Below are positions 1 to 64,000 of a stretch of DNA of 64,000 nt, one piece after another. The position numbers and the translations under genes are program-made. The notes under the pieces were generated by a model that did no database searches, was not told the DNA's origin, and saw only the letters and a list, made by a program, of their open reading frames with translations. Position 1 is the stretch's first letter. The number at the start of each line of letters is the position of its first letter. Location: the NCBI GenBank assembly GCA_051294905.1, contig CM119371.1, forward strand, positions 23,810,001 through 23,874,000, read 5' to 3'. The stretch comes from Botryllus schlosseri (lineage: Eukaryota).

Positions 1-2
1 GT

Positions 3-125
3 CTTAAAATACGCGGAAAAGAAGCCGCTGGGAACGCTCTCGATTCTTTACTGAGAAAAAGAAAAATGCCAAGACGGGGTCGTAAGATCACGAAAAAGAG
101 ACGTCGCAAAGATATTTTCGATTAA
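3..125 (+). CDS. C-terminal fragment of a small basic Polinton protein (core/PW-PM-like)
   Basis: Frame from base 3 reads LKIRGKEAAGNALDSLLRKRKMPRRGRKITKKRRRKDIFD*; an Arg/Lys-rich tail ending in DIF just upstream of the capsid gene is typical of Maverick morphogenesis modules; 5' part lies outside the window. Confidence 0.65.
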   Translation, partial: LKIRGKEAAGNALDSLLRKRKMPRRGRKITKKRRRKDIFD

Positions 126-174
126 ATATATATTACACGACGATAAGCATCATTTGTTACTTGAGACTTGATAG

Positions 175-1452
175 ATGGCGGAGTTAATTCATGTACAGTC
201 CCCGGAGGGGGTACATCCCTCATTGGATTTATTTCACATTCCCGCGACACAGACTAGCGTCGAAAAGAAAAGAATCATCAAGATAGCGCCGATTTCGAAC
301 AACTCTAGTGTGATAACATTCCGCTTCGAAGGCTCAGAAGACTTTATCGATTTGAGCGAGAGCTATTTCTTATTTCATTTACAATTAAAGAAAGGTGGCG
401 AAGCAATTGGCGCCGACGATGATGTTGGAGTTGTAAATAATATCTTGGATTCCTTGATTTCTCAACTACAAATTAAAGTCGCTAACGAAACTTTGAAACA
501 AGATATAAAAGTACAGTGTTATTCGTCCTATCTGCACAATTTATTCACTCCGCTTGACGTGCAAAATACCACACTCAGGGCCGCAGGATGGAGAAAAGAT
601 ACTTTAGGAAAAATGGATACGATTGGTGGAACTAGCGCCTCGGCTAACAAAGGATATTACAACAGGAGTAAAGCCTATAAGGATGATAACGTAGTGGAAA
701 TACGTGCAAAAATCCATCACGGACTATGTCTGCAAGACCGCTACATCCTACATGACGTGCCTCTCGAGTTTGAGCTTACCTTGAATCCGAAAAGCTTTTT
801 CATGATGGGAGATGCTGCCGGTCAATTCACCTTAACGAAAAAAGAATTACAGTTATGTACCGTACGAGTCAGCGACGATGTGAAGACAGCGATGATGGTG
901 AATGCCCAGGCGAAATATCCGTATATCGACATGAAATTGATCACCCGAACATTTGCGGCTGCTACGACGCAGATAGATATCGGGAATCTATATAGCGGGA
1001 CTTTACCTTCTCGCCTAATCATCGGAATGGTAGCTACGAAAGCCTTTCAAGGAGATGTTACGAAAAATCCTTACAATTTCATACACAATAATATGCAACG
1101 ACTCGAACTGAAACTGAACGGATTTCTGATTCCGGAGGGAGGTTATGAGCTAGATTTCGATAAGGGTCATTACACGGAGCTTTATCATAACCTGATTGAA
1201 GGTACGGGTGCAATGGAGAAAAACAGAGGACTCCTAACGCCTGAAGAGTTCGCTAGTGGTTTCTGTCTACTGGTTTATAATTTGCGCCCCGATGATTTGG
1301 ATGATTGCTTTGACTTACAAAAGAGTGGTACCTTAAGTTTACGAATCACATTTCCTGCTGGCGGGCTAACAGCGGAAACTACTTTGCTCTGCTTCATGGA
1401 ATTTCAAAAGCTATTGCAAATCAGTAGCAGTCGTAAAGTGACCGTGCTATGA
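175..1452 (+). CDS. Polinton major capsid protein (PY, double jelly-roll/hexon-like)
   Basis: Intact 425-aa ORF with PY motifs: SLDLFHIPATQTS, FIDLSESY, VNNILDSLISQ, HGLCLQDRYI, PSRLIIGMV...AFQG...NPYNF, SGTLSLRITF, C-terminal MEFQKLLQI. Confidence 0.93.
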   Translation: MAELIHVQSPEGVHPSLDLFHIPATQTSVEKKRIIKIAPISNNSSVITFRFEGSEDFIDLSESYFLFHLQLKKGGEAIGADDDVGVVNNILDSLISQLQIKVANETLKQDIKVQCYSSYLHNLFTPLDVQNTTLRAAGWRKDTLGKMDTIGGTSASANKGYYNRSKAYKDDNVVEIRAKIHHGLCLQDRYILHDVPLEFELTLNPKSFFMMGDAAGQFTLTKKELQLCTVRVSDDVKTAMMVNAQAKYPYIDMKLITRTFAAATTQIDIGNLYSGTLPSRLIIGMVATKAFQGDVTKNPYNFIHNNMQRLELKLNGFLIPEGGYELDFDKGHYTELYHNLIEGTGAMEKNRGLLTPEEFASGFCLLVYNLRPDDLDDCFDLQKSGTLSLRITFPAGGLTAETTLLCFMEFQKLLQISSSRKVTVL

Positions 1453-1904
1453 ACGGGGATGAAATAGACCGCATATTGTGGTGCTGCGAGTCAACAAAAC
1501 ATATTTTCCTTGGTACATTTCCTATCGATCGACTGCCGAGGCGACCCCCTCCTCCTTATGCTATCGTGATCAATTATGACGAGGCTCGAAAAATCGGAAG
1601 TCACTGGATATGCATTTACGCGGATGAGGATGAGACACATTTTCATGATAGCTTTGGCTTAATGCCGTTGAAATACGAGATTGCGTGCTTTATAGAACCA
1701 GAAAATTATACCTGCTCCATAAAGCGTCTGCAGCACAAACGTTCCAGAGCGTGCGGTCATCATTGTCTAAGCTTCATCGTCCATAAGGCGCGCGGATGGA
1801 GTACGGAACGTTATTTAGATTCCTTTGGCGAAGATCACCGCAAGAATGATTCGATCGTACGACGCTTCGTCAAGGAGCTGAAGCAAGAAAATGAAATTGT
1901 GTAA
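1449..1904 (+). CDS. Adenain-like cysteine maturation protease (clan CE, PRO)
   Basis: Intact 151-aa ORF with catalytic motifs GSHW (His), HDSFG (Asp), RLQ (oxyanion Gln), ACGHHC (Cys); start overlaps the capsid stop (ATGA). Confidence 0.93.
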   Translation: MNGDEIDRILWCCESTKHIFLGTFPIDRLPRRPPPPYAIVINYDEARKIGSHWICIYADEDETHFHDSFGLMPLKYEIACFIEPENYTCSIKRLQHKRSRACGHHCLSFIVHKARGWSTERYLDSFGEDHRKNDSIVRRFVKELKQENEIV

Positions 1905-1915
1905 ATATATATGTG

Positions 1916-1921
1916 AATAAA
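1916..1921 (+). terminator. Polyadenylation signal AATAAA for the capsid-protease transcript
   Basis: AATAAA 12 nt after the protease stop. Confidence 0.6.
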
Positions 1922-2007
1922 ATCAATAGTTTCAAAGTTTACTTAGTACGTTTAAGGGTGATATTCGCTACGTTCATTATAGCAATCATCTCAAAGTAGT
2001 AGACTCT

Positions 2008-4570
2008 AAATCAGCAGTAGCGACTTGCTTTCGATTAGTCGATAGTGTCTACATATTATCATCATCTAGCAAGAGCCAGGAATTTATATTGAGCGACTTC
2101 CCTCCTACAGCAAACGCAACTTACATTACGTCGTTACTGAACATCAAGTAATAAGCGGGACTAGGCCGGCTACCCTTAATACGAATTTGCATTTTGCTGG
2201 CACAATCTATGCTATAGTTGAGCGACCTCAGCACACTTCTTTGATATAGCTGCACAACGATCTAGACTTCGGCGTCTGGTACAGATGTGATGTTATAGCT
2301 TCAACTCATAGCGTTTTAGGAGATAAATTATAGCATAGACATAGGTTATAGATTTTATTCACTATCGGAAAAGCATCAGTGCACTAGCTATTTAAATCAC
2401 GCATCTAAAAGCAGCAGCTTATGGACTAGTGGCTTCATAATATCATCATCTAGCAGGAGCCAGGAATTTGTATTGAGTGACTTCGCTCCTATAGCCCCAG
2501 CAAACGCAGCTTACATTAATACGGCGTTACTGAACATCGAGTAATAAGCGGCACTAGGCAGGCTACACTTAATACGAATCTGCATTTTGCGGGTACAATC
2601 TATGCTGTAGTTGAGCGACTTGAAATGATACGACCTTGGCATACTTCTTCGATATACATGTAGCTGCGCAACGATGTAGGCTTGAGCGCCAGCGTCTGGA
2701 ACAGATGTGATGTCGGTGATCTGAAATGTTAAGATATAGCTTCAAGCCGCTGTGGCGTAGCGTTTCAGGAGATAAATTATAGCATAGACATAGGTTTAGC
2801 TATAGATTTTATTCACTATCGGAAATGCTATGATAACGCATCAGTACACTAGCTATTAAAATCACATATCTAAAAGCAGCAGCTTATGGACTTGTAAAAT
2901 CGACATAATCTCAGTAGTTAGATGCTTGCTCTCGCAATTTGCCACTTTTATGCCATGAGTAAAGCTAGCTAAAGATTTAGCTTCAAGACGCTGTGGTGTA
3001 GCGAATTTTATTTAAATCAGCAGTAGCGACTTGCTTTCGATTTATACAGGCGATAGTGGCTACATATTACCATCGTCTAGCAAGAACCAGGAATTTGTGT
3101 TGAGTGACTTCGCTCCTACAGCAAACGCAACTTACATTATTACGGCGTTACTGAACATCGAGTAATAAGCGGCACTAGGTAGGCTACCCTAAATACGAAT
3201 TTGTATTTTGCTGGCACAATCTATGCTATAGTTGAGCGACTTTGATACGACCTCAGCACACTTCTTTGATATAGTTATAGCTGCACAACGATCTAGACTT
3301 GAACGTCGGCGTCTGGTACTGATGTGATGTTATAGCTTCAACCCGTAGCGTTTTAGGAGATAAATTATAGCATAGACATAGGTTATAGATTTTATTCACT
3401 ATCGGAAAAGCATCAGTGCACTAGCTATTTAAATCACGCATCTAAAAGCAGCAGCTTATGGACTAGTGGCTTCATATTATCATCATCTAGCAGGAGCCTA
3501 TTAGGGAATTTGTATTGAGTGACTTCGCTCCTATAGCCCTGGCAAACGCAGCTTACATTAATACGGCGTTACTGAACATCGAGTAATGAGCGGCGCTAGG
3601 CAGGCTACACTTAATACGAATTTGCATTTTGCGGGCACAATCTATGCTATAGTTGAGCGACTTGAAATGATACGACCTTGGCATACTTCTTCGATATACA
3701 TGTAGCTGCGCAACGATGTAGGCTTGAACGCCGCCGTCTGGAATAGCTGCGATGTCGGTGATCTGAAATGTTAAGATATAGCTTCAACCCGCAGTGGTAT
3801 AGCATAGACATAGGTTTAGCTATAGATTTTATTCACTATCGGAAATGTTATGATAACGCATCAGTACACTAGCTATTAAAATCACATATCTAAAAGCAGC
3901 AGCTTATGGCCTTATAAAATCGGCATAAAATCAGTAGTTAGATGCTTGCTACAACTCGCAATTTACCACCTTTATGGCATGAGTAAAGCTAGCTAAAGAT
4001 TTAGCTTCAAGACGCTGTGGCGTAGCGAATTTTAGAATAGCTCATAAATTATATAGCTCTGCTAATTCGTGTCACTATTAGCATAGGTTTATATTGGCTA
4101 TAGATTTTATTCACTATCGGAAATGTTATGATAAAGCATCAGTGCACTAGCTATTAAAATCACATATCTAAAAGCAGCGGTAACTTACCAGCGTCATCAG
4201 TCGAAGTGCATAGAGGGATAGGCCTAGTTGTGATAGAAATGTGAAATTTTCTGAGCGTAAATTGCGTGTGCGATGTCGGCGTTTTGATCTGAAATGAAAA
4301 AATTTAGCTTCAATCCGCGGCAGCGTAGCGAATCTTAGAATAGTCGATAAATTATATAGCTATGCTATTCGTAGCACTATAAGCATAGGTTTATATTGGT
4401 TATATATTTATTCACTATCAGAAATGGTAAGATAAAGCATCACTGCACTACCTATTAAATCAGCTCCATTACGTATCTAAAAGCAGCGGCTTATGGGCTT
4501 GTAAAATCAGCATAATCTCAGTAGTTAGATGCTTGCTACAACTCGCAATTTATCAACTTTAGGTCGTGAG
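2008..4570. repeat. Higher-order tandem repeat array in the Polinton tail (about 0.4-0.6 kb units; ~1006-bp dimer repeated twice, plus two partial copies)
   Basis: AAATCAGCAGTAGCGACTTGCTTTCGATT at 2008 and 3014; CATC(A/G)TCTAGCA near 2060, 2444, 3071, 3481; ATTTTATTCACTATC-type motif six times between ~2350 and ~4415. Confidence 0.9.
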
Positions 4571-4899
4571 TAAAGCAAGAATTCATAGACTAACATCCAT
4601 CTCAAATCCGAAGTGCATACCCGCCTAATTATAACCAAATTTAGTGCGAATCTATACGATAACAGAAAACTTGCATATACATTCGAATCTGTGCGACTTC
4701 GGCTATATTGCCGGTTAACATTATAGCCGCGCACAGAACTCACTATTACGTTAGCTATTGGAGAAATCTCAACGTAAATCAATCTGCGTTCACAAGTAAG
4801 CTAATGCTGTATCGAGAAATTATAGCTAAATTGAGTTTAAATTGACACGAAAATACATTGATCTTACCTCGTCTGCGATGCCTGCATCCCTGCGCACAT
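3557..4899 (-). CDS. Candidate spliced leftward gene of the Polinton (exons 4899-4868, 4288-4189, 3762-3557), unknown product
   Basis: GCCATG start; donors GAG|GTAAGA, CTG|GTAAGT, AAT|GTAAGC; acceptors TTTTTCATTTCAG and AACATTTCAG; exon phases join into an open frame of about 112 codons; no homology recognised. Confidence 0.4.
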
Positions 4900-4964
4900 G
4901 GCAATACTTTTAACAGAAGTGTGAAGTTTTCAGAATGCGAATTGCTTTACGTCGGAAGTAAACA

Positions 4965-5499
4965 TTCTAATTCGTATCGCCAGCGCGGCGTTTTCTTGGA
5001 AACGCAACTATATATTTAGAATGTTCTAATTCCCATTATCGATGTGGCCCGACTTCTTGGAATCGCAACTATATTAGAATGTTCTAATTCATATTGTCGA
5101 TGTGACCCGACTTCTTGGAATCGTAAGCAACTATATTCGTACCACATTTACACGCGTCAATTTCTTGGAATAGTATTCAGCAATATGCGCGGCGCATGAG
5201 CTTTGCGTGATCGTAGGCCTTTATGCTTGCGATATCAGTATTATTAAGTTGCATTTGCAGAATTCCCCAAAATCATTGACTAATTAATGAATCTAATTCA
5301 TATTGTCGATGTGACCCGACTTCTTGGAATCGTAAGCAGCTATATTCGTACCACATTTACACGCGTCAATTTCTTGGAATAGTATTCAGCAATATGCGCG
5401 GCGCATGAGCTTTGCGTGATCGTAGGCCTTTATGCTTGCGATATCAGTATTATTAAGTTGCATTTGCAGAATTCCCCAAAATCATTGACTAATTAATGA
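4965..5499. repeat. ~58-bp degenerate repeats plus a 209-bp near-perfect tandem duplication (5083-5290 / 5292-5499)
   Basis: TCTAATTC...TTCTTGGAA...GCAACTATA units near 4965, 5024, 5082; block from 5083 repeated at 5292. Confidence 0.9.
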
Positions 5500-5628
5500 T
5501 GACACAGCTGTTATAGTACACACGAATATAGTCTTACATTTATGTGTAATAACTCGAAAAAGGTGTTGTCTCGGAATTTAAGAGAGAATCGGCGGTTATA
5601 TTCTCAAAACAGCTCAATACGGCTAGTT

Positions 5629-5705
5629 TGCTCAATAGCCTGGTGGTGAGCGACGTGAAATTATACCCAACCAAACCAGGTTCGATTCTAGCTTAGGTAA
5701 GTTTT
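5629..5705 (+). ncRNA. tRNA-like Pol III type-2 unit inside the Polinton terminal region (VA-RNA-like candidate)
   Basis: A box TAGCCTGGTGG (5636-5646), B box GGTTCGATTCT (5679-5689) at tRNA spacing, TTTT at 5702-5705; cloverleaf stems degenerate. Confidence 0.5.
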
Positions 5706-6022
5706 GATGTGGCAATGAGTGACATAGGTGCAGCAATCGACATCGCGCGGGTTGATGCTGCGCAGCGTATAGATGCGACAATCAATGCGGTGATGATGTG
5801 GCAATGGTTGGATGATGTGGCACTATAGGCGTGGCACTTGATGATGTTGCGCAGGTGATGTGGCAATGGGTGTGCTATAGGTACGGCAATGGGCGGATGA
5901 TGTGGCAAGGGGCGTCCTATAGGTGCGGCAATGGGCGGATGATGTGGCAATCTAGGCGTGGCAATTAAGGCGACGTGGCCTTCTGGGATTGGCGGGGCAT
6001 AAAAGTAGATCCCCTCACTACT
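5706..6022. repeat. GC-rich subterminal repeats and terminus of the Polinton (presumed TIR/origin)
   Basis: GATGTGGCA about six times, CTATAGGTRCGGCAATGGGCGGATGATGTGGCAA twice, terminal ACTACT; matching left TIR not in the window. Confidence 0.75.
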
Positions 6023-6465
6023 CAAAGAGCATATCGCTGCATGACTTTGACAAAAAGTACGTTCTTGAAATTGGTCTTTATCCCAGCTTGACCAGCAAAT
6101 TGCATCAAATTTTGGAAGCACGTACGCCTGTGAACAATAGTTGTGAACAATGAAATTCACGAAGGGCAAGCTAAGATCACGTATTTCTGACGTCCATTTT
6201 CAATAGGGGCTGATTCTTGTTTCATCTGACTTGTTACCAGAAGTTGTAAACCTTCCACAGAGCAAGCTGCGTCAATTGTCACAATTATTCTGTGTTGTTG
6301 AAGTGTAAATACATGTGTCTTCTGATGGGTATGATTGAGATTGCAGTAATGTAGGATAATATACCGAAGTGAGCGTAAAATATAGTACTAAGAAAAATTC
6401 CGGCCCGCCAAAAAGTTGTGCACCCGAAATTTGGCCCGCGACTAGCTAAAGGTTGCCGAACCCTG
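6023..6465 (+). pseudogene. 3' part of a decayed Buster/Charlie (GTF2IRD2-like) hAT transposon interrupted by the Polinton
   Basis: Reads SLHDFDKKYV...YPSL / IASNFGSTYACEQ*L*TMKFTKGKLRSRISDVHF (hAT dimerisation motif with stops); ends GGCCCGCG...GGTTGCCGAACCCTG. Confidence 0.8.
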
Positions 6466-9400
6466 CGTTACGTGAAGCCGGGAGATAATCAAGCGCAATT
6501 TGATTGGTTAATTACGCTGACACCAATCTCGCCGGCCGACCGATAGAAAGGAGAACAATCGATCTTCTGAATTCGAGAGCGATCAGTTTTTGTACATCAG
6601 AGGCGCCGCCTCACTGTAGTGTCAAAACGGTTGCGTTCACTTCTCTCCTGCACTGTCTTCGCCTGGTTCAGCATGGAATATACACATTTTGTTGACTGGG
6701 TGGCGTCATCCCAACACTGCTACTAACCTCGCATTGTGAATAGCTATAGCAGCCCAACGTTTATGTACTTACCATACCGGTCGTGAAAAATATGGAATGT
6801 TGTCTTTATCTGTCGATGAAATTTAGATGATAAATACAGCTCATTTATATGAATCAAAATACGTATTTTTGTCCTTCTAACAACAAAACCTAAAGTTCAG
6901 ATCTTGAACCGTTTTGTGAGAACCACAGCATGGGAATAAATATATCTCAACAGTTCTGACTGTCAGAGTGTATTCAAATGAATAAATCATGGTCAATAAT
7001 AATAGTCAATCATTTAGACATATCAATGGGCACACCTCATTTTATCACATTTAGTGTGCATGGAGGATTAATCATTAGTAAAATAGACTTTCCACCTCTA
7101 TTTCTCCTATAGTATATGGGATTATTAATATTAAAAGTTATGTATTTAAATTACCGATTTTTCAGCTTTTTTACTCATGCATTATTTTTTACGTTTCTAT
7201 TATGCTTTATTGTGCATTGATGTAGCCTACACCAGTGATGAGCGGCTATAGATTTTTGAGAATACGAATCCATCCGATGGCTTGAGTGTCTGTGAAACTA
7301 TCCGACCGAATCCGAAGAATGTCATCCAACTATGCGACTATATCCGAAAATGTCATACAATAACCCAAAAAAAATCCGTATCGAAAAACGTTGTAGCAGA
7401 GGGCATCAATTATACAACGGAGCTGAGATACAGTTCGGCACTAGAAGATCACTAATAGTATCAATGGAATGAGCAAAATCAAAAATTGGACTTTTAATTA
7501 TTGGAAGGTTAACGCAAAGAGACATAGCTACTAATTTGAAGTAGGTGTGCAGATGAAGGTGTCCTCTCGTAACGAAAGCAAATGAAAAAGAACAGAAATA
7601 TTTAGGGAATAGATATAAAAAAATAATGAACTGTATTATCTAATAAATATCAATAAGTAATTGAAGCTAATTGTTACAATAGAAGTTCACAATATTCGAT
7701 GCAAATATTCCGCATTTTGTCAACAAATACTGGAAGCTGTGAAAGCTGGTTTACTAGCAACTTGCTGATGCTTATAATACCATTGTTCAATCAGTTCAAA
7801 TATTGGGACACCATGCTTGTAGTCACACAATATACATAAGGCTAAAGCAGATAGTTGATTTTGATTAACTTGGATCATTGACAAACATTTTAGAGCAGTG
7901 GTCGGGAACCTATGGCTCGCGAGCCATATATGGCTCTTTTGGGTATAAGATATGACTCTTTTCCAAATATTTATTTTTGTACTGAATTGATCAATATTGT
8001 AGCAACTTGTTAGTACATTTTAATCACGGCCAGATAATTATTGTCGTGGCAGTATAAACATGTCTGTTAGAGGTAAATCCTCAAATTTAAGTTACTATCG
8101 CGCCGACGACCAATATCAATCGCGAATTCGATGCACCCGATTCGCAATCTTAGATTGCACAATACGTTGATTGATCAAAGAGAATAGCAGACATGCCGAC
8201 GCCCATATGACAACGCAGTTTTCAAATACACATTGTCTTCCTGATCTACGGCGCGAAATGAACTGCATTTAGACGTAGAATTCACAATTACAAACTCGAA
8301 TTACAAACAACGCCATAGCTATCCACGTTCTTGATTGCTAAGTAGCTCTGTAGTATCGGCGATAAAATGTAGGCGAGTATCGCAACGCTATATGTTACCG
8401 CCGAATACTCTGAGAATTGAAAAGTCGATCAGTATTTAGATTTTTGGAATCGTTAAAGCTACACTCGATTAATATCAGTTATAACAAATTCTAAGCTATT
8501 TACGATGAATTGCGTTATCAATGATGACTTGGCCCATCTGTGCCTTAGCTGTCGTTTCGCGCTTTAATTTCGAATAATAAATACGCAAATTGTGTCATTA
8601 CGGGAGACAAATGTTCAAACTCTTGTCGTTCATGAACATCGATAGAAAATACCAATAGTAATTGACAGGGCCGTAACAGCACTTCGTCAGCCCCCCAAAA
8701 AACGTTGGTCATGGGCCCCCCATAGGTTGATAAACCGAACTTCTGCCCCAGACCCCCCTTGCTTATCCGCTGTTTACCGCTACTCATCATCTGTGTTGAT
8801 CGTCCGTTTAGTGCGGCAGCTTTTGTCGTCCAGACGCGCGAAGCGAGAAAAATTTCAAAATTCCTGATTGAATCGGTCAATATGATCGGGAATTGAACAT
8901 ATATTGTTATCAATTTTTATCCTCTCTCTGCCCACGTAATCAGATTTACCGGTAGACCTGAGTGAGGTGCGTTTGAAATGGTAGGACCCCTCAATAATAA
9001 TTTCACATCTTCGGGCGTATACCCGTTCGCAGGAACGAGACAGCACTTGGACAGGCCCCCCAATAAAACTTGGGTCTTGGGCTCCCATAGGGTGATAAAC
9101 CGCCCCCATCACATTGTTCGCTTTTGTCACGAAATAAGGGCCACAGTTTAGTGAACCAGCGCTAAGCTCGAAAATTTTCGATAATTCATGATAAAATCGG
9201 TCAATAATATTGGGAATTGCATATATATTGCTATCAATTTCTTGTTCTCTCTGTTCACGTTATCAGATTTACCGGTAGAGCTGAATGAGGTGGCTTGGAA
9301 ACTGTAGGGCCCGTAAATAATAATTAAACATATTCGGGCGGGCGGCCCCGTGGGTATGACTTCGTTTCATGATGTCATTTCGTGATCTCCTGTCTGTTAC

Positions 9401-10301
9401 ATCAAAAAATACAGAATCGCCCAAATGTACTAAACCAGAGGTCTCAAACTCAAATGTGCTCGCGGGCCAATTTCCTACCTTTTATGGCTCCGCGGGCCGC
9501 AGTAGGCCTACCAATGATAGGAGAATTCAATGTATTTCCAAGTAGGTCTTATTTGACGGGACCTTGCAGACTGACATTCCACAAGTGTCGTAAAAATGTG
9601 TGAATTACTATTGTGAATTCACGCCTGGCACGAAAAAGATAACATTTTTATATGTGCAAATAAAATTGTTACTGTACTTGGCATAGTTTGTCAAAATAAT
9701 TAGTTGTAGACACCATACGAGAGAACAAATATGGGAACCAGACATGGGGTGATTACTTCATGAATGTAATCGATTGCGATTACGATTACTTCGGAATCAC
9801 GCGATTACGATTACGATTACGATTACAGCAAAATCAGGAAGTAGTCGATTACGATTACGATTACATTGGAAAAGTAATCACGATTACTCACGAATACATT
9901 TGTTTTGCTTCTTAGAACTATAATCTTAAATGATATATTGGAAGACAATGCAAGGATTGCGATGAAAAGGTTTAATGAGATATCAACTCTCTTCATGCAT
10001 CATGCATCATTTGCTTATTACGTCATAATATACCAATTGCCCAACTTTATAGGGGATGATTTATCGCACCCAACGATTTGCATTATTGCCAGGTCTTTAC
10101 CTGCCGCACCCCAAAGTATTTAATAGGGTGGGGAGCGTGCTTGAAGGGGACTCAAAAGTATTTCGTAAACCAACTTAAATTATAGAGTATTTTCGAGAAT
10201 TTAATTAATTCTTGAATATGTTCTTCGAGCTTCGCGATTCAAATGTCTCTAGTAGGTTACGGGGACACCAACGCGGACCAAATGAGTCGCCCGCGGTCGC
10301 T

Positions 10302-10646
10302 GTGGCAAATATCCGAATGAGAGATTCGAAAGTTGAAGCTGGTTTCATATGAGCAGCAGTTGAACATGGGCCGGCCGACCCCAAGGAACATACGAACGCA
10401 GTCGCTCGGGGCATTGCTCGTCTTCGCCCACGCAGCGGCTCAGCGGGAATCAATAGTTAATATTCCCGAGTCTCGACGCGGAGATTGCCGCTTCGGCGCG
10501 CACTGCATCAACGCAACTGAGCCCGGAGAAGCTGGTGTGAGTCCCGGCGAGTGAGCGTTTTCTGTTCTTGGTAAGGGGCGGAAACCCGGCCTAGGTGAAC
10601 TCTAAGTGAAGAAATCCAACTGAACACGGATAAACGGTGGGAGTAA
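10302..10646 (+). pseudogene. Diverged 28S rRNA-derived fragments carried in element E
   Basis: GTGGCAAATATCCGAATGAGA...CAGCAGTTGAACATGGG...CCCGGAGAAGCTGG (28S D7 region) joined to AAGTGAAGAAATCCAA...TAAACGGTGGGAGTAA (conserved core upstream of the R2 site); compared with remembered 28S consensus. Confidence 0.8.
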
Positions 10647-11844
10647 GTGGTAACCCGTCGGTCGTCGAAATAATCAGTAGACACTACACAAGAAGTAGCT
10701 TTTTGTTTCAAAACGGTTGGTGACCCCTGCTCCAGTAGATAGCTGGGTTTGAAATGCATACCTCTTCCCCCAATGAAAAAATGCATAGGCTATTGGGAAC
10801 AGGCCTTTCGGAGCCGGTCATTACAGCGCCACGATTCCACATCAAACCAAAAGACTTGTGCATGTGCAGTTTCGGCCAACACGCAACTGCATGGGATGCG
10901 ATACCAAAGAAATACCTTGGCCGAAACTTACGGTATTCGTCCATTGTCAATAGCCGCGCTGGGTGGGCGTGACTAATAACTCCTGTCCTTCCAATCTGGA
11001 CCCACAATGCAAATCCCACCCGGCGCATCCACAAAGGAATAAAGCCATGACAATTTGTGTGTGCGTCTCACGAAAGATATTCTTTTAGTCTGCTACGTTT
11101 GGGCGAGTACAATATCTTTTGATTATACAACAGACTGGAGGTCGCGAATTAACAACATACAATAAAGTAATTATAACAACATACCAGATGCTATAATTAT
11201 GAATTGCGTGCCCCAGATCTACAGGTAAATCTTACACTCGGGACTGAGAGAGGTTATAAATGAATAGTAATATAATGCAAGTACCAATATTATTGACGAA
11301 ATGCAGTTTTGAAAATTGACCAACGGTTGGACTGGGGGACGAATTGCAGTTTTGGTTCTGATTCTAGCTACAACCCACGCGGATGTAATGGCGCCAGGTC
11401 CAAATGCTGAGTAACGAACTGTGAAATAACGATTGATGCCCGTTTCAAGTAGTTATATGAGAATAAGACAGTGAACATAAAATTTCTGCCTTCAACTTAA
11501 TAGCCTACATATACTGCGAGCTGCTGTTACGAGAAACGGCTAAGCACGGCTCGGTTATGATATATATCAGCAGCTGTTTATTTGTAATGCTTCGTTGTGG
11601 AAACTGCAATGTTTTATTCGACGAGTACAAAATTCCGAATCTTCGTCAGATGCACGTGCGTACGTAGGCCTCCTGCTCGCCACGCAGCAACGGTAAACTG
11701 CGTTTAACTAAGCACAACCAAACATCAATACATAAGTTACTATTAGAAACTATAGGCAGAGTGGGTGATCAATATCCTGTTGCGAGGTAGCGCTTCTGTA
11801 GTGTATTGATAACCTGATATACACCACGGGGACGTTGTTACAAT

Positions 11845-13104
11845 TAGGGTTGGGACTTCGGGATCAAATTTGAAATCCCGGGATCGGGATTTTCCCGGGA
11901 TTCTCGCTTCTCAATCCCGGGATTTCCCGGGATTGGAAAAGTATTGAAATACACTAACAAGCTACACAATAGGGCTGTTCAAAAATAACCTTTTTTCCTG
12001 AATCTTGCTGGGTACGTTATAAAATCGTTAAGTTGCCTTAAAAAACGACGCACACCAAATTTGAATTCATTCCAACCAATATTCGCGGGTTTCGTAGAGT
12101 TTGAAAATTTTGAATTAAAAAAAAAAAATTTCAAATTTTTCTGCCAACCCCATGCAATTGTTGGGCTGTCTTCAAAAACTATGCAAAACAAATTTGACTC
12201 AATTACAAGTAGGGTTGGGACTTCGGGATCAAATTTGAAATCCCGGGATCGGGATTTCCCGGGATTTTCGCTCCTCAATCGCGGGACTCCCCGAGATTAG
12301 AAAAGTAGTAAAATAGACATACAAGTTACACAAATAACATTTAGTCCTTGTGATATTGAATTGACGCAAAACATAAGAGCATCAAGAGTATCATCGTTTA
12401 GATCAGGGGTCCGAAACTCCAATTTTATCGCGGGCCAATTTCGTAGTTTTTGATGACGCGGCGGGCAGCAGCATCAAATAGGGGTATAATATGTATTTCC
12501 CAGTACGCCTTTTTTGTCGGACCTTGCAGATTGGCATTCCATACACATTGTGAAAATGTAATACAATATTGTAATATTCACGGTTGCCACGAAAAAGTCA
12601 TATTTTTCAATATTTTTTAAAAAATATTGTTGTGCTTGGCATAATTTGGCGACAGAAAGGAGTTATATAGACAGTTAGAAACCATGCGAGACGACAAATG
12701 CATCGTGTCATCGTAAAAGCTGTCGCATTATAATTTAGCAGCTAGTGGACGTTTGATGTGTGATAGCGATTCAGGTTTTTGGAGTGGTTTCAGAATGAAA
12801 TTTCAAGTTCTCAAATCCGAAATCTGAAATTTTCGAGTTTAATATTGTAGAATGCTTGAAAAGTCAAAACGCCGACGTGGGCCGCAAAAACAGTTCTGGC
12901 GGGCCGCGTGTTTGAGGCCACTGTTCTAGACAATCAGCCGAGTTTGTGACACTGCTTTATTACCAAAATAAGAGATATGGCGCTACATAAGCCTTGGTAG
13001 ATGCTGATCACAAATCCCGGGATTTCATCGGGACCAATCCCGGGATCGGGATTGCTTCAAATCCCGGGATCCCGGGATCGGGATTTCCCGGGGTCCCAAC
13101 GCTA
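11845..13104. mobile_element. hAT MITE family F (ATCCCGGGAT palindromic repeats); nest level 6
   Basis: TIRs TAGGGTTGGGAC / GTCCCAACGCTA; TSD GTTACAAT; left end duplicated at ~12210. Confidence 0.85.
12404..12923. mobile_element. hAT MITE related to family D; nest level 7
   Basis: CAGGGGTCCGAAAC...GTTTGAGGCCACTG; body homologous to 9436-9730 and 13487 onward; TSD degenerate (GTTTAGAT/TTCTAGAC). Confidence 0.75.
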
Positions 13105-15172
13105 GTTACAATCACACTGCAATGTCCATCGCATGTCTGTTTACTATGTGTGGATACTTCTTACGCAATGACGAGCGGAGCTAATACTTCTGACGCAACA
13201 ATGAGTAGTGGCGTTTGAAAACAGACGTTTGTGCTATCGCTAACGTGGTATATTATCTCATTCTTGTTCACGAATATTCAGTTTATGTCATAGTCCTTGT
13301 ACAAACAAAAAGTAATCGTTCTTTCACAAAAAAATCGATTAGATATGGGAAGTAGTCGATTACGATTACGATTACTTCGGATTTTTTTCGAATGTAATCG
13401 ATTGCGATTACGATTACTTCAAAATGCTGTAATCGTCGTAATCGATTACGATTACTAATCGCGATTACCCCATGTCTGATGGGAACATCGTAAAAGCTGT
13501 CGCGTTATAATTTTGCAGCTAGCGGACATTTGACGTGCCGCAATTATAGGTAGAATTTTAGAATTTTACAAAGATTGATCTGATACCGAGCATTGGAGCA
13601 GTACAGCCAAAACCGGGTTTCGGGTATACTCCTGATAAATAGGCTATTGGTGACATCATTACCAAAGTCAAATTAAATCATCGTTATTACCTTCGAATAT
13701 TTGAACGGATCAATAAAAACTTGAATCTGCTGATTACTGTGCCATTGCAATAGATGTGTTCAATCGCCGAAGAATCCTTTTATGATACAGCTGTGAATTA
13801 TAGGTTGCGAATGCTATACTCTCCACATTTAATTGGCGATAATAACATGTATAAAGATACCCAAGATGACACAGGATGTAACCAACTATACATCAAGAGT
13901 GCAACATAATGTCAATTGTTGCCATACCTACCTGCTTAGATATCTAAAAAGCTACGAAACTTAAGATACGACCTTTTGATATTTTACTATTTTCCATACC
14001 AGTTTGATAGTTTGCTGCGTCCGTGGTTGTCCATAGTCACGGCGTTCCGCTTCACAAAGGTCCTTCTCTGATTGTACCTTTTGACGCGACTTTACTAGAG
14101 TCAGTTTTATTTTATCACCCATTAAGTTCGGATGATTCTACAAAAGGTCGCGCCCAAGTCCAAATCACAATTTTCAGTAGAAATCATCAACGGGCCATGT
14201 TTAACCATAATAAACAAGATGATGTCACGTAATAGTTAACCTTCTACTGCGTCGTAACTTTTGAAAGTTATGTAATAAGGAAGTTTGATGAGTAGTTTCG
14301 GGCTTCTGGAGTAGTTTTAGAGCGAATTTTAAGTTCTCAAATTAAAAGAAAATGGTAGTTACATATTGTCGAATACTTCGAAATCCCAAATGCCATCGCG
14401 GGCCTCACAAAACAGTCTCGCGGGCCGCATGCGGCCCACGGGCCGCGTGTTGGAGACCTCTGTACTAAACTAACGACGCACACGATTTCAAATTGGTATT
14501 TCTTCACGGGCATACAATTTTCCCTGCGGAATGGTATTTGTCTTCTGAGGTTCGGATTGCCAAGACAGGAACATTCGGCGCCAATCATTTAGGCGCCTAT
14601 GGACAATTAAACCTATATGCATTTTGCATTTATAACGAAGTTTTCGGTCAGCGTAAGCGGACAGTCCTTTTTGGCCCAGGTTTTCTCGCTGCCGATCGTA
14701 CTGGCACACTTCTTGGAGTCGCATGTTACATGTTCTAAAACCTTAAATGTCTCGGCGATATGTCAATTTCGATAAAACTTGCGTATTTTGTCTTGGGGGA
14801 AGAGTAGACTACCAAATAAGTAAGAAAAGTTGGCAACATGAAATCGCGCGCAGCGCGAAAAATTTTTGAAAAAGTTGCATAAATTTTTGAAAAATACTTT
14901 ATAATTTATGCTAATTCGCGAGATAATTTTGGGCCTCCTTCGAGCTCGGGTCCCCCCAATTGGGGGGTTTGGGTGCGGCACTTACGGTCCTGGTAATTGA
15001 AGGTTTCACCATTTTCGTTCACTCATCATCCTGACGAACGCGGAGGTACTGCACTGCCTCACTTGCCTTCTCTGATCCGACGTCACTGATGTATCATAGC
15101 TTAGAGTAGGTAGGTAATTAGCCATATATACTGCTGTAGTGACCATGCTCGGCTCCGCGTATGCATGTGATC

Positions 15173-16758
15173 CAGTGTTGGGATGACTCGAGTCAGACTC
15201 GAGTCACCTTTTTCGTATGACTTGACTTGACTCGAGTCACTTAGCTAAAATGACTTGACTTGACTTGATTCGGCGTATCAGAAATGTGGATTGACTCGTG
15301 ACTCGGAGCAAAATTCACGAGTCAATTTCAAGTCGTCAAGTAATCGCTGACGATAAAAATCACTGTATCTTGCATATCTTCGGATTGTTCGCGAAACGCT
15401 GGTTAATCCCGTGATAGTGACCAATCATTCAATAATCGTGCGTTTCACCTCCATTGTTCTTTCATAAAAAAATGGACCGCAAACGAAGTGATCGAAGCTT
15501 ACAGCTTACTTTGTTGCAAACTAGTAGTAAAGTGATTTACAAAAGGTCTATTTCCGTTCTATTATCTTACCTTAACATAACCCCTTGTTTTATTGAAATT
15601 GAAGTCGAATATGGTTTATATAGTCCTCAACAATTTGTACAATGTACAGGCATGAATTGTATCATATCAATTTGTAAATGGGTAATTCACTGCATCTTAT
15701 CCATTCGTTTCTCTATTCTCTATTTTGACTGGTAACTATAAACTGAGGCTATGTAATTACTTCCATATAGCTTTCAATACAACATCCATTGTAGCAGTAT
15801 ATTTATTAAACTCGAAGACTTTTCGGGTGCCTCTTTTCAAGAGTTATCGGCACACTAAAGGGATTTAAACAGATTTAAAAGCAAAACCAAAAAGACAAAG
15901 TATGACGCAACAATCAAAATCACAGACCATGAAATTCGCATCGTATCAATGGCAACAATAACAAACTACGAAGTATACGGACATACGGTACTATAGTAGC
16001 AGCACAATTTGTAAATAAACAATTACACGCACGGAACAACACGCACTAATGAGAAATTTGTAGGTTATAGAGGAAATCTTTCTGTCTGCATAAAATAGGT
16101 TTGCTCAACTGAATAATAGTAGACTCCAACACTTTTAAATGAAACACAGACCTACCACGCGCAATGACAGTGAACATATTGTCATCATAGTGCTGTGCAC
16201 AGACAACGTTTTCGCTCAGATGCTGACCGATTGACGAAGCATATGCTTGGTAATCATCATAGCAGTCTGTTTTTGCAGCCAATTTGCACTGACGTGTGAG
16301 CTCCGTGTTTAATAAATATACTGCTACAATGGATGTTGTATTGAAAGCTATATTCAAGTTCTGTAGCACGAACCAGCTATTTAAGTAATTACTTCCGTAG
16401 TTTAGCAGTTCTACGTATAAGTAAGCGATACAGCGCCTTCTTGCGTGTATATTTAATTCTATATTCGTTCATCGGTTCGGAAAGTATGGCCACTCAATCT
16501 GTTTTTTAGTCAGCTAGCAAAATGCAATGACGTAATCATGCCACATACTTCGAAAAGTCAACTTGACTTGAATTGTGATTTGACTTGTGACTTGACTTGA
16601 CTTGACTCGACTTGACTCGAGTCACCTCCCAAAATCGAGTGACTTGACTTGACTCGAGTCACCTTCGAAAATCGATTGACTTGACTTGACTCGAGTCAAA
16701 ATGTGCAATGACTCGAAATGACTCGTGACTCGAAGGTAGTGACTTGATCCCAACACTG
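15173..16758 (+). mobile_element. hAT MITE family H ((GACTT)n GACTCGAGTC arrays), copy 1
   Basis: TIR CAGTGTTGGGAT; TSD ATGTGATC. Confidence 0.9.
15765..16384 (-). mobile_element. 5'-truncated Penelope-like retroelement (GIY-YIG C-terminus plus pseudo-LTR with inverted partial copy)
   Basis: SSIGQHLSEN...FTVIARGRSVFHLKVLESTIIQLSKPILCRQK; 15765-15811 inverted at 16307-16353; 12-bp TSD GTAATTACTTCC; absent from the sister MITE at 19636. Confidence 0.85.
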
Positions 16759-17343
16759 ATGTGATCACCGGTTCTCCCGTTTAAAAGGTTCATCACCACG
16801 AACCTACGTTCTCGTAACTCAAGTTTCGCGTGCTTAAATAAGGCAACCAGCATGATTAGAACGAGTTTTTAAAGAGACGTGGTGCACACGACGAATCCAA
16901 TGTAATGAGTTGGAATTAGTGCTATCGCGACGTCACGAATTGTCGATTGTGACGTAACAGTTGATTGAAATGTATGGCTCTTTGAGAGTTATAAGGTAAA
17001 AAATAAGGCCGATATGGCTCTTCGGACAAAAAAGGTTCCCGACCCCTGTTTTAGAGTAATACCAGTTCATATAGCAAGATGTCAAATGTCTATGTTTGGT
17101 TATCGAATTGATGAATTCTTTCTATCGACCTATAATCTAAACTCACTTCTGGTTACAACTATATACAACTATATCCGTATGGAAATTTACAACTATCCGA
17201 CAATATCCGAAAAAAATCCGTGATCAAATCCGAATCCTATACGACTGCCACAGAATTGTCCAATATCCAGTCCCATGCTCAAGCCTACACCGCTGTAGAT
17301 CTCATGCGGCTAGTGCTACAATGCTATACAATTTTTTTGTCAG

Positions 17344-17511
17344 GTTTATAATATAACAGTTGAAGATAAAGGCATGACTTATGATAAAATTGATGCGTAT
17401 TTCGAGATTTTCCGGCACTGCAAATCCAAGGCTCTGGGTCTATGTAAATGTGATCTCACCGAAAGAGATTTTGACATGATTTTGCGATGTTGCCGTAGCA
17501 AAGGTCTTGAG
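17344..17511 (+). CDS. 168-nt phase-0 exon encoding a 56-aa RI-like LRR unit (NLR-type gene)
   Basis: TTTTTTTGTCAG| ... |GTAAGG; VYNITVEDKGMTYDKIDAYFEIFRHCKSKALGLCKCDLTERDFDMILRCCRSKGLE; same size, phase and pattern as the exons at 46.8-51.2 kb. Confidence 0.75.
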
Positions 17512-18471
17512 GTAAGGAATACAGTATGCAATAGATTATATTTGCTATATGAGCGGGCATATCGGTGCACAGAAAGTCATGCATGACTTTTGTATATATT
17601 TTTGAATCCGAAATCTCGGACATCTGTAATTTGAGGATTTTCAAAATCAATTGTCTGATATGTCACGACAAGAATTATTAATTTATCACCACAACACACA
17701 ATGGTGCTCGTCGCCTTTTCAGGCCACGTGCACGGCGACACGAATTTAACCTATGCATTTGGGTGGGGATCACTGGTGACTCAAGTTAAAGTTCATCTAT
17801 CAATTCCTGAAATATTATATGTCGTAGCAGGATGCTTGTGGTTTCTAAACAAATCCATATATATTTTGATTTATATGATACCTAATTTGAAGGTAAGGCA
17901 TGACAATTTTCGAGTACCGACAAATCTTTCATGAGGAGTTCGGCCGAAAATACGCATGCCGAAAAAGTGGGTATCACCTAAAATTTCAAGATATTTTCCG
18001 TGTTGGAAATATTTTCGGAAACTCTGCCAGAACATCAGAAGTCGACTTGTACGGTATTATGTGTCATTTTTTCACCGTTTCGAACATCAAACATCGTTCT
18101 GTGGAGTTTTCTGAGGGAAGGGGGTGTTTGTTAATTATGGTCACGATTCGTTGATTGTCAAGAACATAGTCACGTTCAAGTCGAAGTTCGTGACGGAATT
18201 TAGTCATTAACTGGTTTACTATGCTTGCAAATGGCTGTATATGACAAGAGAAAGTATACAACGTTGTCGCATGCCATTAACTAGGCGGTGCAGGTCCAAT
18301 TCGATATTGATCTTGAACTTGACCATTATGACCACTCACTGACAACGCCCATATGTAAATTTTTCATGTAATTTAGATTTTTCGACATCTGGCGAACCGC
18401 GTGGTTTACTGCCATGGTTGACGGCTTGTTCGAAACCAGGCAACGTTGGCAACGCTCTAACGTATCATTTT

Positions 18472-18732
18472 CAGAGGTGGTCAGTAACGAAGTACTTCTA
18501 CTTTTTGAAGTGATTGAAGTAGATTTTGCCTACTCAAACTACTTTTTAAGTAGTTATGATTTTAGACTACTTCCACCTCTACTTGACAGTTTTCAGTTTC
18601 TAGGCAAAAATAAGCGTAGAATGCCTACTTACTTACTTCTGAACCACCACTCCTACTTCTACTTGAGTAGAAATTCCGGCGTCACTTCTACTTCTACTTG
18701 AGTAGCCACGGTGACTACTTTGACCACCTCCG
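18472..18732. mobile_element. hAT MITE with (TACT/AGTA) repeats
   Basis: CAGAGGTGGTCA / TGACCACCTCCG; TSD ATCATTTT. Confidence 0.85.
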
Positions 18733-19092
18733 ATCATTTTGTTACTCTCTAACGCTATCCTGGTAGTCAATCTTGAAAAATGAGAGAGAGAAAGAGATTT
18801 TTCAGAGAAAAATTGTTTATTTAATCATATAAAAAACCCTAGACATGTCATGGGTGTCGATCGAGTGCGGAAACGGTAGAGGGATATACCCCGCCCACTT
18901 TTAAACTGAAACACCCCAGATTAAATTCTTGGTGAGGTCACGGTATAAATTTTAAAAGTGATGGTCAGTTCTGAATAAAGTGACCCCTCATCAAAATGGT
19001 TAATAATGTTTATAGGGTCCTCACCTTCGTATTCTTGTAGTCGTCTTTCAATTCTTCTTTCAGAAAATCTTTAGTCTCCTTCCCTCTCAATT

Positions 19093-21075
19093 TAGGGATG
19101 GTTTGAACCTTTGAAAGGTTCAGGTTCGTGTGAACGCAAACCTTTTTGGAAGGTTCTGTGTGACCGCGAACGTGAACCTCATGGCGTCACGTGACGTCAT
19201 ATTTCTAATTTCAACCTTACATTTCAGTGAAGTGATAGCCTATATATTGTTGTACAGTTGTACACGATACCTAGCGACGACTCGGGCCACATAATGTCAC
19301 AATGCCGAAGTACATACTGGACGTTTCAAACATCGCCAAATGTACCAACAGGGGGTATCAAATGATATGATAATCCCATAAAATCAATATCTTCCCTCGC
19401 TTTGCCAACAATTTTGATGAGGACTTGCAAGGGAATATATAGGCTTACGCCTTAACGGTCTAGGCCAGACCGGACAATGTATTCGGGGTTCAAGTATTGC
19501 TACGTTGATATTGAGCAGAGTATAAAACGGGTATCTATACTTGCTACCGATATTACCCCATTAACAAGTTATACAGCGGTATACAACACCCCAATCGCAC
19601 GCATGTGATTTTTATGACACAATAGACATAAACACCAGTGTTGGGATGACTCGAGTCATGACTTGACTCGAGTCAGACTCGAGTCACCTTTTTCGTATGA
19701 CTTGACTTGACTCGAGTCACTTTGCTAAAATGACTTGACTTGACTTGACTCGGCGTATCAAAAATTTGGATTGACTCGTGACTCGGAGCCAAATTCACGA
19801 GTCAATTTCAAGTCATCAAGTAGTCGGTGTCGAAAAAAATCACTTTATTTCAGGTATGTGCGAAATGTTCACGAAACGCTGCTGTAACCCGCGAGAGCTA
19901 CCAATCCTTCAATGATTGTGCGTTTTACTGAGCCTCCGTTGTTTTCTCACCCTCACAAATATATTGACCGCAAACGAAGTCGAAGCTTACAGCTTACTTT
20001 GTCGTAAACTAGTATAGTAAAGTAATTTGATAGAAAAATGTATATTTCACTTCTCTGTTCTTACCTTAACCAAACCTCTTGTTTTATTGAAATTTAATTC
20101 GAATATATAGTTTACGTATAGTCCCCACCAATTGGCGCAGGCTCGAATTGTATCATATCAATTTGTAAGTAGGTAATGTATTGCATCCTATCAATTCGTT
20201 TCTCTATTCTCTATTTTGGATGGTGACTATAAACTGAGGGTATCCAATTACTTACGTAGTTTAGCAGTTCCACGTAGCCCATATGTGAGCGATACAGCGC
20301 CTTCTGGCGTGTATAGTTAACTCTATATTCGTTTCATCGGTAGAAAATCAATGACCACTCAACCTGTATTTCAGACAGCTAGCAAAATGCAATGACGTAA
20401 TCATGCTTCATACATGGAAAAGGCAACTTGACTTGAATTGTGACTTGACCCGTGACTTGACTTGACTTGACTTGAGTCGAGTCACCTCCAAAAATCGAGT
20501 GACTTGACTTGACTCGAGTCACCTTCGAAAATCGATTGACTTGACTTGACTCGAGTCAAAATGCGCCATGACTCGAAATGACTCGTGACTCGAAGGTAGT
20601 GACTTGATCCCAACACTGATAAACACATCAAATATAGATTGACCCGGTACGCCTGCTACATTTTTTACATCAGACAACGATATCAACTTTATTGAGTTGT
20701 TGACCTATTCGCTGACCTACATGTAGCGTATTTCGCTCTTAATGTTGTTTGATTGCAGCTGCAGGTCAAGCTCACAGCAGAGAGTCTCTAAATATTCGAG
20801 CAAACTTTTGTAACAAAACTAGTAAAATTTTTGGGATTATCAAGGTGAATGCTCGTTTAGTGTTTATTTTTGTTTTGCTGCCAGCGCCATGAAAATAGTG
20901 GCCCGCAGTTTAGATACAATAAATTTCAACCAAAGATGTTCTAATAAAGTAAAAATTGTAATATATAAAAAAAAGTTTCACAGTGCAGAACCTACCAAGG
21001 TTCGTTTGTGAACGTGAACGTCTAAAATTCAGAGGTTCACACACAGAACGCGAACGTGAAGTTCACACCATCCCT
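19093..21075. mobile_element. hAT-type MITE with GTGAAC/GTTCAC repeats, hosting an H-family copy
   Basis: TAGGGATGG...CCATCCCT ends; imperfect CTCTCA flanks. Confidence 0.7.
19636..20618 (+). mobile_element. hAT MITE family H, copy 2
   Basis: TIR CAGTGTTGGGAT; TSD ATAAACAC. Confidence 0.9.
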
Positions 21076-23623
21076 CTCTCATGCGTCCTGATCATGGCCT
21101 ACACTGGCGATTAAAACTCGGTTCAATTTACGTCTGGGATGTTAATATACCGTCGTTGTAGCGATATGATGACCCCAGATAAACCTCCGAAACATTGATT
21201 TCATCGCAACCGTGATTCGTAACCACTTCCAATGATGCCGCAAAGCTGAAGTGTGACAAACTGCGCCAGACTCTTGTCAAGGAGATGTACATGTCACATC
21301 TTAAACTAATATAAATTATGCCCGGGGTAGGATTCAAATTGTAGTCTACTGGCCGGCATAGCGATATTTTTCAGCAAATAATATTTTTTATATAAGTACG
21401 AATATCGTTTTGAAAAGATAATAAGAAGGCAGTGCAGTAGCGACTTGAACAATCACGCAATCATCGGTGATGCTTATGGTGAAATTTATTATTTTATGAA
21501 TTTATTATTTTATCTCTCACTCAAAAACTCACTGAAAAAGCTGATTCAACTATCGCATTCTATAAAATCAAATTATCTAGCAAACTATAATTAAGATTCA
21601 AGTCGCTGTAAGAATACGATGCAACCAAGGTACCAGCGAAGTGTGCGAGTTAGCTGAAAAACGTTACTGCGAAATAACCCACTGAAAGAAACCCCGCAAA
21701 ATTTAAATTTATAAACCTAACATCACAATTATTATACAAATTAACACGATTTATAATTAATGCGTGCGTACCTGACAATAGCAAATTTTGAATATTTGTG
21801 TGCCATTTGGATCTACAAAAATCTGTAGGTCCAGCTGTATGAAATAATCCGCTGATGTATTGCAAAGAGTTTCCCTGATAGCACATAATTATGTGGGACT
21901 GTTCTACAGACGGATGAATCCCTTCAGTTATTCTGTTAGAAGTTTTTATTTTTATGACGCGATCATCAGAGGTAAGAGCTGCACGTGATATGAGATAATT
22001 TTTTGATTTAGTGGTGGCTTTTTCCTAAAGTAATTCAGCCATGTTTTGCGTTTTTATATTTGTGAGTGAGTTTTTAGCAGTAGAACAGAGCAGTGATGAG
22101 CGGATGTTGATTTTTGAGAATCCGAATCCGTCCGACAGTTTTTGTGTCTGCGGAACTATCCGTCCGACTCCGAAGAATCTCATCCAACTATCCGACTTTA
22201 TCCGAAAATCTCGTACAAGAATCCGAAAAATCCTTATCGAATAATGATATCGCAGAGTATCAATTGTACAGCTGAGCTTAGATACAGTTCTGCACTAAAA
22301 GATCACGAATTGTATCTATGGAATGAACAAAAACAAACAGAACAAAAATTGGAATTTTAATTATAGGAATGTTAACGCGAAGAAACAACGCTACTAATTT
22401 AAAGTAAGTGTGCAAATGAAAGTGGTATCTTGGATCAAAAGAAAATTAAAAATGACAGATTATTAGGCCATGGCCATATATAACAATCAGGCATTTAACC
22501 ATATTACCCAATATCAAGAAGTGATAGTAGCAAGTTGTAACTATGGAATTTTACAATCTCAGATGGTCAATATTGGATGCAGATAATCCGCATTTTGCCC
22601 ACAAATGCTGGAATGTGTGAAAGCCTGTTCAGTAGAAACTTGCTGATGCTTATAATACCTTTGGTCAATCAGTTCAAAGTTTTGAGCATGGCGCTTATAG
22701 TCGAGTCACACAAAATGTCGATAATAGCACCATCCTGAATGTCCCTCTTTAGCTGTCCAAATTTCCTCTCCAGTGACTAGTAGCAGGTCAGTAGTTGTCT
22801 TGCCGACTTGTATATTGGAAGAGAAGAAACTTATCTCCAAGTGTGCTTTATCCTTGGCCTTTCGGATATGATTTGTAAGGTGCATTGGGCCACTTGAAAA
22901 GTTGTGGTGTTTCACTTGAACATATCAATTATTGCATAGAGGCAGTGTCCCATAAATCAGGATGCAATCTCTCCATACTTCACTCTTGCTGTGCTATCTC
23001 TCAAGACGTCGACTTTCCTCATTGATCCATTATTACGGAGAAACTAAACTCAGACAGCACGAGCAGTTTGACAACATTTGAGGTCTTCAAATAATGCAAA
23101 GTAAACTGTACGGTACGGAGTACACTTCGAACAGTTGATGGAGCTCCACTCAAGAGAAATGACGCATCCCTAACGCACTGATCACCACTCATTGGTGTTG
23201 ACTTTCAAACTGTTTACATGGTCTCTCGTTTAAATCATACAGAAGAGCACCATAAAAACGGCAAGGTTTTTTTCACGATTCTTAAAATGAAATCAAATTA
23301 ACATGAACAGACCATTCGTTGAGAAAAAACTAACAGCTTTTGTTTATATGGCTCAGTGGTTCTAGATGATTGATTCCGTCAATCATATTGGAGAAAATAT
23401 AGCTGCTGAAGGAAAGGAAGTGTAAGCAGGAGTTGAATAGGTTTGTGTTTCGTTGTAACTGTATATAGGAATTCTGGATTTCATAGCCTTGTTATATGTT
23501 ATTAGTTTACCTTAGTAAGGTATGCATGTATCTTGAATGATTCCAAAGGGGACGATAAGCTACTCGCTACTGTATAGTCGAGGCATCGTTATAATAATTA
23601 TCATACATTTTATCTGTGTACAT

Positions 23624-26104
23624 TAGGGTTGTTCAGAATTGACGGACTTTCAAAAAGTCCAGGTTTTCAGTCCGATTACCATGCCTTATACCTTAAAAAC
23701 ATATTCTGGCTACTTTTTTTTGTAACTCATCCCCTGCATCCGTGTGCACATTGAGCTGGAAGAATAGCAGCTGAAAATAGGGGATTCCCCTAAAATCTGA
23801 GTGTCACGATTTTACCTGGCCTAGTTAAAGTGACATATAACATGGATTTATGCAGCTGTTGCGGTTTGGAGTGCTACAAAACCCCACTATATAAGGCATT
23901 CCTTGTTCAGGATATCATTTCCATGTCCCACACTGCCTTAAAACTGCTCAAAACTACCTAAAACTGATAGTCATTTGGTTGGATCACATGTCCTATACAC
24001 CCCTCAAATCTACCCGGCACTGTTCATCAATTTCCTGGATCCCAATGTGCAAGAATGCAACTTTAAATGTAACATCCACTCACAGCCACATAATAAACAT
24101 CACAGGAAACGAAAAAATAAGGCAAAGAAAGAGATCAACTTGGCAAAATATTACATAAATCAGGTGGATGAAATAGTTGATTTCGAGAAATCTGCATATC
24201 TGTTCCGGTGATCTTCCACAGCTTGCAGGAGGCTCGCTCGCTGTTTTTTGTCATCCGTTATGTACGCAGCATAGTCGGTATTCAATTTTACCATACGCTC
24301 TGCTGCATCATTAAAGTGCTACAGGAAAAGCACAGGCTGATGCATCATTTGAACTGCTGGAACTTTGGAATTTAACAAAATCTGTTAGAGCTCTTGTGTT
24401 TGACACAACATCCTCAAACACTGGTAAAAACAAAGGTGCGGTTCCGTTACTTGAAGAATTGATTAACAGGAAAGTTTTCTACAATACCTGTCGCCATCAT
24501 ATTTATGAACTGGTCATGAGGTTTGGAAGTGTTTGTTTGGATCGACAACCACAGGCCCTGAAAACACGGATTTTAATACCTTCAAGAAGAAGTGGAAACA
24601 TATTGATAAATCAAGAAGCTATAAAACGCTGAATTTTATTGAAGGCAGCTGGTTGGCGATGAAAGCTGATGAAGCAAAGCAAGAAATAATTCCACTGATG
24701 AAACCCAATGATGGAAAGCAGAAAGAAGTCTTGATAAGAGATGACTACAGAGAATGTGCAACAGGCACCTTGGCGATTTTGGATGACAAATATGTTGATC
24801 ATCGTTTTCGCAAGCCTGGTGCTACTCATAGCGCTAGATGGATGAGTCAAGTCCTGTACTGTCAAAAAATGTTCATGTGGAGTGAGCAAATGGACTATTC
24901 TGAAGAGTTCATTGAAAAGTTGGAACGAATCAATACATTCATTGCTTTGTTTTATGTTCCAGCTTGGTTGAAAACTGGTATTGCATGTGACGCACCTTGG
25001 AATGATCTCAAATTCCTTCATGACATGAAAAACTTTTCATTATGCGATCTCACTGTTGCTGATGTGGCATACAAGAAATTGCGAAAACATCATTGGTATC
25101 TAACTGAGGAAATGGTGGTATTTACCACGTTCTCGGCTAATCCAAAGATTCCTGACAAACTGAAGGAAGCGATGGCTGCTAAATTGCTGAAAATGCCAAT
25201 CCCTGAAAAATTTCGCAGATGTAGCCTATGCCTCTCAGTCTGATCTCTGACTCTGTCTCTGAGTCAATGAGTATGGCGATTTGATTGGGCCAGAATCGTG
25301 GTTTCTATTTGATGCTATACATGTGGAACATTATTGGTTGAGTCTTCCAGTTTCGGAATGGCATACTGATCCGGATTTCGTGACTGCTCAAGAATTTGTG
25401 AATACTGTTGAAGTAGTTAATGATGCAGCAGAGCGGAAGCTAAAATTGAATACCGACTATGCTGCGTTCATAACGGATGACAAAAAACAGCGAGCGTGCC
25501 TCCTACAAGCTGTTGAAGATCACCGGAACAGATATGCAGATTTCTCGAAATCAACCATTTCATCCACCTGATTTATGTAATATTTTGCCAAGCTGATCTC
25601 TTTCTTTGCCTTATTTTTTCGTTTCCTGTGATGTTTATTATGTGGCTGTGAGTGGATGTTACATTTACAGTTGTAATCTTGCACGTGGGGATCCAGGAAA
25701 TTGATGAACAGTGCCGGGTAGGTTTGAGGGGTGTGGGATATGTGATCCAACAAAATGACTATCAGTTTTAGGTAGTTTTGAGCAGTTTTAAGGTAGTGTG
25801 GGACATGGAAATGATATCCTTAACTAGGAATGCCTACTATAGTGGGGTTTTGTAGCACTCCAAACCGCAACAGCTGCATAAATCCATGTTATATGTCACT
25901 TTAACCAGGCTAGGTAAAATCGTGACACTCAGATTTTAGGGGAATCCCCTATTTTCAGCTGCTAGTCTTCCAGCTCAATGTGCACACGGATGCAGGGGAT
26001 GAGTTACAAAAAAAGTAGCCAGAATATGTTTTTAAGGTATAAGGCATGGGAATCGAACTGAAAACCTGGACTTTTTGAAAGTCGGTCAATTCTGAACAAC
26101 CCTA
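23624..26104 (+). mobile_element. hATm-like element with ~690-bp inverted arms (two right ends)
   Basis: TAGGGTTGTTCAGAATTGAC ends; 23624-24314 is the inverted copy of 25417-26104; TSD GTGTACAT. Confidence 0.9.
24315..25571 (+). pseudogene. hATm-family transposase, N-terminally truncated and frameshifted
   Basis: VFDTTSSNTG, CRHHIYEL, PGATHSARWM, HHWYLTEE, VVNDAAER split over three frames. Confidence 0.88.
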
Positions 26105-28964
26105 GTGTACATATATTTTTATATAACTTTCTTTATAATTTTCTGACTGCAGAAAGTTACTTGTATATGTTTGTATGCATATTCTTATTTGATTGGTCGG
26201 GCTACAAGTGTGTGGGTACGGTAGCTGTTAACTCGACATGCCAAGCTGACGCAAAGTCCAAGTCCATACTGGGAATACCTTCTCACAAAATGGAGTTATT
26301 ACATTGTTGAACGTCATCGGGATATATTTCGTTATGATCATGAACTGCCGGAAGACTCATGGTAGCTAAAGATTGTGCCATAGCACAAGCACCGCTGTAT
26401 AGTGCTGATTGAAAGGGTATCATACAACTACTGTGGTAGTATGAAAATAAGTCATGCAACAAAGTACGCACAGAGGGATTTGTCTTATATTTATCTACAG
26501 AAGACTGCCGCAACAACTACTTTGAGGATTCTGGAGATTGTATGCCCCATTGTGACATTCGTCAACTATGAGTTCAAAAACTACATGTCAAGAAGGTGGA
26601 AAGCAAATGCAGTTCTGCGACTGATGTTGAAACAAAACCTTCAATTTTGTGAACTTCAGAAACTGCTCTGCGAGAATACCTTACTGATGATAACTATGTC
26701 AGGAGAGCTCATGTCTAATCATACCATCTTTTATCAGTTCACATATTATATATCGTTAGACTGACAAGTATGGTATACTTGATGTATTTTAGCATATAAA
26801 TGTGATAACATGGCTGACCTTATAGCATTGTCTACTCTTGAATGGTAAGAATGGTAGTGGCGATAGTTTATTTGTATTTTCTTGGACTCTTGACAGACAT
26901 TTTTAGACTGCTACCATTCATATCGCAAGGTGTCAGCTGTCTGTATTTGGTTAACTATTGAATTGATGACTTCTTTCTATAAGCCTGTAATCAAATCTCA
27001 AATCTGGTTACAACTATCCGGAAATATCCGTATCAAAAGTTACAGCTATCCGACAATATCCGGGAAAAAATCTGCGATAATATCCGAATCCTATCCGACT
27101 GCCAAATAATCGTCTAATATCCGGTCCGAATGCCATCCGAGTCCGTCCGATGCTCATCACTGGAACAGAGGTCATTTTGCTTGGTGGGATATCTACAACA
27201 TGTGGCTGGCCTTTGCGATGAGAACATGACGATGTTCGAATTAGATTGACCAACGCAGCCAAGATAAAATTGGAGAATGACGAATTAATTTGCATTGACA
27301 TTGCGCGGTCGCAGATCACAAGTGCGGGTCACACATTCCCCTAAGTGTAATACTTTGCAATGTCTGATGCGGTGGCTTGCAAACTGAGGGGCGCGGAGAT
27401 GCGCTCAACTTAAATTGTATTCGCGCTCACCGCGATTTAATTCTAGTTCGTTGTGGTTGCTCGATGTATAGTCTGAATTTCAAATTTGAGAATTCTCACA
27501 GCAATAGTCGTAACCTGCCATGCCATCAAACTATCCAATGGGATTGCTAGCATTCTGCAGTCATTTTTTGATATGACGGTAAGGGCGCGCGCAAGTTTTC
27601 ACTATCATAAAAGAGGGGCTTGTCTAAAAAAAATTCAGAGCCACCTCTGGTCTAATGAGAGTTTGGGAGGCATTGATGAAACTTTCCGATATTTCAAAGG
27701 AATATGTTACTTTAAAATTAACAAAGCACAAGTCAGTATATAAGTCGTTACAAGCTTTTTTATTCATTAAACCATAGAATTAGACGGGAAATCCGCTGTA
27801 CATTGACGTGAGTTTTAATAAATTTCTATACCATTCGTAACAAATAATTTCGCTGCACGTCTTTTCTGCAATTACGCCGAATTACACCAAAATAGCTTGC
27901 AGTTGGATTGTACCGTCATGTTGACGATTCCTGCTAAAGCAGGAGTGTCAAACCATAATGTCATAAATAGTATGGACATAGCAAGATTGAATTGCTCACT
28001 GCAGGGGTTCTCAACCTGGGGGCGCGAGAAATTTTTGTCAATTTTGTAAATGTCTTTATAGATTTGGACTAAACCATTCTGAAGATACGATTATTGAAGA
28101 TTAAACTTAATTCGTGTTCTAGAAAGCTTGCCAAACTCAAACTCCAGCAGTCGCGCTCTACGGAGTATAGGCTGACTTCAACTTCATTGGAGCAAATTTT
28201 CGATATTCTTTGAAGATTTAGAGAAATTCCTATACGTGCAAGTCATTCATGCACGCATGATATGCATGTGCACTGGGATTTTCTAAAATTTGGATATTCT
28301 TGAAAATGCTCCTTTGTAATGTCTCATTCCATAGAATATTGGTAAAAAAAACTTCAATTAGCCTAGCAGAATCTCACAGGAAAGCCATGAATATTTCGGG
28401 CAAAGCGTTCGAATGTAGCTGATAAAGAATGGGGGTGTCACCGACCATAGTACGACGAGAAGACTAGCAATCACGAAACCACGCATTTTGTGCGGCCCGC
28501 GAATGCATTTTTGAATTACAAGTATTCGACAATATATTCAAGTGTCATATATCTTAATTAGATTTAAGAACTTAGGGTGGAGCCCAATTCTTCTCCTCAA
28601 CTGAGTACTGCTTAAATGCGAATCTCCACTCAACTAAAAATCGATTGGTACTCAGCGTTGAGTGCGCGCCAATTCTCTCTGCTCAGTTAAGTATCGATTT
28701 CCAGACGTCGTTTTCCGGGATAGCGTTGCCAGATTTATTTTCGCCTTCAACCGGACACGCGTGAACGATTTTGTCATGACAACACGACGCTGTCGTCGCT
28801 GACCTACAAGGCAGACGCAGTTCTCACTGATTTATCTAAATGCAATGAATACTCTCAGCTGATCCACTCTCTTTGAAGATGACACAATGGAAATATATAA
28901 ATCCTTGAAGATAACCGGAACGTTCCTATGCCCCACAGAAGTGTATTTGCAAGACGCTACAAAC

Positions 28965-29393
28965 TAGGCTTACCATATTTTGGAAAGCTAAAAAGAGGAC
29001 ACTTTTTCACTTTTTTGCAAAACCGGAGAAGAATTCTCAAAAACCGGTGAATTTTTCCCACTTTAAGATCGGTTGACTAAAAAAAAGGTCATCTTTTCCG
29101 CTCAGAACTCAAAATACCGTTTTTCTCTCCACGTTGCCAGGTGGATGACTAAAAAAAAGTCATCTTTTCGCTCAGAGCTAAAATCAACGTTTTTCACTCC
29201 GAAATAGCCGCTGGAGCTTCACTTCTGTGCTAATTTGCGTCATATCAATCGCAATTTGCTCTGAAACTGACCTAAATTTTCAAAAGAGGACAAAATCTCA
29301 AAAAAGAGGACAAAAGGGCGTCCTCCGAGGACACTTTCAAAAAAGTCAAAAGAGAGGACAAATCCTCTTAAAAGAGGACGTATGGTAAGCCTA
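28965..29393. mobile_element. hAT MITE (TAGGCTTACCATA TIR, AGAGGAC motifs)
   Basis: Perfect 13-bp TIR; inverted sister copy at 32137-32667. Confidence 0.85.
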
Positions 29394-29624
29394 CTCAGTG
29401 GCGTAGCAGCCACTTGGCGGTTCTGGCTCTGCGCCAGGGGCGGCAGGCTCCAAGGGGGCGGCAAAATGAGGTTAACACAGTGTACACAGCTGGCTAAAGC
29501 AGCGTAATTGGTAGTCCTATAGCTGGCGTCCCGTGAGCTAAAATTTATTAAAACTGCATGGTCTTAAACGAAAACTAATGTCACGCTAATTCGTAAAACA
29601 CGCATTAATATGTAAACATTACAA

Positions 29625-29836
29625 GGTTGCGAGATAGCGCAGTGGCATAATCCGTGGCTGCAACACCAATGGGAGCGGGTTCGAGTCCGACCGAGGTCGA
29701 CTTCCGAATTCCGATACCTAAGTTTTGGAGGTTTACCTAGGCTCCTCCTCGTCACCCCATCCGCGACAGCGGTGTCATACAAAAGCCTAGAGGTGATCCG
29801 TGCTATAAGTCGGCAGTTATGGAAAATAAGAAGAAT
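29625..29836 (+). mobile_element. tRNA-derived SINE
   Basis: A box TAGCGCAGTGG (29635), B box GGTTCGAGTCC (29678), body CTAGGCTCCTCCTCG...AAAAGCCTAG shared with the copy at ~61800. Confidence 0.78.
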
Positions 29837-30028
29837 ACCGGCCAGGTGTAAATGACCATAGTGGTCAACAAACACCATGAATACCCAAAGCAAACAAACA
29901 ATTTTAACATGACAATGGAACCATTCCGAAATAGCCGTCAAGACCGCGTGTTCCTAACAATGGTTGGTTAGTTAATACAAAGCTACCTCATTCGACACCA
30001 TATTTATATACTCTGGCCGGAACTTAAT

Positions 30029-30142
30029 CTGACCATTTGTGTTTCAATTGAGGGCTGTGCGAGGAGCTTCTCAATGCTCAAACTGATTAAGTCTTCTTTA
30101 CGTTCTACCATGAATGATAATCGGCTATCAGCTCTATCGATA
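30029..30142 (+). pseudogene. hAT (Tip100/ZMYM1-like) transposase dimerisation-domain fragment
   Basis: LTICVSIEGCARSFSMLKLIKSSLRSTMNDNRLSALSI. Confidence 0.75.
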
Positions 30143-32136
30143 GCAGTGGTTCTCAACATTTTTGTCTTCGCGGACCACTTTTGGACCGCCACAGACCCCC
30201 TCAAGTTTTCGTTCAAAATTAGCACAATTATCTTGCAACCGCCAACTGTCTTGTGCAAACATTGATTTTAGATTAGTAATAAACAGCCAGAAAATGAATT
30301 TTATTCAAAATAACATCACCCTATATGTCGAAATTGGGTAGACTTTTAATATTTCGAAACGAATTTTCCACCTGTATTTATTGTTTTGAAAATTCTCGTC
30401 TTTGGTTGGATATGAACGAGTGCCAAAAGTCCATTTCCACAAAGACATATTGGTGGTGAATGTAGCCTAATATTAACGCGTAACGCTTCCGACGATAGCT
30501 CTTTGTGTGTGTTTGTAATGAACATATCATGTCCACGCAGCCTATATAGTCATTTCTATATAGCATCTCATCTTGAAGGTATTTAGTAGTTATATCACAG
30601 AAGAAAATGGACTTCGTGGTGGCGCGGTTTCAATTCCTTCATTGTGACAGATCAGGAAAAAAGTTCAGGAACTTCTATTTCAAACGAATGTTTACAAATT
30701 TGCTGCGACTGACAACTGCAAATCCAAAATGCTATCTCCAACATTTAATTTTTCAGAAACCTTAACAAAACATTTATAAACAGCAATATATGTTTGCATC
30801 GGCATGCCATTGGTAAGTTGACAATAAAATGAGTTTGCACAGTCGGATACTTCATCTAAAGTTTCAGTAATTATGAAGCGAAGCGAAAACTGTCCCATGC
30901 TTTTCCTAACTAGAAAAATGTAAATTAGGTTACCAATGACTTTACAATGACCAGAGGCTTCGTAGATCCCCGCAAAATGCTTCGTGGACCAAAAGAATGT
31001 ATCTATATCGTGAAAACAAATTGAAAACTTAACGTTTTCAGGATTTCTTTCCAATTCTCTTTGAACCATTCACTTTGCCCCTCTACTATTCAACTTCCCG
31101 AAATACCCAGACCCACCCGACATTTTCTCCCTTAAATTCAGTATTTCTGGTTTCCAATAACTTATTGCTGCTATTGTCTAAATTGTCTTGAAGGTATATA
31201 GCGACTCCATCCTAACACTGATATTACCATGCAGGAACTCTATCAGCTGATCGAGGTTCATGCTATGGGTCTGTTCAAGATGCTTCATCTATTTAATTAT
31301 TGTGGGAAGAGCATGCGTAATATTGATAATAATCATTGAGTTTTATTTTTCATCTGAACAAGTCACACACAATGTAGAATGCGATAAGACACAATGCGAT
31401 GTAGTGAACAGATATGAGGATATCGAACGACAAGCAGTTGCGATCTTTTTTTATACTGACATCCACCTCGGCCTAGAGTGCCCGATGTCACAGTTCTTTT
31501 CGATGTTGATCTTTTTGAAGCCAGCACGGCCCTTTCTAGTTCTTTCCATTCCTTGTTAGAGCTTTCTTTTGTCCGGTCCTCTACTGGGCTATTTTGTCGC
31601 CGTAAGAACGGCGACGGCGGGGGATGCTAGCGTATTGAGACTGCAGAAGTTACCATTCCGGTATAACGAGATGCCGTACGACAAGAAGTCGAAAAGGTAC
31701 AGAAGATAATTACAAATACAATTATAAATACAACATCCGTCCAAGCGCCACTGATGTCATTCGCTCAGCAGAATCTCACATCACGAAAAACCTACATACG
31801 ACAATACCGGTACTCCGGTATTTGGCGGGTGTTGCCTGCAGTTGGCTGCTCGACCGTGAAAATCGACACTTAAGTCTGGTGGTGTGCTGACTTAGATTTG
31901 AGTGCCGATCTGGACGCATTTGAGTGTGAGTATACTTTTTGGCATAAGTTGAGTAATGAAATCGTTGCTGAGTAGAGAATCGCCACTCAGCAGAGACATT
32001 GGGCTCCACCCGTAAAGTTCACTTTCAAACTACTACAAAAACCAGAAATCTAAGCAAACTTCACTCTCACATCACTGCTAAAATCTACTATGTGGTAAAA
32101 GATCGCTATTACGTCACATTTCAGGTTCATGATGAT

Positions 32137-32667
32137 TAGGCTTACCATACGTCCTCTTTTAAGAGGATTTGTTCTCTTTTTTGACTTCTTTGAAAGTGTC
32201 CTCGGAGGACGCCCTTTTGTCCTCTTTTTTGAGATTTTGTCCTCTTTTTTGAAAATTTAGGTCAGATTTAGAGCAAATTGCGAGTGATATGCCGCAAATT
32301 AGCACAGAAGTGACGCTGCGGCAGATATTTCGGAGTGAAAAACGGTGAATTTAGCTCAGAGCGAAAAGATGACCTTTTTTTTTTTTTTTTTTAGTCATCC
32401 ACCTGGCAATGTGGAGTGAGAAACGGTATTTTGAGCTCTGAGCAGAAGTGATGACCTTTTTTTTTAGTCATCCACCTGGCAATGTGGAGAAGAAAACGGT
32501 ATTTCGAGCTCTGAGCTGGACTGACGACCTTTTTTTTTTTTTTTTTAGTCAACCGCTCACGAAGTGGGAAAAATTCACCGGTTTTTGAGAATTCTACTCC
32601 GGTTTTGCATCTTGAAAATTTCTGAAAAAGTGTCCTCTTTTTACATTTTCAAAATATGGTAAGCCTA
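32137..32667. mobile_element. hAT MITE (TAGGCTTACCATA TIR) with internal poly-T tandem units
   Basis: TIRs and TSD ATGATGAT. Confidence 0.9.
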
Positions 32668-32936
32668 ATGATGATAAAACATGTCCCGTTGATGATTCGT
32701 GACTGAAAATTGTGATTTTGTTTGGTGCGACCTTTCGATTCTGGATTGATTGCGTGATAAACTAAAAATTACTCGAGTTGAGTCGGGTCAAAAGTTAAAA
32801 TCAGAGATGGACTTGCGTCTCGGAATAAAGACTTGGTAATCCTACGGACGCAACATCTATGAACCTGTCATGGGGAATAGTAATATTTCAAAAGCCCGTA
32901 GCTTGTAATGCCCAGGATATATTGATATCTAATCAG

Positions 32937-33804
32937 TAGGGCGATTTTTTTCGACCTAAAAAACGGAAGATTTTGACCTAAAAAATCTAAATTTTGACAT
33001 TTTGTGACTTTAAAAACCAAAATTTCGCTCTAACGTATGCTAATTAGGTGTTTTCCAACATAATGTTAGAATTGTACTACTCATCTTCATTTCTGGTGCG
33101 AACTGTCTGTCCTTACGAAGTAGTTTGCCCTGAAAAAAATGTTTGACTCAAAATGTGACAAATTTTTCACATGAAAAAAACTTTATTTGAACGAAACCTG
33201 GCCCTATGAAGAATTCCAGTAGTTACATCACGTAATACGGTAAAAATAAATAAAATTTGTTGTAGTACAACTAAAGATACTTTCCTACATTCTCGGGTAG
33301 AAAGTGCCTGTCCTTAATAAGTAGCTGGCCCAGAATGGAGAAAGAACGTTCAGCAGTAGCAACTGTTGGCTGACAACACCAAAGTTGTGCGTACACTGCT
33401 GGTGACACACCGTGTTGCTTTATTCTGACAATGGTGTACATCACAATTTTTCATAATGCGCTTCTAGATATAAAAAACACCATGCAATGCTTACGCAGTC
33501 TTGTTTCAGTTGGAATATTGCGGTACGTTTAGCATAACACCATGTCAACCATGTTTCATTTGAATGTTTATGATTCACAATGAGCAGACAATGGGCCGTC
33601 TACAACGGTAGGCTTGTAAAGTAGGCTACAAGCTGTAAAATGTCAAATGATAAGTTTACCGACAGTGCAAAATCTACGATGGAAACGAAATGTAGGTTGC
33701 AAAAAATTTTCGCCTTTGTCTACAATTTTGACATCTTTTAACCGAACGCTAGAATTTTGACCTAATTTTGACTTTTCTTGACGTGTCAAAATAAAATTGC
33801 CCTT
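32937..33804. mobile_element. hAT-type MITE (TAGGGCGATTTT...AAAATTGCCCTT)
   Basis: Imperfect TIRs, TTTTGAC subterminal motifs, TSD CTAATCAG. Confidence 0.8.
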
Positions 33805-35641
33805 CTAATCAGGTCCGTATGGAAATTATTGGCATTCTGTGGCCCCCGTAACGCATATTTGGATACATTCTTGGTGTTGTTTGTTATCTTTAGCCATGTT
33901 ATTATCGGCGGTGAGTAAAGTAGTGGTACGCTCCAGACAGTGGTGGTTCTGTGATGGGGGGGGGGGGGGGCTCGGCTGGAATTCCCGGGGGGCCCTATAA
34001 GTATGCAACTGCAACTTCTGGGGATCTCCGCCCCCCCAGACCCCCCTTTCCCTTCAATTATTGCCAACATCGTATTAGTGCGCCATTTGAAACGGAATTA
34101 CGTGGTGTAGGCCTATGTATGACCTATAACAAAGCATTGTTGAAGCAGGGTTAAATGTGGAATTGCTCTAGCTCCAGAACCTTCTTTTATCGTACATTGT
34201 CAAATTATAAAAGAAGTGACCCAGTTTGTAAAATTATAAAAGAAGTGACCCAGTTAACTATAGCTCATGTCTTCATGTTGAAGATGTCGGGCATGAAGCG
34301 TGAAATAATAGAATATCGATACAACTTCTGCAGGATAAATAGATAACATCAATCTGGACAGCTATCGGCTTACATTAGTAATAAGCCAGCTCACTACATC
34401 AAGGTTTGAGCCGGGCGCTTGATTACGCCATATCTATTATTGCATATGTGCATTGTGCAAGGATAGCCTACATCAAAACTAAGTAACTCTACCGCATGCA
34501 GTGATGATTATCGGGAAATGGGACTTTTCTAACAAATGCAGAGATTTGACGCTGATTGCCTCATCTGTACGGAATCATCTTCTTGATTAGTATACGGATT
34601 TCTACGTTTATTCGGTATAATCCTTGAAAAAAAGCGCCCACCTCGCCCACCCCAAAAGCCACCACTGGCTCTACAGCTGTAACACCAATGAATTCTGCGG
34701 CGATTGGTCATTTCTATTCTAGGGATTCTGAACCAGGGATCCATAGCCCCTTCGTGGTACTAAGCACCACATCAGGGGTTACGAGATGAATTGTGGAAAT
34801 AGGACTAATGCTGTGGAACAGTTTCTGAGCTAATTTATTCAACTGGAAAATATTCTTTGCGCTACGCGCGATCTTATGTGAATGGGATTTCTGATTTTAA
34901 TGTAGGTACCATCAGAAATTGTGTTGAATATAGACAGGGGCACGGGAAATCTATTTTATTGAAATATTTGAAAAATGTGATTTTTTTTCGTACCGAGCGT
35001 GAATAATAATAGTAAATTACATTTTCACGATGTTTGTTGAAGCCTGGCTGCATAGTGCTGTCAAATAAGGTCTACTTGGATAATATACATTGGATATTCT
35101 TATTATAATAGGGCTGCGGCCCGCGGCGACACCAAAAATTAGGAAATTGGCCCGTACACACATTTGAGTCTGACACCTCTGATCTACAGCATGGCCGCTT
35201 TATTGTGAAGGAAACTGCTGTAGCCTACATGCCTTGTTTTTATCGAGGGAAAAGAAAGAAAGCAAAGGCGGTTATGCAAGTATTGAACATTTTCCTAGTT
35301 TCCATCATCATTGAATACAGATATGATGCTTAGCAAATAGCAATGACACCATATTTCGTGTGATCTAATTGGGCTCAAGTTGCAGTATACAGTTTAAGTG
35401 TTGAATGTTCTAGGGCAGAGGTTCTCAGCCGCCGGTCCGCGACAACCTTTCTGCCGGTCCGCGAGGTATATTAAGATTTTATTCCCCAATTTCAAGATGA
35501 AAGATGTTGAAGGCTTGTCCATTGGAAAAATGAATAAATCGTAAAATTTTAAACTGATGCCTAACTTCCGGAGGTAATGTTAGGTCCGGAAACATGTTCG
35601 ACTTGACTTGAAGTTCAAGCTGTCTCCGGTGACGACATGTA

Positions 35642-36603
35642 GGGGAGATGTGGTACCGATGGATCAAAAATTGGAAAATGATCGCTGGCCCCGAAATGTT
35701 CAGCCGAAAACAGCAGATCTTTTGCTGGCTCAGCACTTTGATACAAGCTCTACCTATCGCGCACATATACATGAATATCCGTCTTTTCAAAAAATATTTA
35801 TGGACGTTCAAAATTTGTTGCTCGAACGTGTCATCGGTCCCCACCCGGTGGGTCCAATGACACACCACCCGGGGACCTATGACACATATACCCTAAAAAA
35901 CTCAAATGTGACTACTTTTCTTGCTCAGTATTATAATCTAAGCTGCAGCAAGCCAAAGAAGAATGTTTGGTCGCAACTGGCAAAAAATAGAATAAATATT
36001 AACTCAAATGTTGTCATAAAATCACGTTTCGATTTAGGCTCGAACTTATAAATTTGTGGGTACATACATATTGCCCGAAAACCGACAGTGTGACTCCCAA
36101 GTACCTCGTTATAGCGATAAAACATCATATGCAATTATTAGATAAAGATTTTCTGTACGTAGGCATGTTTCATTTGTTTCATGATTAGTATGCTTGATTA
36201 TTTTGCTTGATTTGGCTATTGTATCATCGGTCCCCACCCTACGAATTTTATACATGAATCGAAAAAAAGTCCACTCAAGGAAAGTACTGAAAAAAATAAT
36301 AGGTGCCATTATATAGCGTGATACAAGCCCTACACTTCACAATAAAAATGATTGCTGGTTTGTTCGTGTTGAAGGTTACAAAGAAAAATGTATATGTCGA
36401 TCTAAATTTAGTTTAGACCCCCCAAAACAAAAATCATCTGTCAGAGACCCCATAGCTCGCGCACGTCGAATTTTTTTGTATGTGAGGAAAGATTTTGCCA
36501 GCATGCAATTGTGGTCAAGTTCACGGAGTGCAATCATGGAATTATCGTAGAGAATTTTCAAAGTATTTTCGGTCCCAGTGATCCATCGGTACCACATCTC
36601 CCC
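35642..36603. mobile_element. Tc1/mariner-pogo-type non-autonomous element
   Basis: Perfect 25-bp TIR GGGGAGATGTGGTACCGATGGATCA flanked by TA. Confidence 0.75.
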
Positions 36604-37326
36604 TAAGCGACTCGCTACGTACGAGCTGACTCGTTGACCGCGCAATCCGTGCGCTCATTCGTTCTCGATTAATTAATTTTGTGGATGGCCAGGTATCGCT
36701 GTAATCAGGTGTTTTCGTATTTCGTATTTTCGTATTAGGCTACGTATGGTAGCGGGTGGAATGAGCAAGATAGCTCGACAAGGTGCTTGTCCTACTTCAA
36801 AACGCTTCATCTCTGAATGTTGTCGATGAGAAGAATATTATTCCAATTCGCACGGTTGGTTTTAACCCACGGCCTTCGGCTCGAAATTTGGGCAAGTCAA
36901 TTTTACCTCGACTCAGCACTCAGCAGACAATACCGTAAAATCAAATGAATATCATCATAAACATATTTAATTACGAACAAAACCCTCGAAATGTCTATCC
37001 CTAGTACATGAGTGGCAAACCTGCGGTCGTAAAACGAAATTTGTGCGGCCGTGGACATGAAAATTGAATTTACGAATTGATTCCCGAATTTTTGGGATAT
37101 TTTGCTTAACCTTGAAATTGTCTTTGCGCTAGGCGCGATTCAATGCGACTTCATTTTTCGATTTTAATATAGTCGTAGCACCCTTCGCAATCCGAGCCCC
37201 ACACAAATGCGAACAGCGGAGGAAAATGATGCACTCCAAATGGAAATAACAGTTTGGAATCGTGCACTCCTTACGAAAAAAAAATTGTTTCTGGTACGTT
37301 TGGGATCCAAATCTGAGCAGTACCGT

Positions 37327-40300
37327 ACTTAGTCGGATCTACTTGCGACTACATCTGTGGCTCGAGATTACCTACTATACGAGAAGTAATGAGATACTTT
37401 CTGCATCTGAATGAGCATTGTCCTCAGTCAACCCTACTCATGAACTGTAATGTGGTGGTGGATGATGTAATGACAGTGTGGACAATTGCGACAATTCAGA
37501 AATCACATGTGGTGCGATCACTTCAAAACATTTACGAAAAAATATAGCGTGATCACATGGTATGCCCACCAGACATGGGGTAATCGCGATTAGTAATCGT
37601 AATCGATTACGACGATTACAGCATTTTGAAGTAATCGTAATCGCAATCGATTACATTCGAAAAAAATCCGAAGTAATCGTAATCGTAATCGACTACTTCC
37701 CATATCTAATCGATTTTTTTGTGAAAGAACGATTACTTTTTGTTTGTACAAGGACTATGACATAAACTGAATATTCGTGAACAAGAATGAGATAATATAC
37801 CACGTTAGCGATAGCACAAACGTCTGTTTTCAAACGCCACTACTCATTGTTGCGTCAGAAGTATTAGCTCCGCTCGTCATTGCGTAAGAAGTATCCACAC
37901 ATAGTAAACAGACATGCGATGGACATTGCAGTGTGATTGTAACTAGCGTTGGGACCCCGGGAAATCCCGATCCCGGGATCCCGGGATTTGAAGCAATCCC
38001 GATCCCGGGATTGGTCCCGATGAAATCCCGGGATTTGTGATCAGCATCTACCAAGGCTTATGTAGCGCCATATCTCTTATTTTGGTAATAAAGCAGTGTC
38101 ACAAACTCGGCTGATTGTCTAGAACAGTGGCCTCAAACACGCGGCCCGCCAGAACTGTTTTTGCGGCCCACGTCGGCGTTTTGACTTTTCAAGCATTCTA
38201 CAATATTAAACTCGAAAATTTCAGATTTCGGATTTGAGAACTTGAAATTTCATTCTGAAACCACTCCAAAAACCTGAATCGCTATCACACATCAAACGTC
38301 CACTAGCTGCTAAATTATAATGCGACAGCTTTTACGATGACACGATGCATTTGTCGTCTCGCATGGTTTCTAACTGTCTATATAACTCCTTTCTGTCGCC
38401 AAATTATGCCAAGCACAACAATATTTTTAAAAAATATTGAAAAATATGACTTTTTCGTGGCAACCGTGAATATTACAATATTGTATTACATTTTCACAAT
38501 GTGTATGGAATGCCAATCTGCAAGGTCCGACAAAAAAGGCGTACTGGGAAATACATATTATACCCCTATTTGATGCTGCTGCCCGCCGCGTCATCAAAAA
38601 CTACGAAATTGGCCCGCGATAAAATTGGAGTTTCGGACCCCTGATCTAAACGATGATACTCTTGATGCTCTTATGTTTTGCGTCAATTCAATATCACAAG
38701 GACTAAATGTTATTTGTGTAACTTGTATGTCTATTTTACTACTTTTCTAATCTCGGGGAGTCCCGCGATTGAGGAGCGAAAATCCCGGGAAATCCCGATC
38801 CCGGGATTTCAAATTTGATCCCGAAGTCCCAACCCTACTTGTAATTGAGTCAAATTTGTTTTGCATAGTTTTTGAAGACAGCCCAACAATTGCATGGGGT
38901 TGGCAGAAAAATTTGAAATTTTTTTTTTTTTAATTCAAAATTTTCAAACTCTACGAAACCCGCGAATATTGGTTGGAATGAATTCAAATTTGGTGTGCGT
39001 CGTTTTTTAAGGCAACTTAACGATTTTATAACGTACCCAGCAAGATTCAGGAAAAAGGGTTATTTTTGAACAGCCCTATTGTGTAGCTTGTTAGTGTATT
39101 TCAATACTTTTCCAATCCCGGGAAATCCCGGGATTGAGAAGCGAGAATCCCGGGAAAATCCCGATCCCGGGATTTCAAATTTGATCCCGAAGTCCCAACC
39201 CTAATTGTAACAACGTCCCCGTGGTGTATATCAGGTTATCAATACACTACAGAAGCGCTACCTCGCAACAGGATATTGATCACCCACTCTGCCTATAGTT
39301 TCTAATAGTAACTTATGTATTGATGTTTGGTTGTGCTTAGTTAAACGCAGTTTACCGTTGCTGCGTGGCGAGCAGGAGGCCTACGTACGCACGTGCATCT
39401 GACGAAGATTCGGAATTTTGTACTCGTCGAATAAAACATTGCAGTTTCCACAACGAAGCATTACAAATAAACAGCTGCTGATATATATCATAACCGAGCC
39501 GTGCTTAGCCGTTTCTCGTAACAGCAGCTCGCAGTATATGTAGGCTATTAAGTTGAAGGCAGAAATTTTATGTTCACTGTCTTATTCTCATATAACTACT
39601 TGAAACGGGCATCAATCGTTATTTCACAGTTCGTTACTCAGCATTTGGACCTGGCGCCATTACATCCGCGTGGGTTGTAGCTAGAATCAGAACCAAAACT
39701 GCAATTCGTCCCCCAGTCCAACCGTTGGTCAATTTTCAAAACTGCATTTCGTCAATAATATTGGTACTTGCATTATATTACTATTCATTTATAACCTCTC
39801 TCAGTCCCGAGTGTAAGATTTACCTGTAGATCTGGGGCACGCAATTCATAATTATAGCATCTGGTATGTTGTTATAATTACTTTATTGTATGTTGTTAAT
39901 TCGCGACCTCCAGTCTGTTGTATAATCAAAAGATATTGTACTCGCCCAAACGTAGCAGACTAAAAGAATATCTTTCGTGAGACGCACACACAAATTGTCA
40001 TGGCTTTATTCCTTTGTGGATGCGCCGGGTGGGATTTGCATTGTGGGTCCAGATTGGAAGGACAGGAGTTATTAGTCACGCCCACCCAGCGCGGCTATTG
40101 ACAATGGACGAATACCGTAAGTTTCGGCCAAGGTATTTCTTTGGTATCGCATCCCATGCAGTTGCGTGTTGGCCGAAACTGCACATGCACAAGTCTTTTG
40201 GTTTGATGTGGAATCGTGGCGCTGTAATGACCGGCTCCGAAAGGCCTGTTCCCAATAGCCTATGCATTTTTTCATTGGGGGAAGAGGTATGCATTTCAAA

Positions 40301-42994
40301 CCCAGCTATCTACTGGAGCAGGGGTCACCAACCGTTTTGAAACAAAAAGCTACTTCTTGTGTAGTGTCTACTGATTATTTCGACGACCGACGGGTTACCA
40401 CTTACTCCCACCGTTTATCCGTGTTCAGTTGGATTTCTTCACTTAGAGTTCACCTAGGCCGGGTTTCCGCCCCTTACCAAGAACAGAAAACGCTCACTCG
40501 CCGGGACTCACACCAGCTTCTCCGGGCTCAGTTGCGTTGATGCAGTGCGCGCCGAAGCGGCAATCTCCGCGTCGAGACTCGGGAATATTAACTATTGATT
40601 CCCGCTGAGCCGCTGCGTGGGCGAAGACGAGCAATGCCCCGAGCGACTGCGTTCGTATGTTCCTTGGGGTCGGCCGGCCCATGTTCAACTGCTGCTCATA
40701 TGAAACCAGCTTCAACTTTCGAATCTCTCATTCGGATATTTGCCACAGCGACCGCGGGCGACTCATTTGGTCCGCGTTGGTGTCCCCGTAACCTACTAGA
40801 GACATTTGAATCGCGAAGCTCGAAGAACATATTCAAGAATTAATTAAATTCTCGAAAATACTCTATAATTTAAGTTGGTTTACGAAATACTTTTGAGTCC
40901 CCTTCAAGCACGCTCCCCACCCTATTAAATACTTTGGGGTGCGGCAGGTAAAGACCTGGCAATAATGCAAATCGTTGGGTGCGATAAATCATCCCCTATA
41001 AAGTTGGGCAATTGGTATATTATGACGTAATAAGCAAATGATGCATGATGCATGAAGAGAGTTGATATCTCATTAAACCTTTTCATCGCAATCCTTGCAT
41101 TGTCTTCCAATATATCATTTAAGATTATAGTTCTAAGAAGCAAAACAAATGTATTCGTGAGTAATCGTGATTACTTTTCCAATGTAATCGTAATCGTAAT
41201 CGACTACTTCCTGATTTTGCTGTAATCGTAATCGTAATCGTAATCGCGTGATTCCGAAGTAATCGTAATCGCAATCGATTACATTCATGAAGTAATCACC
41301 CCATGTCTGATGCCCACCTTACAGAGCTTGAACAGTCTTGACATAAAACAGCAATTCAAGACTCTGACTATTCCTATATGTTTTGAAGAACGAGCAGCAA
41401 TGACAGTTGATAACTTAAGCTTCTGCTGACCAGAAACGCTTTCTTCACACGGGATGACTACAGACAATGTGTGACTAATGCTCTTGCATTTCTCGGTACA
41501 GGTGAAGATATACATCATCACAAACTTGGTGCAACACACCATGCAAGATGGATGGGCACAATTCTGTATGCTCGGAAGATGTTCATGTGGGCTTATCAGT
41601 TACATTACAATCTGAAGTGGAACTACTGCATCGCTTCAATTTGTTTTTAGTTCACTTTTATATACCTGCCTCGTATGATTCCAGCATCAGTCGTGATGCA
41701 GCCAGTAATGACTTGAGATTCACCCAGGACATGTTGAGTTAGAGGGAACATGATGAACAAGCTTCCCAAGCTGCTTTACAAAAGCTATCAATTTATGACT
41801 GAATATATCGTGGAGGAAACCGCTGTATATGCTTTGTTTTCGCCGAGTGAAAGCATTGAAACCCGGGAAAAATATGGCAAAGATGCTCCTGCTGGTAGAG
41901 CGAACTTCAAGTTTCAGAAGGGCCCCATCTTCGTTAAGTGAAACTGTACATATCAACAAGGACACTATTTTTGTGCCTTTATTGAGCCACAGCCGTGGTA
42001 CATATTCGATCTTTTTGATTGCTGTGGGGCGTGGCTAACTCAACCGGTTGATGTTTGGAGCTTATCAGATTCCTACACCAGAAAGAGCTCCTACATCAGT
42101 TCGGTCAAAGTCGTTAATGATGCCGCAGAACAAGGTGTAAAGCTAGGCACAGACTATGCTGCAATCTTGACTGACAATGAACAACTAAGAGACAGTCTGC
42201 TTCAAGCTGTGGAACAGCATATGAGGACAGTTGCAGACTGCAAGAAGTCAACTCTAATCAAAAGCCTGTAATCTGCAACTGGTGCCTGACAATGAAACAC
42301 TGATCCTGCAGCGTACTTTTTTAATGTCTTTTGTCAATAGTGCATTTTTCTTTCATGCCATCGTGAATAAAAAGTGTAATATGCGTTCGTTTATTGGTGA
42401 GACGTCGACTAGACATAACAAGTACTACTGAGATGTTGACTATTGGTGGGAAATTTTTGAGTTTCACTCACTGTCACTAAGTTTTGAAAAGGTCGAAGGT
42501 AGTATGATGCATGCATCTAGTTTATTCGTATCTCAGCTAGCTAGAGCACCTGTGCAATACATAGCAACACTGTAATACACATTCTGCAGGTAGATAATAA
42601 CGTAGGAGATTGTGATGTTGTATACTATGGACTCTCGATGACAACATTAACAAAGGAAATATATCGTGCCTGCATGCAATGCCACCAACAGAAACGACTG
42701 CACAACAGCGCTCAGAAATCGGTACCAGCAGTGTTCACAAAGTCGGTCTTTCAGCCAATCAGTAGCTTGTTATTACCGGCTTCAACCAATCAGGGTTATT
42801 GGCTTCTGTTTGCCCGCCCATTTCATCGATGCCCCGCCCACTCACCGACTTCTACTTTCAAACGCATTTAGACAAATCTTACCGGCTTTCCTGCGAGCTT
42901 CTTTTGGGCCCTATATTGTTTTCTAACAATAATCTACAAAATAAGCCACGGATACGCAGTATTCCAAACATTTTCCAAATTTTGAACAACCCTA
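37327..42994 (+). pseudogene. Decayed hATm transposon interrupted by element E copy 2
   Basis: N-terminal GSRLPTIREVMRYFLHL (~37360); after 41318 GATHHARWMG and VVNDAAEQGVKLGTDY...LLQAVEQH; right end TTTGAACAACCCTA at 42994. Confidence 0.8.
37570..41309 (-). mobile_element. 3.74-kb composite hAT element family E, copy 2 (inverted); includes the 28S-derived fragments at 40402-40746 and the F/D-type passengers
   Basis: Reverse complement of 9739-13478 with only a few differences seen; own TSD ATGCCCAC. Confidence 0.93.
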
Positions 42995-43011
42995 GTGTTC
43001 ATGTACATTAA

Positions 43012-44902
43012 TTATGTGCTGACCAACTGCACTCCAAATTTGCTGATTAAGCTCTGGGTTGCCATTCCCACGTCTCGCACAGAAGTAAACCTGGCTGCCC
43101 AATGACTTTTGCCAACGTCCAATGAGCTCACAATCCTTTTTTTAGACAAAGATGAGAGCTCCTTTTTCAACCCTTTGGCAATATGCCACGTATCAAATGT
43201 ATGTCTTGTGTTCGGATGATCTAACCGCAAATATTTCCTAATATGAGGATGTCGGTCTGCGACAAGCTCTTCAACTGTAACACTGGATAATACACTCAAA
43301 CATCGCCTCAAACCTTCTTTCTCCATATACGCACTACCTCCCGTTTCATTTGACTGAACCAACTCGCAGCTCAAAACTTTCCTTGAGGCGGTACCCATTA
43401 GAGTGTAAATCACATACTTTCCGCTATGTCCTGGACTGTCAGCCCTCCCATCACCATATAGTTTCAGTGACTTCCCAACAACCATTGTCAAATCGCACTC
43501 ATTTGCAGTGGTATATACATGATTCACAGCTGGAATCAAATATGCTTGGAAATCGACTGAATACCCATCCAACGAAACATTTTCAGTGCTTTCGAAGGAG
43601 ATGATCCACTGAACATGATAGCACTGCTCATCACAATGTTTCCTTCACTCTTGCCTTCCCTCAAGTACTGAATTTCCAACGTACGGTGATAGTTGCATGA
43701 TTTGTCAGGACACTTTTGATCAATTTTCATCAAGGTGCCATGGCATGCAACTTTGATGTCGGCTTCCATTTGGCACTAAGGGCAGCTTTAAAAAAGATCA
43801 ATGATCTTCTGTTTTTTAACCATCACAAATCCACTGGTGGTCCATTCAATTTCTTCAGTTACATCGCTCATTTCCGATTCCTCGTCACTCTCAGGATCAT
43901 ACTCATAGTCGGTATCACTCAAATTGTATTCACTTTCATTGCTATAATCCCCCACACTGGGGTAATGAATATAGCTACTACCAGCCTGACATGAAAAATC
44001 TTTCATCTTCATTATAGCATTCACACCCTTGATCCTATATGAACTCAGCTTAATTTTATTTGTCTGAGTCACTTTATCTAATAATATTCGGTGATTGGAA
44101 TAGGCATCACCAGCAGAAGTACTCTCGCCATAGATGATTCGATGATATCCATATCACACGGATCAGTTTCCTTGGCATCATGCTTGATGACTAATGCATC
44201 CGTTCTCGCCTCATGAAGCTTTGGCAATGATGTTGTGTCCCTCGATTTATTCAATACTTTATCATGAGTACGCAGAAAGAATAGCATCCTTTTTAGCTGC
44301 ACTTTACTGCATCGAAAACCAGCCTGCCTGTGAAGATCGTTTATAGGCACAAAGCATTCCGGTTCAAAATGGTTGCAGCACAAAACACAACTTAAGAAGG
44401 AGGATGGTTTTTCTGGCGTTCCCAACCATTCTTTCCTCGTTCTCCTAACCGCATCAACCAATGCCTTGTGCCTTATAGGTTCAGACTCCTTCCTGGGGAA
44501 CGCATGCAACGAAACCTTAGGTTCTGTATAAGAGTCATTTGAGCACCCGTAAGCCACACATCGTTTACCGTTTTTTCGTCTCCTCTTCGATAGGCTGCTA
44601 TCTACTCTGTCCATATTCCTCGATACACGCCAAAGTCGCTAATCACTTTACCAGAAATAAGGAACAAGACAACAGATCGCCAAATATATACCACGATGAG
44701 TGAGCAACAGCAATTAAACTGCATACAATCTGACGTCATCACACGCTCGACTGATTTTGTGTCGTTTCAGCGGGGGGTTGCTGTTTTACGCCCGATATCT
44801 TGAAAAATACTCATTTTCTGCCAAAACCATATGTATTTTCAAAATCAGTGGAAATATATCTACCGAATAAAGGAAAGTCGATTTAACCGATGAAGATGTC
44901 CT
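43012..44902 (-). pseudogene. Kolobok transposon, 3'-truncated: THAP domain plus DDE transposase, frameshifted
   Basis: THAP CVAYGCSN...LHAFP...LCCNHF; GDGRADSPGHSGKY, MEKEGL, ADRH...HTFDTWHIAK; 5' end TTAA|AGGACATC at 44906-44895. Confidence 0.85.
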
Positions 44903-46828
44903 TTAACTGCGGAATACCGAATTTTGACGTGATGTGGTTACGACTTTAAGATCATTTGTTAGTGCATTCATCAATGTAGGCTATGTATATTAACGAAACA
45001 TGGAATATGCTCAAACCATCTATTGCTTCTGTCTGCAATATCTGTGACGGAATTTATAATCATTAATGTTCGTCACAGCGGTTGGCATATCAACTGTTCT
45101 GCCAAATACTATAGCTTGTAATAATTTCTGATTAAAATCTGTGATACCCATTTCAGTTATTCTACGAGTTATTTTGCTGCTATGTTTACTCTTTAATTTA
45201 CGATGGAAACTGAAGCCATGGAACGATTGCGATATGCCCAAATATCCGTGTAAGTGTAAGTGTAAGTGAATTGAAAAGAATGCAGCGTTGGCGAAGGGAA
45301 CAGTTTATAAAATATCGTCGGTTAAGCATGGGTTAAACCTGCAGTGACAATGTCCATGATCAGCCGATTATCACGGTAAATATATATGGCTGACAGTACA
45401 TCGCAAGAATATGAGGCCAGTGGAATTACCCAGATATCAGAGACCACGCCAAGCCTACACTTGGGAGAAATCATTCACAAGTGGGCTCTGAATGACGTTA
45501 GCGTGCCACACAGTGAGTTGGCTGCTGATGGTAGCTCCGCGTTGCCTTGATCCAATTCTTACCGCCAAAGCAATGACTTGCTTGATAAACCAGATCTTGT
45601 CTGTATTTCAATTCAAGAACAGGAATCAATGGACTGAAATCAATATGTCGTTTTACGCATTTTATATGGCTGTCTGTCTTAATTTGACCGGTAGTTTGAG
45701 TGTATGCTCGTGGTGGATTTTATTATAACTAACACGATAATGAAAAGATATTGTCACATTGTGATGTCTTGCAACATAAGGTTAATATATCTGCCAGAAA
45801 GCAACAATGATTCAGGTAGCGATAGGGTTACAACGGTTGTAACTTGTAAACTGCAGTAGCGTGAGGGTTAATGAACGACAACAAAAGAGTTACCGAGTTT
45901 CCAGCTGAAGTGCGAAAATTGTATCTTTTAAAGCATCATTTTGACATCGAATACGCATGATACGCCGGGTGATCGCATCGAATTTAGTTGACTGGGGTGT
46001 CATAGATAACAGTGAGTTCCAGCTAACCAAGCATATAGCTCTTTTTGTATCCAAACAAAGAGAATAGAACCAAACTAGAAATAATTTATATCATGTCTTC
46101 AAAACATTCCTTTACATTTTTACACAATATATATAATGCTTAAAACATAGTATATAGGAAGCTGTCGGAAGCTGTAAAAACGGTTTCAAAAGTTAAAAAA
46201 AAACTTGCCCTACTAATCAGCAAGCTGTTGCTGTCATGATCATTGAGGCATAGCCGATTGGTTATTCAAGATCCTAAGTTTTGTGATTACTGGTCTTCTC
46301 GCCGTTCTATGGTCGCTGGCACGCCCACTCTTCGGCTGCTACTTTCAAGCGCTTTGTCCGAAATAGTAACAACTTTCCTGTGACCTTCTTTCAGGCCTCT
46401 TGTTTTTTGATCAATACTCTATAGCAGGTTTGTACTGACTCGAGTCATCACTATTTATTCTACGTCAATGAATGTAATTTAACTGCCTGCTGCCTTTTCA
46501 TAGAATCGGTTGGGACATACTTTTGTCAAATGTGGCATAAGACTTGAACAGCAAGAATGTACAAATAAATGCAAGACTTGAGAATATGTGTGAACATAAA
46601 ATCTATTTACATGCGTTTTGTGCAAAACATGACATCTTTGTTATCTAATACACAGCCAATAAACGACCGAAAAAATAAAGGCAAACCGTTTTTTTCATTG
46701 TCTTGTCGTTGGATGATTTGTATCAGTCAAACGAACTTTCAGTTGATAACGAGATGAATTTCAAACATTGTATAGAGCGATCAGATAGTTTCGAGTATTG
46801 GCAACTGAGAGGGTGTATTATCATTCAG

Positions 46829-46996
46829 CTTTCCGACTTGTCAATATGGGATGGATCGATGGCGCCAGATGTCTACTGCAACGTTACAGAAATCATCAAT
46901 ATTACAGGATGTTCGACAGTCTTTTTGGGAGACTGCTATTTGACGAAGCAGAAACTGGAATGTTTTGCATCAGCCGGCAACAAAAATAAAATATCA
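46829..46996 (+). CDS. 168-nt phase-0 LRR exon (type A) of an NLR-type gene
   Basis: TCATTCAG| LSDLSIWDGSMAPDVYCNVTEIINITGCSTVFLGDCYLTKQKLECFASAGNKNKIS |GTGAGT. Confidence 0.85.
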
Positions 46997-47236
46997 GTGA
47001 GTTGCAGGATTTGATTACATGCTGTTGAGATAGAGTAATGTTTCACGAAATTATGGCAAGAATATGTGGCGTAGATGGAATAAACTGACTGCGTCGGAAA
47101 CATTGTAGATTTAGTTTGTACTATTCGTATATAAGCAATCACGTATCGCTGTTTCAACTGTCAATTGATAATTTCAATTTTCCGACCTTTCGAATAAACA
47201 AGGAATTAAATTCCCCGCTAGACAGTACGTGTAGAG

Positions 47237-49012
47237 CAGTGGTCGGGAACCTTTTTCGTCTGAAGAACCATGTCAGCCTTATATTTTCCATTTCAACTCC
47301 CAAAGAGCCATACATGTCAATCAATTGTTACGTCACAATTGAAAATTGATTCGAACTCACTACATTGGATTCGTCGTGGGCGCCATATTTTCTCTGTAAA
47401 AACTCGTAGGCTACTAATCATCCTGTGATAGCACAATTCATCGTGAATAGCTCAGAATCTATAATAACTGATATTAATCTAATATCACTATAGCACCGAT
47501 TCCGAAAATAAATATTAATCGACTTCTCAATTTGGCGGTAACATAATCGTTGCACTACACTCCTGCATTTTAACGGCAGTACTAGAAATAAGCTACTTAT
47601 CAATTTGGACGTGGATAGCGAAGCGTTGTTTGTAATTTGAATTTGTAATTGGAATGTCACTTCCAAGGCACTTAGTTCATTTCTCGGCGTAGATCAGGAA
47701 GACAATGTGTATTTGAAAACTAGATTGCAGTGTTGGGATCAAGTCACTGCCTTCGAGTCTCGAGTCATCTCGAGTCATTGCACATTTCGACTCGAGTCAA
47801 GTCAAGTCCATCGATTTTCAAAAGTGACTCGAGTCAAGTCAAGTCAAGTCACGAGTCAAGTTACGATTCAAGTCAAATTGAATTTTCGAAGTATGAGTGA
47901 TGACTGATGATGCAAAGTCATTGTATTTTGCTAACTGGGTGAAGGACAGATTATTTGGCCATTCATCTTGAATCAAATAACGATTATAAAGGTAAATATA
48001 CATGCAAAAAGGTGCTGTATCGCTCACGCACACGAAGAATTGCTAATAAAATACTTGAGTAACTGTATAGCTATATGCTACAGTTTGTTATTATCAGCCA
48101 ATACAGAGGATCGAATACGAAGCCTCGAGATGTTGAACAAATTGATGTGGTACAATAGACTACCCATCGATACACGTGAGAATATAAACGCATAAACTAT
48201 TTTATGTTCTTTCGATTTAAATCATACAAGAGTGTTGGTAAAGGTGAGCACTGCGCGATGTGAGCAATCAGCACTCTAAGAAACAAAGATGCGTTTCTAT
48301 GAGAATAATCTATTGCTACTACGACTACGTAAGGTAGGCTGTGATCGTTTCGTTGGCAGTCAATTTATTTGTGATATAACAATGGAGGATCAGTGAAACA
48401 TACAATCAGTGAATGACTGGTAGCTCTCACAAGTGACACCGGCGTATCGCGAACAACCCGAAAATACATAAGATAGGATTTATTCGACACCGTTTACTCA
48501 ATGACATGAAATTGACTCGTAAATTTTGCTCCGAGTCACGAGTCAATCCACATTTCTGAAGCGCCGAGTCAAGTCAAGTCATTTTTGCAAAGTTAATCGA
48601 GTCAAGTCAAGTCATACGAAAAAGTTGACTCGTGACTGACTCGAGTCATCCCAACACTGCTAGATTCTCATATAGGTGTCCCCCATTCTCTTGATCAACC
48701 AACGTATGGTGCAATCCAAAATTACGCAGCGCGCAATTCGCGAGGGATATTGGTCGCTGGCGCTACAGCAACTTAAATTTGAGGATTTTGTAAAGGGGTC
48801 CGAGCCCTTAACCCTGGATACGTCACTGGCTTGACCTCTCAAATACTTGTTTATGCTGCCACGAGAATAAATATTCTGACCGTTAAGAAAATTTATAACA
48901 AGTTGCTGCAATATCGATAAATTAAGTACAAAATTAAAAATATGTCAAAGAGCCATATCTTATACCCCAAAGAGTCATATATGGCTCGCGAGCCATAGGT
49001 TCCCGGCCACTG
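47237..49012. mobile_element. hAT element family B, copy 2 (inverted, intronic)
   Basis: TIRs CAGTGGTCGGGAACC / GGTTCCCGGCCACTG; TSD GTGTAGAG. Confidence 0.88.
47728..48659 (-). mobile_element. hAT MITE family H, copy 3
   Basis: TIR CAGTGTTGGGAT; TSD CTAGATTG/CTAGATTC. Confidence 0.87.
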
Positions 49013-49054
49013 GTGTAGAGCATTCTGTCATTGTAATTATCTCTTATTTTATAG

Positions 49055-49222
49055 CTATCTCGTCTGAAAATAGCTGATGCCAAAATGACAGCACGCTGTT
49101 ATCGCGAAATCGCATTTACACTCAACGCAATCGGCTGTAAAGAGATACAATTCGGATACTGCGGTTTGACGAGAAAGAAGCTTACTGAATTCATCTCTGG
49201 ATGTGAAGATAACGAGCTATCT
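49055..49222 (+). CDS. 168-nt phase-0 LRR exon (type B)
   Basis: TTATTTTATAG| LSRLKIADAKMTARCYREIAFTLNAIGCKEIQFGYCGLTRKKLTEFISGCEDNELS |GTAAGT. Confidence 0.85.
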
Positions 49223-50632
49223 GTAAGTTCGCCTAGTGTACAATTTTTAGATCAACGGGTCAAATACTTAAATTCAGAGTAACAAACATGTTCAACTAAA
49301 TCTTTGTTTCTTAATCGGTGTCCGTAGGAACCCGAGGGTACGATGGAGCTGACGATACACACTAGCCCCATACTTATATGGTTACCACCTGTCGACCCTT
49401 AGGAGAATGTGTCCTTTTTTTCAGGATAATGAAAATGCCCTCCGACGACGCCTAAATATCTTCATTTTTGGCAATTAGTCCTCCTTTAGAGCTTTTACAG
49501 CTAGGCTAAAGGACCAGCCTACTGAAAATCGACATAAAAATGGCAAAACAGGTGATGCGGTTCCTGACTCACTAAATGTTAAGAACCAATAGATAAATTG
49601 TTAATTTGTCTTGCACACATGTGCTGATGGAATGGGCATATGATCGTCAGTGGGATTATACATTCCTGTTGACAGCTAGCATTACTGTACTTAAAAAACA
49701 ATGACTATTTTCAAGCATAGCTGCTATATTATTTTAATCTAGTGACTTCCTTGGACTCAGCGACATCCCGGCAATATTATTGTGGCGTTAGCGGTTGATC
49801 ACGGCCTGCCTCATGGATTCACCGTGTCAATTTAGGCCTATGAAAGCTGTACGAGTCGCCTTTTCAGTTTCAAACTAGATCGGGAGTGGCTAAAAGTTTT
49901 GATCAAAGGGCTGCGATGTATGAGAGGTCGCGCGTGTTTCGACTTCGGAAATGTGATTATTATAAAGTGGATATTGCCTACTTGCATTACCCTATATTTT
50001 CAATTGTCAATGTCAATTCACTATGGCGTCACAATTGAATATTCGTGACGTGATAACTTTGAATAAAAAGTAAATAAAACATGTATTTAACAGGGGCCTT
50101 GTTTTAAAAATGTTCGTTTTAAATTGATTTTTGCTTTAAATGCAACCTTCAGTACGGAATTAGGAATACCAGCCACTGGGAACAGCCGACACAATATTAG
50201 AAATATTAAGTCGTTCACGTAATCCAAAGCCAATATTTTCCTGCGGTTTGTGGTATAATTTGAACCCCATATGACATTGGTAGGCAATTGGGAAGTACAT
50301 TAATATCGAAAGTGACATGATTACTTAGGGAGCAGAACATAATGCATTACGGTTTCGAAATTATTGCGTCATTGTGATCTGACATAGCGTTGTCTCCCTA
50401 GCGTGCTGTGCTATTTTTCCACATAGACCTCATGTTTGTATGAAGTAATACTCCATCAAGAAACTACCGAAAATATAAATTCAATGCATGTTCGAAATTT
50501 ATTTCAAATATTTTATCCTTTCACGTTCAACAAGTCCATTCTATGAGTTGAACCCGAAATGAATGACAGGTATTGCGGGAGCAAATATCTGGTTACGAAT
50601 AATCGAAAACGAAACGTTACATTGTCATTAAG

Positions 50633-50800
50633 CTTTCCGATCTGGGGATTTATGATGGAAAGATGACGTCAGATGTCTACTGTGACGTCGCAGCAGTTAT
50701 CGGTATCACGGGGTGCTCGAAAGTGGTTTTCGAAAATTGCGATTTAACGACACAGAAGCTGGGATGTTTCGAAGAAACCTGCAAGAAAAATCAAATATCT
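50633..50800 (+). CDS. 168-nt phase-0 LRR exon (type A)
   Basis: TCATTAAG| LSDLGIYDGKMTSDVYCDVAAVIGITGCSKVVFENCDLTTQKLGCFEETCKKNQIS |GTAAGT. Confidence 0.85.
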
Positions 50801-51074
50801 GTAAGTTGAAAAGTGTGCAGATGGACTTGTTAAGTTGATATTTATTCCTCTTCCGAAGTGTGGACAAGAAAATGGGGAGGATTATTAATAAGGAGATTGC
50901 GTCACAAACATAATAGGCCCCAATTGCGCAATTCGTGAAGCCAATCACATCGCTATATGTATATTGATCATTTATATAGTTCAACCGTTAGCATAATCAA
51001 GAAAAGTATATCGACCTTCAACTACACTGTATTTATAATGCAATCGATTACATAAAATAATTCATATTTCATAG

Positions 51075-51242
51075 CTCTCGATGCTCCACATATGGAATGA
51101 AAAAACGCCAGCTGAATGTTACCGCGGAATCGCAAATACACTCAAGACACTCGGTTGCAAAGAGATCGTGATCGACTCGTGTGAATTGACAAGACGAAAG
51201 ATTTCTGAATTCTACAAAGGATGCGAAGACAACCATCTTTCG
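51075..51242 (+). CDS. 168-nt phase-0 LRR exon (type B)
   Basis: TATTTCATAG| LSMLHIWNEKTPAECYRGIANTLKTLGCKEIVIDSCELTRRKISEFYKGCEDNHLS |GTACCT (weaker donor). Confidence 0.8.
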
Positions 51243-51280
51243 GTACCTTAATTTAATGTAGCCAAAACTAATGTGATACT

Positions 51281-51784
51281 GGGCTGGGCACAATGATTCG
51301 AGTACTCGAATCTGATTCGAGTATTAATTTTAATGATTCGAGTAGAGTAGTAAAATACGATTTTTGGAGTACTGAATTTATACGCTCCACGCAACTGAAA
51401 GTTAATTCACTAACAAGAATTATGTTTTAATGCTATTTCCCCCGAGGAAGTCTTGAAACCTTGATTGGCCGTGTCGCAGCATACAAGACATAGTACAAAG
51501 CTACGAACGTTACCGGAAATAACAGATTTCCGAAGTCATGATCATCCCACGACATTGTCAAGAGTTGCAATGAAATCGGCATGGTTGAAAAATACAAAAG
51601 TATCTTTAATGTGACGGATAGCAGGCATTATATTCTTTGTGGTGGCATAAAAGGTACATATTTTACCTTTGACGTAGTACATTCTGGTATGACGTCATAA
51701 TGAGTTATACTCGAATACTCGACTCGAAGCGTAATACGTGATTCAGAATCGAATCACTCAGGTACTCGATTTTGCCCAGCCCTA
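51281..51784. mobile_element. hAT MITE with GATTCGAGTA repeats
   Basis: GGGCTGGGCA / TGCCCAGCCCTA ends; TSD not clear. Confidence 0.7.
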
Positions 51785-52479
51785 ATCAGCAACCTCAAAA
51801 ACATCAGAAACGGCTCTTAGATGTTATGCCAAAAATAAAAATAAATTCATTTTCTTGACCAGTGTTATAAATTGAGAAAAGATGTATACTGAAATTAATT
51901 CTCTTTTGAGCAAACCAATCAATCCTTTTTTCCATTCTTACCATGGCTGAAGCCCCATCAATAACACTGTGCTGCGTTAATTTTGAGGTTACTCAAGTAA
52001 TGATGGTTCTCAGTGTACTTTTTGATGCTGAATCCAAAACTGTTATCCGTTTTCTTCAATCAGGTCTAGATTTTTGGAAAATTGCATTTGAATTTTCGAA
52101 AACTGAAAAAGCTTTATCAATGATGTTTTGATTAAAACCATTCCTTATAGCAGTGGTTGTCAAAGTGGGGGGGGGGGGTGAAAGTATCTGAAGGGGGCGT
52201 GAAGTTGCTGTTACCTGAAAACATTTTCGCGCTTTGTGCGATTTATATCCGGCTCTTGGTATTTCCATTGTCTATTGTCCGAATTTGATACTTGAGAATT
52301 CTCTCATCAATAGCCATAACCTTCAATGCCATCAAACTATCCGTTGGGATTGCTAGCAATCAGATTTGTATCTTTATTGTTTCGTAGTATCACGAGAAGG
52401 GGCGCGAAATTCTTCACTTTCAAAAAGGGGTGTATCGGAAAAAGTTTGAGAACCCCTGCCCTATAGTATACTGTGAAGC

Positions 52480-52875
52480 AATTTCAGGATTAATATCAGC
52501 TTTTGGCATAGGCCACATATCTGTGAACTGGTCAAAGAAGAAGGTTACACAGCATACATCGGTGGAGTAGAAAAATGACCATGGGTAGCTTTTCGATCAG
52601 TCATTTTATAATTCCCCTGAAAGCATAGAAGCCCTGATTATGAAGCACAGGTAACAGACTGCTTGAAAGCTTTCAATTCCTTGTAGCCCTGATGTATGTG
52701 AAAATGCCCTTCATGACTTCTCATTGGGATTACTTCCCAGTCAACTTTGGTGATTGTAGCGAACAACAACGAGGAGATAGATTCCACCAAGACCTTCGCA
52801 AGATGGAAGAAGGTTATCAAGGATAAAGCGACGTAAACCTGTTTGCAGATAACAGTTGGTGCTTAAAGAGAGATC
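52480..52875 (+). pseudogene. Chapaev3 (CMC) transposase C-terminal fragment, decayed
   Basis: KMPFMTSHWDYFPVNFGDCSEQQRGDRFHQDLRKMEEGYQG*...ADNSWCLKRD matches the HSHLDFFPENLG..SDE.GERFHQD...E.RYQG motif. Confidence 0.78.
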
Positions 52876-55516
52876 CCCACATAACTCCAATCATGGAAGA
52901 GAATATTCGAAGCGCAATTTATATTCAGCATAAATGATTTGTATCTTATATTATTATTGTATTTATCGTCGGAATATCAGTATAAGTTTCTTATATCATC
53001 TGGTTCCGCACAACACTTTCTCTGTTAAGCTATTTTGAACACTTCGTTTTCATTTCACACTTTACACATGGATATTGGCAAGGATTTCGCATTTCAAACG
53101 CATCTGTGATGTAAGTGTTTACGTATCTATAGTGTAACATATTAACTACTACCTTCTTCTGTTAGGTTGAGCGCCATTGAACAAAATTATGATTTCTTGG
53201 TTAGCTGTAAGTGCCTTTATTTCAAATTTTTTGTTATCTTTAGTAGTATTAAATACGGCTGTCATTTCGATACCTTGAATTCAAATAAAAATAGCATCTT
53301 GCCAAAATTGACAACATGCATGACCAATCAATCCACCACAGAAATTGGTTTCTTTATTAAGAATATTGACCAGAAGCTAGCATAATTGAATATGCCGCGG
53401 AGAAAAAACTGCACCTGATTGAGAAAAACTGGTTGTATTTTTTTGGTATAGTGCAAATAATTGATTCAAAAAAGGTCGAAACATCTTGCACTTTTGAAAA
53501 TTAATTTTCAATCGCAGCACAGTGTAATTGCAGAAGTCATCTTAGTCGATAAAAGCTCGTCATTGCAGGACAACTATCCCCTTTCTGCGTTTGCCCAGCC
53601 AACATTCACTCTGCAAATGTGTCCATTCTGAGAAAATGCACCCAGATTATTAACAATGCAATGTCCGTGGAGACGGTGGATTCTTCCTATGCTGGGCTAA
53701 GGAAGCCTAAGCGGCAACTTATTTCAGAAACTGCGACAAAAGATGGACTGACATTGCTATTTCTCATTTGGACACTGTTAAATCAGACTGTGGCTTCAAG
53801 ATTGGCCAGGTCATGTTGTCGTTGTTGCTAAATTCCGGAAACATGGAATTCGCACGTTATATGCTGAAGTTCTCTCAAAACCTATTCCCCCGAGCTGACT
53901 TCTTGGCATTACCAATATTCCAAGCAATTTTTAGCTTTGCCTCTGTGACATTGTCGGTAATTTTAACAACACCTCGAAATATGGATTGGAGGGGTTGACA
54001 CTTAGCAAGCAACGATTTATTCTGAAGAAGAGGTGGATATGTATTTTTGAACTCTAGATGACACTGTCAATGATGTCGTTTCATAGTTCCTCGCTTTGTT
54101 TAGACAGCTGTTCTTCGACAAATAAGACACATCGGATTTCCATTCATCTCTGCGAAAGCTAACTTATTGTTCCACACTGAGTTGAAAACTAAGTTTTGGT
54201 GGTTTAATTTCCTTTTCGCGATCCGTTCAAGTCAGTGTCGGTTACTGTAAGCCTCTTTAAAAATGTACTGTCCAGAGCGATTGTCTTAAACCGGAGCCCC
54301 AACGAATACCGATTATTAAAAAGGTACCAATTTCAACTCGAGTATATCAAGAAACCAGAATGAGTCATCAGAGACGGTGCGATAAGAGTGTAAGTAGCTA
54401 AATTATTATCCAACGAGACTAAATCAGTAGTAATCGATTTCATAATCGTACATGGTGCGTTCCGCAAAATGAGCGTCTGCGGGCCGCGTGTTGAGAACCC
54501 AGGATCAAGTATTATCCATGCGCTCAAAGAGTCGGTTAGATCAGAGACTCCCCTGGGGACATTGATGAGCGTGTAACCAATAAACAATTTACAGACCAAA
54601 GATGTAGAAAAACTGAGTTGATTTGGTAGATATCAGAGCTCGGCGGGTAGTTGAAAGGGGGATTTTGTGTCGACTCAATTCAATGTCTTTTCCATGTATT
54701 TTAATAATGTAAATATTACGCAGATACTAGGCTACAACGTTTTTTCATCAGCCCGTGGGATGTACATCCGCTGGTTAAAAGACCACCCTGACACACTCCT
54801 TCCTGCTTCACCTATTTAGACATACCTGATCATATAATAGCATGCCGTCACATATGCAATGGTATCCACTACCCATTACAATGTATTATATAAAGATCAT
54901 AACACAGGTAATAACATGAAATGAGTTGGAGAAGCGAAAACAAATTAGAATTGACATTATTGAAAAAGCCAAGATAACTAACAATACAATAAAACGAGGA
55001 TTAAGAAACATAACTGAGCGGATAATATGTCTCTGCAATGAGTAATAAAATTGCTTTCAAGTGTAGGCAGATACAAAATATTACACTTAGTATGACAAAA
55101 ATGCAGCTTACGATGAAAAAAAAACGATACATATTAGCAGGCCGTGTTATTTTTGGCATTTCACGAACCAGATGCCAAAACTGCCAAAAATAAAAATTTG
55201 AAAATACCAAAAATAACACAATAGTGTATTTCGTTCATGGTGTTGTCTCAACAGGGCCGCGTTACAAGCGAGAAAAGCGTGTGTACAGGGCAGGTTTCTT
55301 AATCTGGGGTCCAGTCCACCAATTAGGGGTGGAAGCTTAGTGTTCTGAATGGTGTGGGCACGGCGGGATTGAGCGGCTCACTGCAGTTGGTTTGCGTCGT
55401 GCTTTCCATTTTTTCGGAGACAGTTTTATGGCCGGCTTGCCGAGTGCTTAATTTGATGGGACGGGTATCAATGGAGAGCTGCTGCTGTGCTTAGTGCGAA
55501 AATGTGAGTTGTATTC

Positions 55517-55718
55517 TGCTCGTGGATCTGGAGCCCCAGAAATCAGCCGCAGGTTCCGCATTGCGACCGAGTTTGGCATGGTGACGCAACAAACTGAATG
55601 GCTCTTTCTCCTGAGCTGCGGTCTCGTTTCGCCAGACAGTCTTGTTGCGTCACAATGTCGGATTCGGTCAAAATGCGGAGTCTGAGGCTGATTTTAGGGG
55701 GTTCCAGGTCCGTGAGCA
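55517..55718 (+). other. Long imperfect hairpin (~85-bp stem, 28-nt loop) upstream of the transposase
   Basis: 55517-55602 pairs with 55631-55718; most non-Watson-Crick positions are G-U on the + strand. Confidence 0.75.
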
Positions 55719-56294
55719 TTGTACGGTTTGTGTTTTCGCGGTCAGTGCAGCGGTAGCTTCCCATTGATACCCATTTTTGTCGAGTTCAGCGCTCGGCAGG
55801 CCGGTCAAGAACGGTCTTTGGATGGATGGAAGGCGTGACGTGGGGCAGGTGCGGTGAGCCGTACAATCTCGCCGTGTCCACACCATTTATGACACTATTG
55901 TGAAAGCATATGAAGTTTTGGGCAGTGAGTGGGCATAAAGAAAGCATGTCAGCTCTCATCTGAACGCCTTGAAGTCCAGAGTCTAACGAGCTACCGGTAC
56001 TCAGATATTAAAGAATGCGCTGTACAGTTAGTTTATCGATGAATGGCCGTCAATAATGGCTTTACTACATATTAGCAACTGGATGAGTTTCTTTATGGAA
56101 CGGCAGATTAACGGCACGTATTTTCATTCAAGCAAGCGGGTGAATAGTGTAAGGGGGAAAAAGTGTGTGAGAAATACTGTTTGTGCAAAACTATGTAGGG
56201 AGATTGATTTAGATTGATATAAATTTTTTAATTATGGAATTGTGATTTTTCCCCCTACAGTTACTCAGCTAAGATTGCAGCTTTTGTGTTCTCA

Positions 56295-58383
56295 ATGCCA
56301 CGAGGGACTCCCTTTCAACTCAAACATGAAATTGAGTTTGGACTGAAAGTCTGTGAACGTCGATCAGATTCTGCAGCAGTGCAGTCAGTCAAATGTCAGT
56401 TCTGTGTATTCATGGGAAAGGAAGAGAAGTTCGGAGCCAAGCGTACCAGGACTCAGCAGCCGAAATACTTTAGACCGCCTTTTCGTCCAGAACTTTTTAG
56501 ATCTCACTTGACTGGACAGCATCCGAAACAATGGGTTAAATATTCTCAGCTTAGTGACGAGAAGAAAAAAAGATTTTTCGATGGTACTGTTGATATCAAC
56601 AACACAATGAGAGGGTATTTCAACACTGAAGCAGCATTCAAGGTAAAACTTAAGAAGTCCATCGTTCAAACGTTAATCGGAGATCTTTTCTTTGACGAGG
56701 ATGACGATGATGAAGCGAAGGAGAGATCTCTTGATATCTTCAAAGAAATAGAGGGAGATAATGAAAATCTTATTGTGTGCGTGAACTCAACGAAGTTGCT
56801 TCGGCTTGTAACTGAATTCCTTGCGCACGGCGCTTCGTTTCGCATGACAGCAAATCTGGTGGAATCAACGAGAAATGAAACTGGGTTGGGGTGTTATTCT
56901 GGGTGTACCGCTTATAAATGTATTAACATTTCACGTGTAATATGTGCTGCGAATTTTCAGCGACTTTTCGAAGTTCTTACCGAGGTTTGGGCTTTCTCCG
57001 TTGCAATGGACTGCGGAAACAAGAGCGGAACAAACTATTTGGATCTTTGTGTGCGATTCTATTGGTAGGGAAATTTGCAAAATTTCCATGTTGCGGCTGT
57101 GCCGATCCCGGGGAAAAAGGGAGCACAGCAACTATTCAAGTTATCTGTGCAAGTTCTGGATGTCCTTGCTCCAAACTGGAGAAACTCATTGATTGCTTTC
57201 TCCAGCGATGGTGAGCCAACAATGACCGGTAACGTTTCGGGCGTCGGTAAGAGGTTTGAACAAGCAGCTAATCACGATATCATCAGGGTTTGGTGTGGCT
57301 TGCATCAAGTCGATCTGGTGATGCAATCTCAATATAAAAAGCTTCTCAACGAAGCATTCATCAGCGATATGTGTGCCTTGATTGGATACCTCAGACGTCA
57401 ACAAAATCTTATCAAGGAAATGAAGACCACATGCCCCCGTTTTGTTGATACAAGGTGGGCCTCGATGAAGCGAGTTAGCAGTTGGTTTGAAGAGAATCGT
57501 GTTCGGGTGTTGGAATTTTTGGCGGAAAAAAATCCCGCCTGTTGTCCATCGAAGATCTGGTGGGTCGTTCTTCTATCTCTTGATCGTGTTGCAGGAATTG
57601 TTCAAAACACGGTGACAAAGCTACAAGGAAAATTGATCCTGGCTGAACAACAGCACTTTTACATCAAGGATCTCATTGGAAAGCTACATCAATTGTGTCC
57701 AGTGTCGCCAGTCACAGATGAGACTCTTCCCACGGAAGAAGAGAGGGTGAATGAGGGGTTCAAGGTCTCTTTTGAAAACATCAGAAGCTTCCTGGAGGAT
57801 TTAGGTCTTACAGTTCAGGAATTAGTTGAACAACTTTCGGAAGAGGAGAAATTCGATGTTGAATTAACCCTGGCGGACTTGTTCATTGGTTTGGCTGGCG
57901 GATTGGAAAAAACACTTCATAATGTTGAGCTGGAAAGAAAATCCAATCTTCTTAAACAAGGTAACCTTCCCCGGACACTTCCACGTGAGTTGGTAAGCTG
58001 AAGTGACAAAAGTCCTCCGAAATTATATCGGTAGACTGAAGCAGATGGGGTGGTCTGGCTATAAAATAGAATGTGTTGAAAGGCAACACAGGAACCTCCT
58101 GGAGAAGTATCGGGAAGAAAATTCCTTCCGCGATGAGATCGATGGCACTAGCGAAGTGACCTCTTTTCAAGATGCTTGGAAACCGGTTCAGCCCTCCGAA
58201 GATTTTGAAGCTCTCAAAACCTTTTGTGGAGGACTGGCCACAGTTTTTCCCTCAACGGCTACTGTTGAAGCAGACTTTTCCCAGATTCGTTGGGAGAAAA
58301 ATGAATTCAGGAGAAACTTGACTGACCTGAGTTTGGAAGCACTGTTACAGTGCAAACAATTTAAGAGTATTCAACAGCTATAA
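56295..58383 (+). pseudogene. hAT transposase, nearly intact (in-frame TAG at 57066-57068, stop and frameshift near 58000)
   Basis: CQFC...H...H zinc finger, VAMD, SSDG, WCGLHQ, DTRW, ATVEADFS catalytic and dimer motifs across three ORFs; splice acceptor CCCCCTACAG at 56260 just upstream of the ATG. Confidence 0.88.
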
Positions 58384-60583
58384 TAACCTGGTGTTGAGTG
58401 TGTTCGTTAGGCTTTCTTTCTTTTTTGCTGATTAGTACCAATTCCGAGTTGATACTGCACATTTTGTGGATTCGTTTCATATTATTAAACTATGAAATCG
58501 CTAATTTTTTTTATTTTTCTTCTTGTTTTTTGGCACTGATTATAAGTGGATGCTGCATATTTTGTGGTTTCTTTTAATAAACTGGCCCAAATAAAGCGTG
58601 TTTATGACTAATTCGAGTCTGAAACGATTTATTTAGGACGATGCCAAAACTGCCAAAAATAAAAACTGAAAAGTGCCAAAAATAAGTTATTTTTGGCAGT
58701 TTTGGCATATGCCAAAAATAACACGGCCTGCATATTAGGATACAGCACATGAAAAGTTGACTATATAGTCCATAGACCGAACCAAGAGCACCCAAATATC
58801 AACATATTACGGAAGTAGATACCGAGGTCAGCAGATTGCATGGATTCAGGGACAGAAAGGTTTATGTAACAGTTATGGCGCAGTGCGCAAGGATTATGTT
58901 GCAGAGATATATAATCAAGTCTAGAAAGTGGAACGATACTCTGCCTGGAAAGCTGAAGACCTAACAATATTGTGTACAGAGAACAAAACACTTGAGTGGC
59001 TGCACTGGTATAGACATTAACAAATTATTAGAATTGACAGCATGATAACCAACAAAACATTAAAATGAGAATTAGTGCAGTTTCTTAGGCTGTAGTGATA
59101 CTCTGCCAGTCTTACTAGAAGCAGAATAACTATCATGAGGGGTTAGAGAACAGAAGCCCGGGAAGTGACCATCAGAAATTACTGCATACTGACAAATCCC
59201 TGGCCACTAACAAATGGTCTTTTAATAGACAATATTGATACCAAATGACACCACCCCTATTTCACCGCAACATTTAGCAAATATAGCGCTGGAGTCAACC
59301 TTATATAAGCGCTAACCAAACGCCTTATTAGTTTTCCCACGTACTACTTAGCGCTTCGCGGATGGAAATAAGCATTAAAGCGAACGGACGCGACTTGTCA
59401 CACTCTTGCTATTTCTGCTCCTTATTTCTTTTCGTTCCTCTTCTCTGTCGCTTCCTCTTGAGGAGAGAAACAGTCGGACGCGTTTACGGATCGTGAATTC
59501 CCGGCTCTAGGGTGATGCTTCGTCCAATGGTCAGCACCTTGAAAATTGAGAACAATGTTGTTGCAAAATGCATGACAATTTGAAAGTTACATCATTCTAA
59601 TTATTCCAGTTATGGCCGTGAATCGTGTGTGAAGAGTGCGGTAACCATAAGAATTATTAACATACTTCAACTACAAATACAATATATTGTATAAAATTAT
59701 TAACAATTCTTTTACGTTGATCAAATTCCAAAGAGATGAAATATGTCAAATAATTTGCTAAAAAATTTTGTATAATTTGACAGATTCCGAAATCTTCTCA
59801 AAGTGCAACTATCAAAAATTTAATTCAAGACTCCCAACATTTTACATTTCGAAGTTGGCTGGCTTTACCAATACAAGCGAACAGTTTGTATCGCAATTGA
59901 CAATTATGCAGAGAACGCTGCGAGACATGTGAGTAGGCCTACCCTAAAACGTTTCTCTGACATGGACATTAGGGCTCTTGATAAAATTGTTCGGTTACCT
60001 AATTTAAACCTACACACCAAATTTGGTTCAATTCCAACCAGTAGCCGCATTGCTACAGGAGAAGAAAGTTTCTATTTATTATTTAAAAATAAATAGAAGA
60101 AATTTGAAAATTTTCCGTTCACCCATGAAAGTGTTACGTTATGTATAGAAACGATATTCATCAAATTTGGTTCGATTCAAACAAGTGAAAGCGGAGTTAT
60201 TGCCATCGAAAAATTTGGATTTGAATAAAATAGTATTTACGGTGGGCATCACTAAAATTAAATAATTAAAGAATTGTGTCACGCTGTCATACTGTTTTAC
60301 GCAACCTTTGTTATACACCGCATTGTTGCTGTGTTCTGGCTCCATTGATGTTATTTCTAAATTCGACATTAATGCGTCATAATTATCCATCTGGTTTTGA
60401 ATTCAACTCTGTTTTGCCTCCTTTATCGTGCCAGTAGCTCTTGATAATTGGCACGCGAAAAGTTCTTCGGCTTTCAATAACGTTTATCATGAAGGTACTT
60501 TTGAAAGCAGTATTAAAATTTTGTACCACCAACCAGTTATTCAATTACTATTTATCTTCAAAGTAAATGCTCATTGCATGAAG

Positions 60584-61083
60584 CAGGGTTGTAATGACTC
60601 GAGTCACGATTTTCTCTTGACTCGACTTGACTCGGGTTATCATCTCAAAGTACGGAAATGACTCGATTCATTGCGCATGACTTGAGACTCAGACGGCCAA
60701 GACCGACATTTCATGGTTATTTCAAATAATAGTACAGTAAACCGCTATTGGGATTTCGTCTATTGATACTGGTATTTGAAAATGCGACCAGAAACTGCTT
60801 AAAGTAGGGAAAATTAGTATACATTATTATAAATGCGACCCACTCGAAATCACAAAAAAAAACATAAAAAGTTGGTTTAACAAGACATAAATTGGAAACT
60901 GAGCAGCTAACACAATGACGTAGACTCTGACTCGAGTCATAATACCATAACTCGAACTCGGCCCTCTGCTCGCTGACTTGGACTCGGACTTGACTCGGTG
61001 GTGAATTGAAAATGACTCGAGTCAAAACTATAAAAGTGAGATTAACTTGCGACTCGGAGCCTTGTGACTTGGTTATAACCCTG
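60584..61083. mobile_element. hAT MITE with GACTCGAGTC repeats (H-related)
   Basis: CAGGGTTGTAA / TTATAACCCTG; TSD GCATGAAG. Confidence 0.87.
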
Positions 61084-61799
61084 GCATGAAGCCTCAATAG
61101 TTATATGAGTGGGGTGACTAGACAGAGAACACAGTCACATTTGCAGCATATCATGAATGTCTCTTACTATGTGATCTTGTTCAAATGGAGGTTGATGAAA
61201 GCGTATTTCCCATTCTTTCCGACTCTGCTATAATTACACCAGACTGGCAACCTTCTTCATGATGCTTCTTGCTGACCGACCAACATTGTCGCCGCCAACG
61301 GTACTGAGTGCAAATGTCTGATATGTCAATATAGGAACAGAATTAGTTGATGGTTCATGACCGTCCACGTTCAGACTTGCATCTCAAAGATGCTAAAATA
61401 AGCCCAAATATAATCCAAGCAATACGATCGTCCACTTTGACTGACTCAATTTCTAAAAATAATAAACGTAACACCTTGATAGCTTCCACATCTTACGTTT
61501 ATATATACCGTCTGGTATCGGCACAACAAAGTATTTAAAAATAACAAAACAGATTCAACATACCACATCTCTTGCAAAAGCTTTTGCTTTCATTCAATTT
61601 GTCATCAAACTTCTTTAAATCCTACTTTGTAGTGAGTGGCTTTGGAATTCTTCTAGGAACAATTCCGATATCGTTTTATCATATACAATCTATGGCGGAA
61701 TAAAAGTTTCGAATAAGTTCTAAAACGAACACAATTTTCCACACAAAAGTCAATTGCCACACGAAATGCCAAATGCTACGGTCCCATTTAACAAGGTAT

Positions 61800-61990
61800 G
61801 GCGAGGTAACGTAGCGGTACGTTCCATAATAGCTAAACATCAATGAATTGCGGGTTCGTGCCTGACACGTCGACTCCATAATTCCTACCAAAGTGTTGGC
61901 CGTTTATCTAGGCTCCTCCTCGCCATCTGATCCGCATAGCCATGTCTTAAAAAGCCTAGAAGTGGGCCGTGATAAAAGTGGGCAGATGGT
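61800..61990 (+). mobile_element. tRNA-derived SINE, diverged copy
   Basis: GCGGGTTCG B-box remnant and CTAGGCTCCTCCTCG...AAAAGCCTAG body shared with 29625. Confidence 0.65.
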
Positions 61991-62005
61991 TGCTGATGAA
62001 CTCTG

Positions 62006-62825
62006 CACTTGGTGAATTCGGCCCTCGGGAAATTTTGTAATGAAGTGTATTAACAGCTATTAATATGAATTATTAAACTAATAATAGTATTATCAAGTGA
62101 TTTGTCAATCTTGTAAGGAGGTCAGGGCATCCGAAGCTCACGCAGTCACGGCGTGATTAGATCACGGATTGCGTAGCCGCGGGAAATGACGCAGCGCTCA
62201 TATACCGACCACGCGCAGTCTGCTTGGAATCGATGGCGTGAGTGAGGGGCCTGTGTCGTGTAAGTTTTGAGAAGATGGATCCTGTCGTTGTATGTGAGAT
62301 CGGAGCTGTGGAAGATCAAGCGGCGCTTCTTCGTTTATCGATCACGACAAGCCAGTGTTTCTCATCAACAAATGTTTCGCATGATCACGTCAAAATAAAT
62401 TATTTTTTGCCTTTGGAGAGACGATTCCACTCTGGGGTTAGGGTGTCTCGATAACAGGGTTGAAGGATCCCAAGATTACGAGAACTACCGCGAGCCACGA
62501 CACGTTTAAATTACCTTTTTGATACTGTTCATTCATATTAAATGCATTTCTAATGCGAAGGTGTTCTAGTGCCAATTCCTCAAAGGGCCGAGTTCACCAA
62601 GTGAAGTGTGTCGCGTTATTTCCCGCGGCTACGCAATCCATGATCTAATCACACCGTGACTGTGTGATCTACGCATGACCTAACCGCCGTACAACATTGA
62701 CAACCACTCAAAGTGCCAAGTTCACCAGCAAACAGTCCAGTAACCAATCATGGTGACCGGTACCGCTACGAGATCTACCACGGCCAAATTCACCAAGTGC
62801 CCAGTTCACCAAGTGCCGAGTTCAC
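62006..62825. repeat. Fold-back/MITE-like element with two sets of inverted repeats
   Basis: CACTTGGTGAATTCGGCCCT (~62007) inverted at ~62584; 62095-62195 inverted at 62613-62710; TTCACCAAGTG reiterated to ~62825. Confidence 0.6.
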
Positions 62826-64000
62826 TGGATATCGGGTAGATACGGAATAATAATGAGAACCGGCCTGGTGTAAAATGACCAGTGTAGTCGAACCACCACC
62901 ATGAACACCACAAACAAACAAACATCTAACATGGAAAAGAAATTACCTTTACAGCCTTTGACAAACACAGTTAACATTGAAACCAGCAATTTAGGTCTCA
63001 TTCGAAAGCAGAATAACAACTCTTTTACCTGACATATCAAATCAAATGTTGTAAAGTTCATGTAAAATAGCCCAAAATATTATCTTACTGTGACCTTATT
63101 CTATCAATATGGTCTGGCTAGCCAAATTCTCTGGACCAACATAAGCAAGCTGTGTTTGGATTCGAGGTATAATTGCACTCAAATATCAAATTTTGCTCCA
63201 TTAATCAACATCAAGTTGAAAATGTCCATTCTTGCACCAACTTTTATAAAATCAGGATGCCAGTACGAAGGCAGGTAACCTACGAATCTGTGTTCTACAG
63301 GTATGTATCTATATGACTTATATACCCAGAAAATTCAAGCATAAATATTATGATATAGGTATAGGTACCGGTAATTCAGATATTTGAAGCGACTTGGACA
63401 ACTAGATAATTCTAGTGTTCTAATTTCACTAAATTAGAGCGAAATGCCAGTAATATAATTGTAATCTAATTCGGAAAAAACGGTTTAGCTCTATAATTCT
63501 AACCTGGAAAAGTTGAGACTTTTCTATAGTTGTCTACGCCTGCTTTGAAGAAAGTCAAACAGCTCTAGGCGTCATATACTACAGGCAATTCGAAATACCA
63601 CATAAGCTATATGCTACTGCGTATATACCGTTTACCCGCTACCTCATTCAGTCACAATTACTATATATTTACGGCATTTACCATACAGAAAGAGCGAACT
63701 ATGTCTGGCTGCTACATGTTTCGAGTCAAATCTTTGTCCCGCGCGATGACGTAAAATTTGAATCGCCGAAATATTCTAGAAGTCACGCATCGATAATCAT
63801 ATTCCTAAACGTACAAGTACATCTCACTTATTTAGTTATTCTCTGAATAAAACTATTATCCATACTCGTTGAACATACGAGATTACAGAAAGAGCGAATA
63901 TACATATAATGAAGATCATATATATCAGAAGAAAACGAAACTGTTCGACCTTAGAGCAACAACACGAATATACAACACCGGTGACATCCTCACGCAATAA

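What the first reader, a model, noticed from the sequence alone, without database searches (positions are those of the whole stretch)
1..6022. Endogenous Polinton/adintovirus end with an intact virion module and a long, structured tail
Seen: uninterrupted capsid and protease ORFs with all catalytic residues, a basic core-like ORF, and an AGTAGT terminus, in a window where every recognisable transposase is broken. Known: Polintons with PY capsid and adenain are thought to form virions. Inference: a young, possibly still reactivatable provirus in an invertebrate host, with ~4.1 kb of tail that is long for a simple TIR.
Basis: partly seen in the sequence, partly recalled or inferred. Interest (0 to 1): 0.75.

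Follow-up and report, generated by a model that had tools for sequence, protein, structure and literature searches.

The report
Right end of a Maverick/Polinton element
This is the real, recently active right end of a virus-like Maverick/Polinton transposon in an animal genome, with unbroken capsid and protease genes; its long tail is mostly self-duplicated filler, and the element looks like an ordinary new member of a well-known family.

Summary
Confirmed: an open double-jelly-roll major capsid gene (175-1452) and an open adenain-type protease (1449-1904; H52/D67/Q95/C102 invariant in 5 of 5 homologues). Contigs from public runs put the element's edge exactly at 6022/6023, inside a high-copy host repeat.

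Corrected: the "core-like ORF" is the last 40 residues of a ~125-aa PW-like protein that starts left of the window. The 4.1-kb tail is not structured. It is 57% direct tandem duplication, has no ORF over 54 aa and shows no folding signal. Nothing shows it is a TIR; a junction at 5771 in two runs hints at a ~250-bp TIR. The contrast with "broken" transposons is weak, because a hAT-like pair in the same window is 99.8% identical.

Untested: polymerase, integrase, ATPase, penton, left TIR, TSD, expression and virions (no genome held).

The scan's index had no look-alike of this DNA. It did note many other Polinton derivatives in this genome (unchecked). Verdict: new member of a known kind; "reactivatable provirus" is neither shown nor excluded.

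The parts
3..125 (+). Last 40 codons of a PW-like (amphipathic, basic-tailed) small protein; its start lies left of the window
   Evidence: Frame open from base 3; 28/40 identical to the C-terminus of the 123-aa P0164; P0164 has an 18-residue helix of hydrophobic moment 0.59 at residue 41; position directly before MCP matches PW in PMC8097293 section 7. The PW name rests on position and character, not on alignment to a named PW.
175..1452 (+). Major capsid protein (PY type, double jelly-roll), 425 aa, open
   Evidence: AlphaFold pLDDT 94.3; Foldseek best hit Sputnik MCP E 1.3e-16, TM 0.69, then PBCV-1, iridovirus and mavirus MCPs; 5278 relatives at E<=0.001; Pfam PF21738 E 0.011, below its cut-off; Atlas clusters at 0.98
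1449..1904 (+). Adenain/Ulp1-type maturation protease, 151 aa, open
   Evidence: H52, D67, Q95, C102 invariant in 5 of 5; profile hit to ASFV pS273R E 2.2e-05; model matches adenovirus 8 protease best, Z 13.9, rmsd 3.2 over 149 residues (model pLDDT 76.6)
1916..1921 (+). AATAAA, candidate poly(A) signal for the gene block
   Evidence: Seen in the sequence 12 nt after the protease stop; use not tested
2007..4579 (.). Nested direct duplications: two ~1.0-kb units (2007-3012, 3013-4034) built from older 0.3-0.5-kb subunits, plus partial further copies
   Evidence: 1-kb units: 937 matches, 45 mismatches, 10 gaps; subunits 72-81% alike; no ORF over 54 aa in the tail
4993..5499 (.). 58-bp tandem unit (2.2 copies) and a 209-bp tandem duplication
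   Evidence: TRF; 207 of 209 identical; a go-back joint at 5332->5300 in run X3 (depth 797) suggests the unit number varies among family copies
5705..5970 (.). Subterminal imperfect 19-42-bp repeats with a GATGTGGCA core
   Evidence: skip and go-back joints at 5894->5953 (X3) and 5935->5856 (X1)
5771..6022 (.). Candidate terminal inverted repeat (252 bp), or the part shared with a sister family
   Evidence: One contig each in X3 and X8 (two studies) leaves the window sequence before 5771 with the same letters; summed depth rises beyond about 5770 in X1, X3 and X8. The left TIR itself was not seen.
6017..6022 (-). Terminal (AGT)2 motif (ACTACT on +); right end of the element
   Evidence: Commonest Maverick end motif (PMC8097293 section 7); boundary fixed by loose ends before 6023 in X1 (47 contigs) and X3 (12), and by an X3 contig that leaves at 6022 with other letters
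6023..6028 (+). CAAAGA, candidate right copy of a 6-bp target-site duplication
   Evidence: Position only; the left copy is outside the window and untested
6023..6465 (.). Right part of a high-copy host repeat (hAT-MITE-like end at 6451-6465) that the element interrupted; not part of the element
   Evidence: Summed depth about 1e5 against 9.8 at unique flank in X1; other copies continue upstream of 6023 with one common sequence, agreement 0.98 and 0.85; the end motif has 6 matches in the window counting itself, against 0.78 expected; the hAT label is my recall of TIR type

Best explanation
Bases 1-6022 are the right end of a gene-carrying Maverick/Polinton (adintovirus-type) element inserted into a copy of a host repeat. 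Shown: PW-like end, major capsid and protease form one co-directional block pointing towards the terminus, followed by a gene-free, repeat-expanded region and the (ACT)2 end. Inferred from the family: an rve integrase cut in with a 6-bp duplication; a protein-primed polymerase starts at the AGTAGT ends by sliding back; MCP builds an icosahedral shell; the protease matures it; the PW-like protein supplies a membrane-active helix and a basic DNA-binding tail. The tail is the accessory region, grown by repeated tandem duplication during the lineage's replication. It may be kept as filler that holds genome length near a packaging size (inference). The true TIR is probably only its outer part, perhaps about 250 bp. 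The copy has drifted little since selection last acted. I put the chance that all unseen core genes of this copy are also open at about one half.
For: Fold and catalytic residues. Gene order PW-MCP-PRO as in vertebrate Mavericks, where outward-pointing or same-strand modules are also described. Homologues of all three genes sit on Logan contigs of the same length, 3022 nt, probably one contig. Exact boundary at 6022/6023 and a second flank on the same end. Three frames (1857 nt) without a stop or frameshift limit neutral drift to about 0.9-3.6%, depending on the assumed indel rate. A 305-nt subterminal contig in run X7 has 0 differences at depth 26.5, where the other low-depth X7 pieces listed are 2-10. 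Twenty runs of 11 studies hold part of the stretch. Tail subunits differ by 19-28%, more than post-insertion drift allows, so the expansion belongs to the lineage.
Against: No polymerase, integrase, ATPase, penton, left TIR or left TSD was seen (no genome). No loose-end row 'behind 6022' is among the 24 rows shown (2081 not shown), so many different flanks were not seen; there is only one alternative flank, from one contig, and it could also be a deletion allele of this same insertion. Most family copies in X1 and X3 differ from the window at several subterminal places (5339, 5350, 5527, 5694, 5778), so this copy is not the majority type. In vertebrates 96% of Maverick loci are degraded. X1 may be the source sample and is not independent support.
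Confidence: 0.8

Rival explanations
1. The piece is one arm of a palindromic (snap-back) derivative that carries the PW-MCP-PRO block in both arms and lacks polymerase and integrase: a helper-dependent element that brings its own capsid module. The whole 6 kb would then be inverted repeat.
For: Earlier scan notes (unchecked) describe several hundred palindromic Polinton derivatives in this genome, about ten times the gene-carrying ones, some with an end module duplicated and pointing outward in both arms. The genes here point outward. Subterminal depth is far above single copy.
Against: Those notes describe the palindromes as lacking capsid genes. Look-ups with the MCP, with 4600-6022, with 5700-6022 and with 1-7522 found look-alikes in 0 windows (index sensitivity unknown). 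The junction at 5771 in two runs fits a short TIR.
Confidence: 0.1
2. A one-ended or internally broken remnant: the right end is fresh, but the left part was deleted, interrupted or has lost its frames, so the copy is dead.
For: Most Maverick loci in vertebrates are defective; the window is dense in nested repeats; this copy differs from the majority letters of its family.
Against: All 1857 coding bases in view are open, and the terminus is exact.
Confidence: 0.08
3. A free virus or contaminant joined to host DNA by misassembly, or capsid and protease genes domesticated by the host.
For: No contig bridging 6022/6023 is among the pieces shown (32 shown, 56045 not shown).
Against: The join falls exactly at the canonical end motif and exactly where other copies of the host repeat run on with different DNA, as expected of integration. 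The genes are intronless, overlapping and multi-gene, unlike a domesticated gene.
Confidence: 0.02

Closest known systems
Vertebrate Mavericks (Barreat & Katzourakis 2021, PMC8097293; sections 7 and 14 read whole, plus passages)
   Same: PW-MCP-PRO order on one strand, intronless genes, (AGT)2//(ACT)2 end motif, a flanking accessory region between genes and end
   Different: The block points towards the terminus (described there only for Rhinella and, as a same-strand layout, Xenopus). The flanking region holds 4.1 kb of gene-free tandem duplications instead of accessory ORFs. TIRs there are 46-1447 bp; here the length is unknown. The MCP is only about 24-35% identical to all but two of its 136 aligned relatives.
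Adintoviruses with Beta/Terrapene-class virion module (Starrett et al. 2021, PMC8502044; section 8 read whole, plus passages)
   Same: Hexon-like MCP, adenain, and a small amphipathic protein of the kind they call cupiennin-like (P0164 helix moment 0.59)
   Different: PolB class (Alpha/Beta), GasderminX, penton, FtsK and integrase are not visible. Equating the PW-like ORF with their 'cupiennin' gene is my inference, not an alignment.
Polinton PY capsid family (Krupovic et al. 2014, PMC4028283; passages), whose data set includes Ciona intestinalis Polintons
   Same: Double jelly-roll MCP related to PBCV-1 VP54
   Different: Sequence-divergent sub-lineage: groups with P0001 (79%) and P0007 (46%) on a long, well-supported branch in a quick tree of the first 60 of 137 aligned rows (careful search unfinished)
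Adenovirus protease (adenain) and ASFV pS273R
   Same: CE-clan fold with His, acidic residue, Gln and Cys in order
   Different: Shorter (151 vs about 200 aa), about 20% identity; activity and cofactor not tested

Membership tests
Polinton/Maverick | [quoted passage not shown] | tested here: met
Polinton/Maverick | Adenain/Ulp1-type cysteine protease with catalytic residues | tested here: met
   sequence and fold only, no activity
Polinton/Maverick | Terminal (AGT)2//(ACT)2 motif at a true element boundary | tested here: met
   Right end only; motif as
Polinton/Maverick | PW-MCP-PRO co-directional gene order | tested here: inconclusive
   Order and character fit, but no named PW sequence was available to align
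Polinton/Maverick | Terminal inverted repeats at both ends (about 50-1500 bp) | tested here: inconclusive
   Left end outside the window; junction at 5771 in X3 and X8 hints at 252 bp
Polinton/Maverick | 6-bp target-site duplication | not testable with these tools
   Left copy outside the window; no genome held
Polinton/Maverick | Protein-primed PolB and rve integrase | not testable with these tools
   Would lie left of base 1; no close relatives with flanks were found
Polinton/Maverick | Packaging ATPase and minor capsid (penton) | not testable with these tools
   As above
Intact (potentially active) Maverick as defined in PMC8097293 | Eight (or seven) open core ORFs plus TIRs plus TSD | tested here: inconclusive
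   2 full ORFs and one ORF end are open; the rest are unseen
Palindromic Polinton satellites of this genome (scan notes only) | Whole arm repeated as a mirror image; no capsid or replication genes | tested here: inconclusive
   Capsid and protease are present, unlike the notes; mirror arm not testable; 0 look-alike windows

The most novel reading that the evidence does not exclude
This is the capsid end of a currently spreading, sequence-divergent Maverick lineage in a marine invertebrate. Either it is the virion-forming helper for the genome's hundreds of gene-poor palindromic satellites, or it is itself a palindrome that keeps its own capsid-protease module while borrowing polymerase and integrase. 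The gene-free, repeat-expanded tail would act as a length filler under a packaging limit. That would give a natural helper/satellite system in an animal in which the unseen Maverick virion could be looked for.
Probability: 0.2. Interest if true: 0.65.

Novelty: new member of a known kind. Interest (0 to 1): 0.3.

Why it matters
Papers read here state that particles of animal Mavericks/Polintons have not been observed (PMC8097293 abstract; 10.1101/2023.08.22.554363 passages). Multi-copy lineages with open capsid genes are therefore useful places to look. Intact copies are, however, already catalogued by the hundred (134 in vertebrates; 266 Polintons in nematodes), so one more element end does not change the picture. 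It would matter more if the lineage proved to be the helper of the palindromic satellites noted elsewhere in this genome, or if the gene-free tail proved to be a size filler.

Tried and rejected
No whole genome was held, so the left part could not be read.

Searches for relatives with flanks: the MCP in viral contigs gave 0 confirmed of 10 candidate stretches; the protease alignment gave 0 of 31; the terminal 22-mer gave 0. The deeper MCP alignments had no stretch conserved enough to scan. The metagenome scan confirmed 2 of 87 stretches, both distant (29-36%) PLV-like contigs with another gene layout; I dropped them.

Sequence searches of the PDB found nothing for the MCP. The Atlas gave no usable hit for the 40-aa ORF end. 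Rfam found 0 families in the window at gathering thresholds.

Rejected: a folded or hairpin tail; a hidden ORF in the tail (longest 54 aa against a shuffle mean of 81); a stand-alone core peptide from ATG 66; horizontal transfer between organism labels A, B and C, because runs X7 and X8 also hold the host repeats of the flank.

The empty allele could not be told from other copies of the host repeat, and X3 and X8 have no cover on the unique flank at 6821-7171, which proves nothing. No RNA holder is on record.

Literature: searches for Maverick/Polinton with tunicate or ascidian, non-autonomous plus palindromic, long TIRs plus tandem repeats and protein VI plus amphipathic showed, from the listings only, no paper on this element or on repeat-filled tails. 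The library lacks most subscription papers, and no supplements were read; TIR tables there may bear on tail length.
Full report
Observation. The window opens inside a gene block on the + strand. Frame 3 is open from base 3 to a stop at 123-125. A 425-aa ORF spans 175-1452 and a 151-aa ORF spans 1449-1904, overlapping by ATGA, with AATAAA at 1916-1921. Then come 4118 nt without an ATG ORF over 54 aa (shuffle mean 81), ending in ACTACT at 6017-6022, followed by CAAAGA. No whole genome is held, so nothing left of base 1 could be read.

Capsid. Pfam gives only a sub-threshold double-jelly-roll hit (E 0.011). A profile search finds 5278 relatives at E up to 0.001. A model from 137 aligned sequences has pLDDT 94.3 and matches the Sputnik, PBCV-1, iridovirus and mavirus major capsid proteins (best E 1.3e-16, TM 0.69). 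That is the PY/MCP fold as defined in PMC4028283 (passages). The lineage is divergent: one relative is 79% identical, one 46%, and the other 134 are 24-35%. In a quick tree of the first 60 of 137 rows it sits with those two on a long branch (careful search unfinished).

Protease. Four homologues were found among 13 candidates. H52, D67, Q95 and C102 are invariant in 5 of 5. The profile hits ASFV pS273R (E 2.2e-05), and the model matches adenovirus 8 protease best (Z 13.9, rmsd 3.2, 149 residues). Assigning catalytic roles to these residues rests on those matches and on recalled adenain chemistry.

The 'core-like ORF'. The 40 visible residues are 70% identical to the C-terminus of a 123-aa protein, P0164, which has an amphipathic helix near residue 41 (moment 0.59). 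A member of its cluster, the 79% MCP homologue and the closest protease homologue all lie on Logan contigs of 3022 nt, probably one contig. In vertebrate Mavericks the gene directly before MCP is PW (PMC8097293 section 7), and adintoviruses carry a membrane-active 'cupiennin-like' protein (PMC8502044 section 8). I read it as PW-like by position and character; no named PW was aligned. A role like adenovirus protein VI is my inference from memory, and one search listed no paper making it for Polintons.

The terminus. The hexamer occurs 42 times in the window on both strands, so it needed independent support. I laid contigs of 4 of the 24 listed runs on 5300-8800. The DNA from 6023 is a high-copy host repeat (summed depth about 1e5 against 9.8 on unique flank in X1). 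Its other copies continue upstream of 6023 with one common sequence (47 contigs in X1, agreement 0.98; 12 in X3, 0.85). The element therefore interrupts that repeat exactly at 6022/6023. One X3 contig leaves the element at 6022 with 27 other letters and rejoins the repeat at 6332: most simply a second insertion, though a deletion allele is possible. Against this: no loose-end row behind 6022 is among the 24 shown (2081 not shown), no bridging contig is among the pieces shown, and X1 may be the source sample.

The tail. 77% of it is covered by self-matches and 2359 of 4118 nt repeat an earlier stretch, leaving about 1.76 kb. There are 0 inverted self-matches, and 2 of 40 local folds reach z below -2 (the last 170 nt were not folded). 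It consists of two ~1-kb units (45 mismatches, 10 gaps) built from subunits 72-81% alike, a 58-bp unit, a 209-bp duplication (207 of 209 identical) and short subterminal repeats. Joints in X1 and X3 suggest unit numbers vary among copies. Mavericks normally have accessory regions outside the core modules and TIRs of 46-1447 bp; a nematode study gives 100-1500 bp (passages). One contig each in X3 and X8 leaves the window sequence before 5771 with the same letters, and summed depth rises beyond about 5770 in three of four runs. That fits a 252-bp TIR or a sister family sharing the end. So a 4-kb TIR is not shown; the tail is best read as a repeat-expanded accessory region. Element size in vertebrates varies by only about 10%, so a filler role is plausible, but this is inference.

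Age and copy number. 1857 open coding bases limit neutral drift to about 0.9-3.6%, depending on the assumed indel share. Subterminal depth is well above single copy; for example one X3 contig at 5761 has depth 1567, against 36-70 for five of the listed X3 pieces. The tool warns that depth is no copy number, so 'tens or more' is rough. A 305-nt X7 contig from another study is identical to 5389-5693. Most copies in X1 and X3 differ from the window at several places, so this copy is one variant of a family. Twenty runs of 11 studies hold part of the stretch. Insertion polymorphism and expression were not determined.

Context from the scan. Unchecked notes describe this host as a sea squirt with about 60 gene-carrying Mavericks and several hundred palindromic derivatives. 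They raised my palindrome rival and the novel case. Four look-ups with this element's DNA found 0 look-alike windows, which weighs mildly against it being the end those satellites use. Polintons of a tunicate (Ciona) are already in the data set of PMC4028283.

How it works. Shown: three co-directional virion genes, an exact integration boundary, a multi-copy and little-drifted lineage, and a tail built by tandem duplication. Inferred from the family: integrase-mediated insertion with a 6-bp duplication, protein-primed replication from the (AGT)2 ends (jumping-back), capsid assembly and protease maturation, and spread by reinfection. Not shown: that this copy keeps its other genes, is expressed or makes particles.

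Verdict. A genuine Maverick/Polinton right end and a new member of a known kind. I give 0.8 to a two-ended gene-carrying element, about half of that fully open; 0.1 to a capsid-carrying palindrome; 0.08 to a remnant. Interest 0.3.

Papers seen: PMC8097293 (sections 7 and 14 whole, passages), PMC8502044 (section 8 whole, passages), PMC9683012 (abstract, passages), and passages only of PMC4028283, PMC6431247, PMC11071308, 10.1101/2023.08.22.554363 and 10.1101/2023.10.06.561300. All others were seen as search listings. No supplements were read.

Noticed in passing
window 9740-13479 (+) and 37569-41308 (-): Two copies of a 3.74-kb non-autonomous hAT-like element, 99.84% identical, with TIRs starting CAGACATGGG and different perfect 8-bp TSDs: very recent transposition. 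It holds nested smaller repeats.
   Followed up: partly
window about 10250-10750 (inside the hAT-like element): A GC-richer stretch ending in a T run that looks like a captured non-coding RNA gene; no Rfam family reached the gathering score; not searched at E-value level.
   Followed up: partly
window 23617-26111: 698-bp inverted repeats (95% alike) around a 244-aa ORF at 24509-25243 with no Pfam hit: a DNA transposon with long TIRs.
   Followed up: no
window 56232-58001 (+): Two adjacent ORFs (278 and 310 aa) in one frame separated by a single stop; transposase-like by eye, no Pfam hit.
   Followed up: no
window 43012-44638 (-): A THAP-domain ORF (E 1.3e-07) next to an ORF with weak MULE/ISL3-type hits: pieces of a DNA transposon.
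   Followed up: no
window 7896 onward: Start of a very high-copy repeat with many different upstream flanks in runs X1, X3 and X7 (agreement about 0.4), a clear multi-site transposon end.
   Followed up: no
L001 592-5338 and L002: Two marine metagenome contigs of a PLV-like element in which the protease domain is fused behind about 350 residues of basic, proline-rich sequence, followed by penton-like and capsid-like ORFs (by eye).
   Followed up: no
window 1-6022: CpG observed/expected is 1.32 in the genes and 1.16 in the tail against 1.00 in the rest of the window: no CpG depletion of the element.
   Followed up: no

Follow-up and report, generated by a model that had tools for sequence, protein, structure and literature searches.

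The window, a 64-kb stretch of DNA, starts inside a Maverick/Polinton element and includes its right end. The element belongs to this class by its capsid fold and its end motif. The major capsid protein ORF has 4683 relatives at E ≤ 0.001, and its AlphaFold model (pLDDT 94.7) finds its best Foldseek matches in the capsids of Sputnik, PBCV-1 and mavirus (E 1.6e-16). The next ORF is probably the maturation protease: its position after the capsid gene fits the Maverick gene order of PMC8097293, and searches with it gave no Pfam match and only a weak match, to the cysteine protease S273R (E 0.62). Both ORFs are intact. Pattern scans of metagenome and viral contigs gave 0 matches, and locus searches with the capsid and protease found none. 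The 4.1 kb that extend from the protease stop to position 6022, referred to below as the tail, contain the spliced unit considered here, and the features are collected in Table 1. On the minus strand, a 168-codon stop-to-stop frame (5693–6199) lies over the element end and runs through a 42-bp subterminal repeat; it has no Pfam match and is probably a product of chance.

Several other features occur elsewhere in the window. Two almost identical 3.75-kb copies (9732–13483 and 37565–41316) lie 24 kb apart in opposite orientation and are probably a recent transposon pair or an inverted duplication. A 2.5-kb element (23612–26116) has inverted arms of about 700 bp (94–95%) around a 194-aa ORF fragment. 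At 43012–44614, on the minus strand, a THAP-domain ORF (E 1.2e-7) adjoins a transposase-like fragment (E 0.0099), and three overlapping plus-strand ORFs (257, 259 and 112 aa; 56295–58383), for which there is no Pfam match, appear by eye to be one broken transposase. A non-coding element with GACTT-rich subterminal repeats is present in three copies (15171–16760, 19651–20620 and 47232–48659).

Table 1. Features of the element's right end, by position in the window
Feature	Position	Strand	Remarks
Major capsid protein gene, 425 aa, double jelly-roll	175–1452	+	ORF
Probable capsid-maturation cysteine protease, 151 aa	1449–1904	+	ORF
Extended poly(A)-signal-like 16-mer	1913–1928	+	8 nt past protease stop; also in tail units; candidate signal
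Exon-3 copy D	2125–2294	-	Acceptor lost, frame broken, donor kept
Block 6, acceptor-like TTTTAG + AATAAA	2341–2425	-
Exon-3 copy C	2515–2720	-	Acceptor and donor intact; candidate exon, outside RNA-mapped stretch
Block 5, acceptor-like + AATAAA	2795–2890	-
Exon-3 copy B	3136–3331	-	TTTCAG acceptor deleted, frame broken, donor kept
Block 4, acceptor-like + AATAAA	3378–3462	-	Candidate terminal exon after exon 3 (putative use)
Exon 3 (copy A), 206 nt	3557–3762	-	Acceptor of this type seen in use (X1 joint, X21 loose ends)
Block 3, acceptor-like + AATAAA	3815–3910	-	Inside intron 2
Block 2, acceptor-like + AATAAA	4095–4180	-	Inside intron 2
Exon 2, 100 nt	4189–4288	-	TTTCAG acceptor; CTG|GTAAGT donor
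Block 1, acceptor-like + AATAAA	4395–4497	-	Inside intron 1; more diverged
Alternative 85-codon frame	4525–4783	-	Weak acceptor; without RNA support
Exon 1 from ATG, 32 nt	4868–4899	-	GCC before ATG at 4899; ends GAG|GTAAGA, phase 2
Subterminal repeats (58 and 209 bp) with six TTCTTGGAA STAT/GAS-type sites	4993–5379	.	Candidate promoter or enhancer
Element right terminus, ending in (ACT)2	6011–6022	+	End motif AGTAGT at 6022, as in PMC8097293

Leftward exon chain and its joins in RNA

An earlier note on this DNA had proposed that the tail hides an unannotated, alternatively spliced leftward unit, and the coordinates, GT/AG sites and phases that it gave for the exon chain are all exact when the sequence is read again. 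Its joined frame is open over 113 codons, provided that the donor at 3556 stays unused. The additional acceptor that it placed at 4783 does put the 4782–4525 frame in phase with exon 1, but this acceptor is pyrimidine-poor, its junction was not seen in RNA and its product is unsupported. A chain in which exon-3 copies A and C follow each other in tandem was rejected, because an exon of 206 nt that is entered in phase 0 is left in phase 2 and the frame is lost. With the motif stringency set once the sites were known, 1000 simulations of a 1.5-kb region gave no three-exon chain of at least 112 codons, whether the motifs were strict or loose, and any two- or three-exon ORF of that length arose in 5 of 1000 (loose motifs).

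Four of 24 runs were aligned to positions 3011–5290 of the window at 85% likeness. (i) X1 consists of contigs, is guessed to be RNA and drops rare variants. (ii) X12 is deep and DNA-like and comes from another individual. (iii) X21 is raw RNA, of which about 6% was read. (iv) X18 had 0 reads aligned and hence provides no test of the junctions. The RNA reads stem from sister copies or other individuals, and the joins they contain are evidence on the element family rather than on this exact locus.

The predicted junction 4189^3762 is present in one X1 contig at a depth of 9.2, with 426 nt skipped between CT..AC ends and 28 letters on the short side. It has an ambiguity of 1 nt and links non-homologous points of two repeat units, and is thus unlike a repeat-mediated deletion; it is not among the joints listed for X12, where the summed depth is 1200–9300. 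With copy C beyond the aligned stretch, the proposed junctions 4189^2720 and 4189^3762 look alike in these data. A second, unpredicted join occurs in X21, from which 18 reads of 12.9 million records were aligned. Four of these 18 reads, with two start points, leave the window exactly at the exon-3 acceptor (loose end 3764); when the letters beyond are compared with exon 1 by eye, 26 of 30 agree and no gap is needed. In these four reads, then, a sister copy's exon 1 is seen spliced directly to exon 3. The same reads are weakened by a second, unexplained loose end at 3729, where the letters before the adapter again resemble the start of exon 1. The first mate is on the minus strand in the junction reads and on the plus strand in the upstream reads, and the leftward direction is read from the GT-AG ends only.

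The donor of exon 2 (4188) is therefore seen in use, but its acceptor (4288) is not: the junctions 4868^4288 and 4868^4783, which the earlier note had put forward together with 4189^3762, are listed in none of the runs that gave reads (X1, X12 and X21). The X1 contig carrying 4189^3762 is continuous from 4303, a point 15 nt inside the putative intron 1, and another contig covers 4274–4369. The introns are covered in X1, so that splicing is partial. The X1 depth is 0 at 4987–5138, as against 3600–4000 in X12, and one deep X1 contig bin lies at 5139–5214, upstream of the supposed start. No poly(A) ends or start sites were observed in the aligned runs over 3011–5290. One X1 contig continues for 255 nt beyond 3013, and the nearest 30 of these letters match 1977–2006 by eye; this contig appears to reach the protease 3′ end from the tail, which makes an overlap, of either direction, plausible.

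The sister tails are rearranged. One X1 contig (depth 10.1) contains 4855–4956, including exon 1 and its donor, in tandem as a 102-nt repeat, and another X1 loose end leads into repeat-unit sequence just upstream of 4909. The summed X12 contig depth of 1200–12500 over 3011–5290 suggests very many copies of the tail. The X1 joints 3330–4036 and 4621–4225 and three X12 joints were rejected as splicing and are regarded as repeat variants: their ends are not GT-AG, or letters are replaced at them. Tunicates are described in PMC1488885 as carrying out spliced-leader trans-splicing; of 58 loose ends, the 14 that were listed include none that looks like a leader and none that lies at 4288 or 4783, while the loose end at 3764 has the exon-1-like letters described above. 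Splicing is seen in the element family. The proposed leftward unit is supported, though thinly, by one predicted and one unpredicted, exon-skipping junction, but neither its protein nor its 4783 product is supported.

Coding potential of the spliced RNA

The frame through exons 2 and 3 (102 codons) was likewise open in 634 of 20000 composition-matched simulations and in 1263 of 50000 pieces drawn at random from the window, so that its openness exceeds chance expectation but is only mildly unusual (p about 0.025–0.03). Thirty pair-frame tests gave no synonymous excess (lowest P 0.08), and pN/pS in the claimed frame is 0.48–2.36. Exon-3 copies A and C differ by seven amino-acid-changing and three to four silent differences (P 0.20). 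Among the 40 listed of 110 variants, eight of the ten sites in exons 1–3 are at codon position 1 or 2, and five of the ten coincide with differences between A and C.

The earlier note had asked for a check of whether the frame is conserved in related elements, and sister copies carry insertions of +4 nt in exon 1, +2 nt in exon 2 and +5 nt in the alternative ORF. The first two have X12 depths of 1076 and 1100 and, being unphased, could belong to one frame-keeping sub-family. In X1, the +2 insertion accounts for 7.9 of a depth of 39.4 and the +4 insertion for 0 of 43.9, and the sole contig over 4624–4625 carries the +5 insertion. The join of exon 1 to exon 3 shifts the frame of exon 3, with a stop after 50 codons; the observed isoforms therefore do not keep one frame.

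Protein searches with five frames, including exon 3 and the alternative ORF, found no homologue or family, although such blanks do not show absence, and the single-sequence fold of exon 3 (pLDDT 47) is uninformative. With its first junction unseen, no codon signal, no homologue and indels in sister copies, the 113-aa protein is poorly supported, and the other branch of the original proposal, a long non-coding RNA, fits better. A role as miRNA or snoRNA host was rejected, since none of the nine segments examined has a better fold than its shuffled versions (z −0.84 to 1.32); an Rfam search of the introns and exons gave only one match (E 4.6).

Tandem array, AATAAA blocks and STAT-type sites

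The tail is a tandem array in which a 1.0-kb duplication (3013–4034 versus 2007–3010, 90%) is nested with older units of 400–600 bp. The sequence at 2720–2515, noted previously as a duplicate exon, is indeed 206 nt long and identical to exon 3 at 195 of 206 positions, but the array, which is decaying, holds four such copies in all. Copies A and C have kept both the TTTCAG acceptor and the open frame, whereas B and D have lost both and kept the donor. The start of exon 2 is homologous to exon 3, yet it was read in another frame in the original model.

Six units of the tail contain an acceptor-like TTTTAG followed 45–64 nt on by AATAAA. These acceptor-plus-AATAAA blocks are the best-kept part of the array, with 84–100% identity between units as compared with 72–77% when exon 2 is set against the exon-3 type. 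Copies A and B, however, have diverged equally in the block (88%), the exon (87%) and the post-donor sequence (88%), which leaves the older split alone as a sign of selection on the block. An extended 16-nt AATAAA motif, searched with a pattern that has one degenerate letter and was written to cover both the tail and the protease forms, has six matches in the 64 kb, where 0.02 would be expected. Five of them are in the tail, on the minus strand, and the sixth is at the protease 3′ end, on the plus strand. This motif may be the element's own 3′-end signal.

Upstream of exon 1, the subterminal repeats contain six TTCTTGGAA sites of the form TTCN3GAA in 4993–5379, as against 14 in the other 63.5 kb. 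The sites are repeat copies in two nested families and so are not independent; in the 331 non-redundant bp there are four, and at least four were reached in 0 of 20000 simulations. The 209-bp repeat also includes two TGACG motifs (5159 and 5368) and two κB-like motifs (5268 and 5477). The TTCTTGGAA motif is among the STAT5 ChIP-seq sites given in PMC3907443.

Interpretation and relation to known systems

The reading that we prefer, tentatively and as falling just short of probable, is that the tail array gives rise to a weak, variably spliced, non-coding RNA that runs inward from a predicted STAT-type promoter and is stopped before the late genes. The promoter would lie in the subterminal repeats with their clustered STAT-type motifs, would likely be responsive to host STAT and would fire weakly, with a start near 4950 that fits the X1 depth of 0 at 4987–5138. 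The RNA would be variably spliced through the duplicated exon modules of the array, and two kinds of GT-AG join are present in RNA of the family. The six acceptor-plus-AATAAA blocks might act as alternative 3′ ends; the 16-nt signal is common to the tail and the protease 3′ end. Such 3′ ends may limit or tune how far the RNA runs antisense into the protease and capsid genes, which converge with it.

An alternative, unlikely but to be taken seriously, is that the unit is a fast-evolving accessory protein gene, encoding 113 aa, or 72 aa from an ATG in exon 2, in which the last exon is supplied by either copy A or copy C of exon 3. The observed junction keeps the 102-codon frame open, at the p value given above for any frame, the exon-3 copies that keep their acceptor also keep their frame while the two acceptor-less copies are frameshifted, GCC stands before the ATG, and accessory regions with diverse ORFs are known in Mavericks from PMC8097293. 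The +4 and +2 insertions, being unphased, may compensate for each other, but X1 has the second without the first. The junction 4868^4288 is unseen, and the spliced X1 contig starts at 4303; the X21 join changes the frame, and neither a codon signal nor a homologue or family was found. An equally unlikely explanation is that the tail is the decayed relic of an old gene, accessory or captured, that was tandemly amplified and eroded; its residual splice sites would be used in leaky transcription from hundreds of copies, with nothing selected. The very low signal in X21, with 0 reads in X18, the coverage of introns in X1 and the uniform divergence of sub-regions between A and B are consistent with a relic, as is the heterogeneity of the sister copies, seen in the 102-nt tandem repeat of the exon 1 region in X1 and in several non-GT-AG joints in X12. 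The intact capsid and protease ORFs and the very high X12 depth of the tail, on the other hand, indicate that the family has spread with this tail, and both the 16-nt signal that recurs at the protease 3′ end and the cluster of STAT-type sites are specific features.

It is highly improbable that the joins arose as artefacts, or through deletion of DNA from sister copies, and that the motifs came about by chance and were then multiplied in tandem. The RNA nature of X1 is only a guess and its contigs drop rare variants, the DNA run is from another individual, the X21 reads look chimeric at their other end, and the density of GTRAG motifs differs little between the two strands of the tail (2.19 versus 1.70 per kb). 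Each of the two joins nevertheless coincides exactly with splice sites that had been predicted in advance, has GT-AG ends and lacks a repeat where the parts meet, and the X1 depth profile departs from that of X12 (Spearman 0.23, P 0.22).

The weak, non-coding inward RNA that we prefer can be set beside several known systems. With Mavericks/Polintons (adintoviruses), as described in PMC8097293 and PMC8502044, the element shares a double jelly-roll capsid gene beside a protease gene, the (ACT)2 end and an accessory region between the core genes and the terminus. It differs in that the capsid and protease genes point outward to the end and that the accessory region is a spliced repeat array without a long ORF. 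According to PMC8097293, no introns were observed in genes of intact vertebrate Mavericks, and the string "splic" is absent from the main texts of both papers. Literature searches of open papers, mostly at the level of titles and the beginnings of abstracts, found no description of a spliced terminal transcript or of STAT sites in a Maverick.

The likeness to adenovirus E4 that had been suggested holds for position only. Conserved ORFs homologous to E4 proteins were not found: none of the five frames has a family or homologue, and there is no codon signal. The unit is accordingly not a member of E4, and homology to it was neither found nor expected. By the account of E4 in PMC7851563, the two have in common a right-end position, a short first exon and a promoter near the terminus, the last being a candidate here. 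In the same account, the short common first exon of E4 is joined to different acceptors; in the tail, exon 1 was seen joined to one acceptor type, in four reads. The E4 mRNAs encode six proteins, whereas the search of the tail revealed no conserved protein, its exons arose as tandem duplicates and it has six copies of a poly(A)-like signal. The ie1 promoter of WSSV, according to the review PMC4728583, contains a host STAT-binding motif with tested binding and drives a protein-coding immediate-early gene. A viral promoter with a host STAT motif is likewise what is proposed for the tail, with its six TTCTTGGAA sites as candidates.

The six blocks also resemble gene-trap arrangements in having an acceptor, then AATAAA 45–64 nt on, oriented to catch incoming transcripts. 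Gene-trap cassettes with a splice acceptor and poly(A) signal, and transposon insertions, cause premature termination of incoming transcripts in this way. The tail blocks differ from such cassettes in being natural, sixfold and inside the element, and trapping by them is only putative.

A bolder form of the same idea, which we consider distinctly improbable, is that a JAK/STAT-responsive switch at the right end of this animal's Mavericks drives spliced RNA toward the capsid module, and that expandable exon/poly(A) cassettes determine either its reach, giving antisense control of the virion genes, or the choice of short peptide that it encodes. If true, this switch would be a latency or early control unit in a class of elements without a described regulatory transcript. 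The spliced terminal transcript, together with the candidate promoter and the repeated putative 3′-end signals, offers a testable handle on the regulation of Mavericks, and it serves as a warning that ORF-based annotation misses the "non-coding" tails of these elements.
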